Of a stretch of 64,000 nt of DNA, positions 1 through 64,000 are shown piece by piece. The DNA lies in the IMG/VR virus record IMGVR_UViG_3300047558_000137, positions 62,001 to 126,000 of that record; one strand, 5' to 3'. Every line of letters begins with the position of its first letter. The first letter of the stretch is position 1. The notes under the pieces are model-generated. The model was not told where the DNA came from and did not search any database. It worked only from the letters and a program-made list of their open reading frames with translations. The position numbers and the translations under genes are program-made.

Positions 1-6
1 GGCCAT

Positions 7-630
7 ATGGCACTAGTTGTCTATAGTGACACATTGCCACGTATGATCCACGACGAAGTTATGCGTCAATTAGAAAGTCCGGTTGGCCAAAACGCCAAAG
101 AACTCAGTGACGTATTATTCCGTACAGTAATGGCCGATGGTCGTAATGCTTTAGAAGTATTGCACCGTGAAGGCTTTATTAAGAAAGTTCCTACTAGCCA
201 AGTGTTAATTACACCAACTAGTAAGAGCACAGTTCGTTTAGATGAACTCAACGACATCTTAGACGAAATGGAAAAGGGTGAAGAAGCCGTTAAACGTTTA
301 CAAGACATTGATAAAAACTCTGGTATGCAAACCAAGAAGCGTGTTCGTGAAGGCCGCGAAGTTGGTATGCCACCAAACAATCAAAGTCTAAGTAGAACCA
401 ATGTTGATGTTAACGCTACTGATAGTGCGGCAGCATATCTAAAGGGCGCTTTAAGCGACAGTGATCTTGCAGAACAGCGCAAGAGCCAAGCTGAACAAAT
501 GAAGCGTCAGGCCGAGCAGTTACTTGCTGAAGCCAAGAGATTAGAAACTGAAGCAAATGAACTATCACCTGCAAATGTCAAAACAACAAGAGCCAAAAAA
601 GCCCCGAAGACAAAAAAGCAAGAGGCTTAA
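7..630 (+). CDS. Hypothetical phage protein with C-terminal coiled coil and basic tail (may start upstream of the window)
   Basis: 207-aa ORF in frame with the downstream gene cluster; helical Glu/Gln/Lys-rich C-terminus. Confidence 0.7.
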   Translation: MALVVYSDTLPRMIHDEVMRQLESPVGQNAKELSDVLFRTVMADGRNALEVLHREGFIKKVPTSQVLITPTSKSTVRLDELNDILDEMEKGEEAVKRLQDIDKNSGMQTKKRVREGREVGMPPNNQSLSRTNVDVNATDSAAAYLKGALSDSDLAEQRKSQAEQMKRQAEQLLAEAKRLETEANELSPANVKTTRAKKAPKTKKQEA

Positions 631-922
631 TTTAAATAAAAGAGAACAATGGGAGCGATTACTCAAGGAAGTTAATACTGAGTACGCACCCATTGGTGTT
701 ATTTTATTCTTAACAGTTAACTTAAAAGACGGAACTAAGGTCGAAGTTAACATAGCCGAAATGCTCGAAGACGGTGCCGATCCTGAAGTGATCGAAAACA
801 TCGTCACCAAGAAACTAAATGAACTAGATCACATTATTAGTGACGTTGACTTTCATATCAGCGTTGATAGTGTTGCAAAGACAGTTCAACCCTTTACCGA
901 TCAACTTTTAAGAGACTTATGA
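575..922 (+). CDS. Hypothetical protein
   Basis: ORF 557..922; ATG at 575 (MSKQQ...) is the likelier start; stop overlaps the DHFR start (ATGA). Confidence 0.65.
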   Translation: MSKQQEPKKPRRQKSKRLNLNKREQWERLLKEVNTEYAPIGVILFLTVNLKDGTKVEVNIAEMLEDGADPEVIENIVTKKLNELDHIISDVDFHISVDSVAKTVQPFTDQLLRDL

Positions 923-1428
923 TTAACGCCTTATTCGCCGTAGACAGTTACGGCGGAATGGGGTTTAATGGTACAATGCCATGGCCTCACAATTCCGCTG
1001 ACTTACAAAATTTTAAATCTTTAACAATGGGACATGTTGTTGTCATGGGTCGTAAGACTTGGTCTGACAAAAACTTACCAAAGCCCTTATTAGGAAGAAC
1101 AACTTACGTTGCTACGAACAAACCGTTCTTACCATACACATCAACTATTTCTGGAGATTTAAAAACAGAAATTCTTAAACTAGAAGACCTACACCGAGAC
1201 AAAATTATTTGGGTCATTGGCGGTCCTGAAGTATTAGAACAATGTGATGGAATTTTTGATCGTTTATATTTGACTCACTACAAAGGATCGTATAAAATAG
1301 ATACTAAGTTAAATCTAAAAAACTTTTTATCTGGGTGGAGTCAAAAGACAGCCACAGCAGATCCTAAAACAAATTTTACAACAGTGGTATATGAAAGTTT
1401 ATTTAAACGCACTTCAAGAAGTTCTTAA
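919..1428 (+). CDS. folA: Dihydrofolate reductase
   Basis: GGMGFNGTMPWP, DLQNFKSLT, VVMGRKTW and WVIGG motifs; directly upstream of thyA, as in T4 frd-td. Confidence 0.93.
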   Translation: MINALFAVDSYGGMGFNGTMPWPHNSADLQNFKSLTMGHVVVMGRKTWSDKNLPKPLLGRTTYVATNKPFLPYTSTISGDLKTEILKLEDLHRDKIIWVIGGPEVLEQCDGIFDRLYLTHYKGSYKIDTKLNLKNFLSGWSQKTATADPKTNFTTVVYESLFKRTSRSS

Positions 1429-2305
1429 TAATGGAACCGTTAAGCAAGATCGAACTGGCACTGGAACTATTAGTCAATTTGGTATGCAACAGAGATATAA
1501 TCTTGCAGAATCCTTTCCAGCGGTTACAACTAAAAAACTAGCCTGGAAATCTGTTGTATCAGAGTTGCTGTGGTTCATTGAAGGTTCAGGAGATGAAAAG
1601 CGGTTGCGAGAGATATTACATGGTAGCACCGAGTCTAGCAAGACGACTATCTGGACTGCAAATGCCACAGCACCTTATTGGCAACCTAAGGCCAAATACG
1701 AAGGAGACTTAGGTCGTGTATATGGAGTACAATGGCGCAAGTGGCGCACTCCAGTAGAACACAAACAAGAAACATTTAAAGATGATTTTGGTAGCACATA
1801 CAGTAGAGATGGATATGTGCATTTTAAAGAAGTCGATCAACTAAAGTCGTTGATTGAGGGTATTAAAGCAGACCCACACGGACGAAGACACATATTGACA
1901 GCGTGGAACCCCGGAGAATTAGAACTCATGGCTCTGCCCCCGTGTCATTGCTTTTCACAGTTTTATGTTAGTGCAGATGGCCGACTAAGTTGCCAAATGT
2001 ATCAAAGAAGTTGCGACCTGTTTTTAGGTGTCCCATTTAATATCGCAAGCTACTCGCTCCTTACTGCGATGATAGCTCAAGTGTGCGGCCTAGCGGTCGG
2101 AGAGTTCGTTCACGTTCTCGGCGATGCACACATCTACCTAAACCATGTTGAACAGGTAAAAGAACAGCTATCACGTGAACCATTACCTGCGCCAACTCTT
2201 TGGTTGAATCCTGACATAACTGATATTACAAAGTTTACTATGGCCGATATCAGACTAGACGGATACACAAGCCATGCAACAATTAAAGCGGAGATGGCAG
2301 TATGA
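1391..2305 (+). CDS. thyA: Thymidylate synthase
   Basis: DRTGTGT, ELLWF, LPPCH (catalytic Cys), YQRSCD, PFNIASY and GDAHIY motifs. Confidence 0.97.
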   Translation: MKVYLNALQEVLNNGTVKQDRTGTGTISQFGMQQRYNLAESFPAVTTKKLAWKSVVSELLWFIEGSGDEKRLREILHGSTESSKTTIWTANATAPYWQPKAKYEGDLGRVYGVQWRKWRTPVEHKQETFKDDFGSTYSRDGYVHFKEVDQLKSLIEGIKADPHGRRHILTAWNPGELELMALPPCHCFSQFYVSADGRLSCQMYQRSCDLFLGVPFNIASYSLLTAMIAQVCGLAVGEFVHVLGDAHIYLNHVEQVKEQLSREPLPAPTLWLNPDITDITKFTMADIRLDGYTSHATIKAEMAV

Positions 2306-3267
2306 AATTTATTGTAACCGGTGGTGCTGGCTTTATTGGACACAATGTTGTTAGACAGCTCGAATCACAAGGGCACGACTGCTTTGTATTAGACAGCGTA
2401 ACAGATTATGGGTTTGTTAATGCAGACGAATTAGCATACCTGTACCAAGAACGTAGATCACGTATGAAGTCGGGAGTACATCATATTGATCTCAGAGATC
2501 ATAAATCTGTAGAAGATTTCTTTCGTGCGTTTAACGGTGTACATGCAGTAATACATTTGGCCAGCTTTCCCCGACAGAAAGTAGTTGGCCAAAATCCTAT
2601 ACTAGCCAGCGAAGTAATGAGTACCAGTCTAGTAAACATGTTGGAACTAACAAGACAGCTTGGTATACCTAAGTTTGTTTATATTAGTAGCAGTATGGTC
2701 TACGGAGACTTTAATGATGATGTCACTGAAGACTACAACTGCCGACCACAGGGACAATATGGAATTATGAAACTAATGGGAGAACACCTTGTTAAAGATT
2801 ATACTCGTCGTGGTTGCTTTGATCATGTTATTATTCGTCCCTCTGCTGTCTATGGCGAGTACGATGTCGAAGATCGTGTGGTTAGTAAATTCATGCTTAG
2901 TGCTATGCGCGGCGAAACTCTACGTGTTAATGGAGCAAATGAAACACTCGATTTCACGTATGTAGAAGATGCTGCCGCCGGTATCGTGGGCGCCGCATTA
3001 AACCCTAAAGCGGTTAATGGAACATATAACATTACAAAGTCGCATAGCACAAGTCTATTAGAAGCGGCTGCATTGGCTATTAAGATTGCAGGAAAAGGCA
3101 GTGTTGAAGTTCGCGACAAGGATGCAGATTTCCCATCACGTGGTGCATTAAACATTGCAGCCGCACGTAGGGACTTTGGGTTCAATCCTACTGTAGATGT
3201 TGAAGAAGGATTTCAACGTTACCACGATTGGTTTAAAGCGAGTGAGTTTTGGGCACCAAAGCTATAA
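2302..3267 (+). CDS. NAD-dependent nucleotide-sugar epimerase/dehydratase (extended SDR)
   Basis: VTGGAGFIG Rossmann motif, SSSMVYG, YGIMK (YxxxK). Confidence 0.9.
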   Translation: MKFIVTGGAGFIGHNVVRQLESQGHDCFVLDSVTDYGFVNADELAYLYQERRSRMKSGVHHIDLRDHKSVEDFFRAFNGVHAVIHLASFPRQKVVGQNPILASEVMSTSLVNMLELTRQLGIPKFVYISSSMVYGDFNDDVTEDYNCRPQGQYGIMKLMGEHLVKDYTRRGCFDHVIIRPSAVYGEYDVEDRVVSKFMLSAMRGETLRVNGANETLDFTYVEDAAAGIVGAALNPKAVNGTYNITKSHSTSLLEAAALAIKIAGKGSVEVRDKDADFPSRGALNIAAARRDFGFNPTVDVEEGFQRYHDWFKASEFWAPKL

Positions 3268-4352
3268 TTCCGTTTTTTGGTATTAAGCGACAGTACCAAA
3301 ATCTACGCGAAGAATTACTACATATTACTGACCAAGTATATAGTAGTGGTAAAGTATTAGACGGGGAATACACCCAGCGGTTTGAGCAGTTAATTGCTAC
3401 CCGCTGTAATAGACGCTTTGCAATCGCGGTAAATTCGTGTACGCAAGGGCTTTTATTCGCGCTACAAACGCTTTATCCGCCGGGGTTGGTACTCATACCT
3501 ACCCTGAGCTTTGCAGCCACGTTAAACACGGTTTTATTAACCGAGCATGTACCCGCTTTTGTGGACGTGGATTACCAGGGTCTAATGGATCTAAATAATG
3601 TAAACTTTAGTTTAAATGATCGGAATATTGCCGCTGTTATGTATGTTAACTTATTCGGTAATACTTTGGACTACGATAAGTTTAGGGTAATGACTGAGTT
3701 TTGGGGACAGAAGCCACGCATCATCGAAGATGCTGCTCAGAGTTTCGGCGCACGATATAAGGGCATACCGTCGGGAAAGATGGGAGATGTCAGTGTACTA
3801 AGTTTTGATCCAACTAAGAATCTACCCAACTATGGATCAGGCGGAATGATCCTAACCGACGATTATCACTTGGCCGAGAACTTTCTTGATCTACGTGACA
3901 ACGGTAAACATGGTATACACGAAGCACCGGGTACTAACAGCAAGATGAGTGAAAGTGACTGTGCTCAGTTAACAGTCAAGTTACAATATTTTGATGAGTG
4001 GCAAGATCGTCGTGATGCTATTGCTCGATATTACACTCAACAATTACATCCTTACGTTGATGTATTAGGTCCCGGAGAGGATGTAGAACATGCCTGGCAT
4101 AAGTTTGTCATTCGTGTGCAGAACGATAGATACAAACTACAGAGCCATCTAAGCCTTAAAGGCGTAGAAACTAAGATACACTATGCCCAACCATTGGACA
4201 CATTATCAGTTGGTGTTGCCTATGCACAACACGGTGTTTGTATTAACTCTGCTGAGTTTAGTCGAGAGACACTTAGCTTGCCTATATACCCTGAATTAAC
4301 AGATAGCGAAGTTGAATACATCGCGCAATCTGTTAAAGAGTTTTATCATTAA
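3249..4352 (+). CDS. DegT/DnrJ/EryC1/StrS PLP-dependent sugar aminotransferase
   Basis: AVNSCTQGL, IIEDAAQSFG, SFDPTKNL (PLP Lys), GGMILT, LSLPIYP. Confidence 0.92.
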   Translation: MGTKAIIPFFGIKRQYQNLREELLHITDQVYSSGKVLDGEYTQRFEQLIATRCNRRFAIAVNSCTQGLLFALQTLYPPGLVLIPTLSFAATLNTVLLTEHVPAFVDVDYQGLMDLNNVNFSLNDRNIAAVMYVNLFGNTLDYDKFRVMTEFWGQKPRIIEDAAQSFGARYKGIPSGKMGDVSVLSFDPTKNLPNYGSGGMILTDDYHLAENFLDLRDNGKHGIHEAPGTNSKMSESDCAQLTVKLQYFDEWQDRRDAIARYYTQQLHPYVDVLGPGEDVEHAWHKFVIRVQNDRYKLQSHLSLKGVETKIHYAQPLDTLSVGVAYAQHGVCINSAEFSRETLSLPIYPELTDSEVEYIAQSVKEFYH

Positions 4353-4797
4353 GCTCGTAGGCCCTTGGATTAGTTAAGTAGAAATCAGTTTCGCCGGGAC
4401 CTTTTTTGGTATGCAAGTTCCAGTCCGGTAGTAAACGCTTTACCATTCTGGCATACAAACTTGTGCGAGAATCCCCTTCGGAACTAAATCGTATTTCTAA
4501 AACTTTGTTGCCATACTGTTTTAAAAACTCTCTAGTAATATCAACAGCGGATGCTATAACAGTATTGGAATTTCCAGTACCAGTCATTCCAAATGTTTTG
4601 TCCCAACCCTCTTGATCTCGTTGTTGAAATGCAATAGTCCAAACAGTTGGATCACGATGATTCATTACTCTAGCAGACCACAGATACTCAATATCGCCTG
4701 CTTTAAAACTAGCAAATGCTTCTTCGCTACCACGAAATTCCCATGCCCATTGTTTTCCAGGTTGAAATAGTTCAGTGATAAAATCTGTTGCTCGCAT
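4333..4797 (-). CDS. Hypothetical protein with N-terminal capsid-targeting-like peptide (MRATDFITE)
   Basis: 154-aa ORF; N-terminus nearly identical to that of 41509..42144; TAAATA box 4 nt upstream of the ATG. Confidence 0.7.
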   Translation of the reverse strand: MRATDFITELFQPGKQWAWEFRGSEEAFASFKAGDIEYLWSARVMNHRDPTVWTIAFQQRDQEGWDKTFGMTGTGNSNTVIASAVDITREFLKQYGNKVLEIRFSSEGDSRTSLYARMVKRLLPDWNLHTKKGPGETDFYLTNPRAYELNDKTL

Positions 4798-7440
4798 CTA
4801 GTATTTAGCGTCATAACGGGCACGTAACCATGCCCATTCAAAGCTCAACTGTAGCTTTGCGGGATCTCCTGCTACTTCGTCATAGTAGGCAACAGCATCA
4901 TTTGCACCATCTATACAGTAATTGCTATAGTTGCCCTGCGCCACAGTAAGCCAAGTATTGAGTCTATGTTCGGTTTCTAGTGTGGGCTGGGTGGCCATAA
5001 ACAAACGTAGTTTTAATACTTCTCTAAATGCTGTACGCCATGTAGTCCAAGCGTCTTGATTAAAGTGTGCTATGCCCGACAAAACCGGCACTGATTCGTG
5101 CGGTTGTGACAAAGTAAAGTCTATTCCCGGCGCATTATTTGATAAAACGAGGCTCTTATTGTAGGCAATCATGCCCATGTGTCCGTACTCCAGTCCGTTA
5201 ACAGGATTACGTGCATTAAAGATGTAATGCTTTGGCTCTTGCCAATAGTCAGGTTGCCAGTGCCAATCGAACTCGCCGCCCAGAACTTCTAGTTTGGCAA
5301 ACACTGCAAAGAACCAATTTGTTTCACTTGCGCGGGCAGCAGCTTGATACGCAGCCACACGCCCATTAACACCGCGGATCCATTTTACATCACGATTGCT
5401 TTGATAACAGGCGTGCTCGTACCAACGTTGCTCATCTGGTTCCCCATTGCTGATATAGACAATATCCAAATCCGGAGTAAATCTTACATTACGAACTTTG
5501 CTAGTTTCTAAATATGGGTAATCATAGACTTGCGTTTTAATGTACTTCTTGATATCTCTTGGAATCATTGATGTACTCTTATCGGTACTTAGGTCCCTGG
5601 CAACACGATCCTTTTCGGTCCATAGGCAAGTATTGAAATTGCCCATACCAGCAAGATTAGGATCATTGGTAAACATAGCATACGATGATGTAAACGTATG
5701 CGCCTTAATTGCTTCAATTAAGTTGTCACCTTTATAATATACTGCGGGAACTGGCCAACGCTCAACTCGTTGATCAAAAACATAGTTAATAACATTAAAC
5801 CAGTCAAGTAACTCTAGTTCAACCATCTGCTTTTTAAATGATTCAACGTGTATGTAGAATGTATCGCCACGTAGCTCTGCATTATTCTTGCCTGCTACAC
5901 TACCATTAACAAAGCAGTGTATCATTTCCTTTTGCCATGGTTCAGGTTGCCATGTAAAGTCAAAGAAGTCATATGTACAAACACTGTTTAATATCCACAC
6001 ATACTCAGTTGTGGCTGTGTTCATGATACGCTTAAATGTATCCAGGTAGTTATCCATGAATCTAGTCTTAACTACATCATAATGATTGCGTAGCATCTCG
6101 TATTGGCTCTCTGGATTGCCATGATCAATGTAGTACATGTTCCAGATGTTTTCAGGCTTAACTACTTTCTGGTCCGGAACAAAGTTTAAGTTGGGAAATT
6201 CTTCTAAACTCTTGGCCCACTTGGCGTGTCGTTCAAACTCGTAACGATTGATTAAGAATGTATCCGACCATTTGTTGTGTTGACTTGCAAACACATGAGT
6301 CATGTAGTTTTGCCATGGCTCAGCATGCCAAGCAAAATCAAATTCATCATAGTTGTATTCGCTACTAATAACCCAGAATTTACTAGTACGACTACGTGTA
6401 ACACAACGCTTGATAGTATCCATCATGCTGTTGGCATAACGAACTTTTGTTACAGTGTAGTCTTCGGCAAGTCGTTCGTAACGTGCTTGTGCAGTATCAT
6501 TGCCTCTATCAATAAAGAATATATCTAATACTTCAACAGCAGACTTTTGTCCTACTGTGGGAATGTCGCCGCCAAACTTTAGTTCTGTTGCACTGGGCAC
6601 AGTGTATGTTAGGCCAATGCTTTGTTGATAGTCGGTACCAAAGTGATATACATAGGCAGGCTCGCCGGGGTCAGGTACCCAGCTGAAGTCTACACTATCT
6701 TCGTTAACTTCTTCGGGTATAGACCATAGAGTCTTATTAGGTAATAACTCGGCCCTAGGATAGTCCATATACTTTACAGGACTGTCTTCTGTAATGTCGG
6801 GGTGCGTCCATTCCACTGTGGGCATTTTCTCTGCTGGCCAGTGTTGATTGCCAAACACATACGTCATAGGAGGATCGCCTGGATCGGGCAACCAACTGTA
6901 ATCAAAGTGATATCTATGCTCACTCCTACTGCTCCACTGCATCATATTAGTCGCCAGAGTTGCCTTGGGATAATCCATGTACTTGCGTTCAGTGGCACCG
7001 GGTGTGTGGTACTCAACAGTGGGCATTACTTCAGCTGGATACCATTGATTACCGAAGACATATATGTAAGGAGGATCCATTGGATGTGGTACCCAACTAA
7101 AGTCAAAATCCATTGAGTATTTAGATGGTGCCCAATTTTCTAAACTGGCCTTGGTCTCAACTACTGTATGATGAAATTGCCACTTGCGTTCTTGTACACT
7201 ATCCGTGTGTGCTAGGTATGCACCACCATACTGATTCCATTGCGTAGGCCATACGTGCGTGTGTGTACTTTCCCATGGAACAGGCCTATAGTCAAAATCA
7301 AAGTTAGTGTAATCATTGTTCCCATAAATATACCAGTAGTATCCAGTACGGCACTGTGCCGCAGCATCATCAAGATCCTGAGCAGGCTTTTCAAAAGCAA
7401 ACAAGTTGGGTTTTGGCCCTGAATAAAAAACGTCAAACAT
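4798..7440 (-). CDS. Large repeat protein built from degenerate GT-A/GT2-like modules
   Basis: 880 aa; repeated F/DxSW.PDP..P.Y.YVFG units and repeated (D/N)(I/M)(F/Y)(F/Y)I..GN ... FD(F/W).W.PE/D.W modules. Confidence 0.6.
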   Translation of the reverse strand: MFDVFYSGPKPNLFAFEKPAQDLDDAAAQCRTGYYWYIYGNNDYTNFDFDYRPVPWESTHTHVWPTQWNQYGGAYLAHTDSVQERKWQFHHTVVETKASLENWAPSKYSMDFDFSWVPHPMDPPYIYVFGNQWYPAEVMPTVEYHTPGATERKYMDYPKATLATNMMQWSSRSEHRYHFDYSWLPDPGDPPMTYVFGNQHWPAEKMPTVEWTHPDITEDSPVKYMDYPRAELLPNKTLWSIPEEVNEDSVDFSWVPDPGEPAYVYHFGTDYQQSIGLTYTVPSATELKFGGDIPTVGQKSAVEVLDIFFIDRGNDTAQARYERLAEDYTVTKVRYANSMMDTIKRCVTRSRTSKFWVISSEYNYDEFDFAWHAEPWQNYMTHVFASQHNKWSDTFLINRYEFERHAKWAKSLEEFPNLNFVPDQKVVKPENIWNMYYIDHGNPESQYEMLRNHYDVVKTRFMDNYLDTFKRIMNTATTEYVWILNSVCTYDFFDFTWQPEPWQKEMIHCFVNGSVAGKNNAELRGDTFYIHVESFKKQMVELELLDWFNVINYVFDQRVERWPVPAVYYKGDNLIEAIKAHTFTSSYAMFTNDPNLAGMGNFNTCLWTEKDRVARDLSTDKSTSMIPRDIKKYIKTQVYDYPYLETSKVRNVRFTPDLDIVYISNGEPDEQRWYEHACYQSNRDVKWIRGVNGRVAAYQAAARASETNWFFAVFAKLEVLGGEFDWHWQPDYWQEPKHYIFNARNPVNGLEYGHMGMIAYNKSLVLSNNAPGIDFTLSQPHESVPVLSGIAHFNQDAWTTWRTAFREVLKLRLFMATQPTLETEHRLNTWLTVAQGNYSNYCIDGANDAVAYYDEVAGDPAKLQLSFEWAWLRARYDAKY

Positions 7441-8620
7441 GTATAATATAGCTAACCATTATGAGAATATCTACGAGTATCTTAAGACTATTATAACAGA
7501 TCCTCGATTATTATATCTCTACCCTTTTGGATCAACTCAACCAGAAAATATAGAGATACTTAGAAATGACATTGATCCACCAGTACGCCGGGGCCCTCTG
7601 TTTATATTCTACGATCAAGAGCCTTTAAATTTTTCTTATAACCAACCATTCTTTGATTACATTATAGAAAATACAAAAGGTCCTTATGTATTAGTACACA
7701 CCGAAAGAACAAGTGAGGAAGTGGACCGTATATGCGACCATTATGGGTTTGCCAAACTAGAATATTTCTTTCATATATTTGCAGCCGCAGATTGGTACAG
7801 GGGACATGAGTACTTACCTGGAATTGTTGCACCCGAAAATAGAAAGTTATCTAAGTCCTACATTACATTTAATAGACTAACAAGCAATGAACGTATATAT
7901 CGTAGTTTATTTGTTAATGAACTATACAAGGCAGATTTATTAGAATCGGGGCATGTTAGTTTTAGTAAAGATTGCCCCGATGGTGGCAGATTTGACATTA
8001 ATTTACTTGCTGGCATAGAGAACCAAGGACTTGATTCCTTGCTAGTTAAAGATGCTATTACCAATATAAATCAATTGCCTGAGCTGCGTATAGACTTTCC
8101 CGATCAACATATACCTAATCAGAGTATGTTGTTAAGCCCACTGCAACAACTAATGGAGAGCTTTATATTTGTAGTTACAGAAACCTGCTATTGGCAAAAC
8201 AAAACTCATTTAACAGAAAAGATATTTAAACCTATTGTTCTACGTATGCCGTTTGTATTAGTTGGCTGTACAAACAATCTAGAATATTTACGTAGTTACG
8301 GGTTTAAGACATTTGGTAATTACTGGGATGAAAGTTACGATTCTATTGAAGATCCAATATTGCGTATGCAGGCCGTGGCTGCTATCTTAAAACAACTGTC
8401 TAATATGACGGCAGATGAACAATATCGTATGCTGTTGGATATGCAACCTATACTAGAGCACAACTACAATCTATTCAATGATCCTGCATTTGTTAGAAAA
8501 GAATGGGATCACCTGTTAAGTCAACTTAATAGTATAAGTGCCTATTATAAATTTGAGCCACCGTATACCCTTGACTTGAAAACAGGACAGGCGATTCCTA
8601 AAGTATTACAAGATGCTTGA
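7439..8620 (+). CDS. Putative glycosyltransferase (GT10/fucosyltransferase-like TEK motif)
   Basis: FIFVVTET...HLTEKIFKP...PFVLVG resembles the GT10 nucleotide-sugar-binding motif; paralogous to 26134..27105. Confidence 0.5.
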   Translation: MYNIANHYENIYEYLKTIITDPRLLYLYPFGSTQPENIEILRNDIDPPVRRGPLFIFYDQEPLNFSYNQPFFDYIIENTKGPYVLVHTERTSEEVDRICDHYGFAKLEYFFHIFAAADWYRGHEYLPGIVAPENRKLSKSYITFNRLTSNERIYRSLFVNELYKADLLESGHVSFSKDCPDGGRFDINLLAGIENQGLDSLLVKDAITNINQLPELRIDFPDQHIPNQSMLLSPLQQLMESFIFVVTETCYWQNKTHLTEKIFKPIVLRMPFVLVGCTNNLEYLRSYGFKTFGNYWDESYDSIEDPILRMQAVAAILKQLSNMTADEQYRMLLDMQPILEHNYNLFNDPAFVRKEWDHLLSQLNSISAYYKFEPPYTLDLKTGQAIPKVLQDA

Positions 8621-9161
8621 AGTAATTGAAATGTTGCTCTAAGGTCCAAGTGGCAGGATCAATTACCGTACCATCATATGTTTCGTATACGGCCGTAAAC
8701 ACGTTTGTATAACGTTGGAATGGTAACCACATATTAGGTGTTTTACTGGCCCAACCTGCATCTTTAAGTGCCATATGTTTAGTGCGGCTTAATCGCACAG
8801 TGGGCGCATTAAGCGCCTGCTCGGTGGTTATAGTGCCTGCTAGTAACAGATCACGAATACGACTTGCTGGGATCAGATGTTCAAAGTCGCATTGATCGTC
8901 TGCATTAACTTCGTGATAATGTGCTTTCATGCCATCACGCTCCTCAATGCAGTAGGCGTGGTATCGACGAAGATAATAATCAATATCGTTACGAACTTCC
9001 CGTAACCACTGTTGATCATTCTTAATGATTTGATATTCGCCTACTAAGCGATCAATATGCGTACTGCAATGTTTAGCCACAGTACGGTAAGTCTCAGATG
9101 TACGCTTAGTCTTACCGTAGACTGGTGCTGTAAATTTCTCTAATGATTCTTGAAGTGTCAT
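8598..9161 (-). CDS. Putative HNH/beta-beta-alpha-Me nuclease-like protein
   Basis: DFEHLIPAS resembles the EH(I/V)xP core of HNH/DUF1524 domains; coupled to the upstream gene by overlap. Confidence 0.45.
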   Translation of the reverse strand: MTLQESLEKFTAPVYGKTKRTSETYRTVAKHCSTHIDRLVGEYQIIKNDQQWLREVRNDIDYYLRRYHAYCIEERDGMKAHYHEVNADDQCDFEHLIPASRIRDLLLAGTITTEQALNAPTVRLSRTKHMALKDAGWASKTPNMWLPFQRYTNVFTAVYETYDGTVIDPATWTLEQHFNYFKHLVIL

Positions 9162-10219
9162 TGTGTATCTGGGAAAAGTCCTGGGGCAATATTACCCGCT
9201 AACACTCCCATTGTAGCACCTTCTCCGTGATAGGGCAAGTCTAATGTGCCACCGTTGCGTAAATGCAACTCACGCAAGAAGTTAGCCATAGCACTTGGGG
9301 CCGACCATGTAGCACCTGGGTTTTTGTGTTCCCATTGTACTTTGGCTTTAGCATGAACTAATGAGCTTGACTTAAATGTTGGCTTAATACTCATTAACAG
9401 TGTTTTCATCCAATCTGGCGGCAAGTTAATATTAGGACTAGTCTTAGCCAATCTGTGCAATTCGTAGAGGCCAATAAAATTTCCTTGATCTATTTCCTCC
9501 TGCAAAGGAAATACTGTTTGGATAGCGTCAAGAATATTGTATAAAGTTTTGCCTGTGTCATCTACTTCGATAGCCTTTTGAGCGTACTTGAAGTGGCTAA
9601 AGAATCGATCATTATCTCCTCGGAGATTATCGCTATTGCGACTGTTCTTGTCCTGTAGATCAATTCCGCAGGCATCAAATTGATCTTGCATTGTACGTGC
9701 CAGTACGTTCTTCAGTTCTCTGCTGCCGTTCTTGTAACGTACTAGAGCATTGCGATGTAGGTCTCCGGGAGTCAGACGTTTAACACCTGTATCGTTTAGC
9801 ATTTCAAATGCTTCGCTGGCAAAGTGTGGATCACTTGTAACAACAACAGCACAGGGTACTTCTGTGTATCCTAGTATAGCCGCAGTAATAGTACGATGCT
9901 GTCCATCATAGGTATCAATGCGACCAGTTTCGCTAACACGACAGGCACTCACAGGACTGCAAATACGTGGATCCCATTTCTTAAGGAGAGAAATGATATG
10001 AAGAAAAACTACGTCCCTCTGAATTTCGTAGTCAATCCAGAGGTCAGCAATTGGTTGCATTGTGCATTGTGGAAAGCTAAAACCTTCAACATCATGCTTG
10101 GCCTTGGCCTTGATACGCCATGCATCAAGTTCTTTTTGAGTTACGTTGAAGTGTGCTTTAAGTTGTGTCTCAACTTCGTCGGCGACTTCTGTTAGTTTTC
10201 TTGTTAAACGTTTTGCCAT
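9158..10219 (-). CDS. ParB/Srx-fold protein with DGQHR motif
   Basis: IDYEIQRD...W...YDGQHRTITA motif typical of ParB-like/DUF262/DndB-type domains. Confidence 0.7.
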   Translation of the reverse strand: MAKRLTRKLTEVADEVETQLKAHFNVTQKELDAWRIKAKAKHDVEGFSFPQCTMQPIADLWIDYEIQRDVVFLHIISLLKKWDPRICSPVSACRVSETGRIDTYDGQHRTITAAILGYTEVPCAVVVTSDPHFASEAFEMLNDTGVKRLTPGDLHRNALVRYKNGSRELKNVLARTMQDQFDACGIDLQDKNSRNSDNLRGDNDRFFSHFKYAQKAIEVDDTGKTLYNILDAIQTVFPLQEEIDQGNFIGLYELHRLAKTSPNINLPPDWMKTLLMSIKPTFKSSSLVHAKAKVQWEHKNPGATWSAPSAMANFLRELHLRNGGTLDLPYHGEGATMGVLAGNIAPGLFPDTQ

Positions 10220-10221
10220 GA

Positions 10222-10818
10222 TTATTTGTGTGATTTGTTTAAGAAAGGCAGCATGCCTGTTGTAGTGCTGAAGTGTTTCAGATAAAGTTCTTCAAGACTT
10301 TTGTGAATAGTGTTTTTAACTGTTATAGTTTTACCTGCTACAGTTGTAGTGAATGTATCAATAGGGCAGGCACGTGCCCAGATAGTAATTTCGTTGCCAG
10401 CATCAATACTCTCTCTGAGACTTTCTCTGATGTTGTAATCAGTGCCGTCGCCCTTTCGTAGTCGGCCGAGCCGGCAGACAGAAGAGCCCTTGGGTTGCCA
10501 TTCGGCATGGTATCTTTGAGATTCTCTAATACCAAGTGGGTTACCTGTTTCACCTAGTTTGAGAATTACATCATTTTCGACTACAACATAAATCCAACTC
10601 TTATGATCTGCATACATCAAATTCGTATTGATGTTGTAGTAAACCCACCCGCTATAGTTGTCTAATTTTACATCACAGACTTTTTCAAATCCATCCTCGA
10701 TGAATTTGTTAATATCAAATCCTTTGAATCCACGTGGAATTTTGTGACGGGAAGTTGCACCTTGTGCTGTGGTGCTAGTGTCTTCTGATTCAGAAGAGCT
10801 TTCGGCATCTAATAACAT
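10222..10818 (-). CDS. Putative GIY-YIG-like nuclease
   Basis: SWIYVVVENDVILKLGET...R and a C-terminal E..YL..F...G.LP.LN segment resemble GIY-YIG domains. Confidence 0.5.
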   Translation of the reverse strand: MLLDAESSSESEDTSTTAQGATSRHKIPRGFKGFDINKFIEDGFEKVCDVKLDNYSGWVYYNINTNLMYADHKSWIYVVVENDVILKLGETGNPLGIRESQRYHAEWQPKGSSVCRLGRLRKGDGTDYNIRESLRESIDAGNEITIWARACPIDTFTTTVAGKTITVKNTIHKSLEELYLKHFSTTTGMLPFLNKSHK

Positions 10819-10916
10819 AATATATTCTCCTACGGGTTATAACAGCGTACCATACGCTACCAGCCGATGCACTAAAATAAGTACCATACTAACGTGTGCA
10901 TCAACTAAGTGTTATT

Positions 10917-10946
10917 ATTATATTTAAAAGCTATGAGCTAAATCAA
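10917..10946 (-). promoter_or_regulatory. Sigma70-type promoter for the GIY-YIG/DGQHR/HNH cassette
   Basis: Minus strand TTGATT-N18-TATAAT. Confidence 0.6.
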
Positions 10947-11009
10947 ATTAATAGGTAAACTTAATTGGGCTAAAAGCACCTAAAAAGTAAATATGCGTAT
11001 ATAACGAGA

Positions 11010-11015
11010 TAAATA
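11010..11015 (+). promoter_or_regulatory. T4-like late promoter box TAAATA
   Basis: GATAAATA upstream of AAGGA-N6-ATG of 11038; a second TAAATA at 10988-10993. Confidence 0.5.
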
Positions 11016-11037
11016 ATAGTAGATCAAGGAAACTGTT

Positions 11038-11325
11038 ATGTCAAGACCAAAACCAACTGTACTGTTGGATCACGTTAATAAGAATACCTATAAGAGCCAG
11101 CAAATTCTGAATTCAGAAGGAATCTGGGCAGTCTTCTATGATAATATGCCTATCAATATGAAGAGCTTCAATATATTAACTTCATACCCAGGTCCAAAAT
11201 ATGGCAAAGTTAGTTTTAGCAATCCAGGTCATGCAATTAACTTGGCCAAGAAATTAAATACTCTATTCAAGAGCGATAAATTTACTGTAGTCTTGTTAAA
11301 GCAAGGTGATCAAATCTACCCCTAA
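11038..11325 (+). CDS. Hypothetical phage protein
   Basis: 95-aa ORF with SD (AAGGA) and late box. Confidence 0.75.
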   Translation: MSRPKPTVLLDHVNKNTYKSQQILNSEGIWAVFYDNMPINMKSFNILTSYPGPKYGKVSFSNPGHAINLAKKLNTLFKSDKFTVVLLKQGDQIYP

Positions 11326-11677
11326 TCGACAGTTGGAATTCCAACAGCGTGTGTTGTCTGCTTACGGACACGACCATCGCATATTTGTCGAACACGCCAA
11401 AGTTTGGTGGCGCAACCCAACTAATCATAACAGTCTACGCATGACTAGAACAGGTCTAGACTTCTTTACAAAAACTTTAGACCTAAAGACCTATAAGATT
11501 GCTGTAGATAGGCCATTGAACTTTAAACACCTAATACAGTTAGAGAGATTATTTACTGCACCGTATTTTTTACATCATGGTGCTATCACAGTGTTCAGTG
11601 AACAAGATGCTATTATGTTGCAACTACACGCAGGCAATCTAGATCAGTATCTAGATAATTTAGAAATCAATCAATAA
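11306..11677 (+). CDS. Hypothetical protein
   Basis: 123-aa ORF overlapping the previous gene; converges on the minus-strand block. Confidence 0.65.
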   Translation: MIKSTPNRQLEFQQRVLSAYGHDHRIFVEHAKVWWRNPTNHNSLRMTRTGLDFFTKTLDLKTYKIAVDRPLNFKHLIQLERLFTAPYFLHHGAITVFSEQDAIMLQLHAGNLDQYLDNLEINQ

Positions 11678-11893
11678 TTATTTAAACCCGCCACCATCCA
11701 TATTAACGCTGATAACGGATGGTGCAGTGGGATTTTCTTTAGTCAACTCAGCAATAGTGGCCAACAGTTCGTAGATATCGTTATGTAGACTACGTGCCTC
11801 TTGTGCGTTAAGAGTTAGTAGCTTGCCATTGGTTTGATTTAACTGACGCACACGGTCGTTAAACAGTTTTACGTGATACGGTAAATTATCCAT
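11678..11893 (-). CDS. Hypothetical protein
   Basis: 71-aa ORF in the tightly packed minus-strand array. Confidence 0.65.
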   Translation of the reverse strand: MDNLPYHVKLFNDRVRQLNQTNGKLLTLNAQEARSLHNDIYELLATIAELTKENPTAPSVISVNMDGGGFK

Positions 11894-12356
11894 TTGCCTT
11901 CTTTAATGCCGCAGTCATTTCTTCTGTAGTATGGAACGGGCCTTGGTATTCATAACGATTAAGTGTAATTAACTTAGGACATGTGGCACGTACCCATGTG
12001 TTACTGAACTTAATAATGTAATGACCTGCACAGAAAAAACTTTTACTTTTTGCAGTCTTTGTATAGATAGGTAATTTGCGTTGTACGTCAAATACTTCGT
12101 TATGCGGCTGATTTCCTGCAGGATAACCGTAGACTTCGTGACCTGCAGAGCGGTCTTTCTTAGTTTTTTCTGCCTTTACAAATTCAATGTTGTATTGCTT
12201 TGTTAACAGCTTAATGCTAGGAAAACGCTCACGAGTGTTATCGTGTACGTATGCAAACCCACCTTCTTCAATTGCTTGTATAGTGGCAATCTTTGTCCCC
12301 TCGGATTCTACTATCCAATATTTGTTTTTAACTACTGGTTTAGCTACTGCGTTCAT
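11886..12356 (-). CDS. Hypothetical protein
   Basis: 156-aa ORF, overlapping packing. Confidence 0.7.
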   Translation of the reverse strand: MNAVAKPVVKNKYWIVESEGTKIATIQAIEEGGFAYVHDNTRERFPSIKLLTKQYNIEFVKAEKTKKDRSAGHEVYGYPAGNQPHNEVFDVQRKLPIYTKTAKSKSFFCAGHYIIKFSNTWVRATCPKLITLNRYEYQGPFHTTEEMTAALKKANG

Positions 12357-12361
12357 TTTTA

Positions 12362-12655
12362 TTATTCTTTCTTTAAACAGCTCATAGTAATGATCTTACC
12401 AATCTCTGCACCAAGGTCTTTATCCTCAGTAACAATATGTAGATCGGGCCTAACTCCAATATTGCGATGGCTTACACTTACAATAAATCCGCCGCTAGCA
12501 GGAGTAACACGAATGTCAATGCCTGCATCATACTCATGTTGAGGGCCAACAGTGTACGGGCCACTCAACCCAATACCGGGTATAGCGCCATATCCATGTC
12601 CGGCTACAGCACCAGCATTTGTACTAGCCGATTGTTTGGCTACATTTACACTCAT
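12362..12655 (-). CDS. Hypothetical protein
   Basis: 97-aa ORF; C-terminal half resembles that of 12652..12930 (..V.PA.GG.IV...IG.I..M). Confidence 0.6.
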   Translation of the reverse strand: MSVNVAKQSASTNAGAVAGHGYGAIPGIGLSGPYTVGPQHEYDAGIDIRVTPASGGFIVSVSHRNIGVRPDLHIVTEDKDLGAEIGKIITMSCLKKE

Positions 12656-12930
12656 ATCTTAAACAACTCCATAGCAACAATCTGTCCAATGCGATGTGCT
12701 ACGTCCTGTTCAGTTTCAGGAATAACATAAGTCCTGGTATTACTTTCGTCCTTGCGTCGATCGTATGTACGCATTTGAACAATAGTTCCGCCTTCTGCTG
12801 GCATAACGGTAAAACGCATGCCTTCAATATCAGCTTCTTCACGTTCGCGGACACTTGACATCTTGGGACTAGCAAGATTATCTTGTGGAAATATAAAATT
12901 GTGTAGTCGGTGTCTTAGCCAATTAATCAT
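12652..12930 (-). CDS. Hypothetical protein
   Basis: 92-aa ORF, overlapping packing. Confidence 0.65.
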   Translation of the reverse strand: MINWLRHRLHNFIFPQDNLASPKMSSVREREEADIEGMRFTVMPAEGGTIVQMRTYDRRKDESNTRTYVIPETEQDVAHRIGQIVAMELFKI

Positions 12931-13276
12931 GTTTCTTTTCTTCCTCTAATGTTAGCGCCTTCATAATCTCTAGGCGTTCGTATGCTTCTTTAAGGCCGGG
13001 ATGCTTTTCCATAAGTTCTTTTAACTTAAATTCTTCATCTCGCTTTGTGCGGGCCCAATCCAACAGGCTTTCTGCCTCAGTAGTTAATCCAATACTAGCA
13101 AAGCCCGTATTAAGTTGTACCCAATTATTGCCATCAAACACTTCCATGGTTTGATTGCTGGTATTGTAACGCATATTTCCTACGCCTTGTGCGCCACTGT
13201 ATCCGTTAACATAAGTACTGGCTGTGCCACCTGACACCTGCATATAACGTCCGGCCTGCATGATAGTTTTAATCAT
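12923..13276 (-). CDS. Hypothetical protein
   Basis: ORF 12923..13291; likely start MIKTIMQ at 13276, overlapping the upstream stop. Confidence 0.65.
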   Translation of the reverse strand: MIKTIMQAGRYMQVSGGTASTYVNGYSGAQGVGNMRYNTSNQTMEVFDGNNWVQLNTGFASIGLTTEAESLLDWARTKRDEEFKLKELMEKHPGLKEAYERLEIMKALTLEEEKKHD

Positions 13277-13656
13277 GCAAATACCATCCAAATAATGAAT
13301 AGATAGGTAAGTTGATGCAACATCTGGTCAAATCCTAACCAGATCCAAAACGCAGTATCTTTTACTGTGTAATTGTATTTCTTATTAAGGTTAATCTTGG
13401 CCCAATCAATATGATAGTGCAGTGCAAAATCAATTGCTGATATAATACCGGCCCAGGCAATATAAGGCCACCCTGTGACCATTAATACTGCAAAGAATGT
13501 CCCTATAGCGTGTTTTGCACTATGATTAATACCTGCGGCATCGCCATATATGCCCTTGCTAACAACTTCTTCCATTGATTGATCAACAAAATCAATATAC
13601 CAGTGTTTGATCTGCAATAGAACTAATAACGCCAATATATAGTTAACAGTATTCAT
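13273..13656 (-). CDS. DUF3307-like membrane protein
   Basis: KHWYIDF, HSAKH, HYHIDW and DQMLHQL His/Asp motifs within hydrophobic helices. Confidence 0.7.
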   Translation of the reverse strand: MNTVNYILALLVLLQIKHWYIDFVDQSMEEVVSKGIYGDAAGINHSAKHAIGTFFAVLMVTGWPYIAWAGIISAIDFALHYHIDWAKINLNKKYNYTVKDTAFWIWLGFDQMLHQLTYLFIIWMVFA

Positions 13657-13889
13657 AGGTTAAATCTTGCCTTAATTGCAGCCTTTGCCGCATCAACTGA
13701 ACATTCATGCTGACCTAAATCAAATGTAGTATACACATGATTTTTACTGGCAGTATCTATTGCACGTAGACATTCTTCTACCACGTGACGACCGTAGGTT
13801 TCTAATAGTTCTCCGCCAACATCGGGATAGTGGCTTCCACCTACTTCCAATGCAATGTTGTGAAATAATTGATTTTTCATTCTGCTCAT
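13653..13889 (-). CDS. Hypothetical protein
   Basis: 78-aa ORF, overlapping packing. Confidence 0.55.
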   Translation of the reverse strand: MSRMKNQLFHNIALEVGGSHYPDVGGELLETYGRHVVEECLRAIDTASKNHVYTTFDLGQHECSVDAAKAAIKARFNL

Positions 13890-13890
13890 A

Positions 13891-13986
13891 TTAATCCATT
13901 AATTTTAAAAATCGCCATGCCAAGTAGAACATAGGTACGCCTACAATAAAGGCGCAGATGATGTTTAAAGTCATATTATCGGTCAT
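13891..13986 (-). CDS. Small single-pass membrane protein (31 aa, not in the ORF track)
   Basis: MTDNMTLNIICAFIVGVPMFYLAWRFLKLMD; ATGA overlap with the RNase H stop; fills the gap exactly. Confidence 0.5.
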   Translation of the reverse strand: MTDNMTLNIICAFIVGVPMFYLAWRFLKLMD

Positions 13987-15008
13987 TTTGTGTTCCTTAG
14001 TACACTTGCTGTTGCTTCGACTTCGGGATAACTAGAACCTAAGAAGTCTACATAATTTTGTAAGTTGTCACTAATACGTTTAAGCTCATACTTGCCGCAG
14101 AACTTCATGAACTTAGTTCCAACTTGTCCAACTTCTTTAGTTACGCTGTTGGCTGCAATAGTTTCTGCAATCCATACTTTAACATGATCAGGCTGTGCAG
14201 TCAAATCAATTAATACTCGATTACGTTCATAGTCATCAAGTACACGATGTTCGACTCCATTATGGTCAACCCAACGTTGGAGCATTAGATTGTTCCAATT
14301 GAAACCTTTTGTTTCTTTGTCTTGGAATGCTTCAGTAAGTCCAACGCGATTTTTAGTTCCTTTAGTCCGCACCCCTGGATAGGCCGAGAACACGTTATCG
14401 CTTGTATCGCCACGCATACACTTTTCGAAGAGGATCCACTCAGGTGCCGGGATCGTTTTTGGCTCCTTAGTTTTCTTATCTTTGACTGGGGCACCTTTTT
14501 TGTCAAAGATCCCGTTAATGGTATGAAGTTCTTCAGAGATGCCATTGAATTGCTTTACGTTAGTTGCCAGTAATTGATAAAAATCGCTGTCGCTTGATAC
14601 GATTATGTGTTCATCGTGAGGGTGTGCTTGAATCCATCCTGCCACCAAGTCATCCGCTTCCAAGTTTTCGTGCCGGAGAACAGTACAATTGGACTTTTCT
14701 TGGATGAACGCTTTGAAGTCGTCAAAAGTTTCCCAAAATAATCGGTCTTCTTCTTGCTCGGCTTCTGTGAGCGCTGCTCTCGCGACTGCGCGGTTTGCTT
14801 TGTACGGGGCATAGTAATCCTTACGCCAGCTACGGCCTTCTAAACAAAATACAACGTGATCTGCTTGCTGTTCACGCCAACACATAGCAACGCTGGCAAG
14901 TGTTACATGGATAGCAAAGCCTAGTTTGTCCCATGTATCACTTTGAGGGTGTGCCGCGTGGCGGGCACGAAAGAATGTATTAGCGGTGTCGACAATCAGA
15001 TATTTCAT
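13983..15008 (-). CDS. rnh: T4-type RNase H / 5'-3' exonuclease (FEN family)
   Basis: LIVDTANTFFR, EGRSWRK..Y..YKANR, LEADD, SSDSDFYQL, GDTSDNV. Confidence 0.88.
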   Translation of the reverse strand: MKYLIVDTANTFFRARHAAHPQSDTWDKLGFAIHVTLASVAMCWREQQADHVVFCLEGRSWRKDYYAPYKANRAVARAALTEAEQEEDRLFWETFDDFKAFIQEKSNCTVLRHENLEADDLVAGWIQAHPHDEHIIVSSDSDFYQLLATNVKQFNGISEELHTINGIFDKKGAPVKDKKTKEPKTIPAPEWILFEKCMRGDTSDNVFSAYPGVRTKGTKNRVGLTEAFQDKETKGFNWNNLMLQRWVDHNGVEHRVLDDYERNRVLIDLTAQPDHVKVWIAETIAANSVTKEVGQVGTKFMKFCGKYELKRISDNLQNYVDFLGSSYPEVEATASVLRNTK

Positions 15009-15014
15009 AGAGCA

Positions 15015-15043
15015 ATAATAACACAGATCTATTAACTAGTCAA
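15015..15043 (-). promoter_or_regulatory. Sigma70-type promoter of rnh (likely leaderless mRNA)
   Basis: TTGACT-N17-TATTAT with the ATG 6 nt downstream and no SD. Confidence 0.7.
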
Positions 15044-15736
15044 TGCGTTATATGAAAGTTGTTTGAATAAGTAATCGGCCCAGGCTGCGTGTGCAGGTTC
15101 GCCGAAATGGTAGCTATTTGTATTTACCGTTGTAAAACCTTTGTTTTTAAGCCAATTGTAGTATGTAGAGTCGCGATCGTATGGATTCAGATAATATTTT
15201 CCCCATTCTAACGTATCAACATTAGTAAATGGTTCGTAACAGGTAAAGAATAAATGATTTATTTTCTTATCCAATAACACCTGATGCAACAACCAAATTC
15301 TATAATGATCGTCTTCCATGCTTTTTTGATAATCTAAGTCTAAGATCCAGTTTTGGTAACGGGCAACAATACTATTTGGCCAATCGTGCCCTATACCACC
15401 AGCATTAACCTGCCAGTAACGATTAGTTTCACTATCATACCATTCTTCGCGTTCCCAAGTTGACCAGCCAATAACGATTAAATCTGGCCTGGGATTGTTT
15501 TCTAAGTATTCTTCTGTAGTGCGAATAATACGTTTGTTACTACTGGCACTTTCTGCATCACATTCAAGGATGGCACCTAGGTGATTGGCCAAATGGCAAC
15601 CATAGCTGGCACGTAGGTTATCGGGGTGTGGTTGACGACCTAAGCCCCAATACAATCTATCATCTTCTGCAAAGGCGTGAGCATTAACTGCTTCTGCGCC
15701 TGCACTGTGGCTATCACCGTTTACGTATAGTATCAT
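15032..15736 (-). CDS. SGNH/GDSL-like hydrolase or acyltransferase family protein
   Basis: LYVNGDSHSAG (block I), SN..I.R, DLIVIGWS, HFGEPAH near the C-terminus. Confidence 0.55.
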   Translation of the reverse strand: MILYVNGDSHSAGAEAVNAHAFAEDDRLYWGLGRQPHPDNLRASYGCHLANHLGAILECDAESASSNKRIIRTTEEYLENNPRPDLIVIGWSTWEREEWYDSETNRYWQVNAGGIGHDWPNSIVARYQNWILDLDYQKSMEDDHYRIWLLHQVLLDKKINHLFFTCYEPFTNVDTLEWGKYYLNPYDRDSTYYNWLKNKGFTTVNTNSYHFGEPAHAAWADYLFKQLSYNALTS

Positions 15737-16034
15737 GTTCTTTTACTAGTTCTACAACTACTCGCAATTTTTCTAAGGCATCTGCTACCGCTGGGTTGTC
15801 TCGATATTTAATTGCATCGTCAAACACAGTTAATGTATCTCGATCGAGGTAGTCCGAGAATTGAAACAGATATGTGCTACCATCGCCGTGTATACGTGCC
15901 AGTGTACCAAAGTGATTTCTAATATCTATGCTACTTCCCATTGGAGGAGGCGTAGAAAAGCTCACGGCATTGTTGCAAGAAGTGTAGTCAATGCCAGGAA
16001 CCTGTATTAACCCATTAACGGATACTAGTAACAT
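15714..16034 (-). CDS. Hypothetical protein
   Basis: 106-aa ORF, overlapping packing. Confidence 0.6.
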   Translation of the reverse strand: MLLVSVNGLIQVPGIDYTSCNNAVSFSTPPPMGSSIDIRNHFGTLARIHGDGSTYLFQFSDYLDRDTLTVFDDAIKYRDNPAVADALEKLRVVVELVKEHDTIRKR

Positions 16035-16288
16035 TATTCTTTATATGCTGGATTAGGCAACTCTAGTTCAAAGACGTGGTAACTGTTAAAAGCCCCGTCT
16101 TGGTCCTTAAGAATTTCCAATGTGCGATTATGCTCAGCTTCTTGTAACGTCAAATACATACCAGTACCGATGTAATTAGCACTGCCTCCTGGACTAGTAC
16201 CGCAGCTTGAAATATTCAAACTGGTTTTAGTTGACATTTTTAACAGTTGATAGACCTTCATGGTCTTTGGTGGTTCTAGGCCTTGCAT
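16034..16288 (-). CDS. Hypothetical protein
   Basis: 84-aa ORF, TAATG coupling. Confidence 0.6.
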   Translation of the reverse strand: MQGLEPPKTMKVYQLLKMSTKTSLNISSCGTSPGGSANYIGTGMYLTLQEAEHNRTLEILKDQDGAFNSYHVFELELPNPAYKE

Positions 16289-16695
16289 TAGCTCACCTCT
16301 GTGCGGCCATCGCCTATGTCTTTACGTGCAATCACACGTGGTCTACCATCAATTGGTTGATTGGCTTCCCATTGCTCAAAGTTTTCCAATACAACATTGC
16401 GGCAAACATCTTGGAACCAGCGATCGACAATAGTTGCATCTTCTTCGCCGGGTTTCAATTGATAGCCAGCACGTACTAGATTAGTAACAAACTTGTCGTT
16501 CCAGTCCAATTCAAAAGCACCGTTACCGATATTATCGGGGTCAAGTTCTACACTAAGAATGGCAACATATGGTTCGCCTTTTTCGTCTGCAATTTCTTTA
16601 GCAGTTTTCTTTGGTGTAGCCTTGGCCTTTGTTGGTGCAGACTTAGGTGCCTCTGGGGCTGTCTTCTTTCCAAGTAGTTTATCAAATATTCCCAT
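16288..16695 (-). CDS. Hypothetical phage protein
   Basis: 135-aa ORF; Lys/Ala/Pro-rich N-terminal linker. Confidence 0.7.
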   Translation of the reverse strand: MGIFDKLLGKKTAPEAPKSAPTKAKATPKKTAKEIADEKGEPYVAILSVELDPDNIGNGAFELDWNDKFVTNLVRAGYQLKPGEEDATIVDRWFQDVCRNVVLENFEQWEANQPIDGRPRVIARKDIGDGRTEVS

Positions 16696-16704
16696 ACAGA
16701 TCCT

Positions 16705-17058
16705 TTAAATTACATGCTGGGCAATAACCATTAAACTTAACCATGCCCACATAGTATTAAATGCTACCAAGGTTGGTAACAGTTTTTTGTTTGATGCCCA
16801 AATAAGTGTTAGACTAGTTGCTAACGTTAAGAAATACAATTGCCATATATTAATGCCAAAAATTAGCCCAGGAATAATAATAACGGCCTTGGCTAACCAA
16901 CTAACGGCTTCTACAATATTGTATGTATGTTGCCAGTATTCTTTAGTGAACCACATTTGATAGCAGTCGCGTATCTTTGCCCATCCTGTAAAGTGATAGG
17001 TAATTCCCGTTAATGCTAACCAGCTTGTGACCACAAATATTAATTGATCTGTTGTCAT
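16705..17058 (-). CDS. Membrane protein (about 4 TM helices)
   Basis: 117 aa, mostly hydrophobic. Confidence 0.65.
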   Translation of the reverse strand: MTTDQLIFVVTSWLALTGITYHFTGWAKIRDCYQMWFTKEYWQHTYNIVEAVSWLAKAVIIIPGLIFGINIWQLYFLTLATSLTLIWASNKKLLPTLVAFNTMWAWLSLMVIAQHVI

Positions 17059-17315
17059 TAGTTGCCTTTAAGTTTCCACATTAAGTGTTCTAGTTTGTTA
17101 TGCCATCGATGATCAATAATAGGATCGCCGGGCCCGGTTAGTACACTTGTGCCTTGGTATGCATATTCTAACCAAACTCTGCGACCAGTTAAGTCGCAAA
17201 TGCTAGGCCACCAGACGAATTTAAGTTCCCACCCAACACAACGACGATAAAACCAGTCATCGAGCTCATGTCTGTTTTTCTTAAATGCGTAACCGGCCAT
17301 TAATTGTCTCCCCAT
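17058..17315 (-). CDS. Hypothetical Trp-rich protein
   Basis: 85-aa ORF, coupled packing. Confidence 0.55.
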   Translation of the reverse strand: MGRQLMAGYAFKKNRHELDDWFYRRCVGWELKFVWWPSICDLTGRRVWLEYAYQGTSVLTGPGDPIIDHRWHNKLEHLMWKLKGN

Positions 17316-17497
17316 TTAACTTTTAACCATACACGATCGTGTACATAATGTATAATCATAAGACCTATATGTATACCTATCGCTGTTGATAATCCTGTCC
17401 ACACAGCGGTAAAAATTACTGCCAGTAACCGGTATGTTACAATTCTTGCTAAAGTTCTTTTATGTGTTTCTATCATTTGCCCCAGCCGTTGCCCCAC
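17300..17497 (-). CDS. DUF2061-like small membrane protein
   Basis: THKRTLARIVTYRLLA...YVHDRVWLKVKWG. Confidence 0.6.
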   Translation of the reverse strand: MGQRLGQMIETHKRTLARIVTYRLLAVIFTAVWTGLSTAIGIHIGLMIIHYVHDRVWLKVKWGDN

Positions 17498-18330
17498 AAG
17501 TCAACGTGTAGACGTGGACTGTAGTTGTAACCTTTGCTTAGTGCCCAGTCTGCTACCCGAACACGGTTGGCGGCATAAGGAGTAACAACACCACCTTGTG
17601 GCATTACATAGACAGGACCATGAAACCCAACAGCACGATATTGACCAACTGCACGATCTACTTCTGCAAAGTGTTCGTCTGTTTCCACAACAAACTTCAA
17701 GTAGGTAAAGCCGTAGTCTTGGTACATACGCACAATCTCTGGACGAATTGCTTCGTCCCATGCTTCGCCACTTGCACTTAGCTTGGGACTTACTGAGAAT
17801 GTAATTTCATTGCCAGCAATATCAACCCAGTCTAAGATGTAGTCAATAAACCTACCTTGCAGAGTTTGTGTACCATTTGTTTCGAATGTGATATTACGCA
17901 AGTCCTGCATACGCTCATGTTCTAATAACTCTTGATACGCACGTTGCCAACCTAGCAATGGTTCACCACCTGTAATTACAAGATGCACATCGTTGCCATT
18001 GTCCTGCACCCAACGATGATTGGGTGTAAGAGCTAGCATTTGATCTACTAGATCTTTTGTTTCTACTGTTGGGCTTAGATCTTTAAAAGCAGGATGCCAC
18101 GATGCGTAGCTGTCGCATCCAGTATTAACTAAGGGTAGACTAGTAAAGTCTTTATACAAGTGGACATTCTTTGCCACTTCGTCGGCCTCCGTTGACGTTT
18201 CGCCTGGCTTGCAGCCAAAGCCTGCACATGTAAAATTACATCCAAATGTGCGTAAGAATACTGATGGTACGCCAACAAAACGGCCTTCACCTTGAGCGCT
18301 GTAAAAGAGTTCACTGATTTTTAATTTCAT
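17473..18330 (-). CDS. queE: 7-carboxy-7-deazaguanine synthase (radical SAM)
   Basis: ISELFYSAQGEG...VFLRTFGCN, ITGGEPLL, FETNGT, SVSPKL, PRLHVDLWG. Confidence 0.92.
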   Translation of the reverse strand: MKLKISELFYSAQGEGRFVGVPSVFLRTFGCNFTCAGFGCKPGETSTEADEVAKNVHLYKDFTSLPLVNTGCDSYASWHPAFKDLSPTVETKDLVDQMLALTPNHRWVQDNGNDVHLVITGGEPLLGWQRAYQELLEHERMQDLRNITFETNGTQTLQGRFIDYILDWVDIAGNEITFSVSPKLSASGEAWDEAIRPEIVRMYQDYGFTYLKFVVETDEHFAEVDRAVGQYRAVGFHGPVYVMPQGGVVTPYAANRVRVADWALSKGYNYSPRLHVDLWGNGWGK

Positions 18331-18333
18331 ATG

Positions 18334-18498
18334 TTACCAATGTCGAATTACACCTGCTACAATAAACAGGTTAGTTATGATATATGTTAGCACAATTGCT
18401 GTGCGGATGCAAGCAATACGGTCAGATTCTTTGTCCGTATTTCCTGCTTTCTCTCCAAGTGCCTTGGCCCATAATCTCCAAAATTTATTTCTTTCCAT
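18334..18498 (-). CDS. Small membrane protein (54 aa, not in the ORF track)
   Basis: MERNKFWRLWAKALGEKAG...IRTAIVLTYIITNLFIVAGVIRHW; fills the gap. Confidence 0.6.
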   Translation of the reverse strand: MERNKFWRLWAKALGEKAGNTDKESDRIACIRTAIVLTYIITNLFIVAGVIRHW

Positions 18499-19213
18499 GG
18501 ACAATGTTTTTTATTAAGTCTATATTAAGTTGCCCTTGCAACCATTTTCTATAATAGTTTACAGATTCTTCTGTAGGCAATGTACCTAAATTTTTAAGAT
18601 GTGTAAAAAATTTAGTTTCGCTATATAGGTCCAATAAATTAACAACATAGTCGGCGTCTGTTGTTAACTCTGTCGGTAACCCGTCCCTAAACAAATCTAC
18701 ATTGTTACGAAAGTAATCAACAAGTTGATTAAAGTTTACTGGCAATTGAGTAGGCAAGTTAATAAATTGGGAATCAATCATTGCCCTTTGTTGTATAGAA
18801 TCCTCACCTAGGCATACTGTTGCGTTAAACCTTGCCCAGTTTTCTAGCACAATCGGATACAGTTCTTGACTATAATGTATAGCAACAGTAAAAAGTTGAT
18901 CACCAAAATGTTGTTTCATTGGTAATAACTGATTATGATATACAGTTGCTAACCATACGTGTCTTTTTTCACTTTCGAGGAAAGATTCCAACGCATGAAT
19001 ATTATTAGGCCAATTAATATTTCTCCATCTGCATCTATTAGCCTGTGTAAACATTTTTACATACGGCTCAATAGTTGAACTATTATATAAAAGAATGCCG
19101 TTATCGGTTATATCAGCAATGCATGGCCGAAGCCATGCATTATTAAATCCACCTAAACAAATAATGAATACATCGGCTACAGTAGCCTGTGGAAAAACTC
19201 CAAAATACAGCAT
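18485..19213 (-). CDS. Hypothetical protein (AT-rich)
   Basis: 242-aa ORF coupled to the isocitrate lyase stop. Confidence 0.6.
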   Translation of the reverse strand: MLYFGVFPQATVADVFIICLGGFNNAWLRPCIADITDNGILLYNSSTIEPYVKMFTQANRCRWRNINWPNNIHALESFLESEKRHVWLATVYHNQLLPMKQHFGDQLFTVAIHYSQELYPIVLENWARFNATVCLGEDSIQQRAMIDSQFINLPTQLPVNFNQLVDYFRNNVDLFRDGLPTELTTDADYVVNLLDLYSETKFFTHLKNLGTLPTEESVNYYRKWLQGQLNIDLIKNIVHGKK

Positions 19214-20421
19214 TAATGGAATTGATCAGCTTCGGTTGAATGTTTGTTAGCTACAGTAGAAGTTGCGCCCACTGCTTCACTAATCAAGTCAAAATAACCA
19301 ACGCCAACTTCACGTTGATGTTTGACAGTAGTGAATCCACGTTCTTGGGCCGCAAACTCACGCTGTTGCATTTCACTATATCCAGCCATACCACGTTCCT
19401 TGTATGCTTCTGCTAATTCAAATGTAGCTAAGTTAACTGAATGGAATCCTGCTAATGTAATAAATTGGAACTTGTAGCCTAGTTCACCTAGTTCACGCTG
19501 GAATGATTCACACTCGGCTTCGCTTAAAAACTTACGCCAATTAAAACTAGGACTACAGTTATAAGCAAGCATTTGATCAGGGTACTGTGCGTGTATAGCA
19601 TCGGCAAACTTTCTAGCTTGTGCAATATCAGGCGTACTAGTTTCGAACCATAAGAGATCAGCGTAAGGGGCATAAGCAAGACCTCGGCTAATACAAGCAT
19701 CAATACCATTTTTAAATTTGTAAAAGCCTTCGTCAGTGCGTTCATTGATAATAAAGTCCTTGTCCAATGGATCATGATCTGATGTGATAAGTGTTGCGGC
19801 TTCGGCATCTGTGCGAGCCATAATAACTGTGTCAACACCTGCAACGTCTGCGGCTAAACGTGCGGCATTTAGTGTGCGAATCATTTGTGATGTTGGAACA
19901 AGAACTTTGCCACCTAAGTGACCGCATTTCTTTTCACTTGCTAACTGGTCTTCAAAGTGAACACCTGCCGCACCTGCTTCAATCATATGTGTCATTAACT
20001 CGTATGCGTTTAATGCGCCACCAAAGCCTGCTTCTGCATCTGCTACGATAGGCAAGAAATAATCTGTTGTTACTTTGCCTTCACTATGTTCAATCTGGTC
20101 TGCACGACGGAATGCGTTGTTGATACCTTTAACTACACGAGGAACACTGTCAACTGGGTATAGTGATTGGTCCGGATATGTAGTGTTTTGTGTATTATTA
20201 GCAGCCGCTACTTGCCATCCGCTTAGATAGATGGCCTTTAATCCTGCTTTAGCATGTTGAACTGCCATTTGTCCATTGTATGCACCTAATGTATTAACAT
20301 AAGGCTCATTGGCCAATAATTCGCGTAGTTTGTGTGCTCCACGCTTCGCTAATGTGTGTTCTACTTGTAAACTACCTTGTAGCCTACGAACTGTTTCTTG
20401 TGTATAATTTCTTTTCTTCAT
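19213..20421 (-). CDS. aceA: Isocitrate lyase (glyoxylate shunt)
   Basis: [64 protein letters not shown]; likely start MKKRNY at 20421 with AAGGA SD. Confidence 0.95.
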
Positions 20422-20431
20422 ATATTTCCTT

Positions 20432-20647
20432 TTAAGTTCCACAATCCATGCGCCAAGGACACATAGATAAAGTAACAGTTGCACAATCATCCTGACCAAA
20501 ACATCGTGGTTGATTGGTTCTCTTTAATCTAATTATTGTGTGAATCTTTTTGCGTTCTTCGCTATTGCTATGCCCTGTATTAGAGAGCATGGCTTCTTCA
20601 TTGAGCAATTTTTGCAGCTCACTTAATCCAGAAGATTCTCGTTCCAT
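20432..20647 (-). CDS. Possible small Cys-containing protein
   Basis: ORF fills the queD-aceA gap; C-terminal RC...DC...MCPWRMDC; start uncertain. Confidence 0.4.
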
Positions 20648-21177
20648 TCTCGGTGCCCTTCACGGTATGCCATGTTGCTTTGTGTTTCACGTACCTCAAC
20701 TCTGTAGCACCACAAACGTTCAGCTTCTCCTGGGCCCCACATCTCGGGGATGTAAACGCCATTGACATACTTGTAAAGCATATCTGAGAGTGCTTCGCAT
20801 CCTAGTGCAGGAAGTACAACAATCTTGGCCATTTTCTTTTCTTGCAACAGTTTAAATGTTTCCATTTCTGGATCATCTTGTGCAACAATTAGCGTGTGGT
20901 CAAATTGATCTTCTAGTGTCTTTTTTAGTTCTTTAAGGCCGCCGTAGTCCGCGGCCCAATTACGAACGTCTAGGTCATTGGTTCCAAAATAGAACTTCAT
21001 ACTAAACGCATAACCATGAATCAAATTGCAGTGACTATCCGCACGCCACTGACGGTATGCTACTGGAAATGCATTGTGATATTCTTTTGTACTTGTGTAC
21101 TTGTATTGTACTGGTCGGGTGTTTTGTAAGTTTTCTTCTAGATGACGAATCAAGTCGCCGGTTGATGAGTTTGCCAT
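20623..21177 (-). CDS. queD: 6-carboxytetrahydropterin synthase
   Basis: HCNLIHGY, DYGGLK..K..L..QFDH, E.L, VRET.SN; AGGAG SD. Confidence 0.88.
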   Translation of the reverse strand: MANSSTGDLIRHLEENLQNTRPVQYKYTSTKEYHNAFPVAYRQWRADSHCNLIHGYAFSMKFYFGTNDLDVRNWAADYGGLKELKKTLEDQFDHTLIVAQDDPEMETFKLLQEKKMAKIVVLPALGCEALSDMLYKYVNGVYIPEMWGPGEAERLWCYRVEVRETQSNMAYREGHREWNENLLD

Positions 21178-21184
21178 TGTGAAT

Positions 21185-21250
21185 CTCCTATAAGTTAATA
21201 TAGGCTTGCAGAATTTGTATAGCGGGATGAATGCCGAGAAAGGCCGCTGG
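21185..21250 (-). promoter_or_regulatory. Candidate preQ1-I-like riboswitch/structured leader of queD
   Basis: AGCGG...CAUC-CCGCU stem followed by AUACAAA; CCUAUA/UAUAGG hairpin overlaps the SD. Confidence 0.45.
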
Positions 21251-21259
21251 TTGAATTAG

Positions 21260-21265
21260 TATTTA
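21260..21265 (-). promoter_or_regulatory. T4-like late promoter box TAAATA
   Basis: GATAAATAC overlapping the PRTase stop, upstream of the queD leader. Confidence 0.5.
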
Positions 21266-21796
21266 TCTCCACCAGTGTTCCCATGGAAAAACACACCAAA
21301 TATCAATCTCTTGTTTGTTGATAGTATGACCAACATAGTTAACATCTTTAAACTCGCTAGCATCGTTATTAATCAATGCCGCGGTACGCACGTTGGCGCC
21401 CCAGATGTCTTGCCAAGCAGGATCATTAGGCATACAACTGCTACGCCAATCCTCTTGTATCCATTTGAATGTTGCACCACTGTCATTAATGTCGTCAACA
21501 ATCAAAATGTTCTTACGCTTGAACTCATCACTTTGCCCATCTTCGTAGCCAAATGCATCTTCGCTCATCCAGAGATTACTTTCTGGGCCAAAGTCGCTGT
21601 CACGCAGACTTGCATTAAGACTATGCATAGGAATGTTAAAGTAATGACTCAACATTACAGCAGGAGTAAGTCCACCACGTGATAGGCCTACGATATAATC
21701 TGGGCGCCAGTTATCTGCAACGATTTCGCGGATAATATTATGAAGCCACCCATTAACTTCATTTTGTTCGTAATATACTTTAGTAGTAGAACTCAT
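21263..21796 (-). CDS. Type I phosphoribosyltransferase (xanthine/guanine PRT-like)
   Basis: YIVGLSRGGLTPA and ILIVDDINDSGAT (PRPP-binding loop). Confidence 0.88.
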   Translation of the reverse strand: MSSTTKVYYEQNEVNGWLHNIIREIVADNWRPDYIVGLSRGGLTPAVMLSHYFNIPMHSLNASLRDSDFGPESNLWMSEDAFGYEDGQSDEFKRKNILIVDDINDSGATFKWIQEDWRSSCMPNDPAWQDIWGANVRTAALINNDASEFKDVNYVGHTINKQEIDIWCVFPWEHWWR

Positions 21797-22142
21797 TTAC
21801 TTCTTTCAAATTATGTTTAACAACACGTTCGTTGAATTTTAACAGAAACATACTGGCAGTACTAGCATCTTTGCCTAAAAAGTGTAGGCGAACATTACCA
21901 GTTCCGTCTTGCATATAATGACAGGCTTTGCTGTTATAAGACACATATGATCTGCGTGTATGCTTACCTCGGTGCGAGTATTCATCTTTGTGTGATACTG
22001 TACCTTCGATTAACCTATACCAGTCAACTATCTCGTCGGTTAACTGATCTATGTCAATAGTGATACCGTATGCTACAGTACAGCCTGGTGGTAGTGCGAT
22101 CATTTTGCTCTGGCAGACAAATATTCTTCGTGCTGTACCCAA
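21780..22142 (-). CDS. Hypothetical protein
   Basis: 120-aa ORF; start uncertain. Confidence 0.55.
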   Translation of the reverse strand: MGTARRIFVCQSKMIALPPGCTVAYGITIDIDQLTDEIVDWYRLIEGTVSHKDEYSHRGKHTRRSYVSYNSKACHYMQDGTGNVRLHFLGKDASTASMFLLKFNERVVKHNLKEVNEFYY

Positions 22143-22558
22143 CCTTTGTTGGTTAGGAATCCCCAGTCACGCCGCTGTGGGCCTGGCATAAACAAGGTCC
22201 AACAATCTACTGCGGGGTCAAGTTCAATGCGGTGGTAACTGTTTGCACCAGCCATTCTAAAGCTGCCTGGGCCACACCAGCGAGCAATTTCGCCAATCTT
22301 TTTTCCGTTGGCATCAAACTGTGGACGCCATTCCCAGTAGCCGCCTTTTAGGATAAGAGTGGCATAAGGCCAAGGGTGGTCATGCACATCATCGGGATCT
22401 GATTTGAGAAACTTGTGCAAAAACACATTAAACGGAAACCGTGTACGGTCTGTGAGAAAGAGGTAATATCTTTCAAGGTATGGTTCATCATTGATCCTAT
22501 CCATAACAATACGCTTGCGACCCATTCGTTCAAGCAGGTTGAGAAACTTAGTAAACAT
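22100..22558 (-). CDS. Cupin-fold protein
   Basis: LHKF..SD..D.HDHPW...LILKGGYWE...HRIEL...WTLF. Confidence 0.65.
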   Translation of the reverse strand: MFTKFLNLLERMGRKRIVMDRINDEPYLERYYLFLTDRTRFPFNVFLHKFLKSDPDDVHDHPWPYATLILKGGYWEWRPQFDANGKKIGEIARWCGPGSFRMAGANSYHRIELDPAVDCWTLFMPGPQRRDWGFLTNKGWVQHEEYLSARAK

Positions 22559-23760
22559 TACATCTCCTGAGTGTAAAGGGTTCTGTTAATAGATTGTAGC
22601 ATATACAACTTACCTGTGCTAGAGTTTTGGTAAACAACACCCGAGTCTACACTCCAGTTAAATCCTGGCGTATATCCTGCTTGTTGTGCCATCTCAACAA
22701 AACGATTTTGGTTATATGCTACTACTGTATTGTTTTGAATCTTGTATAAACGGCTCTGTAAGTTTGATCCGCTAACATATAGATACTGTGTGCCATTAAA
22801 CACTAGTGCTCTGTGATGGTATAGGCTATAGACATTGTCTTCAACAGTGTATGCGTAGGTATAGTTACCGGCCCCGTTATTTGTCCATACTTCTCGTCGA
22901 CCTTTTGTATTGTCTGTTGTGCTGTTAAACACTAGAATAAAGTCTCGATGCCCGTCATTGTTAACATCAAGGCTAACACTGTCAATTAAATCATTGGTGG
23001 CAGGATCTTGACTAGACACATTAACTGTACTAATTAAATTCAAGTTGCTATCATAGGTATTAATGTGATTACTGTTGCCCGCTACAATAGACACACGGCC
23101 ATTTGATTCATGATTAATACTGCAAGTTGCACCCGAGCCAATGGCTGTGCTAAATGTGAAAGACCGGTTGCCGTTGTTAATATATAGCCCACCTTGTGTT
23201 GTATGTGTAGCCTGATCATAAACTCCACGCACTAAAACATCCAAGCGTCCATCATTGTTAATGTCGTCTACACAGGCACCGTGGCTATCTAACTGCTCGG
23301 GTAATGTCTGTTGTACAAACTGTCCGGGCTGATTCCAAAAGATAACACTGTTTACTGCACAACCGCCAACACAGCCATCATTGAAGCCGGGAATAAAAAT
23401 ATCATTGCGTCCGTCATTGTCAAAGTCTTGTATAAAGATACGCTGACTGCCACCGTATGTAACCACAGGAAGAATACTAGCGGTGCGGTCAACTAAGGTA
23501 CCATCAGTGTTTTGTATGAGCACATAGATGTTAGTATTAGATCCGGGACCCGACCAGCCGCCCACAACAACATCATCTAATCCGTCACCATTAAGGTCGC
23601 CAACAGCCATGTTTCGAATGCTACCTGATGTATAGGTTAACACAGATTGCAATGCTTTAGTATTACTAGCAGGAGTAGCAGGAGCAGAACCTCCTCCCCC
23701 GCCGCCTCCGCAAGCAGTTAATACTAAAGTTAACAAAAAAGGTGCAATGAGTTTTATCAT
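22558..23760 (-). CDS. FG-GAP/VCBS-repeat beta-propeller lipoprotein
   Basis: Signal peptide with LTAC lipobox then poly-Gly; GDLNGDGLDD, DFDNDGRND, DINNDGRLD, DVNNDGHRD repeats; likely start at 23760. Confidence 0.8.
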   Translation of the reverse strand: MIKLIAPFLLTLVLTACGGGGGGGSAPATPASNTKALQSVLTYTSGSIRNMAVGDLNGDGLDDVVVGGWSGPGSNTNIYVLIQNTDGTLVDRTASILPVVTYGGSQRIFIQDFDNDGRNDIFIPGFNDGCVGGCAVNSVIFWNQPGQFVQQTLPEQLDSHGACVDDINNDGRLDVLVRGVYDQATHTTQGGLYINNGNRSFTFSTAIGSGATCSINHESNGRVSIVAGNSNHINTYDSNLNLISTVNVSSQDPATNDLIDSVSLDVNNDGHRDFILVFNSTTDNTKGRREVWTNNGAGNYTYAYTVEDNVYSLYHHRALVFNGTQYLYVSGSNLQSRLYKIQNNTVVAYNQNRFVEMAQQAGYTPGFNWSVDSGVVYQNSSTGKLYMLQSINRTLYTQEM

Positions 23761-23766
23761 GCACCT

Positions 23767-23775
23767 ATTATAACA
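23767..23775 (-). promoter_or_regulatory. Extended -10 promoter for the lipoprotein gene
   Basis: TGTTATAAT (TGn-TATAAT) 6 nt upstream of the ATG at 23760. Confidence 0.5.
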
Positions 23776-23785
23776 TAGTTTCGAA

Positions 23786-24529
23786 TTAACGCGGAGCGAA
23801 CTCTTGCTGTAGCTTGATGTTATCAAAGAACTCTTTTTTAGTACTTTGATCCCGTTCAAATGCGCCTTTTAGTACTGTGGTCTGTGTGAGGCTACTGTGC
23901 GCCATAATACCACGATTCTCGCAGCATCCGTGGGTAGCTTGGATATATACCGCAACATCATTCGATCCAGTGGCAAACCCGATCTCACGAGCGATGTCCA
24001 TGCAAAGTTCTTCCTGAAGTGTTCCGCGGCGAGCACACCATTGTGCGATTCTAGTATACTTACTAAGTCCGATGAGCTTTGGCCCAGCAATAATTCCAAT
24101 ATAAGCCACGCCTGACACAGGCTGATGGTGATGGCTACACATGCTCTTAAGCTCACTACGCACAACCAACATGCCTTCGTATCGTCCTTCTGTGTCATTT
24201 GGGAAAGCCGTTGCGTTAGGTGTTGGTTCGTAGCGACCAGCCATGATTTCATTGTAGTACATTTTTGCAAGGCGTCTTGCTGTACCTTTACTGTTAGGAT
24301 CATTTTCTCTATCAATCAATAATGTGTCTAGTACACGTTCAAATGCTTCTGTAGCTTCGTCGATTAGTTGATCTTTCATTTTGTCGTCGATGTATTCGCT
24401 GACATTATCTCCTGCCCAGAATCTTTTGCCATCACGTTTAAATTTAAAGCGAAGGTGATCGCATACTTTGCCTAATCCATATCCGCCGTCTCCGGCCATT
24501 GCATCTAGTGCTGTTTCTTTATCTGTCAT
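23786..24529 (-). CDS. folE: GTP cyclohydrolase I
   Basis: GTARRLAKMY, SMCSHHHQP, IGLSKYTRI, RRGTLQEEL, HGCCENRG. Confidence 0.93.
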   Translation of the reverse strand: MTDKETALDAMAGDGGYGLGKVCDHLRFKFKRDGKRFWAGDNVSEYIDDKMKDQLIDEATEAFERVLDTLLIDRENDPNSKGTARRLAKMYYNEIMAGRYEPTPNATAFPNDTEGRYEGMLVVRSELKSMCSHHHQPVSGVAYIGIIAGPKLIGLSKYTRIAQWCARRGTLQEELCMDIAREIGFATGSNDVAVYIQATHGCCENRGIMAHSSLTQTTVLKGAFERDQSTKKEFFDNIKLQQEFAPR

Positions 24530-24530
24530 T

Positions 24531-25130
24531 TTAATCCTTGATAGTGATTGTTCTTAAATCTGGGTACTGTACTAATACAGGGTCAACTGGAAACTCTTTA
24601 AGTTTTTCTAGTAAAGCAAGTCCTCGATCGGCTTCTTCAATAGTAGGCTTATAGTGATATCCAACTCTAAACTCTCGTTGTTCTACCCAGGGTGATGTAT
24701 TTAGGTCGCGGCCATCATAGCGCATTAAAATTATTGCATCATATGCAGCCTTGTCGTCTAACAGTATAGCACCTCCGCGGCCGATTTGTAAAGGCTTTCC
24801 TTGTCCAAAGCTGAGACATTGCATCGTTCCTGCTCGATACATATTCTTTTCTAAACGTCTAGCACTATCCCATATTCTAGTTAATCCAAAAGGATATTCT
24901 CCAATCCATTGTTTAGGCGAATGATTTTCATACATGTACTTAATTTCTAATTTATGCATAAGCATAGGGATACTCAGATAGGTAAACGGCGTCATAATAA
25001 CTTCCTGTACCTGCTCATAACGCATACACAACTCAATTGCGTGTGTACAACAGTCAGTCATGACGGCGTAAGGAGCACCTGTATACTCTGCTAGTGCTGT
25101 TTCAAATTGTTTAATTTTATCAAATGTCAT
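24531..25130 (-). CDS. Short DegT/DnrJ-like PLP-dependent aminotransferase
   Basis: FE..LAEY.G..YAV.TD.CT.AI.L, WDSA, LSFGQGKPL, GGAILLDD; only 199 aa. Confidence 0.7.
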   Translation of the reverse strand: MTFDKIKQFETALAEYTGAPYAVMTDCCTHAIELCMRYEQVQEVIMTPFTYLSIPMLMHKLEIKYMYENHSPKQWIGEYPFGLTRIWDSARRLEKNMYRAGTMQCLSFGQGKPLQIGRGGAILLDDKAAYDAIILMRYDGRDLNTSPWVEQREFRVGYHYKPTIEEADRGLALLEKLKEFPVDPVLVQYPDLRTITIKD

Positions 25131-26155
25131 AGATACATTGTCTCCATTGACTGAGGATTATCTAGAATATTTTGTATATTGATATTGTGTATGTTAGGCC
25201 TACATGGCTGGCAAAAAGCAACTCTAGTTTGATTATAAACTTCCATATGACGCTCACCCAACCATTCATCTCTAAAGTCACCCGAGTCCCACGACCCAAT
25301 TCTGAAATTAGGATTACCTTTATTTTCACAGCAGGTGTATATTCCACCATCTGCACAGAACACAGGAAAATGAAACATCTGATGACACTTCTTATAATTA
25401 CGTGTTAGATACTTGTTTAAGTTGATTTTATGTTCAACTTGATATCTCTTGCCTAGTTCATCTATCAGGGCCAGAGTCTTATTAGATATGTGGTATGCTA
25501 CATTGTTAACAATAGCCGGCCTAAAAAATACTGATCTGGCTCGTGTATCTCGGACTAACATAAAAATATCTGTTAGGGCCTGTTCGTTATCGTTGTAATC
25601 ATTAAGCAGTATTTTAAAATCAACATTTACACCAGCATCGATTAACCCACGTGCATTATTAATAACCTTGTTAAAGATACTTTTTTTAGGTATAGAACGT
25701 CGAATAGTTTCGTATAATTCTTCTGTTGCGGCATCTATATCAATACCTACCCAACCTAATTTGCGTAGCTTATCTACTGGTACTTTATTAAGTAATACAT
25801 CTAAGTTTGTGCCATTGGTTGTAATACTGGTTAGGAATCCTAGATCAATGGTATGTTCGATTACGTTTTCGTACCCTTTAAGCAAGGTGGGTTCCCCTCC
25901 GCCCGGGTAAGTGATAGTGTGTAAACTGCCATAGCTTCTGGGACTATGTGAACGCCAAGAAGCCAAACGATCTAGTAATTCTATATATTCACTGTATTGT
26001 TTTTGTACAGGCATTTCTTTTCTAAACTCTGCACTGTTACAATAGAAGCAATCTTGATTGCAGATATTAGTTAGGTCTATGTCGATTGATGCAGGCAATA
26101 TCTTCATGGTAGATGAATTGCCCATCCAGTGTACTACTTCAGCGTATTGATACAT
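25127..26155 (-). CDS. Radical SAM protein with SPASM/twitch-like C-terminus
   Basis: CNQDCFYC, GGGEPTL, TTNG; C-terminal C...ADGGIYTCC...CQPC. Confidence 0.85.
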   Translation of the reverse strand: MYQYAEVVHWMGNSSTMKILPASIDIDLTNICNQDCFYCNSAEFRKEMPVQKQYSEYIELLDRLASWRSHSPRSYGSLHTITYPGGGEPTLLKGYENVIEHTIDLGFLTSITTNGTNLDVLLNKVPVDKLRKLGWVGIDIDAATEELYETIRRSIPKKSIFNKVINNARGLIDAGVNVDFKILLNDYNDNEQALTDIFMLVRDTRARSVFFRPAIVNNVAYHISNKTLALIDELGKRYQVEHKINLNKYLTRNYKKCHQMFHFPVFCADGGIYTCCENKGNPNFRIGSWDSGDFRDEWLGERHMEVYNQTRVAFCQPCRPNIHNINIQNILDNPQSMETMYL

Positions 26156-27105
26156 GTTTTTATTTCTTGTTTATATGGTTGCCCGAACAGCCCTGCAAAA
26201 AAATTGTCAGCATTTCTTTGTCTACGAGCAAGGGTATGTTGATTTAATTTATACAGATCTTGGGCCATTAACGAATCTAATAATTCGTGTACCTTGTCTA
26301 TTCTACTAGACCAGTTTAATTCTGTATCATAATACTTATGATCAACAATATCGTCAAATGTGTCCACACCTAAACTACGCAAGTGATCTACAGCACCTGG
26401 TGCACCGATCATTAAAAATAATTGCCCACTGGCAACGGATTTCCATGTCTTCTCTGTAATAAAGACTTCAGGTAACACTGTTGTTTCTGTGATAAGATTT
26501 ATATAACTGTTACTATATGCAGGATTATAAATTTCATCTTCGACCCCGGGGCGAATTTTATTTCTATTAGGCAATGAATCTTTAATTGTATTCCACTCCT
26601 CGGCAACACTAGGCTCTAATTTATAATCGTCGTGTCTGCCGGGATCAAAGTCGGACCGGTGCATAGTAAACAGCATTTTGTCAAAGTAGGACTTTTTGCG
26701 TAATGCCAGATAATTATAGATTCTATTAAAACGTGGTGCGGCATTAAGGCATGACACAGGATAGAGTTTTTCTAGTGTGTTAATACGTAAACAGCGTTGA
26801 TTAAAATTATCTTTTGTCCATTCGTACCACCACGGATAAAATAATAATCTAGGTTTTCTTAAATGGTCAGCTGGATTATATGTTAAAAGAATAAAGTTTA
26901 TATTATTTTCTTCCAGTAACTGATATACGTAATCAATAGAAGTTGACCAATGCTCACTGCTTAAATCAGCAATAACCAATGGATAGTTTTTAAATTCTTC
27001 TATGTGCTCGACAATATTATAGTTGATATTATTGAGAAAATAAAAGGCATTTGTTTGGTTTCGAAGAACTATCAAGTCGCTGGTTGGGCTCTGCTGCAAT
27101 ACCAT
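26134..27105 (-). CDS. Putative glycosyltransferase (GT10-like TEK motif)
   Basis: YINLITET...FITEKTWK...GQLFLMIG; paralogue of 7439..8620. Confidence 0.5.
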   Translation of the reverse strand: MVLQQSPTSDLIVLRNQTNAFYFLNNINYNIVEHIEEFKNYPLVIADLSSEHWSTSIDYVYQLLEENNINFILLTYNPADHLRKPRLLFYPWWYEWTKDNFNQRCLRINTLEKLYPVSCLNAAPRFNRIYNYLALRKKSYFDKMLFTMHRSDFDPGRHDDYKLEPSVAEEWNTIKDSLPNRNKIRPGVEDEIYNPAYSNSYINLITETTVLPEVFITEKTWKSVASGQLFLMIGAPGAVDHLRSLGVDTFDDIVDHKYYDTELNWSSRIDKVHELLDSLMAQDLYKLNQHTLARRQRNADNFFAGLFGQPYKQEIKTCINTLK

Positions 27106-28079
27106 TTATATGCACTATCAATAATTTCTTCTATGCTACTGTGTTGGGGTTTCCAGCCTAGCCATGTTTCTGCATCGTCGGCATCGGCAACTAGTCGTTC
27201 TGGATCGCCAGGTCGCTTGGGACCATAGTTAACAAAAGGCAACCCGTAAGTATTAACTACATAGTCAACAATGTACTTATTACTAATTCCTTGGTTGGTC
27301 CCCAGATTAAAGATATGGCAATCTGACACACCGGTAATTGTACTGCGTTCTAGAAACTCTGCGGCACGTACATGTGCTGTAGCAATATCCCATACGTGTA
27401 CATAGTCGCGCACACACGTACCATCGCTAGTTCCATAATCATCACCATTAATGGTAAATCCACGACCTGCTAGGCTTGCTTCTAATACACGGGCAACAAT
27501 GTGCGTGGCATTAGGTTCTTGGCCTAGATCAAAGTCTTTAGGTTCAGCGCCCGCGGCATTAAAGTATCTAAAGACTACACTGTTAAGATTGTATGCTCTA
27601 GCATAGTCCCATAAGACTTCTTCGATCATGTCCTTGGACTTGCCGTAAGGACTCATTGGTCTCTTAGGGTGTCCTTCTTTTAATGGAAGGTCTTCAGGCT
27701 CAGGATCGCCATATACTGCGGCACTGCTACTAAACATAATGACAGGTTGCTTCTTAAAGTCCTTAATGTAGTTTAAGAACTTAACGGTCTTGGCTACATT
27801 GTTATCATAATAGTCAGCAGGATCTGTTACACTGGGACCAACTAGACTAGTGCCAGCACAGTGTACAATGATATCGGGCTGTAGATCGAAGATAGTTGCT
27901 AGACTTTCATCGCTTGAAAAGTCATTAACAAAGAACCCGTCTAGGCCCTTTAGTGTATGTTCACGTAGAACACGATCAATAACAAACACACGGTTGTCTG
28001 CGTTAGCATACTTAAATGCTCGTGCGACATGGCTACCAATGTAGCCACATCCACCTGTAACAATAATAGTTTTACTCAT
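27072..28079 (-). CDS. galE: UDP-glucose 4-epimerase-like SDR
   Basis: TGGCGYIGSH, FSSSAAVYG, YGKSK, FRYFNAAGA, DGTCVRDYVHV, RPGDP. Confidence 0.85.
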   Translation of the reverse strand: MSKTIIVTGGCGYIGSHVARAFKYANADNRVFVIDRVLREHTLKGLDGFFVNDFSSDESLATIFDLQPDIIVHCAGTSLVGPSVTDPADYYDNNVAKTVKFLNYIKDFKKQPVIMFSSSAAVYGDPEPEDLPLKEGHPKRPMSPYGKSKDMIEEVLWDYARAYNLNSVVFRYFNAAGAEPKDFDLGQEPNATHIVARVLEASLAGRGFTINGDDYGTSDGTCVRDYVHVWDIATAHVRAAEFLERSTITGVSDCHIFNLGTNQGISNKYIVDYVVNTYGLPFVNYGPKRPGDPERLVADADDAETWLGWKPQHSSIEEIIDSAYKWYCSRAQPAT

Positions 28080-29007
28080 TTACAATTGCATCAGGGTCTA
28101 CAGCTAGACCTTGCCATTCTTTAATTTTAATTTCTTCTGTGCTGGGTTCGTCGTCATGCCATGAGCCGATCCAACGTGTGCCAGTCCATTTAGCTTGATA
28201 TGTATAACTGTTCTTACCGGCAGTTTTAACCATGTAGATACCGTTGCGTACAGGGTTAATCTTCTTAGGGAACCAATCAGTCATAGTGTATTCGATGTCA
28301 TCCATATTTGAATACTTTTCCCACTTATTATCGTTTTTGTTACTGCCGGCAATGTAAAAGCCAAAGTCCGAACTCTTGCCGTCTGTACTACCACCCCAGT
28401 TGTCAATAGTTTCACCATCGTACTCAACATAGTTGACGATTTCTTCACCATCAATTTCATCGTAGCCTAGTGTTAGTTTGGTAATATCAAATGGAGATTT
28501 AAGCTCAATTTCGCCTTCGAAGAACGTGCCTTTTTCGTTACTGTTACCAATAAACACAACAGTACCATCTGGCTTCTCACCAATCCAAACTTCTTCGTTA
28601 CAAGTCCACTCTGGTTGATCTTCATCGTAAGTAAAATCGTCAAAGCTCTTTTGGAATACGGTCTCACCGTTTTCATCTTCGATTTGCAGTGTACCAGCAT
28701 TACGACTTACACCGTGTGCATGACCCATACTGTCGCATTCGTACCACGATCCTGATGGAAATGGTTGCATGTGATCGGGAATATTGTTAATTTCTGCATA
28801 CTCGTGGTCCCAGGCGTATTCACTTAAATCAAGTCTGCGTGATCTAAAATAATCGTAAATCTCACGAGTTACAGTGCCCATAACCTTTTCACCACCGTAG
28901 CCCCACATAGTGATCTTGTAGGTACGTGGAGTGAACTTGAGATGTTCAAGTAGCTTTTCGTGTTCTGGGTTAACTGTTTCAATATTCGTCGTCTTCTTCT
29001 TGCTCAT
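28072..29007 (-). CDS. Hypothetical acidic protein
   Basis: 311-aa ORF, overlapping packing. Confidence 0.7.
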   Translation of the reverse strand: MSKKKTTNIETVNPEHEKLLEHLKFTPRTYKITMWGYGGEKVMGTVTREIYDYFRSRRLDLSEYAWDHEYAEINNIPDHMQPFPSGSWYECDSMGHAHGVSRNAGTLQIEDENGETVFQKSFDDFTYDEDQPEWTCNEEVWIGEKPDGTVVFIGNSNEKGTFFEGEIELKSPFDITKLTLGYDEIDGEEIVNYVEYDGETIDNWGGSTDGKSSDFGFYIAGSNKNDNKWEKYSNMDDIEYTMTDWFPKKINPVRNGIYMVKTAGKNSYTYQAKWTGTRWIGSWHDDEPSTEEIKIKEWQGLAVDPDAIVNE

Positions 29008-29230
29008 AGAAATCCTTTGATAGCGTATCTACAATTTTACATTTTTTGTAAATATCTGTCAATTCAATCATACGATCAAATCCATCAACATAATACTTAC
29101 TGTTTGCCGCTACAGCCCGTAGGACAATTTTGAGCAAATGATATGCTCGATCGGGACAGATGTCTTCCCACCAGATAATTTCATCCAATGATTCGTGCCA
29201 GGCACGAAACCCCGATCTAGTTAGAAACAT
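28979..29230 (-). CDS. Hypothetical protein
   Basis: 83-aa ORF. Confidence 0.5.
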   Translation of the reverse strand: MFLTRSGFRAWHESLDEIIWWEDICPDRAYHLLKIVLRAVAANSKYYVDGFDRMIELTDIYKKCKIVDTLSKDFYEQEEDDEY

Positions 29231-29472
29231 TATAAATCCTTTAATGTTTTTAGCATTATGTATTGTTCAAACACTTCTACTAACTCAGGGTCACCCCCGA
29301 GATAGTATTCTGCTGCGGCCTTCATACTAAGTGCCATTGCGGCTGCTTCGGTAATAGTGGGCCATTTTGCTTGACAGCACTCTAACCAGATTTCTTGTTT
29401 AGAATTTAGACTCATGTGTGTATTTGCGATAATCAGTTGACATACGCAGCCATTGCTCGCCCTTACCTTCAA
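29230..29472 (-). CDS. Hypothetical protein (true start probably downstream, MSLNSKQ)
   Basis: 80-aa ORF overlapping the GT stop. Confidence 0.45.
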   Translation of the reverse strand: MKVRASNGCVCQLIIANTHMSLNSKQEIWLECCQAKWPTITEAAAMALSMKAAAEYYLGGDPELVEVFEQYIMLKTLKDL

Positions 29473-30589
29473 TTATATCACAAATACGATTTACAGTATT
29501 ATCAGTCCAGTCACTTATTTTGCCCATATTATCATGTGGCTTTTCTAGCAACTTTTCTAATTTGTTAAGTGCATCTTCTATTGACCAAGGAATGTAAAGG
29601 CGTTCAGCATCGTTCGCAAATGATTCAGGAAAACTCCGATAAGCAGGATACAGAACATTGCTTCCCAGGGTGTCAGCTTCTGAGACTGTGTTAGAGACCC
29701 AATCTTGTAAAGCACAATTAAAAAGCACACGGGTATCATTGAGTAAATTATAGTAATCATTCTTTTCTAGATCCTCGTGAATAACTAGTGTACCTTCTTC
29801 CTGCATACGGCGTGTACGTGCCATATAGCTGTCGTTGTTGTACTTGAGTTTAGCACCCGAAAAGATGCAGAACTCTACATAACGACTTGGGTGACGCTTA
29901 TTCCAAGCATCAATTAAGTCCATGTAGAAGTCTGGTTGCTTCTCCTGATCCCAACGAGCCGCAAAGCCTACACGATGCTTACGCTCATTAAATGGCTTCA
30001 ATGGTCCTGCTACACGCTCACGCACTTCCGCTTTGCCAAATGCTAGACCACTAATGTTGTAGATAGGGCAGTCCCATCCTGCAACCTTCATGTGCATGAC
30101 CATTTCTTCATTAGAAGCGAGTACTGCTCCATTCGTTTTACGAACGATTTCACAGACCATCTGTTCATAGAGCCCCATCCACTTGGACATTCCCCATACG
30201 TGAACAAAGTCGTCAGGATCAATTGACTGTGCCAAACACCGTACATAAATGCGTGGTCGCATTGCTTCAGGTACTTGATCAATGATATAAGGTAGACTTT
30301 CAATGCCCGGCTGGAACATGTCTTCAAAGTAGATAACATCTTCATTAGTGACTTCTCCTGCCTTCATCATCTTAACTAGATTCATTAGTTGACTCATACC
30401 AAAGTAACTGCGACCATGTGCATCTAGCACCTGTCCAGTTACAATAGCTTGATCATTGCCGAGTGTCTCGCCGGGTACCAACACATAGTCAATACCTCTC
30501 CGATCGAACACACGCTTATTCCATTCCTCTAGCTGTAGAGTGTAACGTGCTTTGTAGGACTCAAGTCCCATGTAGTATAGTTTTCTCAT
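29399..30589 (-). CDS. GT-B fold glycosyltransferase
   Basis: GFAARWDQEKQP, LFNCALQDWVSNTVSEA, VLYP.YRSFPE (GT4-like E-x7-E-equivalent region); size similar to phage DNA glucosyltransferases. Confidence 0.7.
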   Translation of the reverse strand: MRKLYYMGLESYKARYTLQLEEWNKRVFDRRGIDYVLVPGETLGNDQAIVTGQVLDAHGRSYFGMSQLMNLVKMMKAGEVTNEDVIYFEDMFQPGIESLPYIIDQVPEAMRPRIYVRCLAQSIDPDDFVHVWGMSKWMGLYEQMVCEIVRKTNGAVLASNEEMVMHMKVAGWDCPIYNISGLAFGKAEVRERVAGPLKPFNERKHRVGFAARWDQEKQPDFYMDLIDAWNKRHPSRYVEFCIFSGAKLKYNNDSYMARTRRMQEEGTLVIHEDLEKNDYYNLLNDTRVLFNCALQDWVSNTVSEADTLGSNVLYPAYRSFPESFANDAERLYIPWSIEDALNKLEKLLEKPHDNMGKISDWTDNTVNRICDIIEGKGEQWLRMSTDYRKYTHESKF

Positions 30590-30987
30590 TCGTCTTTGTA
30601 TTTCTTTAATAAAGGACTATTGATATGCTTAATAGCCTGTTCAAGATGCTTCATTTTTTGATCTTCGAGTTCCCATTTGCTTAGACTCCAGTGATTTTGG
30701 GCATCAACAGCAGTTGTGCCATAGCGTGTATTCATAGCGGAGATACTACGCATTTCACTTTCCATACGTTCTAGTCTTCGTATGATCTGATTTTGATCAT
30801 CGAGTACTTGACGCAATGGTCCAATGGTGGCACCTTTACGACCCTCAGGCTTGGTTAAAATAACCATCATCATTAGACTACGTAGTGCATTGATCACACG
30901 CTCGTCGTTGCTAGTTAATGCTTCATCAAACATGTCAATGAAACGCTCAAGATCGAAGTCTGCCTGCTCTTTTTCTCTCATTCCCAT
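30586..30987 (-). CDS. Hypothetical coiled-coil protein
   Basis: 133-aa ORF. Confidence 0.6.
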   Translation of the reverse strand: MGMREKEQADFDLERFIDMFDEALTSNDERVINALRSLMMMVILTKPEGRKGATIGPLRQVLDDQNQIIRRLERMESEMRSISAMNTRYGTTAVDAQNHWSLSKWELEDQKMKHLEQAIKHINSPLLKKYKDE

Positions 30988-30990
30988 TTT

Positions 30991-31650
30991 TTATCCTTTA
31001 ATGTAATAGCCTTTACCGTAGCTACGACTGTGTACGATTTTATGGCATTCTATAGGTATTCCAAACCGTCCATTGGCCAATTCACCAACGAATCTAGGAA
31101 CTCCCCCATCTGTTGTATTATATAAAATATCGTCAAACACAACAATGCCACCTGGACGAACTAAGGGTTCGTATAATAACCAATCGCATAATACAGAATG
31201 GTAACTATGATCCCCATCAATGAACAACAGGTCAACTTGATGTACAGCATCGTATATTTTTTTAACAGTTGCAGGATCTTGGCTACTACCAATGGCAAAG
31301 TGTGATCGCCCATCGTTGCCAAACGAATGCCCAAAAACCTGTTCAGTTCTTAGGCTAAATTCGTTTACTCGATTGTGATTTTGTTCAATGGTGTAGACTT
31401 GGTCTGCAATATTACGCCACATAACGTGCGTACTACCAAAATGACCTAATCCTATTTCTAATACAGTAGATAGTCTGCCGGGCATAACGTGTAGAAGATC
31501 TTGGATTTCTCTTCGGACCTGTTGCATTCCGTGAACCGGCATCACTTGTAAGTCGGGCAATGGATCGATTGCATCTTCTGCATAATACTTTCCATTACCG
31601 CACATACTAACCCAACTATCTAACTTAGCCAGGATTTCGTCTACGTTCAT
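30991..31650 (-). CDS. Class I SAM-dependent methyltransferase (Methyltransf_24-like)
   Basis: VLEIGLGHFGS, VDLLFIDGDHSY, LVRPGGIVVFDD. Confidence 0.85.
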   Translation of the reverse strand: MNVDEILAKLDSWVSMCGNGKYYAEDAIDPLPDLQVMPVHGMQQVRREIQDLLHVMPGRLSTVLEIGLGHFGSTHVMWRNIADQVYTIEQNHNRVNEFSLRTEQVFGHSFGNDGRSHFAIGSSQDPATVKKIYDAVHQVDLLFIDGDHSYHSVLCDWLLYEPLVRPGGIVVFDDILYNTTDGGVPRFVGELANGRFGIPIECHKIVHSRSYGKGYYIKG

Positions 31651-31653
31651 TGA

Positions 31654-31926
31654 TTAACGTGCCCTAAAGTTATGGTTACCGTTTGTGTTGCGAGGACGGA
31701 ACTCAGTACGTTCACGTCGTGGGCTGCGCCACTGATCCCATGGTTCACGCCCTTTAGCGTACTTCATGTATTCTGCATAAGCAGGCTTACGCTCGTTGTA
31801 TAGGTGTGACTCGTCAAAGACGTAGCCATAGTCTACGCAAAATCTTTTAAATGACTCAAGGTCCTCGAAAATGTTGCGGACTTCAGATTTCATTGTGAAG
31901 TATTTTTGTAGATGTTCGTTAGCCAT
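31654..31926 (-). CDS. Hypothetical protein
   Basis: 90-aa ORF with SD. Confidence 0.65.
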   Translation of the reverse strand: MANEHLQKYFTMKSEVRNIFEDLESFKRFCVDYGYVFDESHLYNERKPAYAEYMKYAKGREPWDQWRSPRRERTEFRPRNTNGNHNFRAR

Positions 31927-31935
31927 TTTTATTCC

Positions 31936-32376
31936 TTAAACGCTAATTTGTTGTGGTCGGTGAGTTTCATATTTAATAAGTGCGCCGTTTTCACCATCTT
32001 CGGCCACTTCAATCCAGACACTACGTCCAGGATATTTTGATGCGATTTGCAAATACAAATCGTCTGCAATCATTTCGCACGACTTAAAGTCAAGGTGTAT
32101 GGTTCCATCTCTGTAGAGATTTTCCAGCCAACGCTTGAACTGAATAAATTCCACATCCCGGTCATTATGAAAAACATCGATCCAAACACGGAAGTGGAAT
32201 ATATGGCGATGAGGCACCCCAAGAAAAGATACATCATACTCATCACCGGTCGCCAAAGCAGGATCAGTTGCTGCGGCTGGATATTTGTGAATGCCTTCTT
32301 TACGGAATGTAACCCAGATTTTTCTATCTGCACGTTCTTTAATCCTATCTATAGTAGCACGTTGTTCTTGATTCAT
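31936..32376 (-). CDS. Second QueD/PTPS-like T-fold protein
   Basis: GIH.YP, PHRHIFHFRV, DRDVEFI..K..L, SCEMIA..L, V.EDGENG. Confidence 0.6.
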   Translation of the reverse strand: MNQEQRATIDRIKERADRKIWVTFRKEGIHKYPAAATDPALATGDEYDVSFLGVPHRHIFHFRVWIDVFHNDRDVEFIQFKRWLENLYRDGTIHLDFKSCEMIADDLYLQIASKYPGRSVWIEVAEDGENGALIKYETHRPQQISV

Positions 32377-32882
32377 AATGGTGTATCCTTAGTATATTTA
32401 GACCAGTCAGTAAAGACTTTTCTATTTCTTAATTCATGTAGACTATGACACCAGACTCCTGGATTAGTTGCAGCAAAGTCTTTGTCGTCTAGCTTAATTG
32501 TAGCATTGTAGCCTAGCATTTGTATATAGGGTAATTTTACCGAAATCATCGGAATAAAATTATTGTATTCGCAAAGAGCTCCTTCTACTAGACCTTCAGC
32601 CGATTGTACATCAATATCTAATGTACATAGATATCCTTGTTTTAGATAATGTGTAATCATATCTTCCCAGGCCTTCCATGTATCAGCATCATTAATTGCT
32701 GGATTAGGAAAGCTCATGTTAGCGCCAAAGTAAATGTGCTGACCCGGCTTCTTTAATCGAGCAGTAATATCTGCTGTTGATTGTACGCCAACAACAAACA
32801 AGGTATCCATGCCATATGCAGGGGTGTGTTCTACTTCAACACCGTAAAAGAAATTTACATCTTCATGCCCGGGTCTGTCCAT
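32373..32882 (-). CDS. Hypothetical protein in the deazaguanine cluster
   Basis: 169-aa ORF coupled to the TGT-like gene. Confidence 0.7.
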   Translation of the reverse strand: MDRPGHEDVNFFYGVEVEHTPAYGMDTLFVVGVQSTADITARLKKPGQHIYFGANMSFPNPAINDADTWKAWEDMITHYLKQGYLCTLDIDVQSAEGLVEGALCEYNNFIPMISVKLPYIQMLGYNATIKLDDKDFAATNPGVWCHSLHELRNRKVFTDWSKYTKDTPL

Positions 32883-34404
32883 CTTCCAATTCCTCTAGTT
32901 TATGTTCGTCAAGTTCTACTTCGGGGTCTTCGTCTACAAACTCAACAAGTCTGTTAAACACAGTATTTGAGTTCATAGTCTTTTTACCTTTAAATCCACG
33001 AGTACCTACAATTTCCATCCAGTAGTCACTATATGAATTAATTATAGCAATGCTTTCTTCTTTAGTCTTTGCTGCAAATATACGTTCTACAATATCTTCA
33101 AAGTAAGAATAGTCGCCAGTACTGTAACGCATCATAGCAGGATGTTCTCCGGCATCGAATCGACGATTGGCTTCTTGTACCGCTGTTAAATGTTGATAGA
33201 CATTATGACCCATTAGCAATGCATATGAGAAACTGTCCCAACTAGTCTTGCCTTCTTTGCCAATCTTATTTAGATCTCCTGGCTTGTAGATACAGATATC
33301 TTTCATAGTTAGCAAGTCACTAATGGGACTATTTTGCCAACGATCGTAGATGCCGTCCTGTACTACGCCGGTGGCCCAAGGTCTGGTGTCTGTGGCGTAT
33401 TTTTTGTCGTCTGCGCTTGGGGCCATTCTGTAGCTCCATTTTGAGTCGTGTTCGAAGACGTTTTCGAAATAGACTTGGCCATTCGCCGTCGCAAGGAATG
33501 GACTAGCGCAATCAAAACTAATAGTAAAAGCAGGGTTGACATATTTTCTTACAGCTCTCTGAATAACGGTGAGCAATACTGCCCACTCTAATTTACTTGT
33601 GCCCAAGAAGTGCATCCAATCATGCCGGCCTTCTTGTAACAAGTTATCGTAACGTAGTTCAGTTAGGCGTTTAAGCACCAAATGAACATCACACATGTTC
33701 TGTCCTCCCATTGCCCATCCATCAAAGTGTGTATCTGGATAAACATCAGGATCACAAAATTCTTTCATAGTCTGGTACCATTCTTCGGCACTGGTATGAT
33801 TATCACCTTGTAACACATTTAAGAAACGTGCGCCACCATTCTTAACACCCTTACGATGCTGCATGAAATAGTTATTATTAAACTTAGTTGCGTCTACTGC
33901 TTCTTGCAGTGTAGTAATCTGACAGGCTGCACTTGCTTTCTTATCATGTATAACCCAAGTAGGAATATCAAGAATCATGCCATAATCGGCAATATTGTCT
34001 AGCCAGTTTAATATGAGCTCGCGTTTTTTCTGCGCCTTAGGACAACCCGAATTGGCTTTCCAATCCCCTTCCCACAGCCCTTTAGCAATCTGGAAACCAC
34101 CCGAGTCGCCAAGAATAAAAGATCCAGCTTCCCTATTTCGAACCATATCCTCTGACCAATCTTGTTTATTAAGGTCAAGGTTCGCATGTCCTCCACTATA
34201 CAAACTCCATTTATACGGAAATAAACCCTTAGTTGAGTTGAGCCAATTAAGCTGCTCCATATCAGTAAGACCCTGAGGAAATCTTGCGGGATCAACATAC
34301 TGTTCATTACGTTGTTTGCCTATAAATGTAGCATAGAAGCCGGAAATAGCAGGGAGAAAAACTGCATAGTCTAATTGTTTACTTGTTAAATCATCTTGCG
34401 CCAT
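32863..34404 (-). CDS. TGT-fold deazaguanine transglycosylase (DpdA-like)
   Basis: LGDSGGFQI (catalytic Asp), MILDIP, NVLQG, GWAMGG, MHFLG, SFDCASP, HN; 513 aa; no CxCxxC zinc motif seen. Confidence 0.75.
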   Translation of the reverse strand: MAQDDLTSKQLDYAVFLPAISGFYATFIGKQRNEQYVDPARFPQGLTDMEQLNWLNSTKGLFPYKWSLYSGGHANLDLNKQDWSEDMVRNREAGSFILGDSGGFQIAKGLWEGDWKANSGCPKAQKKRELILNWLDNIADYGMILDIPTWVIHDKKASAACQITTLQEAVDATKFNNNYFMQHRKGVKNGGARFLNVLQGDNHTSAEEWYQTMKEFCDPDVYPDTHFDGWAMGGQNMCDVHLVLKRLTELRYDNLLQEGRHDWMHFLGTSKLEWAVLLTVIQRAVRKYVNPAFTISFDCASPFLATANGQVYFENVFEHDSKWSYRMAPSADDKKYATDTRPWATGVVQDGIYDRWQNSPISDLLTMKDICIYKPGDLNKIGKEGKTSWDSFSYALLMGHNVYQHLTAVQEANRRFDAGEHPAMMRYSTGDYSYFEDIVERIFAAKTKEESIAIINSYSDYWMEIVGTRGFKGKKTMNSNTVFNRLVEFVDEDPEVELDEHKLEELEDGQTRA

Positions 34405-35023
34405 AAAATTGTACTTGTTCTATTAATCTATAATCTTCTTCAAAATAGTCTTGTATACGTTGAAGGTATTTAGGTTCGTCCTGCATAGCTTCATTAAAAA
34501 GCATCTTAAATTGCCTACGCTCGGGACTATTTTTGCTTACGTGCTGATAATCATATCTATCATATTTGTTATCACCGCAGTGCGTTTTTATAAAATCACT
34601 AAAGTTCTTTCTATAATTGTCATCGCACATCATAAACGTGCAATTGTCTGTATTTAGACCTACTAGAAATTTTATTTGTTTTTCTGTATGATCGTCAAAT
34701 GTAACACGATCGAAAACTAAATCAAAAACGCTTTGAGTAAAATGTCCTGCACTTATATGCGGGTGGTATAATGTAAAATATTCAGCTATGCCACTTAGCC
34801 AACGATCAACAGGATCACGTAGTACAACTAGGGCATCTTTGTCTAACATGTCTGTGCGATAGTTGTAGAACTCCCACCCCCAGTCTTTGAGGTTGGGTTT
34901 AGTCCAACTACTGGCATTCTTGGGAATGTATACGTACATTAGGTTAACACCTGCCTTACTCATACATTCACCATAGACATGGCCCTTATGTTGCCATTCC
35001 GTGATACCTGATTTAATTATCAC
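34391..35023 (-). CDS. Sulfotransferase family protein
   Basis: YVYIPKNASSW (5'-PSB loop), VLRDPVDRWLSG (3'-PB), DDHTEKQ. Confidence 0.75.
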   Translation of the reverse strand: MIIKSGITEWQHKGHVYGECMSKAGVNLMYVYIPKNASSWTKPNLKDWGWEFYNYRTDMLDKDALVVLRDPVDRWLSGIAEYFTLYHPHISAGHFTQSVFDLVFDRVTFDDHTEKQIKFLVGLNTDNCTFMMCDDNYRKNFSDFIKTHCGDNKYDRYDYQHVSKNSPERRQFKMLFNEAMQDEPKYLQRIQDYFEEDYRLIEQVQFYGAR

Positions 35024-35754
35024 TTGGTCTGTGCAAGAATAGTGTAGCTGTATTCGATTAAGCCACTATCAACAGTAATCATCATAGCGCCTTCATCACT
35101 GATCTTAAATGTCTTATCTCCAGACAATCCAAGAATACCGATAACGGCTGCAACTGGCCAATTCCATCCTTTAGCAATTGCGCCACTGACGCCACTTTGG
35201 AATACAAAGTTGCCGGCATGGCGGCTATGATCACCAAACGTAAACTTCAAATCGTTGTTTTCTGTTTTAGCGATAAATGTAGTTTCTTCGCTGTTGGCAC
35301 TGGCCATAAACTTTAGTCGTTGAATGCCTTGCACAGTTGGAGCAAAGTCTACGTGCCATGGAACTGGACGCATTTTAAACTTCTTTAGTTTATCGTTAAC
35401 AACCTGTGCAGTCATAAAACGATAGTCGTTCTTAAAGTCGCCTGTGGCGTTTTCAAAGTGAACACCATTTGGAACATCTACACCATTGGGATCTTTTTGT
35501 GTAGTGATTGTGAGCTTTGCATTTTCTGCATACTCAGGAATACCTAAAATAGTGTTTAGCTTGCCTAGGTTAGGCATACCAAATGTACCAATAAAGTCCG
35601 GGTGTGGGTTTTTAAATTTGGCTTCAACAACAAATAAATTTTGTTCTGCTAGTGCGGTAACAACAGTTTCTTCTGCTGTGCCAACAACTTTAACCAATTC
35701 TACGCTGCCTAAGTTGTATGTGTGTTGTACGATGTCCTTAAGATAATCTTGCAT
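35020..35754 (-). CDS. Sliding clamp (T4 gp45-like DNA polymerase accessory protein)
   Basis: 244 aa; FGMPNLGKLN.IL, DYRF, ISDEG.M.I; located with DNA polymerase. Confidence 0.6.
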   Translation of the reverse strand: MQDYLKDIVQHTYNLGSVELVKVVGTAEETVVTALAEQNLFVVEAKFKNPHPDFIGTFGMPNLGKLNTILGIPEYAENAKLTITTQKDPNGVDVPNGVHFENATGDFKNDYRFMTAQVVNDKLKKFKMRPVPWHVDFAPTVQGIQRLKFMASANSEETTFIAKTENNDLKFTFGDHSRHAGNFVFQSGVSGAIAKGWNWPVAAVIGILGLSGDKTFKISDEGAMMITVDSGLIEYSYTILAQTK

Positions 35755-35775
35755 TTATTTCTCCAATAATAAAGT

Positions 35776-35804
35776 AGTATATAGATTGTATTTAGATTTG
35801 TCAA
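35776..35804 (-). promoter_or_regulatory. Sigma70 promoter with an embedded TAAATA late box, upstream of the clamp/dpd block
   Basis: TTGACA-N17-TATACT; CTAAATAC lies in the spacer (35789-35794); GGAG SD follows. Confidence 0.75.
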
Positions 35805-35808
35805 TGAA

Positions 35809-36747
35809 TTAGATTTCTCTTTTTTCAATTGAGCCTAAAACTTGATGTGCCTTAACTGTTTTTAATGTGCCAGGTTTTTTAATTTCCAACCAACTAATAT
35901 TCGAACCATAGCTTTCATCATGCAATAGTTCAAATCCTAAACTCAAACATAATGGTACCAACAGGCTTTTTGGTAGATATGTTTGACTAAACTTTTCAGC
36001 CATACCTGCACCTGCAGGAGTATCGCCGTCGTTATAACTAAACAAGAACACGCCGCCGGGTCGCATTAATTCGTGTAATTGTTTTAGCATCTGTGTAACT
36101 GTATCAAAACTAACATAGTTAAAGAATCCCCAACTAAACACAAAGGCAAATTGATTTACTGGCAACGCAGATAAATTGTGATCAATCAGTTGATACTTGC
36201 GTAAACGTGCTTGATATACAGGCGGAAAACGATCGTTTGTACTATTTAGAAATTCAATATGCCTATCAGTTATGTATAACGGATCGCCTGCTACTAGATG
36301 CTGTGTCCATTCTCCATCTCTACAACCAATTTCTAATACAGGGTATTTCCAATCAGTATATCTTGCAATTTTTTGTCGAATAATAACTTCTAAGTCTGCG
36401 GTTACTTCAAGACGACGATTGTTCCTAACTTGCTCTACACTACCAACTCTTTCTTCAAGTTCATAATTGTTAGCAAACAGTTCTCGGGTCTTTAATAGTA
36501 TTCTACTGTCAATTGAATTTACGTGATCGTCTACACTTTTAAGTGTTTGATCTATACGTAGAAGAATTTGTTCGTAGTCTTTAACTAAAGTTAAAATAGC
36601 ATTCTTATACTCTGGGCGAGTGTCGGGGATTTCATCAATGATGCCTTGAAGTTTACTTTTAACATCATTAATGTTATCCACAGTGGGGCTTATATTAACT
36701 GCACTAGTTAATGATTGTTTTAACTTAGTTAAGTTATATAAGCTCAC
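35809..36747 (-). CDS. Class I SAM-dependent methyltransferase with N-terminal coiled coil
   Basis: VLEIGCRDGEW, FAFVFSWGFFNY, LMRPGGVFLFS. Confidence 0.8.
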   Translation of the reverse strand: MSLYNLTKLKQSLTSAVNISPTVDNINDVKSKLQGIIDEIPDTRPEYKNAILTLVKDYEQILLRIDQTLKSVDDHVNSIDSRILLKTRELFANNYELEERVGSVEQVRNNRRLEVTADLEVIIRQKIARYTDWKYPVLEIGCRDGEWTQHLVAGDPLYITDRHIEFLNSTNDRFPPVYQARLRKYQLIDHNLSALPVNQFAFVFSWGFFNYVSFDTVTQMLKQLHELMRPGGVFLFSYNDGDTPAGAGMAEKFSQTYLPKSLLVPLCLSLGFELLHDESYGSNISWLEIKKPGTLKTVKAHQVLGSIEKREI

Positions 36748-36748
36748 T

Positions 36749-39415
36749 TTAATCTTCCCAGCTGAATAGTGAGTCGAATGTGGTTTTAATATCAGTATTG
36801 CCGGGAATGTCCCAATCCAATACTCCTAATAGGTTTTCTACCTTTTGGTCTACGATTGTTGATTCCATTAGACCGTCATCAAACGGCAAGTCTTTGAACC
36901 ACTGTGGAATATGTAGTTCGTCTGTGGGATAACCGACGCTAGTATAACCTAGTGGATTATCACGTAGTTTACAGACAATGGTTTTCATACCATCAATGAT
37001 CTGCATACTGTAGTTGTCACCATGCATACGCTTTAGGTTGTTCCAGTTCATGGCTGCACGAACGTGCCCGGGCATGTTTGCTTTGCCCAATCTTGCTTCT
37101 TCAGCAGTATACTTGGTCAAGTTGTTTACACGCTTAGGTGTGCCCTTTTCCCATGCTGGACGATCTTTAAACAGTAATTTAAATTCACGTACTTTATCGT
37201 ATACGTGTTCTTTAGTACAACCTGTTAGAACATCTAGCAGTAGTTCACTTAAGAAGTCTTGTACAACCTTAGGTGTATCACTACGCTTTAGGTCAAGGCC
37301 CATGGCTTTTACTTTACCTGGCTTACCGTTGACATCAAGACGCTTGCCTTCCATATCGTAGATTAGCACAGCATAGCGTTTCTTCTTAATGAATAGTCCT
37401 TGTCCTGCAACAAGTTCTCGACCTGCGGCAATAATTGCGCCCATATCGCGTGGACAGTGGCAAGCACGTTCCATAAATGCAGGGAAAGATTCGTTTACTG
37501 CATCTGCAATAGTATCATAGAGCTGGATACAAATATCTTTGTTCCACTCCATCTTACCGGCTTCTACTTCTTCTTTGATGGCCGGCCACGCACTAAAGTA
37601 TACTGAGTCCGTGTCGCCGTAGATAATGCTTTCGCCAACATGGTCGTAGTTGCCCGTAATTGCCTCGTTAACGAAGCTGTCCATATGTTTGGCAATGATC
37701 CGCCCAGTGAGCGTTGTACTCTGCCCAATGCGCTGGTCAAAGAACCTGCACCCCGGATTAAGGATAGCCCCGTATAAGGAGTTGAGGTTAATTTTTTTGA
37801 CGAGCTGTCGCTTGTCCCAGAACGCAGTGTCTTCAGGAGTTTCTGCGGTCTTCTTTTTTGCTTGTAACTCTTTGCGCTCGGCATACCACCTTTCTAACAA
37901 TCCAGGCACAACGCCTTTCATGTCATATTTAAAAATTGTACCATTGGCACTTAGTGTCCACGGTTGGTTACTATCAAATAACATGTGCCAGACTTCTGCG
38001 GCACTGTGTATGGTACTAGTTCCAGACTCTTCCCAATCAACTGTAAGTTCTGTTCCTACTTCCATATTCATAACAGCTTGATACTCTAGTGTACCAAACA
38101 TGTTTTCCCAAGCATCTGCAAACGACGACCCTGCGGCCATTTTGTCTGCGATGTATTTGTCTGTCATGATTGTTCGGATTTGCCCAACAATCGTTTCTGG
38201 TCCCATGTTAAGGGCTCGAATAGTCGAGGGATAGAGCGAGTTGAGGTCGATGGCTCCAATGTCTCTGTGCATTCCTTTTTTGGGATAAGCAACATAGGCA
38301 CCTGCGGCTTGCGTGTTTTCTTGATCATCTCTATTTTTCCTATTTGGAACAATCATACCACGTTGGTGAGCTTCATTAATGATAGCCTGCTCTGTTACAG
38401 CAACCGCACCCATTGTGGTTTGTAACAACACCGTATTGTCATGAGCAAGTTCGTTAGCAAGATCTAGGAAACGTAGTTTCTTATCTAGTTTTGCTAACAG
38501 CATGGTATCTTGTCTGTTATAGTCAATGAACTTGGGAAAGTCCTTGTTATACAATTGGTCTAGAGTACCTTCGTAAGCAACCTTACGTTCATCTAGTTCA
38601 TACTCACCAATGGCATCCAAGCTATAACTATGTCGTTCCTCGTATGTATACTTGCGGTACAGTTGCATATAGTCCAAATGCACACGACCCAACAAGTCAA
38701 ACGTCAGTTGCTCTGCACCAAAACGTTCAAACATACGTTGTTTAGGTAATTGATTCCACAAGCATAGACGTCTAGTGTCGTCTTTACTCAACACCTTAGT
38801 AATACGCATTGTGGTATAGGGAATATCGAAACCTTCACTGTTCCAGCCAGATAATACATCAGCATCTTCAATTAGGTCAAGAAATGTATTGAGCATGTCT
38901 TCTTCACGCTCAAATAGGAAACAGTTTTCAAACTTACTACAGATTTCTTCTGCTGATTCCCACGAATAACTCTTGGGCGGAACAACCAGTGTAACTAGTT
39001 TGTCTAACCAGTCTAGGTAAACAGAAATAGCAGTAATTGCGTTAAATGGATCATCTGGTCGACTATAACCACGCACGGGATCAAAGTCGACCTCAATGTC
39101 AAAAAACGCTGCCTGTAGTTTAGGCGATTGGGCGCCTAGATAGTTTGTTTCAAGACAACGGAAAATGGGATTGATATCCGACTCCCATAGCCGTTTGTTT
39201 GAATTCATTTTAAGTTCTTTTTGATACTCTTTGTTGCTACGTGAGCTAAAGCGGCTCACTGGAGTACCGTAGATTGTGCGGAACTTACCGCGGGGGTCAT
39301 CATAATAAAAAATATAGTCCGCTGGATATTCGCGGTACTGTCTTTGACCATTTACACGCTCTACTACATGTATACGGTCTTTTTGCCTATCAAAGATAGC
39401 ATCAACGTAACTCAT
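36749..39415 (-). CDS. Family B DNA polymerase (T4 gp43-like)
   Basis: Exo FDIEVD, WNSEGFDIPY, YNRQD; pol DLNSLYPS, KINLNSLYG, YGDTDS, KKRY. Confidence 0.97.
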   Translation of the reverse strand: MSYVDAIFDRQKDRIHVVERVNGQRQYREYPADYIFYYDDPRGKFRTIYGTPVSRFSSRSNKEYQKELKMNSNKRLWESDINPIFRCLETNYLGAQSPKLQAAFFDIEVDFDPVRGYSRPDDPFNAITAISVYLDWLDKLVTLVVPPKSYSWESAEEICSKFENCFLFEREEDMLNTFLDLIEDADVLSGWNSEGFDIPYTTMRITKVLSKDDTRRLCLWNQLPKQRMFERFGAEQLTFDLLGRVHLDYMQLYRKYTYEERHSYSLDAIGEYELDERKVAYEGTLDQLYNKDFPKFIDYNRQDTMLLAKLDKKLRFLDLANELAHDNTVLLQTTMGAVAVTEQAIINEAHQRGMIVPNRKNRDDQENTQAAGAYVAYPKKGMHRDIGAIDLNSLYPSTIRALNMGPETIVGQIRTIMTDKYIADKMAAGSSFADAWENMFGTLEYQAVMNMEVGTELTVDWEESGTSTIHSAAEVWHMLFDSNQPWTLSANGTIFKYDMKGVVPGLLERWYAERKELQAKKKTAETPEDTAFWDKRQLVKKINLNSLYGAILNPGCRFFDQRIGQSTTLTGRIIAKHMDSFVNEAITGNYDHVGESIIYGDTDSVYFSAWPAIKEEVEAGKMEWNKDICIQLYDTIADAVNESFPAFMERACHCPRDMGAIIAAGRELVAGQGLFIKKKRYAVLIYDMEGKRLDVNGKPGKVKAMGLDLKRSDTPKVVQDFLSELLLDVLTGCTKEHVYDKVREFKLLFKDRPAWEKGTPKRVNNLTKYTAEEARLGKANMPGHVRAAMNWNNLKRMHGDNYSMQIIDGMKTIVCKLRDNPLGYTSVGYPTDELHIPQWFKDLPFDDGLMESTIVDQKVENLLGVLDWDIPGNTDIKTTFDSLFSWED

Positions 39416-39564
39416 AGGTTTTCACCTCGGATAGTTGCTACATCTTCATGGATATGGTGTTTAATTGCACATTCTCTAATGCATCCGTTTGGGAATACGC
39501 AGTCTTCGCACTGCTCACATTGTTCGATGGTGTCTTCATCCTCGAAATAATTTCGATTACTCAT
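39412..39564 (-). CDS. Small Cys/His-rich protein coupled to DNA polymerase (50 aa, not in the ORF track)
   Basis: AAGGAG SD; MSNRNYFEDEDTIEQCEQCEDCVFPNGCIRECAIKHHIH...; stop overlaps the pol ATG. Confidence 0.6.
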   Translation of the reverse strand: MSNRNYFEDEDTIEQCEQCEDCVFPNGCIRECAIKHHIHEDVATIRGENL

Positions 39565-39634
39565 AATTCTCCTTGTATAGTTTAAAGCCTATACGACTCT
39601 ACATGCCGCTTAATGTCCGGCGAGACAAAAGTAT

Positions 39635-39925
39635 TTATTGTAATAACATCCTAGCCAACGCAATACTATCAATTGACACTAATAGTAAGTAATTGGCCAG
39701 CATACCAAAACTTTTGCGGCTCCACGCACTCCATCCAAATATAGCGCATTGTGTAATAAACAATGGATAAAGGATCAGGAACGGTGGATTAGGTACAGTC
39801 AGCATCATTGTAAAACTACAGGCAATGCTTAACGCCCATGCGGTAATCTCAAGGAAGCAGCGAACAGGGTTACTGCGCCAATCTTCCTTGATCCAGTTTA
39901 CGGTATTGTAAAATAGTTCTATCAA
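39635..39925 (-). CDS. Small membrane protein
   Basis: 96 aa, about 3 hydrophobic helices. Confidence 0.65.
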   Translation of the reverse strand: MIELFYNTVNWIKEDWRSNPVRCFLEITAWALSIACSFTMMLTVPNPPFLILYPLFITQCAIFGWSAWSRKSFGMLANYLLLVSIDSIALARMLLQ

Positions 39926-40188
39926 AGTGTCTTGCCAACAGTTTCCAAGATGGTGTTTAGTTCATCATGATCACGGTTAGTTTCGCCTAGTTTAGCCTTA
40001 TGTGCAATTTTAATTGCCTTCTTTAATGTAGCTGGTTTAATTTCAAGTTCTTCTGCGATAGCTTTAATGGTATCGTTAAGACCTTCATTAAGTGTATCAA
40101 CTTCATGAAGTACTTGCATGCCTTCATTAATAAGTTGAGTAAGTTTAATTTTGGCATCGCCATTGAAACTGCGGTTATAGTCGCTCAT
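39922..40188 (-). CDS. T4 DsbA-like dsDNA-binding protein
   Basis: 88-aa helical protein with IK.IAEELEIKPATLKKAIK pattern; strong SD and promoter. Confidence 0.55.
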   Translation of the reverse strand: MSDYNRSFNGDAKIKLTQLINEGMQVLHEVDTLNEGLNDTIKAIAEELEIKPATLKKAIKIAHKAKLGETNRDHDELNTILETVGKTL

Positions 40189-40210
40189 GTTATCTCCTAT
40201 TAATAAATGT

Positions 40211-40239
40211 ATTGTATAGTGTTAGTCTTGGTAAATCAA
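40211..40239 (-). promoter_or_regulatory. Sigma70-type promoter
   Basis: TTGATT-N17-TACAAT, then AGGAG SD. Confidence 0.7.
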
Positions 40240-40752
40240 GTAAATTGATTGCCGAATTTGATTTTCTACCCGATTAATTGTACCATGGACGGCTTGGTAA
40301 CTGTTGTCCATAATATAACCGCTATTAGGTAAAAATGGCAGTGTTACTTCTCTTGAATTGATAATAAAAGTAGTGCCCTGATCTATATTGCCATCTAGGT
40401 ATATCTGTACAGTGGGCAATCTTGTAAAATCGTCAGCATGAAACGCACTGCGATATCCTGGTTGATCTCTCCATAGGAATATAGCAGGTGTTTTTGTTAA
40501 GGTAATGTTAGTTAGTTGACTTACTTTAGGTACAGTAGATGCAGCCCAATTGATTAAGTTGGCGAATTGATTATTTTCGTGTGTTACACAAAAACGATAT
40601 CGCATAGGCTCAAATCGTAGATCGTATATATTATCGTCAAGTGATAATATCTGTTTGTGTATACTATCCCACTGTTGATATGGGAAAAATTTTTCAACGT
40701 GCCAGATACCTGGCCCACGATCATTGATTTGCAACATAATATAAGTGCTCAC
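40222..40752 (-). CDS. 2OG-Fe(II) oxygenase-like protein
   Basis: FHADD (HxD), VQIYL, distal VHGT and R.S; start may be the ATG at 40737. Confidence 0.55.
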   Translation of the reverse strand: MSTYIMLQINDRGPGIWHVEKFFPYQQWDSIHKQILSLDDNIYDLRFEPMRYRFCVTHENNQFANLINWAASTVPKVSQLTNITLTKTPAIFLWRDQPGYRSAFHADDFTRLPTVQIYLDGNIDQGTTFIINSREVTLPFLPNSGYIMDNSYQAVHGTINRVENQIRQSIYLIYQD

Positions 40753-40840
40753 TTTCGAAAGTCTAGGATTCCCGGCCTATTCCTTCGCGCCAGCAGCCGG
40801 CGCACACAAGTAACCATAAGGTCCTAAGGTAGTGTGTTCT
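40751..40840 (-). ncRNA. Candidate structured RNA (family unassigned)
   Basis: GC-rich intergenic stretch with several stems and a possible pseudoknot (UAGGA/UCCUA). Confidence 0.35.
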
Positions 40841-40846
40841 GTTTAT

Positions 40847-41512
40847 TCATTTTTTCTTTGCGCGACCAGATTTCATGTTAGCCATCCAGTGTGCCAATTG
40901 GCCTCTTCGGCCACCTTGTTTGGCTATTTTGCGTAGACTTGATATGCTGCCTTTTGTTGGAACATTGTAACGCTTGCTGTCACCTTTATCTTCAGGATGG
41001 CGGCCATCGTGGAAGTTTTCTTTAAGATGTTCTTCGTCACGAGCCAATACAGCCTGCCCAATTCGCTCACATAACTGATTTAGTTTGGCATTATCGGTTT
41101 CGACTAGTTTGAACTTGTGTTGCCCATTATCTTGACTAGGATCCATATATCCACAGTAGACATAGTCAATCCCTAAATCTTCTAGTAGATCTGTGCAACT
41201 TTCATTGTAACGTAATTCCATACGTTGGTCACTACAAGGACTTAGCGTTGTAACTATAATGGATCCAGCGGGCAAGTCACCGTATTCTTTATTATAAGCA
41301 TCAATAGCTGTGCGTTCAGCATGGCACCAAAGTTCTGGATTGTCACTAACTAATGTGCCCAATCTTAGAACTCGTTGACCGTTAGGATCAACTACTGCGG
41401 CACCAACCCAACTGTGTTTTTCGTTGTCGTTGTCAACAATCATTTCGCAAAGGTCAACTAATACTTGATCTAAATCATTTTCTGCTGATTGAGTAAATTC
41501 GCTTAGTCTCAT
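40847..41512 (-). CDS. Zn-dependent deaminase-fold protein with capsid-targeting-like N-terminus and basic C-terminal module
   Basis: HAE...PC..C motif; MRLSEFTQSAE N-terminus; basic module after HLKE. Confidence 0.7.
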   Translation of the reverse strand: MRLSEFTQSAENDLDQVLVDLCEMIVDNDNEKHSWVGAAVVDPNGQRVLRLGTLVSDNPELWCHAERTAIDAYNKEYGDLPAGSIIVTTLSPCSDQRMELRYNESCTDLLEDLGIDYVYCGYMDPSQDNGQHKFKLVETDNAKLNQLCERIGQAVLARDEEHLKENFHDGRHPEDKGDSKRYNVPTKGSISSLRKIAKQGGRRGQLAHWMANMKSGRAKKK

Positions 41513-42144
41513 AGTATGTTCTTATAGTCTAGAAAATTGGCGTGACGATCTTGCAGTCCGCGCAAGGCAGGATTAATAAACTTAGTTACCAATGCAGTAT
41601 CGGCAAAGTTTTTAACGTTTGGTTTTACACGGGTGTTCCAGTACCATACTGCAATCTTTGCAGCCACATCGGGTCTGGCAGCTAGTTCTGGTTGTTGCTC
41701 TAATGGCAAACCTAACGCACGTCCGGCCATTTGATAATTAGCACGACCTGTAATTTGTATATAACCGCGACCATGATAACGTGCGCCATCACCGGGATGT
41801 GTGTTACCTAATATCCGAGCTTTGTCTGGAGAGTGCCGTGGATCGTATCTACGTGTGAAATACTGTGCGCCGCCAATTTCTTTCATACGACTAAAGTCGG
41901 CCGACTCGTGTTTAGTTTGTGCTAGAAATTGTGCTAACTCTACCCCACGTAGCCCATACTTCATTGCAGTCTTTTGTAATAGTATTTCTTTATCGGGATT
42001 ATTACTTAGAACATTGTATGAAGTTGGTGCCTTCATTCCCAAACCAGCTTGTGCAGCACCTGTTGCAGCCATGGCACCGGCACCTGCTAATCCACGCAGG
42101 AAACCTCTACGGTCCATTTCTGTAACAAATTCTGTTGCTCTCAT
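41509..42144 (-). CDS. GH19 lysozyme/chitinase-like hydrolase with CTS-like peptide followed by a Tat-like signal
   Basis: FLAQTKHESA, YHGRGYIQITGRANY, A.W(Y/F)W, T.(F)INP; N-terminus MRATEFVTE-MDRRGFL...AAQA. Confidence 0.85.
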   Translation of the reverse strand: MRATEFVTEMDRRGFLRGLAGAGAMAATGAAQAGLGMKAPTSYNVLSNNPDKEILLQKTAMKYGLRGVELAQFLAQTKHESADFSRMKEIGGAQYFTRRYDPRHSPDKARILGNTHPGDGARYHGRGYIQITGRANYQMAGRALGLPLEQQPELAARPDVAAKIAVWYWNTRVKPNVKNFADTALVTKFINPALRGLQDRHANFLDYKNIL

Positions 42145-42824
42145 TGCTTTAGGTGTTCGGGATTAGTTTGATTATAGTTACGCATGATAACGCCAGCTTC
42201 GGCGTTGGCTTCGTTTTCTTCTGGTGTACCTGTACCGCCTGCACCTGCTTCTAACCGGCCTTCACTATCTTGTTTGTAGTGTACAAGCTCGTGTGCAAGT
42301 GTACGCATGACATCCACAGGATGACGAGTGCCGACAACTAGCTTAATAGTTTTTTCATTTGGATTATATGTACCAAATGTAGTATCTTCAGGTTGATCTA
42401 AAAATACAATTTTAGGCAAATCCTGTAGTCCAAGCTCTTTGGCAACCCAAGGAATAAACTTCTTAACTAGTTCAACAGAAGATTGGTCTTCTGCATCCTC
42501 GCCTACATGCTTGAAGTATTGTACTTGACGTTCTCTTTTTTCTGCACCAGCATGACTAGGATATGTGCCCAAATTCTTGCCAGTGTGGCTTACTAGACGA
42601 TATCCGCCTTTTACTTTGCGAATGGTCTCGGCGATTTCTTGTAACTTTCTAACTGTTTGTGGTGTACAGACAATCTGTTTAATTTCAAAACTACTGTTAG
42701 GAAATTTAGTTTTAATGTTATTGTAGTCTAATAGAACCTCGGCCTCATCAGATGACTTGCTGATAGGCTGTCCGTCTTTATATAAGACGTACTCGGATTC
42801 GTTTAGAAAGTCTCTAGCTCTCAT
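42141..42824 (-). CDS. Modular virion-cargo-like protein with a zincin (HExxH) domain
   Basis: MRARDFLNE N-terminus; LAHELVHYKQ...ENEANA. Confidence 0.7.
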   Translation of the reverse strand: MRARDFLNESEYVLYKDGQPISKSSDEAEVLLDYNNIKTKFPNSSFEIKQIVCTPQTVRKLQEIAETIRKVKGGYRLVSHTGKNLGTYPSHAGAEKRERQVQYFKHVGEDAEDQSSVELVKKFIPWVAKELGLQDLPKIVFLDQPEDTTFGTYNPNEKTIKLVVGTRHPVDVMRTLAHELVHYKQDSEGRLEAGAGGTGTPEENEANAEAGVIMRNYNQTNPEHLKQ

Positions 42825-43255
42825 TTTAGGCTTGCACGTAGCATCCAGCTATGCTTTTCGTGTGCATCCATGCGTTCTGCTAGGAAGTTGCTGAAGCCAT
42901 GCTTACCGTGGATCTCTGCAATGTCGTAAGTCATCTTAAGAATAGTAACCATGTTGCGGCTGTCTTCTAACAATTCAGCAATCATCTGCTCAGGCGGCAA
43001 TACATCAGTCTCATCTTCGATACGACTTAACATGTTAAAACGACTGTTACTACCAGGAGCATACGCACCTAGAGCACGAATCTTTTCTGCAAAGTCGTCA
43101 ACGCTTCCGTAGACTTCTTCGTATATTGTACCAAACAAATCGTGTAGTTCTTTGAAGTTAATACCTTCTACGTTCCAGTGAAAGAACTGTGCTTTCAAAT
43201 AAAATGTAAACTCGCTAGCAAATGCTACTTTGGCTGCTTTATGTAATTCTTCCAT
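42821..43255 (-). CDS. dps: Dps-family ferritin-like protein
   Basis: FHWNVEG..F..LH.LF...YE.....DDFAEKIRALG, HEKHSWML. Confidence 0.9.
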   Translation of the reverse strand: MEELHKAAKVAFASEFTFYLKAQFFHWNVEGINFKELHDLFGTIYEEVYGSVDDFAEKIRALGAYAPGSNSRFNMLSRIEDETDVLPPEQMIAELLEDSRNMVTILKMTYDIAEIHGKHGFSNFLAERMDAHEKHSWMLRASLK

Positions 43256-45681
43256 TATTTCTTACCTTTGCGGATTGACTCTGCAATCATCATTAATTCG
43301 TTAAAATCTTCTACGCTTTCGCAATTCCATTTACGAAGTGCTAGCGCCTTACGTGTAGGCTCACCATTTGGTTTCTTCATTGGACCATCTACACCTGACA
43401 TACGGGCACAGAAACTTTTACGGCGTTTAGCATCCTTGCTACCTGGCTTTAGTTTGCTAGGTTTAGTAGTAACTGCTGTTTGCAGTTTGCTACCAGGATG
43501 TTCGCGGCGATAACTATCAACGCCCTTTTGGTTTAGGCCGCCGTTTTTGTTTTTGCCCGACTTCTTTTGCCATGCTGCACTTTCGCCATATTGTTGACGA
43601 TAGTGCTTTAACATACTCATAGCAGTTTCTTTACTCATGCCAGTTTTAATAGTCACACCATTAGCACTTAACAATTCATATACTTCGTATGTTCTACCAT
43701 CCGGGGCTGTTCTAGTTACTTTACGGATCAGAGGCTTACCTGTTGCTTCTGCCACACCTTCTCTTCCATAATGAAAGATAGATTCTAATTCATCTACTAG
43801 TTTATGGTAGTGAGTTGTGCCATCTAGTCTTTCTGGATTAGCGATAACTCCAGTTGCGTAAACCATTGCTCTAAAGAACTCTGGGCTTGCATCTACTTCG
43901 GCTTTTACTGATGGATTGGTTTTATAAACCTGAATCATCTTTCTTGCAGCACGACGGTATTTGTTATCAATACCTTGTTCTTCGCCTTCCTCCACGCCTT
44001 GCTTTAACTTTTTAATGGTCCAAGAACCATCGTTGTTCATATAGTAAAGTTCTTTTTTATGTTCACTGGCACTCCCATTCGGCGAAAGGCTACCCGACAT
44101 TTCTTCCATATATTCTGGACTATAAACATTAGGGTCGCAAATTACTACGTGATCAGCATAATAGATTTTGTTGCCTTTTATAGTTGGCTCTGATGTTAAG
44201 CCTTCCGCCACACCTTGGTCTTTATTAAATCCAAAATTACCAAACTGACGATAGAACTTTATTGCGTCATTGAAATATGCGTTAAATTCTGGTGTACCTT
44301 TTTTATACCCAATCTTTGTTAATTCTTGTTCAATATGTCGAACCAATGGCATCTCTGCTTTTAGTAGTTCTGGAGCACCTTCAGACATACCACCTGCTAA
44401 TTCTTCTTCGCTCCAGCCAATATAACTATCGCCGTCTTCGTCGCCGATACGCATAACAAACGCACCGCCTTCTTCGCTTTCAAGTTCGCCGATTTCCCAC
44501 CCAACTTTAGCTAGTGCTTGCTCTACTCGTTGTTGTGTAGCAACGTCGGGTGCAGAAAACCACATTTTGGCAAGATGGAACAGCGCATCTTCTGGACCAT
44601 CACCATTGTCATCGCCTGCTGCATATTCGTTAAGACCTTCTTGGTCAGCAACAGCTTGTAGTTCTTTTGCAATTCTAGCCAAATTCTTAGGACTCAGTTC
44701 GGCAATCATGCTGTCCAAGTCGCCCTCGTACTGATCCCAGAACTGTGCAAACAATGGCGCACTAGTATTCAAATACTCTAGTGCATCGTCGCCTTGATCA
44801 TATATTGATTGATACAATTGACGAATAGTATCACCCAGACCTTGGCTTTCTGCCATAGGTGCTGCACCGCCTGCACCTAATGTTGCACCAGCTGGTAAGT
44901 GCCATGCATCTGCAGGCTCATTACCTGTACCGTGCCAATCATCTTCATTTATGTCTGCATCAAAATAGTTTTGTGCATAGGCACGAACTTCGTCATCATT
45001 GTAGAATGGTCCTGCAACTTGATATCCGCGACTGTAGTCTTTCTGGATATGTTTCATAATATCGTTTGGAGTTAAGTAACTCATAAAGTTACCTCCCCAA
45101 TTGTAAGGTGGGTTACCGGATACAGTAGTTTCTTTCCAACGGCCACCATCCTGTGTCAATGCACCAATGAATACTCCTTCGTCTTCACTGGCAACTATAA
45201 CGTAGAAACCATCTACATATTCATCAGACTCTTCATCTTGATCATAGTCATTTTGGCTAACATCGCTAGAGTGGAAACTTACAAGACCGTGGTTATATAA
45301 ATTAACAACAACAAAACGCTTGTCTTGTCCAAAGTCTGTAATAACACCAGTCGCACCTTTATACTGTACATCGCCAGTAACAATGACGTCGTCGCCGATG
45401 TTTAGCTCTTCAGCATTTTCCGCCATGGCTTTCTGGTAAGCAATTTCGGTGTTATTGGCCATTTGTTGCTTGAAGTTGTCAACTGCACCGCCTGGGTCAA
45501 TTGATCCTGGAGTGGTAGGTATTGGAGCACCTTCTTTGACTTTTTTAACTTTAACGCAACTATCTGTACCATTCTTAGTACCGTTATAACGATACCCGTC
45601 CCAGCAAGCCTTGCCGTCTGCACCTTTAATTTTCTTGGATTCTTTTATCGGCTTTGGCCCAATGATGTCATCTAGAAACAT
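43255..45681 (-). CDS. Polyprotein-like multidomain protein (808 aa)
   Basis: Modules separated by Phi-X-E motifs (IKE, VKE, MAE, INE, LNE, MSE, VAE); basic C-terminal module ending ...RKWNC. Confidence 0.7.
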   Translation of the reverse strand: MFLDDIIGPKPIKESKKIKGADGKACWDGYRYNGTKNGTDSCVKVKKVKEGAPIPTTPGSIDPGGAVDNFKQQMANNTEIAYQKAMAENAEELNIGDDVIVTGDVQYKGATGVITDFGQDKRFVVVNLYNHGLVSFHSSDVSQNDYDQDEESDEYVDGFYVIVASEDEGVFIGALTQDGGRWKETTVSGNPPYNWGGNFMSYLTPNDIMKHIQKDYSRGYQVAGPFYNDDEVRAYAQNYFDADINEDDWHGTGNEPADAWHLPAGATLGAGGAAPMAESQGLGDTIRQLYQSIYDQGDDALEYLNTSAPLFAQFWDQYEGDLDSMIAELSPKNLARIAKELQAVADQEGLNEYAAGDDNGDGPEDALFHLAKMWFSAPDVATQQRVEQALAKVGWEIGELESEEGGAFVMRIGDEDGDSYIGWSEEELAGGMSEGAPELLKAEMPLVRHIEQELTKIGYKKGTPEFNAYFNDAIKFYRQFGNFGFNKDQGVAEGLTSEPTIKGNKIYYADHVVICDPNVYSPEYMEEMSGSLSPNGSASEHKKELYYMNNDGSWTIKKLKQGVEEGEEQGIDNKYRRAARKMIQVYKTNPSVKAEVDASPEFFRAMVYATGVIANPERLDGTTHYHKLVDELESIFHYGREGVAEATGKPLIRKVTRTAPDGRTYEVYELLSANGVTIKTGMSKETAMSMLKHYRQQYGESAAWQKKSGKNKNGGLNQKGVDSYRREHPGSKLQTAVTTKPSKLKPGSKDAKRRKSFCARMSGVDGPMKKPNGEPTRKALALRKWNCESVEDFNELMMIAESIRKGKK

Positions 45682-45682
45682 T

Positions 45683-47617
45683 TTATTTCATTCCTTGCTG
45701 TTTAGATACCTGTTGCAATATGCTAGCAACTTGTCCACCTTTTTGTGGATCTGCTAGTGCATCACCAACTAGATCAGCTAGGGCCTTTGTTTGTTTTACA
45801 TCAGTTGATGCCATTGGCTTGCTTGGATCTGTTGCAATACCTTGTATTGCGTGTGATGCTTGTGCAACGTTAATACTCTTATCGGCACCTGCAATCTTAT
45901 TTAAGTTTGCTTTTTGAGCTTGTGCAGCTTGTGGGTCCGGTTGTTGTGGTTGTCCTGGTTGTTGTGCGGCAGGATTAGCAGTACCGCCTGTAGTCATGCC
46001 GTACTCTTTAATCTTACGTGGGGTTTTGCCTTCTGGGTGCTTGCGAATAATAACGCCAGCTTGTCCCATTTTCTGCAATGGTAATACATCATAGCTGCCA
46101 CCTAGAACTTGTTCTACATAACCAATTAGTTCTTTAGTAGTAAAGCCCTTTTGATATGTGCCTGCACTGGTAATAACACTCATTGGCTCTGGACCTGGCT
46201 TACCATTCTTAAGAGCACTTAATACATCTTTGCCACGAGTAGTAATCAACGCAACACCACCTGGTGCTAAAATACGACCAATGTTCTGTACGATCTCTTG
46301 ACGTAGTTTAGGTGGAACAACGTTCAATACGTTAAAGTTAGTTACACGATGGTAAGCATTATCTGGAATAGCTGTAAAGTCTGTGTATGTTGGCTTTACA
46401 TCTTTCTTTGGATATGGCTCATAGCTATCAGCACCCAATTCAGCAGCACCTAGGCCTAGGCCTGATCCAATATCAATGGTTTTGCCTGTTGGACTATGTG
46501 TGTCTAAGTGTGCGCGAGCTTTTTTGTATGTTGGTAGTGTACCGGGAATCTGTGTACGCTGTGCATTTTCTGGTGGAGGTAATTCTTCATCATCCTCATC
46601 AATGCTCTTACTTTGTTCTTGATACAAGGCGTGTAACTCAGCTGGTTCGATTTCGAAACTAACGCTTGCTTGTAATAGTGCTTCTTTATATGATGCACCT
46701 GCATTGTGAATAAGATCCTGCATCAATGCTACAGCTTCTCTAGAATCTAATGCTTCTGGACTAGTAATATTGCCCATCATGACGTCAAACTTTTCATCGC
46801 CAGTGGATTCTTTAACTAATTCGTGACCACCTTCCATGATAGCAAGTTCTTTATCAGTAAATTGCTTGCTAGATTCTCTAACTGGTGGCATCCATTTCTT
46901 AGCCTTGGCGCCTAGCTTTTGTTCTAAGTTGGCAACAGTTTTGTCTACTAGTTCCTGACTAGCACCTGCCTGTGGCTTATAGAACCATGCACCATTACGC
47001 GATTGGCGTAGACCTAACTGTTGTAGTTGTTGATCTGTAAAACTACCAGCAATGTTTCTTAAATTAAAGAAATACATGCTCTTATCAGCTTCTGCTGTGC
47101 CCTGTGGAATATAAGCATCGCCCACAGGATTAACAGTACCATTTGGCCATTTAACGCCAATGGTCATATTAGGATACTTAGACTTAATAGCACCAGCATG
47201 ACGGAACGCATCGTTGCTATTAGTATGTTGTTTCATATCAATCCACTGTGCGCCCTGTTTTTTAACAACACGGAAGTCGCCTTGTGGATCTTCTTCGCCG
47301 GTGACATCTGGACCACGACGACTAAATGGTTTAGCATGGAAGTTATGATCGTAACCTTCATCAAACTTTGCAAACTCTTGCTTTAGTCTGCGCTCAACGC
47401 TGCCTTCAACTACTTGCTTATCTAAGTCACGAAGAATACTTTCGGCTGCACCTACTAACCGTCCAGCAAATGGGTGTTCGCCCGACTTTTTTGCTTTGGC
47501 TTTTTCGGTACCACGTACTTGGTCGCCAGCCTTCTGGCCTTTCTTTTCTCCTGCAAAAGAGAATTTGGTACCCTCATGGATACCATCCAAAATGGATAGT
47601 GATTTTTTAATGTCCAT
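45683..47617 (-). CDS. Polyprotein-like multidomain protein containing a class I methyltransferase domain (644 aa)
   Basis: IDIGSGLG...NVLNVV...ILAPGG; Phi-X-E linkers (IHE, VVE, VRE, IME, VKE, IDE, IKE). Confidence 0.7.
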   Translation of the reverse strand: MDIKKSLSILDGIHEGTKFSFAGEKKGQKAGDQVRGTEKAKAKKSGEHPFAGRLVGAAESILRDLDKQVVEGSVERRLKQEFAKFDEGYDHNFHAKPFSRRGPDVTGEEDPQGDFRVVKKQGAQWIDMKQHTNSNDAFRHAGAIKSKYPNMTIGVKWPNGTVNPVGDAYIPQGTAEADKSMYFFNLRNIAGSFTDQQLQQLGLRQSRNGAWFYKPQAGASQELVDKTVANLEQKLGAKAKKWMPPVRESSKQFTDKELAIMEGGHELVKESTGDEKFDVMMGNITSPEALDSREAVALMQDLIHNAGASYKEALLQASVSFEIEPAELHALYQEQSKSIDEDDEELPPPENAQRTQIPGTLPTYKKARAHLDTHSPTGKTIDIGSGLGLGAAELGADSYEPYPKKDVKPTYTDFTAIPDNAYHRVTNFNVLNVVPPKLRQEIVQNIGRILAPGGVALITTRGKDVLSALKNGKPGPEPMSVITSAGTYQKGFTTKELIGYVEQVLGGSYDVLPLQKMGQAGVIIRKHPEGKTPRKIKEYGMTTGGTANPAAQQPGQPQQPDPQAAQAQKANLNKIAGADKSINVAQASHAIQGIATDPSKPMASTDVKQTKALADLVGDALADPQKGGQVASILQQVSKQQGMK

Positions 47618-48216
47618 TAGTAGGCACCTTTAACTTTAACTAACTTAGGCTTGGTAGCAATATTTGTATATCCACCTAGCTTCTTATTAACCTGCTTGCG
47701 GGTCATGCCCTCTTCGCCTAATTCTTTAACTACTGCACTAACAGAACTAGAGCAACTTGCACCACCTGTAGCATCTTCTCTAATTTTTAAATTCTTAGTA
47801 AGATCAGCTGCATCGCCACCAAAGAATCCCTTAAATGCATCTCTGTACTGTTGTTGTCTTTGTTGCTTTTCTTGTTGTCTTTTAGTTGGCTGTGCTGCTG
47901 GCTTCTTTTGCTTAGGCTCTGAACCTAACATTTCAGACATCTGCGCTTCTGCGTCTGCTGGATTAAATCCTGGGATTTCTTCTTGCTTGCCCATTTCGTG
48001 CTGACTAATCATATAGTCCATAACACTAACAATCATGCCTTTAACTTGGGCAATCTTTTCTTGGCACCACTCTGGCAAGTTTTCGTTATCGCCGATGGCA
48101 CGTTCTAGGTGTGTGGATACGCGAATAATAGTATGCAGGTTGTTTTTAAACATGCCCGCTTCGTCATCATATTCAGCATCTTCTGTGTAAGAGTTAATAA
48201 AATCTGTAGTTTTCAT
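47617..48216 (-). CDS. Hypothetical protein with CTS-like N-terminus
   Basis: MKTTDFINSYTE; first gene after the late box at 48238-48243. Confidence 0.7.
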   Translation of the reverse strand: MKTTDFINSYTEDAEYDDEAGMFKNNLHTIIRVSTHLERAIGDNENLPEWCQEKIAQVKGMIVSVMDYMISQHEMGKQEEIPGFNPADAEAQMSEMLGSEPKQKKPAAQPTKRQQEKQQRQQQYRDAFKGFFGGDAADLTKNLKIREDATGGASCSSSVSAVVKELGEEGMTRKQVNKKLGGYTNIATKPKLVKVKGAY

Positions 48217-48237
48217 AGGGAATTCCGGCCTTTTGTA

Positions 48238-48243
48238 TATTTA
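48238..48243 (-). promoter_or_regulatory. T4-like late promoter box TAAATA for the cargo operon
   Basis: GCTAAATAT 21 nt upstream of the ATG at 48216. Confidence 0.55.
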
Positions 48244-48246
48244 GCA

Positions 48247-48543
48247 CTATACGTAAAAGGTGAATTCTTGAAATTCCTGTGAACTACTGTCGGGCAATAA
48301 TCTACCATCAACTGTTACGTTTTTAAATGATATATTATTGTTAGGGGCACAATTATAAATTTTTACTTGATGAGCGCCGTGTTCTACTTCTACTTCTATG
48401 TGCTCTTTAATGTATGTTTCGTAGCTAGGCCATGCCCAGGTACGTTCGGTTAGCAAATCATCGTCTACGTAGACACGATATACAGGACTGCAATCCCAAT
48501 CTTTGTGGCAATACACATCAATTGTGAGAGCAGCGTGTGCCAT
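48247..48543 (-). CDS. Hypothetical beta-rich protein
   Basis: 98 aa; resembles 49328..49774 (W...P.Y.(V/I).V.....). Confidence 0.6.
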   Translation of the reverse strand: MAHAALTIDVYCHKDWDCSPVYRVYVDDDLLTERTWAWPSYETYIKEHIEVEVEHGAHQVKIYNCAPNNNISFKNVTVDGRLLPDSSSQEFQEFTFYV

Positions 48544-49289
48544 TATTTTAACCCCGCGGCCTGTATTGTTTTGGGCAGTTTAGGATATCTAGTAGATACC
48601 ACTTCTTCCTGTTCTGCCATGGGGATTTTGTCCATAATGCGCCCTAGTTCAGCGTCATTGCGTCCAAACATCTGCATTAAGAATGTTGATCTTAATTCAG
48701 GATTGTTTCTAATCTGATTCCAAGTGTTGCGTACATCTGTGCCGTGACTTACATCAACTGCATCTTCTTCAAGATTAACTTCAGCCTCTTGCTCGGGAAC
48801 AATAATAACATACCCATGTTGATCTGCTGTTACTGCATTATCAGGGCCTTCCCAGGTTTGATAGTAAGTAGGGTCGCCTACACTTTTGCCAGCTGGCAAT
48901 GTGTTTCTTTGTCCGTTTTTCTTAAACTCTTGATATGTACCATCTACATTTAACCGTGCAGCATCGGGCGCACCTACTGCGGTAATAAACACAGTGCGGT
49001 TCTTTTGTGCCTCAAATTGTTTGGGGAATGTGTATAGGCTGCTAGCCTGTATGATACGGTCTTGTGCCACGCCCTGCGCTGTCATGAATTTAACTCTATC
49101 ACTAAAGTTAAATGGACTGTCGTCTTTAACGATACCCGATGTAACTACGTAAACATTATCACGGCCAAATCGGCCCTGTAACTTCTCGTAAACTGCACGG
49201 TGATTAAGACCAAAGGGCTGAAAACGCCCTGGGTATGTTACAACCAAGTTAACCGGGTCTAGGGATTCAAGTAATTCGTTTATAAACAT
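48543..49289 (-). CDS. HIGH-type nucleotidyltransferase-like protein
   Basis: VVTYPGRFQPFGLNH, SPFNFSDR, GTDVR; late box at 49310-49315. Confidence 0.6.
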   Translation of the reverse strand: MFINELLESLDPVNLVVTYPGRFQPFGLNHRAVYEKLQGRFGRDNVYVVTSGIVKDDSPFNFSDRVKFMTAQGVAQDRIIQASSLYTFPKQFEAQKNRTVFITAVGAPDAARLNVDGTYQEFKKNGQRNTLPAGKSVGDPTYYQTWEGPDNAVTADQHGYVIIVPEQEAEVNLEEDAVDVSHGTDVRNTWNQIRNNPELRSTFLMQMFGRNDAELGRIMDKIPMAEQEEVVSTRYPKLPKTIQAAGLK

Positions 49290-49327
49290 AGTAGCATATT
49301 ATACTACTATATTTAGTTTATTTTGGT

Positions 49328-49774
49328 TTAGATGTTTTCCAAAAGCCAGATATAAAACGGGCTAGTGAATTTAATGGACCAGGTGCCATTCCAGCCTAGG
49401 TCAATACAGTTATCCAATGCAGGATATTGGCTATCATCTGGTGTGTAAGTTGATTTTGTATGAATCATATTACCCAAATTGACTTCGTCAATTTCTACAC
49501 TACGGATATTTAACAACATATCTTTTACAATAGCTGTTTTATCTTCGTTTTGTATAGTATCTTGCCAATCTTTATTTTCTAAGCGAATACCTAGTTCAGC
49601 AGGCCCTTCATCTAGTTCATGATCGAACTCTATCACAAAAGAATTGCCGCTTGGCTCATCTACTGCGCCTTGTTTTACAGTTTGACCATTAACTAGAATA
49701 GAATAAGCGGGACGCTTATCCCAATACGTGCCCGCTAATTCGATTTTAAAATGTAATGTTTCTTTATCAGACAT
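49328..49774 (-). CDS. Hypothetical protein
   Basis: 148-aa ORF ending PFYIWLLENI. Confidence 0.7.
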   Translation of the reverse strand: MSDKETLHFKIELAGTYWDKRPAYSILVNGQTVKQGAVDEPSGNSFVIEFDHELDEGPAELGIRLENKDWQDTIQNEDKTAIVKDMLLNIRSVEIDEVNLGNMIHTKSTYTPDDSQYPALDNCIDLGWNGTWSIKFTSPFYIWLLENI

Positions 49775-50639
49775 TTTGTACTGGTTGTGCTTCTAATTTA
49801 GCACCTTGCGCTTTTAGAGTATCTTCGATGATGCCCATAGACCCACGTTCTGCAATTTTTAACTTGTCAAGATCGCCTGCGTATTCGTAGTGTCCAACGT
49901 GGTTCAACAATACTTTGCTGTGTGCCCAAATCTCACCACCTAGATCTTGCCAACGACGACAGAATAACCAGTCTTCGCTTAGATAATGGCCGCGCTCGTC
50001 AATCTTGCAATCAAAGATGCTATACATCATTGGCTCATATTGCTTACCTAACCCAACATCATCCACGTACTTACACTCTGGATGTGCGTCAATTAAACGC
50101 TTATACACATCACGTTTGAACATTAGGAAGCCAGTTCCCATAGTATCAACCGTAAAGATGTCGCCTTGGATCTTAGTCTGTGGTTTTAAGTTAATTACAT
50201 AGTTAACTGGTAAAGTCTTTTTAGGATACAAACCGCCGATAACATCTTTATCGTATGCAATCATACTTAAAATACTATCTGGTTGGAAACGAATGTCTGC
50301 GTCAATGAACATAAAATGTGTAGCCTGTGTGTTGCTCATCATTTTAGCCATTAAGTTGTTACGTGCGCGAGTAACCAATGACTCGTTAACCATGGTATCT
50401 AGGCTCCAGTTAAGACCTGCCTGTTGTGCTAACAATGTAAAACGCAAGAAGCTGGTCATTGTTGGTTCACTAACCATTCCGCCGTAGCATGGAATACCGA
50501 TATGTAAGTGTACATTACGGAAGTCAAATGGCACACCTTGCTGTTGTACTGCCTGTTGTTGCTGTGCTGCTTTTTGTTTGGCTGCGGCTGCTTTAATTAA
50601 ATTCACAGCATCGCTCTGGCTGACTTTTTTATCGCTCAT
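49767..50639 (-). CDS. GT-A fold glycosyltransferase-like protein
   Basis: HIGIPCYGG, ESLVTRARN, FMFIDADI (DxD), GTGFLMFKR, LSEDWLFC. Confidence 0.75.
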   Translation of the reverse strand: MSDKKVSQSDAVNLIKAAAAKQKAAQQQQAVQQQGVPFDFRNVHLHIGIPCYGGMVSEPTMTSFLRFTLLAQQAGLNWSLDTMVNESLVTRARNNLMAKMMSNTQATHFMFIDADIRFQPDSILSMIAYDKDVIGGLYPKKTLPVNYVINLKPQTKIQGDIFTVDTMGTGFLMFKRDVYKRLIDAHPECKYVDDVGLGKQYEPMMYSIFDCKIDERGHYLSEDWLFCRRWQDLGGEIWAHSKVLLNHVGHYEYAGDLDKLKIAERGSMGIIEDTLKAQGAKLEAQPVQNV

Positions 50640-50664
50640 TGATTTCTTTCTTTAGGTTAATTGA

Positions 50665-50832
50665 TTATGCTACGTTGACTTCGACTACTACGCCGCCGCC
50701 AATTAGTTCTTGTGCTACTTGCTCTAGCGCCGCAATAACTTCGTCTGACACCATTGAGGTACCATCGGTTTCGTTATCTTTAACTAGTTTGCTAACGGTA
50801 ATTACAATATTTTCTGATTGAACTTTTGCCAT
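50665..50832 (-). CDS. Small hypothetical protein (55 aa, not in the ORF track)
   Basis: AAGGAG SD; MAKVQSENIVITVSKLVKD...; late box at 50858-50863. Confidence 0.65.
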   Translation of the reverse strand: MAKVQSENIVITVSKLVKDNETDGTSMVSDEVIAALEQVAQELIGGGVVVEVNVA

Positions 50833-50856
50833 ATTGGCTCCTTGAATTATATGCTA

Positions 50857-51579
50857 TTATTTATGTGGCATTACAACCAGCTCATGACAATTTGATATCA
50901 AATCCGGGGACATTAAACGAACCATAGTATTAATACCTTCGTCGTTGCTGTAAAAATAGCAATTCCAAATATAAGAACTACCTTTTGACAGCATATCTAA
51001 TGTGCCTTTTGGAACATGGACTAGATCTGGCCCTAAATTAGAAAGATACAGATAAAGACTCTCTTTTACATGGGCAGAGAATGTGCCATCTTTAATGATA
51101 ACTTTATAACGATACCCGAGATCATTCTTTCGAATAATAGCGCCAGAGTTTAATATAGCTTCTGCTTCGTCATCTTCGGGCCCATATACAGACTCAACAT
51201 GGGTTTTATATGTGGGTATATATGTTTCAACAATATTACGCATATCATCGTCGGTTTGTGCATATACCTGTATGCGCGGTTCTTCGACTCGCATCTTTAT
51301 TCCGGGGATATTGGCCTGTTTGAGATTGCGTAGTTGTTCCAATAAAACAACATCGGCAGAATTTACATTAGACTGTCGAATATGGCGATACCACCAAGAT
51401 CCGCCAGGGTTGTAATTCTTACGGAATTCTATTTCTTGGGCGATATCGCCATTGCTTAAAATCAATCTACCAGCAGGAGCATACAATACCATTTTATATA
51501 GGTACTTGCCATAGTATTTTTTGGCTGTATGTCCTACTGTTATTTTAGGATTGGACTGAATCCAATACGATATATCCAT
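50857..51579 (-). CDS. Hypothetical protein
   Basis: 240-aa ORF overlapping the clpA stop. Confidence 0.7.
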   Translation of the reverse strand: MDISYWIQSNPKITVGHTAKKYYGKYLYKMVLYAPAGRLILSNGDIAQEIEFRKNYNPGGSWWYRHIRQSNVNSADVVLLEQLRNLKQANIPGIKMRVEEPRIQVYAQTDDDMRNIVETYIPTYKTHVESVYGPEDDEAEAILNSGAIIRKNDLGYRYKVIIKDGTFSAHVKESLYLYLSNLGPDLVHVPKGTLDMLSKGSSYIWNCYFYSNDEGINTMVRLMSPDLISNCHELVVMPHK

Positions 51580-53833
51580 TATTATCTACCATAGGAGTGC
51601 TCGGAGCATACGATCCCTGCGGAGTAAAGATGAATCCATCGTTAATGTAATCAACTTCAATCAATGTATATGCAGGAATGTTCTCGAACAATATCTTCTT
51701 ACTTAGCGGGACCTTAATAAGATCGCTAATTTTACGTGCAAGGGGTCGTGCGCCAAGTTTAGGATCATATCCTACCTTGCTCAATTGATCCACAGCCGCT
51801 TCAGTTAACCGAATCTTAACAGATTTCTCTGACAACAGTTCGTTAACTTCGTTAATAAATTTGCTAACAATCTTCTTGATGCTAATTTCATCAAGTTTGT
51901 TAAATTTACAGATGCCATCTAAACGGTTACGGAATTCAGGTTTAAAGAATTCTTTAACTGCTCGGTCATCTTCTCCAGTTTTTTGCAAATCACGGCCAAA
52001 GCCAATGTTATTGCGTTCATTATCTGCCGCACCTAAGTTACTTGTTAGAATAACAATAGCATTACGGGCATCGGCCTTTTTACCATTGGAACTAGTAATA
52101 GTGCCTTCATCCATAAGTGCCAGCATAATATTCATAATATCTGGATGTGCTTTTTCAACTTCATCAAGAAGAATAATACAGTTAGGATTCTTCTCAATAT
52201 CGCTAATAAGCAGGCCGCCGCCTAAGTTACCATCATCGAAGCCAACGTAACCGGGGGGAGCACCAATCAGTTTCGCAACTGAGTGCTTCTCTTGGTATTC
52301 ACTCATATCGTAGCGTAGTAGTTTCATCCCGAGATTCTCGGCTAGCAACTTTGCTAACTCAGTTTTACCTGTACCAGTGGGGCCCAGAAACAAGAAGTTA
52401 CCAATAGGTTTGTTCATTGCTTTTAGACCGGCACGAGCCACGTAAATCTTTTCCAGCACAGTACCAACAACTTGGTCCTGGCCATATAGTTTGTTCTTAA
52501 TATTTGATTCAAGATCAACAAGAGAGTTGGTATTATCACTGCCAATTTGGTCAACTGGAATCTTAGTAAACTTACTAATAATATCCACAATGTGACTCTT
52601 ACGGCAAGTCCAGCTAATAGCATTGATCTTTAGCTTTGCACAGGCTGTATCAACAAGATCAATAGCTTTGTCAGGCAACTTCTTGTCTGTTTGATAGCGT
52701 ACACTTAGATCAACTGCGGCATCTAATGCCTCATCGCTAATACTACCGCCATGAAATTCTTCAAAGTAACCACGTAGTCCACGCAAAATCTCTTTTGCTA
52801 CCTGTGGAGTAGGCTCTTCTACAGTCATACGATAGAAACGGCGCATCAACGCACGATCCTTTTCAAACGATTGGCTGTATTCTTCCCAAGTGGTTGATGC
52901 TACTACCTTAATATTGCCTTTAGTTAGTGCAGGCTTAATCATGTTAGCAAAGTCAACACTGCTATTGCTACCAGTGCCGGCGCCACGCATCTGATGTGCT
53001 TCATCAATAAACAAGATGCACTTGCCTTTGCTGTTTAACGCACCAATAACATCTTTAAACTTCTCTTCAAACTCGCCGCGGTACTTAGATCCAGCAAGCA
53101 AACTGCCAATGTCTAGGTTATAGACTGTATAGTCTTGTAGGTAATTAGGTACTGCACCATTAACAATGTTACGTGCCAGTCCTTCTGCAATAGCAGTCTT
53201 ACCAACTCCGGGGTCGCCTACTAACAATACGTTAGATTTGTTACGCTTAGCCAATACTTGTGCAATCTCATCAAGTTCGAACTCGCGACCAACAACTGGA
53301 TCAATTTGATTGTCCTTGGCTTTGGCGTTAAGGTTGTCGCAATATTCTTTAAGAATCTCTTCTGCGCGGGCACTGTTTGCATTGCCGCGGCGCTGTTTGC
53401 TCTCTACATAGTTCTTATTGTAGTAATCAACAAACTGTGTGCGTTCTAGACCGTACTTGATAAAAAAGTAACTGGCGTGACTATTTGTTTCGCTTGTGAT
53501 GCTTAGAAAAATGTCAATAACTTGTAAGTGACTGCGACCACTAAACAATACTTGTGTAAATGCACGGTTAAACACACGCTCTAGGCTGTGAGTTTTCTTA
53601 GCAACATGATCTGGATCTCGACTAACAATAGCAGTTTGTGCATCTAGGTAGTCTTCAATGTCTTTGATCATGGCATCTGCATCTGCCCCATATGCTACAG
53701 TTAGATCATAAAACGGCTTATAGGTCATAAGACCGTGTGTTAGATGCTCTAACGTCACGTATTCGTGATTGTATTTCTTTGCCAGATCAACTGCACTGGC
53801 AATAATAGTTTCAATTTCGGGGTTTTGATTCAT
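51545..53833 (-). CDS. clpA: ClpA-like two-AAA-domain unfoldase
   Basis: HEYVTLEHL N-domain, GDPGVGKT, FIDEAH, GPTGTGKT, LLDEVEKAH, IGF ClpP-docking loop, GARPL. Confidence 0.92.
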   Translation of the reverse strand: MNQNPEIETIIASAVDLAKKYNHEYVTLEHLTHGLMTYKPFYDLTVAYGADADAMIKDIEDYLDAQTAIVSRDPDHVAKKTHSLERVFNRAFTQVLFSGRSHLQVIDIFLSITSETNSHASYFFIKYGLERTQFVDYYNKNYVESKQRRGNANSARAEEILKEYCDNLNAKAKDNQIDPVVGREFELDEIAQVLAKRNKSNVLLVGDPGVGKTAIAEGLARNIVNGAVPNYLQDYTVYNLDIGSLLAGSKYRGEFEEKFKDVIGALNSKGKCILFIDEAHQMRGAGTGSNSSVDFANMIKPALTKGNIKVVASTTWEEYSQSFEKDRALMRRFYRMTVEEPTPQVAKEILRGLRGYFEEFHGGSISDEALDAAVDLSVRYQTDKKLPDKAIDLVDTACAKLKINAISWTCRKSHIVDIISKFTKIPVDQIGSDNTNSLVDLESNIKNKLYGQDQVVGTVLEKIYVARAGLKAMNKPIGNFLFLGPTGTGKTELAKLLAENLGMKLLRYDMSEYQEKHSVAKLIGAPPGYVGFDDGNLGGGLLISDIEKNPNCIILLDEVEKAHPDIMNIMLALMDEGTITSSNGKKADARNAIVILTSNLGAADNERNNIGFGRDLQKTGEDDRAVKEFFKPEFRNRLDGICKFNKLDEISIKKIVSKFINEVNELLSEKSVKIRLTEAAVDQLSKVGYDPKLGARPLARKISDLIKVPLSKKILFENIPAYTLIEVDYINDGFIFTPQGSYAPSTPMVDNNGYIVLDSVQS

Positions 53834-53842
53834 ATCAGATAT

Positions 53843-54685
53843 TTATTTTGGATTGATTAGTGAACGAACAGTTTCTAGTTGCTCGCTGTTAAGATCTTTT
53901 GGGACAAACAGATTTAGCTCTGCATACAAATTACCTCTAGTGTTGCTGTTAAGTTGATACAATCCTTGTCCGGGAATCCTGAATTTAATTCCAGGTTGTG
54001 TGCCGGGTGGTATTGTAATCTCAAATATTTTATCATCGATTGTGGTGATAGTTGTTGTGCCGCCAGCAATCGCTAATAAACAGTTCACGCTAATTTTACT
54101 ATATAAATCGATATCTTGCACGACAAAATTGTCCAATGGGGCAACCGAAATGTGTACATACAAGTCTCCACGTGGAATAGTGCTAAACAAATTGTCGCCC
54201 AAATTTGGATATTTTATCTGAGTGCCGTGATGTACGCCACGTGGTATCCGTACCTCAACAGTTTCTCGTTGTCCATTTGTTGTCTGTACACTGATTGTTG
54301 TATTTTGTTCACTTAATGTAGATGCCAATGATACCGGTATATTAACACGAAGGTCTTTGTTTCTTCGCATTTGTCTTTGAAAAGGACTTTGGCCTCCAAA
54401 GTTAAATCCAAAATTTTGGAATATTTGATCTAGGTCTGGGTGCGACCCAGGTCCATTCCATTGGAAATTAAATCCACTAGGCATGCCGCCACCGCGACGT
54501 TCTAAATCATACTGCTGTCGTCGATTTGGATCACTTAACGTGTCGTAGGCAGTTTGAATAGCTTGGAATCGAGCCGTGTCTCCGCCCTTGTCAGGATGAT
54601 GCTGACTTGCAAGTTTTCGGTATGCCTTTTTAATTTCATCTGGTGTAGCTGTTTCGCTTACACCCAATGTTTCGTAGTGAGTCAT
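53843..54685 (-). CDS. J-domain co-chaperone (class II, CbpA/DnaJ-like, no Zn finger)
   Basis: YETLGV, HHPDKGG (HPD), G/F-rich linker, GDLYV C-terminal domain. Confidence 0.9.
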
Positions 54686-55458
54686 AACACAGTGAATAAT
54701 TTTTCAGTTTCGGATAACGCCCGAAGTCTATATTGTAGCACAAATTCTCTTAATTCATCAGTTCCTAGTGCATTATACCAACCTGATGGTGGGCCAATAT
54801 GAAACTGACTATCTATATATGCCATTTCCCACAGCTGATAACTCCAGTGTCTAGGATTTGGTCCTTTTGTTCTAATATTGTCAATTGATTTCAAAAAGCT
54901 CAATCTAGCTTGATCAAACAATTGTCTATTGTCAACAAACTCTATTTGTTTATGAGTTAGCACCGAAACAATCTGTGAATAAAATAAATCAGGATTGGTA
55001 ATTAAATCCTCATAATACAAATTTACTGGATAAGTTTTGTTAAACTGTAATATAAATCTAGCTTGATAGAATAACCAATTAAAATCAGACTCATTGATAT
55101 CTGTAGTATTGGCCGGTGTATATGGATCTTTAATTAACCTAACACGCTGTCCGTTATCAACAATAACAGATTTTAACCCGCCCTGCTCACGCTTAATATT
55201 TTTTATAAAATAATTACACCATAGATTATATGGATAGCGACTAGATAAAATAAAATCTGGATCGGCTTCGGTATGATTTAACAGTAATGGAATTTTGCTT
55301 ACTGTACGATACTGTGGGTGCCAATTTTTCTTTTGTTCAACAAACAATTTGTTATTAATTAAACAATCAATTAAATGGAATAACCAATGCCCGCCGGCAC
55401 CCTGTGCAAATGCAATAGCAATTTGTTTCATTTGGTAGTATATTTTAAATGATACCAC
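54682..55458 (-). CDS. Hypothetical protein (possible sulfotransferase/P-loop-like fold; AT-rich)
   Basis: [12 protein letters not shown]-terminal loop; YYEDL motif. Confidence 0.45.
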
Positions 55459-55655
55459 ATGTAGTTTTGTTCAGTATCAAACACTGGAATAATCCTGATA
55501 GTATGCGGCTCTTCTTTAAACCGAATATCCATTAGACCAGGAATTCCAGCAGCTAATATTTCAGCCCTTACTTCACTCTGGAATTCAGCATCGGTCCAAT
55601 CGATAGCATAAGGCCCTTTGGATTCAATGATTTTAGAAATTGGATTAGTGGCCAT
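55428..55655 (-). CDS. Hypothetical protein
   Basis: 75-aa ORF downstream of a sigma70 promoter. Confidence 0.6.
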   Translation of the reverse strand: MATNPISKIIESKGPYAIDWTDAEFQSEVRAEILAAGIPGLMDIRFKEEPHTIRIIPVFDTEQNYMWYHLKYTTK

Positions 55656-55689
55656 AAAAAAGTCCTGTATGTTGATTATACAGGACTTT
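55656..55689 (-). terminator. Intrinsic terminator-like hairpin overlapping a promoter
   Basis: Perfect 12-bp inverted repeat AAAGTCCTGTAT-N7-ATACAGGACTTT followed by T-run on the minus strand. Confidence 0.6.
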
Positions 55690-55703
55690 GGGTTTTAAGT
55701 CAA
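55675..55703 (-). promoter_or_regulatory. Sigma70-type promoter
   Basis: TTGACT-N17-TATAAT. Confidence 0.75.
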
Positions 55704-55704
55704 A

Positions 55705-55905
55705 TTACTTCTTTTCGGGAACTTTTTCGCCTTCAACCTTTTTGTGAACTTTGATTTTCTTACAGGCTTGCTTTTCAGAACCGTCTTTGTTCTTTACAAC
55801 ATTGCCCTTTTTGTCTTTTACAGGTTCACAAACTTCTTTGGTTTGGCCGCCTGCGTATGCAGTACCAGCCAATGCCAACATAATGATTGCTAATAGTTGT
55901 TTCAT
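55705..55905 (-). CDS. Small secreted basic protein
   Basis: Signal peptide ending AYA; two Cys; Lys-rich. Confidence 0.65.
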   Translation of the reverse strand: MKQLLAIIMLALAGTAYAGGQTKEVCEPVKDKKGNVVKNKDGSEKQACKKIKVHKKVEGEKVPEKK

Positions 55906-55914
55906 TTTACTTCC

Positions 55915-56448
55915 TTATAGTAATGGTTGTTCAGCACCTGGTACAATTTTCTTACCACTTGCTGTTGTTGCGATTGGTGCACCAAATCCACCAAATGTTT
56001 GTGTTACGGTAGTCTGCACTGGTGCGCCAAATCCACTTGCTGGTTGTGCTGCTGGTGCACCAAATCCACCTGCTGCCGGTGCTGGTGTAGCACTAGACAA
56101 TTGTGGGCTAGGTAGACCTGCTGCATCTGGTACAGCGGATTGTCCTGCCAATTTCTCTTGTGTACGACCATAAGCTGACACACCTAATACAGCACACATA
56201 CTCACGTGGAATAGTCCACCGCCTTGTAGCGTAATAGGTACCCATTGACGGAACGCATCATTGGCTGCTTCCTGTTCCCAGAATTGGACTACAGTAAACA
56301 TGATTGGAAATACTGCAAAGTCACATAGACAGCAGGTCATGTACATAAATGCTGCACATGGGCGCCAGTATTTCTGCATCCACTCGCCTTTTGAATTAAT
56401 TTCTGTGACAACTGGTGCTGTTTCTTTTTCTTTTTTCTTTTTAAACAT
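55915..56448 (-). CDS. Putative holin (3TM-holin-like) with low-complexity tail
   Basis: WRP..AF.YM..C..DF..FP, W.PITLQGGGLFH..M.AVLGVSAYGRTQEK; lysis-cassette context. Confidence 0.6.
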   Translation of the reverse strand: MFKKKKEKETAPVVTEINSKGEWMQKYWRPCAAFMYMTCCLCDFAVFPIMFTVVQFWEQEAANDAFRQWVPITLQGGGLFHVSMCAVLGVSAYGRTQEKLAGQSAVPDAAGLPSPQLSSATPAPAAGGFGAPAAQPASGFGAPVQTTVTQTFGGFGAPIATTASGKKIVPGAEQPLL

Positions 56449-56471
56449 CTCTAGCTCCTTGAATTTTTATA

Positions 56472-57026
56472 TTAGAGTGGCATCCATAACCAGATACCCT
56501 GGCTTAGTAAGATAATGCCTATAACAGCAACAACTTCACTAATCTTATACATCTTGTTATTAACTGACAAGATACTTGCTGACAGCAACACAATAGCCAA
56601 TTGGAATGCCATGCTAGCAAATGTTAACCATGGACCATGTTTGGCTGCTTCGTCACGTGCTTTTTCAAATGCCTGTGCTTTTGCTAACAATTCTCGTTTA
56701 CCTTCGCCCTTTTCGGGTTCAGATTCGTAACGATCGATTTTCTTTTGTAGTGCTTCTGCTTTTACTTTATCACCGCGAGCAATGTAGTCATCACGTTGGC
56801 CTTCGGCAATAGTTTGTTTAATTGACTTTGACTGATAGAAAGCGTATGTATCAGTAGCCTTCAACATATTCTTTAAGCCAGCACCTGAGTGCATGTTTGC
56901 AAAGTAAGTAGTAATGGCCATGAACAAGGCCATGATAACAATAACTAGACCTGCTTTGTCTTTGATTTGTGCTTCACGTTCGCTGCGTGATAATGGTTTA
57001 ACTTCGGCTTTAACTTCTTCTGCCAT
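56472..57026 (-). CDS. DUF4337-like membrane protein
   Basis: N-terminal TM, YAFYQSKSIKQ, two C-terminal TMs with QLAIVL.S.SIL. Confidence 0.6.
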   Translation of the reverse strand: MAEEVKAEVKPLSRSEREAQIKDKAGLVIVIMALFMAITTYFANMHSGAGLKNMLKATDTYAFYQSKSIKQTIAEGQRDDYIARGDKVKAEALQKKIDRYESEPEKGEGKRELLAKAQAFEKARDEAAKHGPWLTFASMAFQLAIVLLSASILSVNNKMYKISEVVAVIGIILLSQGIWLWMPL

Positions 57027-57281
57027 TTATTTTACTCCTTCGAATATTCTTTTTTGTATTTCGTACCATTCATTCCATTTATCAATTTTAACTGCACATT
57101 CATAGTATGTAGCATAGTTAATATTAACAGTGGAACTAACGTCACTTAACTTTGCACCTTCGGCTAGTTTTTGTAACTGTGGGCAAGTCTGTGCGTTTTT
57201 AGGTGCTTCAGGAAACTTTGCTGTTACTGGAACAACAGTTGAACATCCAGATAACAATAATGCCGCTAATAGATATCTCAT
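57027..57281 (-). CDS. Outer-membrane spanin (Rz1-like lipoprotein)
   Basis: LSGC lipobox, Pro-rich, Cys; follows the i-spanin. Confidence 0.7.
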   Translation of the reverse strand: MRYLLAALLLSGCSTVVPVTAKFPEAPKNAQTCPQLQKLAEGAKLSDVSSTVNINYATYYECAVKIDKWNEWYEIQKRIFEGVK

Positions 57282-57742
57282 TTTGGTTGCTCCGCCGACA
57301 TGTTATGTGCATCAATGAATGCTTTAGGGATAACACATTGATTGTTGTATTTTGCAACTTCGCGATCGATATATTGCTTAACAATAACTTCGCGGCCCTT
57401 TATTACTTTGACCTTCTCTGCTGACTTCTTATCTAATGCTAGATTAGCAGCCTTAGATTCCTCTTCGGCCTTGGCAACTTTGGCTTCCATTTCTGCAACA
57501 CGCTCACGCCATTGCATCTCTGTAGCATACCCACCTTCGAAGTATATACCGGCAGCTAAAAGAGCTGCACTAGCAACCTGTGCTAGTGTTACATATTTCG
57601 ATAATGGCGGGAACCAACGTAGTAGTCGATTGACAACAAAGAAGAATAGTACACAACCAACAATCCCGGCCAATAGGATAGTGTGTACAATAAATTGTAT
57701 AAAACTATCTGGTAGGAAATGTAGCAACCACATGTTATGCAC
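57278..57742 (-). CDS. Inner-membrane spanin (Rz-like)
   Basis: N-terminal TM helices, coiled coil, C-terminal C.IP motif; follows the endolysin. Confidence 0.7.
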   Translation of the reverse strand: MHNMWLLHFLPDSFIQFIVHTILLAGIVGCVLFFFVVNRLLRWFPPLSKYVTLAQVASAALLAAGIYFEGGYATEMQWRERVAEMEAKVAKAEEESKAANLALDKKSAEKVKVIKGREVIVKQYIDREVAKYNNQCVIPKAFIDAHNMSAEQPK

Positions 57743-58364
57743 CTAGTACGTGGCAGGCGTGGTTGTAGTGTTTAATACGATCTTCTAATCCAATGGTACC
57801 GCCGTTAATGCGCTTAGTTAGATTTAGAATGTCGCCTTTGTCTGCGTATTGGTTTAAGTTGTTAGCTTCCCAGAACCAAGCGGCACTTTGTACACAACCT
57901 TCAAAAGTTGTTAAGTGTTCGCTAGCTTCTTCTACACTAATTTCTAAACTTTGTGCGTAACGACTGTAGTTGTCCTTACCAGTTAACTGGATAAGTCCAC
58001 GTCCGCAATACTTATATCCATCGCCTGACTCTTCTGGACCGTTGCCCATACGGTTAGCATAGATTCTATTAGCAATAGCCTCTTGCTTGTTAAGCTTTGC
58101 ACAGTATTCTTCTGCTAGTGCATCCGTTGGGAAATACTTACCGAACAACTTACGTAGTGTTGGCGGGCGATAGTTTAAATTCTCTTTAATGGCTTTAAAA
58201 CCACCAGATTCGTGGGCACACTGTGCTAAAAATGCTGCTACACGCTGTGGTGTATCAATATCATAATCTGGTAATATTTCACACAGGGCTTCATGCCAGT
58301 GATCAATATATGGGTTTCCGGGAACGATTTGTTTTAATTGGTCTAATGATAGTTCGAAACTCAT
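57735..58364 (-). CDS. GH19 endolysin
   Basis: FLAQCAHESGGF..ENLNY, YCGRGLIQLTGKDNY, SAAWFW, TKRINGG.IGL.DR; late box at 58388-58393 and AGGAG SD. Confidence 0.9.
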   Translation of the reverse strand: MSFELSLDQLKQIVPGNPYIDHWHEALCEILPDYDIDTPQRVAAFLAQCAHESGGFKAIKENLNYRPPTLRKLFGKYFPTDALAEEYCAKLNKQEAIANRIYANRMGNGPEESGDGYKYCGRGLIQLTGKDNYSRYAQSLEISVEEASEHLTTFEGCVQSAAWFWEANNLNQYADKGDILNLTKRINGGTIGLEDRIKHYNHACHVLGA

Positions 58365-58416
58365 TGAAAAACTCCTAGTGACTAAGATATTTAGCCAAAA
58401 AGGAGTTTAAAATGGG

Positions 58417-58977
58417 TTAGCGAATAATACCGGCCATATTGCGTAGGGCCTCTGTGTACTCGTTTTTAGGTGCTTTTGTTGTTACTTTTACACCAGCAGT
58501 AGCTTTTAGCTTGTCAATTACTTCTTGCCCGTACAATTGATTGTACTTTTCTGGGCTAGTAGGAATCATCGATTCTAATGCTTCTAGACTAAGAGTTTGT
58601 TCATCATGACTTTTAGTGTAACGCACACGCCAATCCTCTGCTTTTTGTTCAGTTAGATTAAACACATCTTCCATCATGGTCATAATGTTAGCGGGTGCAT
58701 CTTCTGTACGATCTATTTCGACAAATACAATATAGCTGCCATCGTCCATTTCGCCTGAACTTACGTCAGCGTCAAGTACCCAGTCATAGCCTTTTTCAAT
58801 AAATGCAACTAGGTCTTCTGCTGGTTCCTTGCTGTCAACTTTAAAAGTTACAACAACAACATCAGCATCGTCACCTAACTTACTTTTGAATTCGTCTATG
58901 TGTAGTTCAGGGTGAATTAGGCGCTTTAAATCGCCCATTTCAAGACCCTCAAAGATTGGATTGTTGGTCTTGGTCAT
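58417..58977 (-). CDS. Hypothetical phage protein
   Basis: ORF 58417..59052; likely start MTKTNNP at 58977. Confidence 0.7.
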   Translation of the reverse strand: MTKTNNPIFEGLEMGDLKRLIHPELHIDEFKSKLGDDADVVVVTFKVDSKEPAEDLVAFIEKGYDWVLDADVSSGEMDDGSYIVFVEIDRTEDAPANIMTMMEDVFNLTEQKAEDWRVRYTKSHDEQTLSLEALESMIPTSPEKYNQLYGQEVIDKLKATAGVKVTTKAPKNEYTEALRNMAGIIR

Positions 58978-59488
58978 TAATTGTATCCTCTTGGTCCATG
59001 GCTTCATTGTCTGTACCTGTTTCGTAGGCTGTATCAATTTCTTCCATGTCAACTGTGCCAGATTCTAATTCTAAGGCACCCTGTTCAATGTCTTGCATTA
59101 GTTTCTTAGGCATAACGATTTCTACTAACCAGACTGGACTCTTAGTTAGTTTAGGTACTTTAGTACCGGGTTCGTAATCGTTAGGTGTTTTTACTTTTAC
59201 TGGATGTTCAAAGTGATCTTCTTTGTAAGTAACATCGCAGTCGTATTCATTTAAGCGAATGCCGCCACGTGGGTCGGGCATCTTTTTGTAAGGCCACATA
59301 AAAGTACATTTAACAAAATACTTTTCGTAAATTGGGCCCTCTACTAGCTCGCCCTGTTTCCAATTGGCAAAGGCATACAGGTCAAGTTCATCTAACACAC
59401 GTTCAAAATCCAACAGAGTGCTAACAGCAGAATCTGTCATGAAGATATCTTTTGTGTTATCTAATAAATCTCTAATATTTGCTGGCAT
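58949..59488 (-). CDS. Hypothetical phage protein
   Basis: 179 aa; TAAATA box 5 nt upstream of the ATG. Confidence 0.75.
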   Translation of the reverse strand: MPANIRDLLDNTKDIFMTDSAVSTLLDFERVLDELDLYAFANWKQGELVEGPIYEKYFVKCTFMWPYKKMPDPRGGIRLNEYDCDVTYKEDHFEHPVKVKTPNDYEPGTKVPKLTKSPVWLVEIVMPKKLMQDIEQGALELESGTVDMEEIDTAYETGTDNEAMDQEDTINDQDQQSNL

Positions 59489-59508
59489 GTAGTTATTTAT
59501 CGACTTAG

Positions 59509-60768
59509 TTAAATAGCGTGTGTTGCTATTTTCTTTAATTTTCTGTTCTGTATAGCCATAATTTCCATGTTAGAACGTTCTAAGTATCCTCTATTTACAA
59601 ATTTAGGAGATACAGGATTATACGTGCTGTCTCCTATGTAATATAGTTGACTTAAATTTGGTTTAAACCCCACGGGGCTGTTTAATTCATATTGGAAATA
59701 CTTTGGATCGATTTTATCTACTAGAAATTTTAGCCCTGCACGCCATGCATGATCGTACTCGGTCCCTGCTAAATTAGTATGAAACCAGTGATCCATTTCA
59801 TTGTAGAAACTAGTTGTTGGCTTTGATGTTTGCCATGTTTCTAAATCATAATCTGGGTATATTATTGATTTAGCGATATATTCGTATGCTGTGCGCTGGT
59901 TTGTATTACCATTGGGTGTCTGCACCAAATGCCTGACATGTCCGTTCTGGGACATATCAAACCACATCTTAATCATGTGTGCTTGCTTACACACTATTTC
60001 TGGCAAATCTGGAGTCCAATAAAATAACTCTGTGGTTATATTGGTATTATCTCCAACTACAGGATTGGGATGATTTGCCTGTAGGTCACTATAATAGACA
60101 TACCATTTGTTTTCTATAATACAGACTTTGGGTTTATCAATACCATATAACGCACAGATCTTCTTTCCAGAATCAGCTAGGGTTTGATGTGCAGTAGTTC
60201 CAAAGTTAGTGTGCTTAATTCCATGACCGGGTTGAAACCAGTCCCGAGTAGTGTAGACCCACGACTCATCTCTCATATATGAATCGTTTAGAAGATTTTC
60301 ACTGTAGTCTTGAACTGTAACTACTGTATCGGGAAAGTTTGTCTTGATCCAGTGCAGTAGTGGTTCAGCGGCAAATTTCTTCTCACTTAGTGTATTTTCT
60401 GCGTTAGTGTTCCATGGATCGTCTGTTACATCCTTGTCTACTTGTGCGGGATATCTAAATACAACTTCGTCTAAGTGAATTCCGTTTAGTAAGAAAGCAA
60501 AAATAGCAGTAGTACTGTCTCCACCGCCACTAGCTTCAACTCTAATCCAATCATACTGATCTCGTAACTGCTGTGCCCTGATTCGATACAACTCTCGTAT
60601 ACTGACTTCGGGTTCTTGTGTCCAATTAAATTTAGCCAAGTCGATTGTATTAAAGTGCCACCCAGGTGTTACGCCTAATTCTGTGGCACGTATGTAAGCC
60701 TGAGGCTTTGAATAGAAAACCTCAGTGCCTACTGTGTAATAACCTAATTTAGGATTACGTTCAATCAT
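59509..60768 (-). CDS. PP-loop (adenine nucleotide alpha hydrolase-like) enzyme A
   Basis: IRVEASGGGDST (SGGxDS). Confidence 0.65.
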   Translation of the reverse strand: MIERNPKLGYYTVGTEVFYSKPQAYIRATELGVTPGWHFNTIDLAKFNWTQEPEVSIRELYRIRAQQLRDQYDWIRVEASGGGDSTTAIFAFLLNGIHLDEVVFRYPAQVDKDVTDDPWNTNAENTLSEKKFAAEPLLHWIKTNFPDTVVTVQDYSENLLNDSYMRDESWVYTTRDWFQPGHGIKHTNFGTTAHQTLADSGKKICALYGIDKPKVCIIENKWYVYYSDLQANHPNPVVGDNTNITTELFYWTPDLPEIVCKQAHMIKMWFDMSQNGHVRHLVQTPNGNTNQRTAYEYIAKSIIYPDYDLETWQTSKPTTSFYNEMDHWFHTNLAGTEYDHAWRAGLKFLVDKIDPKYFQYELNSPVGFKPNLSQLYYIGDSTYNPVSPKFVNRGYLERSNMEIMAIQNRKLKKIATHAI

Positions 60769-61685
60769 TTTGATTGATCGATTTTAACACCAACTGTTAA
60801 GTTAGTCCAATATTTAGATTGCTCATCCCACCATTTTACTAAATCCTTTTCTGGGATTTGGTAAGGTTGGCAATAGTCAAGTGCATAAGAATCTCTAACA
60901 GATTTTTTACCTTCTACTTTAAGTAGAATATCTCTGATTTCTTTTGCTTTGTCTTCTGGGAATGTTTTTGGTACCATTAGGTTATAAGGAGTATTCATCT
61001 TGCCCATTGCTGTAGGAAAGCCTTGGCTTACTAATGTTGCGTACTTTCCTACAGGTTTAGTGCCGGTGATCCCTAGAATATTCAGCTTAGGCTTACCTGG
61101 TTCAGCAACAACATATTTTTCTGCATCACCAATAAATCCCACTGCTAGATCAACTTGGCCGCCGAGAGCAGCAATAAATGCATCTATTGTAGATTTAAAC
61201 GGAATAATGGTTGCATTTGGGTATGCTCGAACTACCTCAATGGCCATCAGATGACTAACTACACCAAGTCCACTAGTCGCAATGGTAATAGGTTGATCCT
61301 TTGGAACTTCCTTCCATGATGAGTACTTAGAACTTGCTACAGAAAATGGAACACTACATTGTGTGATTAATGTACGGAAATCGTTTGGATCGTAGCTTTC
61401 TTTAGGATAGAAAGCAGGACGCACCCAGAATACACCCGACGTCATAAAAATACTGCCGGGCGTATTTTTAACATAGTTACCTGCAATAGCATTGCCGGCC
61501 CCGGGCTTTGCATCAAAGATAAAGTTATACTTGTCTTGAATTTTATTTGCTTCTTCAGCCAGGTTACGACTGTAGTTTGCACTGTTATCTGCGGCGCTGA
61601 AGCCATAGATGATTTGAATAGTTTCTTTTGCAGATGCAGATAATGCTACTGCCGCAAAAACCAACGCGGTTAAAAGTTTTTTCAT
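60765..61685 (-). CDS. Bug/TctC tripartite tricarboxylate transporter-type substrate-binding protein
   Basis: Signal peptide MKKLL...ASA; KPGAGNAIA, SGLGVVSHL, PFKS..DA..A.LGGQVD; start at 61685 after GGAG. Confidence 0.75.
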   Translation of the reverse strand: MKKLLTALVFAAVALSASAKETIQIIYGFSAADNSANYSRNLAEEANKIQDKYNFIFDAKPGAGNAIAGNYVKNTPGSIFMTSGVFWVRPAFYPKESYDPNDFRTLITQCSVPFSVASSKYSSWKEVPKDQPITIATSGLGVVSHLMAIEVVRAYPNATIIPFKSTIDAFIAALGGQVDLAVGFIGDAEKYVVAEPGKPKLNILGITGTKPVGKYATLVSQGFPTAMGKMNTPYNLMVPKTFPEDKAKEIRDILLKVEGKKSVRDSYALDYCQPYQIPEKDLVKWWDEQSKYWTNLTVGVKIDQSK

Positions 61686-61867
61686 GTTTATTTTCTCCAA
61701 TAAAAATTATACAAAATTATTACTAATTTGTCTATGATTAAAGGCTAGTAGGATTTCTACTTACGGAAGTCGGCGTTCTATGTGTATCACAACAGTAAAA
61801 GAGTTTTACTACTCTTGGCGTCAACTATATGTCCGGCGTCAGATATCTGGCGCTGCAAAATTATTTA

Positions 61868-62851
61868 TTATAATTTGTATTGTAACAAAGTTTCTTTAGC
61901 AAATAATTCTTCTACAGTAAGTAAATGTTTAGACAAGCCTTGTGTGTGGTGGTAACGGCAAAATGTTTCTAACATAGTTAAATTATTTTTAATTCCATAA
62001 CTCCACCAATTGTTGCCAAACTCTCGACGAGTTTCTTCTATGTGTGCAGGCAACCACGGTAACATTATTTTTAATGCATCGGTTTCCTGTAAATCTGTAT
62101 AAGCATACTCTTGAGCCTGTACAAACGCATTAAGTAAATTTTGAGCAAGCCATCTATGTTGTTCATATATCGATCTACGTATAACAATAACATGCATAGC
62201 AGGAAATATATTAGTTAGCCGATAGTAATCTTTTTCTACGTTTGCAAAATCAGGAAACAATCTTATAACTTTCCCGTCACCTTTTAAAAAACTAGTTGGC
62301 GTTCTGGCAGCATATAGTGCATCAATTTCGCCAGTATACAACATATTAGACAATGTTTTATTTGAGTCAATTGGGCTCACAAAATCTAAATCAAGTGGTA
62401 CACGTTCTATTCTGCCGGGCTGCTCTTGCCCGCCGGTGTAATGTTTTTGCGTAGTTTGATCTACACCATAGTATTCTTGCAAAATGCCACGGATCCATAC
62501 AGGTGCAGTCATTTGATATTCAGGGCTCGCTACACGTTTACCATTTAAATCACTCGGTGTTTTAATTCCTGACTCAGCATTAACGTAGATACAACTATGT
62601 CTAAAGAATCTAGATGGAAACACTGGAATAGCAACAAATGGTCTTTCTTCAGTATGTAAAGACATGCAGTAACTAGATAAAGACATTTCTGCTACGTCAA
62701 AATCTTGATATCGTGCCATTCTGAAGAATGTTTCATCTACAGGTAAATTGCTGTAATACAATTCTGCGCCCTCAACAGACACACACCCGTCAATTAACGC
62801 GGCAATGCGATCATAGTTCCAACAGGCAAAACTTAAATTTAATTTTTTCAT
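61868..62851 (-). CDS. 4,5-dihydroxyphthalate decarboxylase-like protein (type 2 periplasmic-binding fold, no signal peptide)
   Basis: YDRIAALIDG, FDVAEMSLSSY, IPVFPSRFFRHS, YQMTAPVWIRGIL, IFP.MH.IVIRR. Confidence 0.8.
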   Translation of the reverse strand: MKKLNLSFACWNYDRIAALIDGCVSVEGAELYYSNLPVDETFFRMARYQDFDVAEMSLSSYCMSLHTEERPFVAIPVFPSRFFRHSCIYVNAESGIKTPSDLNGKRVASPEYQMTAPVWIRGILQEYYGVDQTTQKHYTGGQEQPGRIERVPLDLDFVSPIDSNKTLSNMLYTGEIDALYAARTPTSFLKGDGKVIRLFPDFANVEKDYYRLTNIFPAMHVIVIRRSIYEQHRWLAQNLLNAFVQAQEYAYTDLQETDALKIMLPWLPAHIEETRREFGNNWWSYGIKNNLTMLETFCRYHHTQGLSKHLLTVEELFAKETLLQYKL

Positions 62852-64000
62852 TAAAATCTATTACCTAAGGTAATATTAAATTTTTGTCTAGTATTATCAA
62901 ACATTACAGCATCACCAATATAGTAGAACGGAGTTAAGAACCCAACAAAGCCTACCGCACGGCCAAATTCAATATTAAAGTATTTTCGATCAATATTACG
63001 TTCAACAAAATTAATGCCAGCCATCCAACTATTGTATAGTTTATGTCCTTGAAAGTTATTGTAAAACCAAAAGTCCATTTCGCTATAAAAGTTAGTACCA
63101 GGTTTAGATACTTGAAACGTCATTGGATCGTAGTCAGGATAGACCAATGGCTTAACCATTTGTTCGTATGCTGTTCGCTGAGCGTTACTATGATTAGGCC
63201 AACGCACTAGGTATTGTAAATGCTGATTAGCTGGCATACTAAACCAATTGCGTACTAGGTGTGCTTGCTTTACACTGATCTCAGGCAAGTCCGGAGACCA
63301 GAAGAAGTATTCGTTTGTAATATTAGTATACTCACCTATGTCTGGATTGGCATAGTTAGCCTGGAAGTCGATAAAATACAAATACCACTTGTCGTCACGT
63401 ATACACATCTTAGGTTTGTCAATGCCGTATAACACACAGATCTTTTTACCCGAGTCTGCTAATATGCGTTGGTCAATTGTGTGGTAGTTAGGAAACTTAG
63501 TAACGTGTGCTGGTTGTAGGAAGTCTTTGGCTGCATAAACCCACGACTCATCACGGTCTTCATTTTCTAACATGTCTTCGCTGTAGTCGTGGACTGTAAC
63601 TTTAACCTTAGGGTAATGTACCTGCACCCATTGTAACAACGGTTTAGTTGCTAACTCAGCTTCACTTAGAGTATTTTCAACTTTATAGTTACCGGCATCA
63701 ACGGGTATAGTTTCGCCTCCGGCCTTTGGATAACGAAATACAACTTCGTCGATATGAATACCATTAAGTAGAAAACAAAATAGGGTTTGTGCGCTATCAC
63801 TGCCACCTGAACATTCTAGTCGAATATAATCGTAACGATCCCGTAACTGCTGTGCCCTGATGCGATATAATTCTTTGAGATTTACTTCAGGCTCGTGTGT
63901 CCAATTTTGGGCACCATATACTTCGTTATTAAAATTCCAGTTTGGAAATTGATCTGTGCGAGTGCCTTCTATTAGGGCCTGCACCTTACTGTAATATCGT
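62851..64000 (-). CDS. PP-loop enzyme B (5'-truncated by the window edge), paralogue of 59509..60768
   Basis: IRLECSGGSDS; frame stays open to the window end (RYYSKVQA aligns with FYSKPQA of the paralogue). Confidence 0.7.
   Translation of the reverse strand, partial: RYYSKVQALIEGTRTDQFPNWNFNNEVYGAQNWTHEPEVNLKELYRIRAQQLRDRYDYIRLECSGGSDSAQTLFCFLLNGIHIDEVVFRYPKAGGETIPVDAGNYKVENTLSEAELATKPLLQWVQVHYPKVKVTVHDYSEDMLENEDRDESWVYAAKDFLQPAHVTKFPNYHTIDQRILADSGKKICVLYGIDKPKMCIRDDKWYLYFIDFQANYANPDIGEYTNITNEYFFWSPDLPEISVKQAHLVRNWFSMPANQHLQYLVRWPNHSNAQRTAYEQMVKPLVYPDYDPMTFQVSKPGTNFYSEMDFWFYNNFQGHKLYNSWMAGINFVERNIDRKYFNIEFGRAVGFVGFLTPFYYIGDAVMFDNTRQKFNITLGNRF

Follow-up and report, generated by a model that had tools for sequence, protein, structure and literature searches.

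Putative capsid-targeted polyproteins assembled from modules bounded by Phi-x-Glu junctions in a marine T4-like jumbo phage

Two giant genes in a leader-bearing operon

The window analysed here (64,000 nucleotides) derives from a marine, T4-like jumbo phage with a genome of 374 kb (G000). Two giant open reading frames at 43255-47617, whose coordinates and lengths (808 aa, hereafter A; 644 aa, hereafter B) were verified in the sequence, belong to an operon of nine overlapping genes (40847-49289), in which seven products (A, B and five neighbours) begin with a short N-terminal leader. Eight of the genes are as follows (a slash marks the predicted cut):

40847..41512, minus strand: 221-aa cytidine/dCMP deaminase-like protein, leader MRLSEFTQSAE, basic C-terminal tail
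41509..42144, minus strand: 211-aa GH19 muralytic enzyme, leader MRATEFVTE/ with a TAT signal immediately behind
42141..42824, minus strand: 227-aa zincin-like protein (HExxH) with leader MRARDFLNE/ and, behind it, a 58-aa module closed by EIAE/
42821..43255, minus strand: 144-aa Dps/ferritin-like protein of the same overlapping-gene operon, without leader
43255..45681, minus strand: ORF A, leader and about 11 modules split by Phi-x-E junctions, C-terminal DUF6321
45683..47617, minus strand: ORF B, starting with a helical leader and basic modules, followed by a class I methyltransferase-like core and ending in a low-complexity Q/A/P tail
47617..48216, minus strand: 199-aa protein, leader MKTTDFINSYTE
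48543..49289, minus strand: 248-aa cytidylyltransferase-like protein, leader MFINELLE/S

The operon is flanked by a DNA polymerase and a ClpB-like gene and lies about 250 kb away from the head module. The window contained no copy of the T4 late promoter TATAAATA, which is also rare genome-wide, and no late-promoter signal was identified. The zincin-like protein contains the motif HELVH and has weak Pfam matches to DUF6647 and DUF6782.

The original prediction held that A and B are polyproteins punctuated by hydrophobic-x-Glu (Phi-x-E) sites of a prohead protease, and all 17 tetrapeptides that it listed were found, once each, in A (starting at residues 11, 47, 85, 243, 275, 349, 431, 490, 562 and 642) and B (12, 68, 245, 259, 267, 338 and 535). 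The A list was however hand-picked, as it comprises 10 of the 16 [ILVM]-x-E motifs (six were omitted), and it lacks one further junction (QYGE/S, A700) located directly before DUF6321. The features on which the following analyses centre are:

45640..45681, minus strand: A leader, residues 1-14, MFLDDIIGPKPIKE/S, CTS-like
45529..45543, minus strand: junction KVKE/G, A47-51, opens a 38-aa module that orthologues are without
45415..45429, minus strand: junction AMAE/N, A85-89, closes the inserted 38-aa module
44845..44859, minus strand: junction PMAE/S, A275-279, opens module 279-352, missing in the relative P0003
44623..44637, minus strand: junction GLNE/Y, A349-353, opens module 353-434, the most widely shared
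44377..44391, minus strand: junction GMSE/G, A431-435
44200..44214, minus strand: junction GVAE/G, A490-494
43984..43998, minus strand: junction GVEE/G, A562-566
43744..43758, minus strand: junction GVAE/A, A642-646
43258..43581, minus strand: A701-808, DUF6321 module behind QYGE/S, with a net charge of +17
47573..47617, minus strand: B leader, residues 1-15, MDIKKSLSILDGIHE/G, a second leader type
46805..46819, minus strand: junction LVKE/S, B267-271, insertion point in the orthologue P0123
46028..46582, minus strand: B346-530, class I SAM methyltransferase-like core between SIDE/D and KIKE/Y

Content and predicted structure of the modules

B comprises about seven modules, among which the predicted methyltransferase is borne out by several lines of evidence: B346-530 adopts a Rossmann-like methyltransferase fold in the AlphaFold model (pLDDT 85-95), Foldseek pairs it with METTL6 and other class I SAM methyltransferases (E 1e-7 to 1e-5), and Pfam reports a weak Methyltransf_23 match (21.2 bits, below the cut-off of 27). 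The sequence also shows the glycine-rich stretch DIGSGLGLG. On the strength of this structural model, the B core is a class I SAM methyltransferase-like module. A Foldseek search with A returned no significant match in the PDB, and hits in the ESM Atlas (A 153-250 and A 350-495, scores < 0.7), together with atlas matches to LPD and IpIV (scores < 0.6), are treated as leads only. The C-terminus of A belongs to DUF6321 (PF19846; A 709-785, 76.5 bits vs a cut-off of 28.5, E 2.5e-21). The short basic peptides of the original prediction are found in A 15-50, A 646-700, A 701-808 and B 16-71; most modules are acidic (pI about 4.1-5), and a general role as DNA-condensing peptides was therefore overstated, few modules being basic.

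With regard to the objection that the sites might fall inside folded domains, AlphaFold places them outside confidently folded ones. In A, eight of the ten listed sites lie in segments with pLDDT < 50 and the other two at domain edges; in B all seven lie in or beside such segments, although low pLDDT may partly come from shallow alignments instead of disorder. The unlisted Phi-x-E motifs at A326, A629, A667 and A799 are found within helices or strands. Only well-placed rows were kept in the alignments supplied to AlphaFold (A 350-650 shallow), because fragments consisting of one module had been spread by MAFFT over the whole length of the long queries.

A shared N-terminal leader

The leader consensus reads M-x-Phi-x-D/E-Phi-Phi-x-E (family logo M-x-[IL]-x-[DE]-[LIF]-[LF]-x-E), with lengths of 8-15 residues. 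A position-specific scoring matrix (PSSM) of the leader, applied genome-wide, passed 18 of 542 ORFs (5.4 expected), and the leader-bearing genes are both enriched and clustered. The A leader (PSSM score 7.9, > 99.9th percentile of the internal-Met null; pLDDT < 50 in AlphaFold) is kept in P0002, P0003 and P0113, and the B type is common to P0042, P0016 and P0004. Within G000, family modules are shared by only six genes of the operon, apart from a single match to a family of virion structural proteins.

Both the A and B leaders have the form of a T4-type CTS, i.e. a propeptide of about 6-19 residues that ends in hydrophobic-x-Glu. In the T4 record the propeptides read MKTYQEFIAE/A (IPII/III), MKTFKEF.. 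(IPI), MELITE/LFDE (Alt, cleaved at ITE-6; PMC5694885) and MAKINELLRE/S (gp24), against MRATEFVTE/, MIFTDLFE/S and MFINELLE/S here, the last of which (248-aa protein) is comparable to gp24. Scored with the family PSSM, gp24, Alt, gp21 and IPI-III all come within the top 13 of 66 T4 CDS (P = 0.0026), with a one-residue offset that was allowed post hoc, the family leader being one residue shorter than the T4 propeptides. Moreover, the end of the leader is itself a junction, in that one and the same module can stand behind a leader or, in a different protein, behind an internal junction (e.g. MKIKNIISE/DLPPPEN vs GVAE/DMPPPEN; also P0023, and P0105, in which DUF6321 stands directly behind the leader). 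Likewise, A module 353-434 directly follows the N-terminal leader in many relatives (MRINDILVE/FAP..).

Junctions mark the breakpoints of a mosaic family

Judged by homology, A and B are members of a large mosaic protein family found in marine jumbo phages related to T4. The mosaic relatives have single modules in common, and methyltransferase, nucleotidyltransferase, deaminase, zeta-toxin, HD and GNAT domains occur among them. The number of [ILVM]-x-E motifs does not exceed that of shuffled sequences (A: 16 vs 12.4 ± 3.2; B: 7 vs 7.6 ± 2.4), and the case for modularity consequently rests on the position of the sites and not on their number. The narrower motif G-[ILVM]-x-E-[GAS], defined post hoc, occurs four times in A (0.3 expected).

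The gain, loss or exchange of modules exactly at Phi-x-E junctions, as anticipated by the original prediction, was seen in the comparison of orthologues, where indels fall precisely at KVKE//AMAE/, PMAE//GLNE/, GLAE//TLNE/ and ELTE//GVAE/ (the last being an extra 57-aa module of P0123, an orthologue of B, at the position of LVKE/S). The neighbouring genes behave likewise (FLNE/..EIAE/ and ..GEAE/): in L006 the zincin orthologue is without the 58-aa module (MRAKEFDE/TIRK..), and the orthologue of the 199-aa protein is longer by a module of about 80 aa that closes with FGEAE/E. Furthermore, the sites coincide with steps in the BLAST coverage of mosaic relatives.

The breakpoint analysis covered about 200 mosaic relatives on contigs of marine jumbo phages; these were recruited through their similarity to A and B and do not constitute independent samples. 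At homology breakpoints [ILVM]-x-E is enriched 2.4-2.7-fold, and a P1 Glu lies within -3..+2 of 27.9% of internal HSP ends vs 10.2% of random positions. The controls ([ILVM]-x-[DKQSANGT]) reach 0.5-0.9-fold, i.e. they are depleted, and the enrichment is Glu-specific. This test employed filtered HSPs and residue controls, and was accompanied by anchored boundary lists; residue profiles over all BLAST HSP ends proved too noisy and were dropped. Downstream of the methyltransferase core, Phi-x-E was present in 83% of 52 distinct contexts (21% of random windows), with a constant P1 Glu and a variable P2 followed by unrelated sequence. Across junctions, which lie in flexible linkers between small independent modules, P3 is V, L, M or I, P2 is A, T, D, N, S or E, P1 Glu is fixed, and the residue that follows is mostly small (G, A, S, T or D). 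The placement of Phi-x-E is non-random, and the modular grammar of A, B and their relatives is real.

Pfam additionally recognised TAT signals deep inside five relatives (at residues 748/1305, 550/1074, 123/733, 207/478 and 132/734), each starting 2-7 residues after a junction. Since a TAT signal is functional only near an N-terminus, these internal copies make sense only if cleavage exposes them.

Prohead protease and homologues in other phages

G000 encodes a Peptidase_S77 protein (PF03420, E 6.5e-26) that matches PDB 5JBL and shares 38% identity with T4 gp21, including the conserved His/Ser motifs GELDHP and GVSSRG; the protease, core, scaffold and major capsid protein (MCP) genes are arranged in T4 order. 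In the alignment, the T4 maturation site FLTE/A corresponds to MLAE/N in the MCP (a predicted site), and Phi-x-E motifs are carried by the scaffold and by a 77-aa gene adjoining the protease (MFVTELFDP) too. As a side observation, AMAE/N in A is similar to this predicted MCP site.

The region gave no megablast match against cultured phages, and tblastn matches were confined to the methyltransferase core and the DUF6321 tail. The core occurs in CRP-3 gp36, a neighbour of the portal gene, in Myrna gp97, a neighbour of the major head protein, and in MJing1 (adjoining a putative portal gene), and G001 has a leader-bearing methyltransferase-core gene about 2-3 kb from its MCP/scaffold/protease block; in HTVC031P, DUF6321 has the scaffold gene on one side and the capsid gene on the other. 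As far as these few records, some of them fragments, allow a comparison, the leader and junction grammar accompanies the S77-bearing records (G000, G001 and G002), and none was found around the methyltransferase core in the S77-lacking CRP-3, MJing1 and G003-G005, with a single match upstream of the core in the S77-negative Myrna (KIAE/Y).

Proposed mechanism and alternatives

Taken together, these observations lead us to lean towards the view that A and B are capsid-targeted polyproteins, cut by the prohead protease, whose retained modules are injected, with packaging, cleavage and delivery all putative. The leader would bring the protein into the prohead core, in the manner of the T4 Alt, gp24 and IPI-III propeptides, after which the serine protease of gp21 type, with its specificity for the Glu of Phi-x-E, would remove it and cut the exposed junctions. 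The freed modules (among them the strongly basic DUF6321, a methyltransferase-like enzyme of class I and many uncharacterised domains) would stay with the DNA or exit the head, and those retained may reach the host at infection. Since one short joint is common to all module ends, cassettes could be added, lost or exchanged without breaking such a system. The distance between operon and head module is only weak counter-evidence, because the T4 ip and alt genes are also scattered. It is possible, albeit somewhat doubtful, that the grammar is general in a clade of abundant T4-like jumbo phages of the sea, so that a leader together with Phi-x-Glu bounds would suffice for the loading, release and injection of any module, some of which, having their own TAT signal, would be exported by the host to the periplasm. 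On that reading the phages would own a plug-and-play collection of effectors for delivery, and the first effector polyproteins known in phages to be processed by a prohead protease.

Alternatively, A and B could be uncleaved multidomain polyvalent enzymes, packaged or cytoplasmic, whose joints serve as flexible linkers and as DNA microhomology for recombination. Three A junctions are indeed near-identical in DNA (GGT GTG GCG GAA GGC, GGC GTG GAG GAA GGC and GGT GTG GCA GAA GCA), module shuffling is abundant, the motif count is not above chance, and the N4 virion RNA polymerase, a polyvalent protein, is packaged uncut (PMC5512222). We nevertheless regard this explanation as unlikely: a fixed P1 Glu with variable P3 and P2 points to selection at the peptide rather than the DNA level, breakpoints are poor in Phi-x-D and the remaining controls, the N-terminal leaders end in the same motif though a recombination joint is unnecessary there, and internal TAT signals would be useless in an uncleaved protein.

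Processing might also occur outside the head, through the HExxH zincin of the operon or a host enzyme, with modules that act in the cytoplasm or periplasm and are not injected. The zincin-like gene lies in the same operon, three genes downstream, metallopeptidase processing of polyvalent proteins was proposed by Iyer et al. (PMC5512222), and the operon sits among replication genes, with no late promoter found. Against this, a hydrophobic P3 and a cut after Glu constitute a gp21-type specificity (PMC5694885) and not that of known zincins, and the zincin looks like a substrate itself, because it bears a leader and a junction-bounded insert. As the leaders are moreover similar to T4 capsid-targeting propeptides and homologous domains reside in the head modules of other phages, we deem processing outside the head improbable. 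Chance, by which boundary-like instances would have been picked from a motif common in Glu-rich proteins (the counts do equal the shuffle expectation, and six further A motifs went unlisted), is very hard to credit and is already contradicted by the comparative sequence data, i.e. the exact orthologue indels, the Glu-specific breakpoint enrichment, the excess at the anchored boundary (83% vs 21%) and the enriched and clustered leaders.

If A and B are indeed capsid-targeted polyproteins, T4 capsid targeting and processing, known for a few small proteins, would have been expanded into combinatorial delivery in uncultured ocean jumbo phages. This would explain how large arsenals of injected proteins are assembled and reshuffled. 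The leader and joints would furnish a sequence rule for predicting virion-delivered effectors from metagenomes, making dozens of small uncharacterised modules candidate host-takeover or counter-defence factors, and could guide multi-cargo packaging in T4-type phage vectors. The internal TAT signals further suggest that phage-delivered proteins may be routed onward to the periplasm.

Comparison with known systems

A close likeness is to T4 IPI, IPII, IPIII, Alt and gp24, with which A and B share a short propeptide (putative in A and B) ending in hydrophobic-x-Glu and the presence of a gp21 homologue in the genome, and, as for the internal proteins, genes scattered off the head module and hypervariable payloads behind a conserved leader. 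Unlike the T4 internal proteins (IPI-III being small, basic, single-domain payloads), A and B are strings of 644-808 aa with up to about 11 modules, mostly strongly acidic, and with internal junctions. Alt (682 aa), with its second cut at LTE-619, offers a precedent for a large T4 payload. The T4 core proteins gp22, gp67 and gp68 are fragmented at many Phi-x-E sites, as the motifs of the G000 scaffold and 77-aa gene recall, but these are discarded assembly scaffolds, whereas A and B are strings of folded enzyme or binding modules.

In the jumbo myoviruses phiKZ, 201phi2-1 and SPN3US, many internal head proteins (ejection and inner-body proteins) are cut after Glu, sometimes at several sites, by a gp21-related protease (gp175/gp245, at (S/A/G)-x-E). 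P3 is small there (A, S or G), propeptides exceed 100 residues and the proteins form paralogue families; here the junction P3 is hydrophobic, the leaders are short, and the proteins are cassette mosaics.

Polyvalent proteins, known from both phages and conjugative elements (Iyer, Burroughs, Anand, de Souza and Aravind 2017), were predicted to be packaged and injected, and the proteolytic release of their domains was proposed (PMC5512222). A and B similarly unite many unrelated, extensively shuffled domains in one phage polypeptide, within the 2-15 domains of that class, and the methyltransferase-like core of B recurs in polyvalent-type head-module giants (CRP-3 gp36 and Myrna gp97). In that class, an embedded metallopeptidase domain is credited with processing and the genes adjoin portal or MuF, in a setting of terminase, late virion or conjugation genes (PMC5512222); here the zincin is a separate gene, and such a head context is found for the methyltransferase core in CRP-3, Myrna, MJing1 and G001 but not for the G000 operon. 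Polyvalent hub domains (MPTase, MuF, ART, SNF2/DarB methylase and LPDs) were not detected in A and B, in which Pfam recognised DUF6321 and the weak Methyltransf_23 only. Neither a conserved inter-domain cleavage grammar nor a CTS-like leader is described for the polyvalent class (PMC5512222), and the joints of A and B, unlike those of that class, match a Glu-specific prohead protease. In the literature we found no description of the leader and joint grammar. We therefore suggest that the grammar of A and B extends the themes of T4 internal proteins and of polyvalent proteins, and that its combination of leader and joint appears to be new.

Module composition of the two ORFs and their relatives

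In the source record (374,314 bp, estimated complete in IMG/VR; bases 62001-126000 make up the window), the two ORFs proposed as polyproteins (A and B) were found as placed by the original prediction, and its 17 tetrapeptides, given as putative hydrophobic-x-Glu (Φ-x-E) cleavage sites, were each present once (17/17). The features concerned are:

40847-49289, minus strand, run of nine genes including A and B
41509-42144, minus strand, GH19 enzyme (chitinase class I/endolysin-type), reading MRATEFVTE↓MDRRGFLRG (↓, presumed cut after the P1 Glu)
43255-45681, minus strand, ORF A (808 aa)
45683-47617, minus strand, ORF B (644 aa)

The motif [ILVM]-x-E shows no excess over shuffled sequences in either ORF (16 in A vs 12.4 ± 3.2; 7 in B vs 7.6 ± 2.4), so the proposed sites (17 of 23 such motifs) were a selection made by eye. 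The sole Pfam matches were DUF6321 (basic, C-terminal in A, E 2.5e-21) and, below threshold, Methyltransf_23 in B.

Searching A and B against 5.8 billion proteins returned about 200 proteins, many on 200-440 kb contigs, of which only two per query were full-length orthologues; the others have one or two modules in common with the query (6-40% of it, at 45-90% identity), and these also carry methyltransferase, nucleotidyltransferase, deaminase, zeta toxin, HD and GNAT domains. BLAST coverage along A changes in steps (at approximately 17, 32, 48, 84-98, 151-160, 241-247, 276, 348-352, 430-437, 493-498, 560-566, 645-650 and 700) that are essentially the predicted sites, plus QYGE↓S at 700. Gain or loss of modules at Φ-x-E sites, for which a comparison of orthologues had been suggested, was borne out by indels located exactly at junctions in A, B and their operon neighbours. 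The 38-residue module of A between KVKE↓ and AMAE↓ is missing from both orthologues (P0002 and P0003), P0003 is without the PMAE↓-to-GLNE↓ module, an additional module stands between GLAE↓ and TLNE↓ in P0002, and the ..DE↓G/GVAE↓G/GVxE↓G/GVAE↓A intervals of A are replaced in the orthologues by unrelated sequence. Similarly, in P0123, an orthologue of B, 57 residues are inserted between ELTE↓ and GVAE↓ (at the LVKE↓S of B), the operon zincin begins MRAKEFDE↓TIRK.. at the syntenic locus L006 vs MRARDFLNE↓ plus 58 residues ending EIAE↓TIRK.. here, and the 199-aa operon protein is about 80 residues longer in L006, ending GEAE↓E. Throughout this comparison the P1 Glu is invariant and P3 always hydrophobic, while P2 and P1' vary (e.g. 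GMSE↓G to GLDE↓G, QVVE↓G to QVDE↓G). Within the source genome (G000), family modules are confined to six operon genes and a 518-aa protein (321917-323473, locus L012; PHROG match annotated 'virion structural protein', E 8e-16), the N-terminal domain of which is fused elsewhere to ORF A modules (P0040, P0062, P0104, P0108 and P0109).

Φ-x-E at module boundaries

In an all-against-all BLAST of 198 family proteins, a set that is not phylogenetically independent (HSPs ≥50 residues long and ≥40% identical, ends internal in both partners), a Φ-x-E P1 lay within -3..+2 of 27.9% of right HSP ends, compared with 10.2% for random positions; for left ends, with a range of -3..+6, the figures were 40.7% and 16.9%. 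The control motifs Φ-x-D/K/Q/S/A/N/G/T were all depleted (0.5-0.9x). Furthermore, when the boundary was anchored on a conserved residue within the methyltransferase core, 83% of 52 distinct downstream contexts had an [ILVMF]-x-E within 16 residues (21% of random windows), with V/M/I/L/F at P3, nine different residues at P2, mostly G/A/D/T/S at P1', and unrelated sequence beyond. As the Glu is fixed while P2 and P3 vary, the pattern argues for selection on the peptide motif rather than on the DNA joint.

The listed sites also lie outside the predicted folds, whose interior the original prediction had named as the location that would speak against it. AlphaFold models A with a mean pLDDT of 63.7 and confident domains at 156-245, 279-350, 445-480, 650-700 and DUF6321; of the ten sites, eight are in segments where pLDDT stays under 50 and two (DINE246 and GLNE352) at the edge of a domain. 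The motifs not on the list (326, 629, 667 and 799) are inside helices or strands. All seven sites of B (mean pLDDT 62.5) are in or beside low-confidence segments, and residues 346-530 form a confident Rossmann domain with Foldseek matches to class I SAM methyltransferases, in agreement with the methyltransferase module predicted there. Part of the low confidence in both models may come from shallow alignments.

Leaders and their equivalence to internal junctions

A feature absent from the original prediction is a leader resembling the T4 capsid-targeting propeptide (CTS), present on A (MFLDDIIG..) and on operon neighbours (MRLSEFTQSAE, MRATEFVTE, MRARDFLNE, MKTTDFINSYTE and MFINELLES). The family-wide N-terminal logo is M-[KNRF]-[IL]-x-[DE]-[LIF]-[LF]-x-E, though the modules behind it differ; B has a second leader type (15 residues, helical), in common with P0042, P0016 and P0004. 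A leader PSSM built from relatives (A and B excluded) placed 18 of the 542 ORFs of G000 above the cut-off (5.4 expected), five of them in the operon and two adjoining the protease gene, and B (4.1) and the GH19 gene just under it. Comparable T4 propeptides, with documented targeting and processing roles (PMC9026906, PMC5694885), read MKTYQEFIAE↓A (IPII/IPIII), MKTFKEFTS...ITE↓A (IPI), MELITE↓LFDE (Alt) and MAKINELLRE↓S (gp24) in the T4 record, where the marine PSSM ranked six of ten known gp21 substrates in the top 13 of 66 CDS (P = 0.0026, with a one-residue offset allowed post hoc). Additional candidates for head-targeted proteins, with strong CTS-like leaders (MRATDFITE, MRINEIILEN, MKITDIIITEN, MRITEITSP, MRYKEFNKLYE with a Pfam GP88 domain, and MRLFEFTQSFD), are scattered at window positions 4333-4797 (minus strand) and at G000 253703-254155, 326013-326408, 186478-186921, 189880-191148 and 304493-304987.

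A module that stands behind a leader in one protein may elsewhere follow an internal junction: MKIKNIISE↓DLPPPEN and MFTSELFD↓DIPPPEN vs internal GVAE↓DMPPPEN and ELAE↓DLPPPEN, and, with the internal form in A, MRSKDFINE↓TAAWQKK vs YGE↓SAAWQKK, MRVHDFFEN↓KIKGADGKACW vs IKES↓KKIKGADGKACW, and MRINDILVE↓FAPSGD vs GLNE↓YAAGDD. Moreover, five relatives carry a TAT signal (RRGFLKG(L/A)GAAA..; Pfam TAT_signal E 3e-5 to 3.5e-4) deep within the chain (residues 748/1305, 550/1074, 123/733, 207/478 and 132/734), each 2-7 residues past a junction. Since TAT signals act near an N-terminus, these positions are not easily accounted for unless the chain is cut at the joint before them. The GH19 enzyme has its Pfam TAT signal directly behind the leader MRATEFVTE, and may serve either as an endolysin exported through TAT or as a muralytic enzyme that is injected and directed to the periplasm.

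Genomic context and the prohead protease

The source phage is T4-related, and encodes a Peptidase_S77 (gp21-type) prohead protease (38% identity to T4 gp21) that keeps the GELDHP and GVSSRG motifs (catalytic His and Ser). The gene order is that of T4: the protease has small core proteins on one side and a coiled-coil scaffold on the other, and a gp23-type major capsid protein (MCP) comes next. In the alignment with T4 gp23, KMLAE↓NASGG stands opposite the maturation site FLTE↓AEIGG, and ALLE↓S, ALLE↓G and VILE↓N occur upstream of it in the MCP propeptide. At the gp67/gp68 position by the protease (locus L001) are a 77-aa protein (MFVTELFDP.., 3170-3403, minus strand, G000 367518-367751) with a leader fitting the family logo, and a very acidic, low-complexity 351-aa protein (2017-3072, minus strand, G000 366365-367420).

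A and B are about 250 kb from the head genes, in a run that has a family-B DNA polymerase gene on one side and a ClpB-like AAA+ gene on the other; most members of the run overlap or abut the next within 1-4 nt (one gap of about 30 nt follows the 98-aa ORF). Leaderless genes in or by this operon, conserved in L006, encode a Dps/ferritin-like DNA-binding protein (42821-43255, minus strand, Pfam Ferritin E 1.9e-22) and, interleaved with leader genes, proteins of 98 and 148 aa (48247-48543 and 49328-49774, both minus strand) alike in their beta-rich sequence style. The ClpB-like gene (phrog_4871 'ATP-dependent protease', 51545-53833, minus strand) is just upstream; as its counterpart in L006 (575-3718) adjoins a DnaJ gene, the phage encodes a chaperone/disaggregase pair. 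The 64-kb window contains no copy of the T4 late-promoter octamer TATAAATA, against 6.9 expected, and just 13 copies are present in the full 374 kb; the phage probably uses other late transcription signals than T4.

Related domains lie near head genes in other phages. The methyltransferase core is found in CRP-3 gp36 (1292 aa, N-terminal cell-wall hydrolase; directly after the portal gene), in Myrna gp97 (encoded beside the major head protein), adjoining a putative portal gene in MJing1, and as a stand-alone gene in a 259-kb relative (G001), where it has the leader MKIQELFES.. and lies some 2-3 kb downstream from the MCP/scaffold/protease block. In G001 (locus L031, 116000-134000), the insertion of an HNH-type endonuclease-like gene (10505-11284, minus strand) immediately follows the MCP gene, and a sigma-factor-like 170-aa gene separates this insertion from the methyltransferase gene. 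DUF6321 occurs between scaffold and capsid genes in pelagiphage HTVC031P and beside TerL in P-TIM68. In this small sample, the leader and joint grammar was seen in the S77-bearing records G000, G001 and G002, and none was found around the methyltransferase core in CRP-3, MJing1 and G003-G005, all without S77; the S77-negative Myrna has a single upstream KIAE↓Y there.

Interpretation and comparison with known systems

We observed a modular grammar, a leader, a gp21-type protease and accessible sites, and on this evidence, computational throughout, we consider it somewhat probable that A and B are capsid-targeted polyproteins cut at leader and joints to release their modules. With regard to packaging, cleavage and delivery, we infer that the leader would bring A and B into the prohead core, where the protease would cut at the leader and at exposed joints, and the freed modules would stay with the DNA or leave.

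The joints might instead be uncleaved linkers doubling as recombination microhomology, as the near-identical codons at three A junctions would suggest; the variability of P2 and P3, the leaders and the internal TAT signals speak against this, and we regard it as rather unlikely. Processing outside the head, with the zincin of the operon or a protease of the host as the enzyme, appears still less plausible, and an origin of the sites by chance is highly improbable.

Literature searches turned up no description of this leader and joint arrangement. The polyprotein system favored here works like the T4 CTS/gp21 pathway and the polyvalent proteins of Aravind, but matches neither as described: the payloads of the T4 pathway are single proteins. 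For polyvalent proteins, processing is attributed to embedded metallopeptidases, and neither a joint grammar nor a CTS-like leader has been reported. Proteases of the phiKZ type differ in preferring a small P3.

What the first reader, a model, noticed from the sequence alone, without database searches (positions are those of the whole stretch)
59509..64000. Paired PP-loop enzymes and solute-binding-fold proteins
Seen: the transcription order is PP-loop B > dihydroxyphthalate-decarboxylase-like PBP (no signal peptide), then late box and leader > secreted Bug/TctC receptor > PP-loop A. Each enzyme is translationally coupled to a binding-fold protein. The two PP-loop proteins are clear paralogues (SGGxDS, GID KPK, FFW.PDLPEI..KQAH, YPDYD) of about 400 aa and lack QueC's C-terminal Cys zinc site. 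No transporter membrane components are present. Established: PP-loop enzymes adenylate carboxylates or nucleobases (QueC, asparagine synthetase, TilS, ThiI). Inference: an uncharacterised sense-and-modify module for a small carboxylate or aromatic ligand. One paralogue might instead amidate CDG in place of QueC.
Basis: partly seen in the sequence, partly recalled or inferred. Interest (0 to 1): 0.7.

Follow-up and report, generated by a model that had tools for sequence, protein, structure and literature searches.

The report
Phage PP-loop enzymes linked to solute receptors
A 374-kb freshwater jumbo phage carries four copies of a phage-only, unnamed ATP-using enzyme family, each beside a secreted carboxylate receptor of the TctC type, a pairing also seen in many related uncultured phages and best read as a cassette that imports an organic acid and chemically activates it.

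Summary
All four genes lie on the minus strand at the stated coordinates. The order is PP-loop B, a signal-less homologue of 4,5-dihydroxyphthalate decarboxylase, a 167-nt gap, secreted TctC, then PP-loop A.

The two enzymes are 53% identical. They match no Pfam, NCBIfam or PDB sequence. A confident model (pLDDT 92.5) has a PP-loop fold closest to the asparagine synthetase B synthetase domain (Z 11.1). The family has at least 1,809 clusters at 50% identity and is almost entirely viral. It has no conserved cysteine.

- The genome holds exactly four PP-loop and four TctC genes, each TctC just upstream of a PP-loop gene.
- In 76 related viral loci, 70 of 100 PP-loop genes have a solute-binding-protein gene as immediate neighbour.
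- Divergent members sit beside TctC or TctA.

Three points do not hold:
- The "late box" is really a sigma-70-like promoter.
- Start/stop overlaps are common throughout this genome.
- The decarboxylase-like gene is host-derived island cargo, probably from a Limnohabitans-like host, not a fixed partner of PP-loop B.

Best reading: the receptors use host TTT transporters, and the ligases adenylate and amidate the imported carboxylate. The substrate is unknown. A QueC substitute is unlikely but not excluded.

The parts
59509..60768 (-). PP-loop A (P0001, 419 aa). It belongs to a phage-specific family with no Pfam model, in the adenine nucleotide alpha hydrolase superfamily. SGGGDS is at residues 80-85. 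The fold is closest to the AsnB synthetase domain. There is a short N-terminal remnant domain (about 56 aa) and a C-terminal helix specific to the A type.
   Evidence: no family match; large family; model pLDDT 92.5; fold matches; conserved residues, no cysteine
60765..61685 (-). Secreted TctC/Bug-type solute receptor (tcA type). It is 306 aa from the ATG at 61685, which follows a GGAG; the longest ORF starts at a TTG at 61700. Signal peptide MKKLLTALVFAAVALSASA/KE. The first carboxylate-clamp loop is divergent (SAADNS instead of PGGxxD). Its stop overlaps the PP-loop A start (ATGA).
61706..61734 (-). Sigma-70-like promoter TAGACA-N17-TATAAT (11 of 12 matches), about 20 nt upstream of the TctC start.
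61686..61867 (-). Intergenic region between the decarboxylase-like gene and TctC. It has no Rfam match and no unusually stable fold. It holds a weak hairpin followed by a U-rich run.
61868..62851 (-). Cytoplasmic PBP-fold protein homologous to 4,5-dihydroxyphthalate decarboxylase (P0003, 327 aa, no signal peptide). It is host-derived cargo that sits where relatives carry a signal-less DctP-like gene.
62851..64000 (-). PP-loop B. It is cut by the window end; the full 406 aa run to genome position 126071 (L002:1447-2667:-). It has an SGGSDS motif and is 53% identical to A. This is the commonest type in relatives. Its stop overlaps the start of the decarboxylase-like gene (TAATG).

Best explanation
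The window shows one end of an accessory island in a 374-kb freshwater jumbo phage, whose host is probably a Limnohabitans-like betaproteobacterium. The island is built from repeated units of a secreted orphan TctC (TTT-family) carboxylate receptor and a cytoplasmic enzyme.

In most units the enzyme belongs to a large, phage-restricted PP-loop family with no Pfam model. Its fold is closest to the synthetase domain of asparagine synthetase B, beta-lactam synthetase and carbapenam synthetase.

Proposed mechanism:
1. The phage receptors are exported to the periplasm from a sigma-70-type promoter.
2. They bind a carboxylate and dock on the host's own TctA/TctB membrane subunits, because the phage has none.
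3. In the cytoplasm the PP-loop enzyme uses ATP to adenylate the carboxylate (acyl-AMP + PPi). It then passes the acyl group to ammonia or an amine, forming an amide that commits or traps the solute.

The signal-less PBP-fold proteins are alternative or additional cytoplasmic handlers of the same class of ligands. These are DctP-like in most relatives and the dihydroxyphthalate-decarboxylase homologue here.

Shown: the gene content, the fold, the signal peptides, the absence of membrane subunits and the conserved linkage. Inferred: the chemistry, the use of host TctAB and the identity of the substrate.
For: **Fold**
- The model has pLDDT 92.5. It shows a strand, then SGGGDS, then a helix (residues 74-93), which is the PP-loop arrangement.
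- VIA-align gives AsnB Z 11.1 over 284 residues, human ASNS 10.6, beta-lactam synthetase 9.5 and TsnB9 9.1. Foldseek's top PDB hits are carbapenam and beta-lactam synthetase.
- S80-G-G-x-D84-S85 and a set of acidic and basic residues are conserved across 67 diverse members. No cysteine is conserved, which excludes the sulfur-transfer, Fe-S, PAPS-reductase and QueC-zinc types and leaves the amide-forming N-type enzymes.

**Linkage**
- The genome has exactly 4 PP-loop and 4 TctC genes. Three pairs are adjacent or overlapping, one of them 55 kb from the island; the fourth pair is separated by one ORF. Random placement reaches this closeness in 1 of 200,000 trials.
- In 76 viral loci, 70 of 100 PP-loop genes have an SBP gene as immediate same-strand neighbour, and 90 of 100 have one within 3 kb.
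- Distant members (28-40% identity) lie beside TctC or TctA.

**Localisation**
- All TctC copies have signal peptides (4 of 4 here, 70 of 70 in relatives). All DctP-like copies lack them (2 of 2 here, 46 of 46 in relatives).
- The phage has no TctA or DctM.

**Interchangeable enzyme slot**
- In relative L098 the orthologous tcA-type TctC is followed by the decarboxylase homologue instead of PP-loop A.
- In Limnohabitans the same decarboxylase sits directly after a TctC in a Rieske-dioxygenase operon. So the unit of a TctC followed by an enzyme for the imported acid is also the host's own arrangement.
Against: - No sequence-level homology to any characterised enzyme. Pfam, NCBIfam and PDB searches are empty. 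hhalign against E. coli AsnB aligns only the SGGxDS motif, at 1.6% probability. The chemistry therefore rests on fold rank and the absence of cysteines.
- No substrate is identified.
- Some PP-loop genes occur in runs without SBPs (L025, L026). One divergent member sits among NAD-salvage genes with no SBP nearby.
- The related loci share ancestry, so the counts are not independent events.
- Use of host TctAB by phage receptors is untested.
- tcA-type and tcC-type TctC have lost the canonical first carboxylate-binding loop.
- There are no expression data: no RNA runs hold the sequence.
Confidence: 0.45

Rival explanations
1. Co-location without coupling. The region is a hypervariable accessory island where auxiliary genes accumulate and duplicate. 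The solute receptors boost nutrient uptake on their own. The PP-loop enzymes act on an endogenous substrate (a cofactor, a nucleotide, or a peptide or protein carboxylate) unrelated to what the receptors bind.
For: - Island content and order vary widely between relatives.
- PP-loop genes occur in tandem runs without SBPs (L025, L026, L081).
- L098 keeps the TctC genes but has no PP-loop gene in the island.
- P0270 lies among NAMPT and NMNAT-like genes without an SBP.
- Start/stop overlaps are generic in this genome.
Against: - Pair D is an isolated TctC-then-PP-loop unit 55 kb from the island.
- Members at only 28-40% identity, on unrelated contigs, still neighbour TctC or TctA.
- The counts match exactly, 4 and 4, in this genome.
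Confidence: 0.25
2. One or more paralogues replace QueC. They would amidate 7-carboxy-7-deazaguanine made by the phage's FolE/QueD/QueE genes, giving ADG or preQ0.
For: - The phage has FolE, QueD and a QueE-like radical-SAM protein (window 17473-24529).
- It has no Pfam QueC.
- Four relatives all have QueD but no clear QueC.
- CDG is a carboxylate.
- The nearest language-model clusters include viral proteins with weak QueC labels.
Against: - QueC ranks low structurally (Z 6.7 against 11.1 for AsnB).
- The Pfam QueC model does not match.
- There is no zinc-binding cysteine cluster.
- The proteins are 376-419 aa, against about 220 aa for QueC.
- There are four paralogues, all beside secreted transport receptors and 35 kb or more from the que genes.
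- No TGT/DpdA was detected that could use the product.
- G004 has a separate weak QueC-like ORF near its QueD.
Confidence: 0.07
3. The proteins modify nucleic-acid bases, in the manner of TilS, GuaA or ThiI. They would adenylate a base on tRNA or phage DNA and attach an imported amino acid or amine.
For: TilS scores Z 9.3. MnmA, TtcA and TtuA recur in the Foldseek lists. Jumbo phages often hypermodify their nucleic acids (general knowledge).
Against: - These matches cover only the core of about 160 residues, while AsnB-type matches cover 270-284 residues.
- No cysteine is available for thiolation.
- No RNA- or DNA-binding domain was detected.
Confidence: 0.08
4. The proteins regulate transport rather than catalyse a reaction. 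They would bind ATP like TeaD, the universal-stress protein of the TeaABC TRAP transporter, and tune the host's TTT or TRAP transporters.
For: USP-family proteins, including TeaD, appear among the fold matches (Z 6.2-7.3). The proteins are genetically linked to transporter components.
Against: The SGGxDS PP-loop and many polar residues are strictly conserved across the family, as expected for catalysis. USPs lack that motif. The proteins are three times the size of USPs.
Confidence: 0.04

Closest known systems
Asparagine synthetase B synthetase domain and its glutaminase-less relatives (beta-lactam synthetase, carbapenam synthetase, TsnB9)
   Same: PP-loop SGGxDS after the first strand. These are the best and longest structural matches (Z 9.1-11.1 over 268-284 aligned residues). 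As in beta-lactam and carbapenam synthetase, the N-terminal domain is vestigial. No catalytic cysteine is needed for amide formation.
   Different: There is no detectable sequence homology (PF00733 not matched; hhalign probability 1.6%). Only about 56 N-terminal residues remain and there is no glutaminase domain. The family is almost exclusively viral, and its genes sit beside transport receptors.
TctC/Bug solute receptors of tripartite tricarboxylate transporters (BugD, BugE, Bug27, AdpC, TphC/TBP)
   Same: Pfam TctC match, cleavable signal peptide, about 300 aa, and PDB matches to Bug proteins. They are "orphan" receptors encoded without TctAB, beside an enzyme gene, as is typical in Burkholderiales.
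   Different: They are phage-encoded, in a metagenome-only subfamily of 429 clusters. The tcA and tcC types have lost the canonical PGGxxD loop. Their ligand is unknown.
4,5-dihydroxyphthalate decarboxylase (PDB 9jp7; pht/oph pathway)
   Same: Full-length match, E=9.8e-73. The protein has a cytoplasmic PBP fold. It is 62-64% identical to Limnohabitans genes that lie in Rieske dioxygenase/reductase/dehydrogenase/TctC operons.
   Different: The phage has none of the upstream dioxygenase or dehydrogenase genes nearby, so the protein's substrate in an infected cell is unclear.
Phage auxiliary uptake genes such as cyanophage PstS (phosphate-binding protein)
   Same: The phage supplies only the periplasmic receptor and relies on the host's membrane transporter (general knowledge).
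   Different: The transporter class differs (TTT/TRAP secondary transporters for carboxylates, not an ABC transporter). There are multiple paralogues, each tied to a dedicated cytoplasmic enzyme, plus SBP-fold proteins that have lost their signal peptides.
QueC (7-cyano-7-deazaguanine synthase)
   Same: PP-loop motif and carboxylate-adenylating chemistry. The phage makes the QueC substrate precursor (it has FolE, QueD and QueE).
   Different: PF06508 is not matched, there is no zinc-cysteine cluster, the proteins are nearly twice as long, and the fold rank is low (Z 6.7).

Membership tests
PP-loop ATP pyrophosphatase / adenine nucleotide alpha hydrolase superfamily | SGGxDS (PP-loop) motif between the first beta-strand and the first helix of the nucleotide-binding fold | tested here: met
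   SGGGDS (A) and SGGSDS (B). S80, G81, G82, D84 and S85 are 96-100% conserved in 67 diverse members. The model has a strand at 74-79 and a helix at 83-93.
PP-loop ATP pyrophosphatase / adenine nucleotide alpha hydrolase superfamily | Rossmann-like alpha/beta/alpha fold that superposes on known PP-loop enzymes | tested here: met
   The top 20 or so VIA-align hits are all PP-loop/AANH enzymes (AsnB, TilS, GuaA, CysD, LarE, NadE, PAPS reductase), with Z 7.5-11.1. Foldseek PDB, AFDB and atlas searches agree.
PP-loop ATP pyrophosphatase / adenine nucleotide alpha hydrolase superfamily | ATP -> AMP + PPi turnover | not testable with these tools
   Needs an enzyme assay.
Asparagine synthase (Pfam PF00733, class II glutamine amidotransferase type) | Significant match to the family HMM | tested here: not met
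   No hit at E<=1 for A or B. None in 67 members at E<=0.01. None in the genome. hhalign against E. coli AsnB gives 1.6% probability.
Asparagine synthase (Pfam PF00733, class II glutamine amidotransferase type) | N-terminal Ntn glutaminase domain with a catalytic N-terminal cysteine | tested here: not met
   Only about 56 residues precede the PP-loop domain, and no cysteine is conserved.
Asparagine synthase (Pfam PF00733, class II glutamine amidotransferase type) | Synthetase-domain architecture (PP-loop core plus the helical C-terminal subdomain) | tested here: met
   AsnB 1ct9 gives Z 11.1 with 284 residues aligned (model 6-370 against AsnB 141-516). Human ASNS gives Z 10.6.
QueC (PF06508) | HMM match and a C-terminal zinc-binding cysteine cluster | tested here: not met
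   No PF06508 hit. No alignment column has cysteine in 20% or more of sequences. QueC gives Z 6.7.
TctC/Bug receptor (PF03401), for P0002 | HMM match above the gathering score, and a Sec signal peptide | tested here: met
   28.1 bits against a cut-off of 27. PDB hits AdpC 2e-9 and BugD 8e-8. Relatives are precomputed as PF03401. Signal peptide MKKLLTALVFAAVALSASA.
TctC/Bug receptor (PF03401), for P0002 | Cognate TctA/TctB membrane subunits encoded by the same genome | tested here: not met
   PF01970 is absent from the 374-kb genome. Host subunits would be required. Some distant phage relatives do carry TctA.
4,5-dihydroxyphthalate decarboxylase, for P0003 | Full-length homology to the solved or characterised enzyme | tested here: met
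   9jp7_A, E=9.8e-73, residues 1-325 against 21-347.
4,5-dihydroxyphthalate decarboxylase, for P0003 | Pathway context (phthalate dioxygenase, reductase, cis-diol dehydrogenase) | tested here: not met
   The context is present around the bacterial homologues. It is absent around the phage gene.
T4-type late promoter ("late box") | TATAAATA upstream of the gene, and use of that motif across the genome | tested here: not met
   There are 13 copies on both strands of the genome and none in 61686-61867. A sigma-70-like site is present instead.

The most novel reading that the evidence does not exclude
A clade of freshwater jumbo phages encodes a self-contained system to capture, import and trap organic acids. 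Secreted orphan TctC receptors plug into the host's TTT permease. Binding proteins that have lost their signal peptides (DctP-like) hold the ligand in the cytoplasm. A phage-only family of AsnB-like ligases amidates the ligand. The paralogue sets give each phage a different palette of organic acids. This would be a new class of phage auxiliary metabolic module and the first function for a PP-loop family of about 1,800 clusters.
Probability: 0.3. Interest if true: 0.75.

Novelty: new variant of a known kind. Interest (0 to 1): 0.6.

Why it matters
- Phage-encoded receptors for TTT or TRAP carboxylate transporters turned up neither in my literature searches nor in more than two unannotated "Bacteriophage sp." records from faecal samples among 50,697 GenBank phage records (TctC). 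The PP-loop family has no match there at all.
- Yet the PP-loop family is large (at least 1,809 clusters at 50% identity), almost purely viral and unnamed.
- If the link is functional, abundant freshwater phages reprogramme how their hosts take up and commit dissolved organic acids. That bears on carbon flow in lakes.
- It would also give a testable function to a big piece of viral dark matter.
- The signal-less DctP-like proteins would be a rare case of a transport receptor fold re-used in the cytoplasm.

Tried and rejected
- **Sequence searches on the PP-loop proteins.** Pfam, PHROGs and NCBIfam gave nothing useful. PDB sequence and profile searches gave only chance-level hits. Longer family members carry no extra Pfam domain, so there are no informative fusions.
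- **Phage database.** megablast and tblastn against 50,697 GenBank phage records found no match for the region or for paralogues A, C and D.
- **Related-locus search.** The search for related loci with the 67-sequence alignment failed because it had no conserved stretch. It worked with the 9-sequence alignment.
- **hhalign against E. coli AsnB** aligned only the PP-loop motif.
- **Complex prediction of PP-loop B with the decarboxylase-like protein** gave no answer (score 0.00, controls not run). This is not evidence either way.
- **Swiss-Prot fold search** gave only weak, generic PP-loop hits.
- **Late-promoter motif search and k-mer enrichment** did not support a late box here.
- **Leader and riboswitch.** RNA folding and Rfam gave nothing for the gap.
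- **NAD-salvage idea.** It was prompted by P0270's neighbours and by the Bug27/Bug69 quinolinate paper. The genome has no NAPRTase/NAMPT, so I did not pursue it.
- **Transcript evidence.** Only DNA metagenome runs hold the sequence, so I did not use read laying.

Full report
**What is there.** The window is bases 62001-126000 of a 374,314-bp virus record rated complete. The same DNA occurs in freshwater metagenomes.
- PP-loop B runs from 62851 and ends 71 nt outside the window. It is 406 aa in the genome.
- A 327-aa PBP-fold protein without a signal peptide lies at 61868-62851.
- A 167-nt gap follows.
- A TctC receptor with a signal peptide lies at 60765-61685/61700.
- PP-loop A lies at 59509-60768 (419 aa).

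The stop/start overlaps TAATG and ATGA are real. They are also ordinary here: 100 of 409 same-strand neighbour pairs overlap by 1 or 4 nt.

The gap holds no TATAAATA late box. That motif occurs only 13 times in the genome. The gap does hold the best sigma-70-like site in the region, TAGACA-17-TATAAT. It has no Rfam match and no unusual RNA fold.

**The enzymes.**
- Pfam, NCBIfam, PHROGs and PDB sequence or profile searches do not recognise them.
- The family is large. It has 839 clusters at 90% identity within reach of the word search and 1,809 representatives at 50% identity.
- Structure-atlas clusters of the family are 99-100% viral.
- A scan of 185,579 species' genomes found only two MAG contigs. 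No GenBank phage record matches.
- An AlphaFold model built on 67 diverse members is confident (pLDDT 92.5, pTM 0.88). It places SGGGDS between strand 74-79 and helix 83-93, as in PP-loop enzymes.
- An exhaustive structural comparison ranks E. coli AsnB first (Z 11.1, 284 residues). Human ASNS (10.6), beta-lactam synthetase (9.5), TilS (9.3) and TsnB9 (9.1) follow. QueC reaches only 6.7. Foldseek agrees, with weak scores.
- hhalign against E. coli AsnB aligns only the PP-loop motif. The relationship is therefore at the level of fold and motif, not of family membership.
- No cysteine is conserved anywhere in the family. That rules out the QueC zinc site, Fe-S or persulfide thiolases, LarE-type and PAPS-reductase-type chemistry. 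It leaves the amide-forming N-type ATP pyrophosphatases as the best mechanistic analogy.

**The pairing.**
- The genome contains exactly four members of the PP-loop family and exactly four TctC genes.
- Every TctC has a signal peptide and lies upstream of a PP-loop gene on the same strand.
- Pairs A, C and D are adjacent or overlapping. Pair D is 55 kb from the island.
- The fourth TctC is separated from PP-loop B by one 206-aa ORF.
- Random placement of eight genes among 486 reaches this closeness in 1 of 200,000 trials.
- The phage has no TctA and no DctM.
- In 76 related viral loci, 70 of 100 PP-loop genes with adequate flanks have a TctC or DctP-like gene as immediate same-strand neighbour. 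Ninety have one within 3 kb.
- The commonest order is B-type PP-loop, then a DctP-like gene, then a tcA-type TctC, then an A-type PP-loop. UFOVP112 shows the same order.
- These loci are related, so the counts are not independent events.
- Much more distant members behave alike. P0125 is flanked by two TctC genes. P0200 is followed by TctA. P0221 lies in a cluster of three PP-loop genes, TctA and a secreted 283-aa protein. Both MAG contigs have SBP neighbours.
- One distant member (P0270) has no SBP neighbour and sits among NAD-salvage genes.

**The binding-fold proteins.**
- P0002 just passes the Pfam TctC cut-off. It matches AdpC, BugD, Bug27 and terephthalate-binding proteins.
- Its subfamily of 429 clusters is known only from metagenomes.
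- It keeps the second clamp motif (SGLGVVSHL) but not the first PGGxxD loop. This is read from the sequence against my own knowledge of Bug proteins.
- The DctP-like proteins of this phage clade all lack signal peptides: 2 of 2 here and 46 of 46 in relatives by a crude test. In the PDB alignments they begin about 20 residues into the solved chains, which is consistent with loss of the signal peptide. They are therefore cytoplasmic.
- P0003 matches the solved 4,5-dihydroxyphthalate decarboxylase over its full length (E=9.8e-73).
- Its nearest named relatives, at 62-64% identity, are from Limnohabitans and other Burkholderiaceae. There the gene follows a TctC in an operon with a Rieske oxygenase, its reductase and a dehydrogenase. 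This points to a Limnohabitans-like host and to recent capture of the gene.
- None of the 79 related loci carries the gene.
- In another relative (L098) it sits directly after the orthologous tcA-type TctC, in the place of PP-loop A. That island has no PP-loop gene at all.
- So the neighbourhood of PP-loop B and the decarboxylase-like gene in this window is island mosaicism, not a conserved pair. The repeated element is a secreted TctC followed by a cytoplasmic enzyme, and the enzyme slot is interchangeable.

**Interpretation.**
- All components recognise or act on carboxylates (established knowledge of the families). TctC/Bug and DctP receptors bind them. The decarboxylase acts on an aromatic dicarboxylate. 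AsnB-type enzymes adenylate carboxylates.
- In Burkholderiales, orphan Bug receptors encoded beside the enzyme for the imported acid are the norm. The Limnohabitans operon is an example.
- The most economical model has three steps. The phage exports extra receptors that use host TctAB. The PP-loop enzymes then activate and amidate the imported acid. The signal-less PBP-fold proteins handle the ligand in the cytoplasm.
- Other carbon-metabolism genes in the window fit a phage that remodels organic-acid metabolism, for example isocitrate lyase at 19213-20499. They do not prove it.
- The substrate, the acyl acceptor and the use of host permeases are all inferred.

**Rivals.**
- Plain co-location in a variable island is the strongest rival (0.25).
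- The QueC-substitute idea stays open only because the phage and four relatives carry QueD (this phage also FolE and QueE) but no clear QueC or TGT. Fold rank, size, lack of a zinc site, paralogue number and genomic context all argue against it.
- A TilS-like base-modifying role and a TeaD-like regulatory role are less likely.
- A complex prediction for PP-loop B with P0003 returned no answer. It is not evidence either way.

**Verdict.** The functional reading is partly supported: "modify a carboxylate" is plausible, "sense" is not indicated, and the B pair is incidental. The proteins form a new, phage-specific branch of a known superfamily in a gene arrangement my literature searches did not find.

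Noticed in passing
window 17473-24529 (QueE-like 17473-18330, QueD 20623-21177, FolE 23786-24529): The phage has genes to make 7-carboxy-7-deazaguanine. The whole genome has no Pfam-detectable QueC or TGT/DpdA. Four related jumbo phages also have QueD without a clear QueC. What uses the CDG is unknown.
   Followed up: partly
window 19213-20499: A phage-encoded isocitrate lyase (Pfam ICL, E=1e-102). UFOVP112 has one too. This is a glyoxylate-shunt auxiliary gene.
   Followed up: no
L005:6218-7177 (genome 132218-133177) and genome 295887-296843: Two DctP-family (TRAP receptor) homologues lack signal peptides. All 46 full-length DctP-like genes in related phage loci also lack them. A cytoplasmic TRAP-receptor fold is unusual.
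   Followed up: partly
L096:385-7627 (a divergent phage-like contig): A cluster of a short (302-aa) PP-loop protein, a 584-aa and a 395-aa member of the family, a TctA permease subunit and a secreted 283-aa protein. So some phages carry the membrane subunit too.
   Followed up: partly
window 51545-58364: Just downstream of the island lie a lysis-like set (GH19 at 57735-58364, DUF4337 at 56472-57026, a holin-like ORF at 55915-56448) and the chaperones DnaJ (53843-54685) and ClpB (51545-53833). This order is syntenic with UFOVP112 and L098.
   Followed up: no
L005:5523-6218 and L005:195-815: A rubrerythrin/ferritin-like di-iron protein lies between the DctP-like gene and TctC-C. A 206-aa ORF with a faint sulfotransferase match lies between the fourth TctC and PP-loop B. 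The 206-aa ORF's position is conserved in relatives (205-206 aa ORFs in L007 and L098).
   Followed up: no
window 22558-23859 and 25127-26155: An FG-GAP repeat protein and a 342-aa radical-SAM protein lie near the FolE/QueD genes. Radical-SAM genes also lie near divergent PP-loop family members (the P0125 and P0270 contexts).
   Followed up: no
genome-wide (G000): The 8-mers TAAATAC[AT] are enriched 15-18-fold in upstream intergenic regions (8-10 regions). This may be a phage promoter element distinct from the sigma-70-like site upstream of TctC-A.
   Followed up: no
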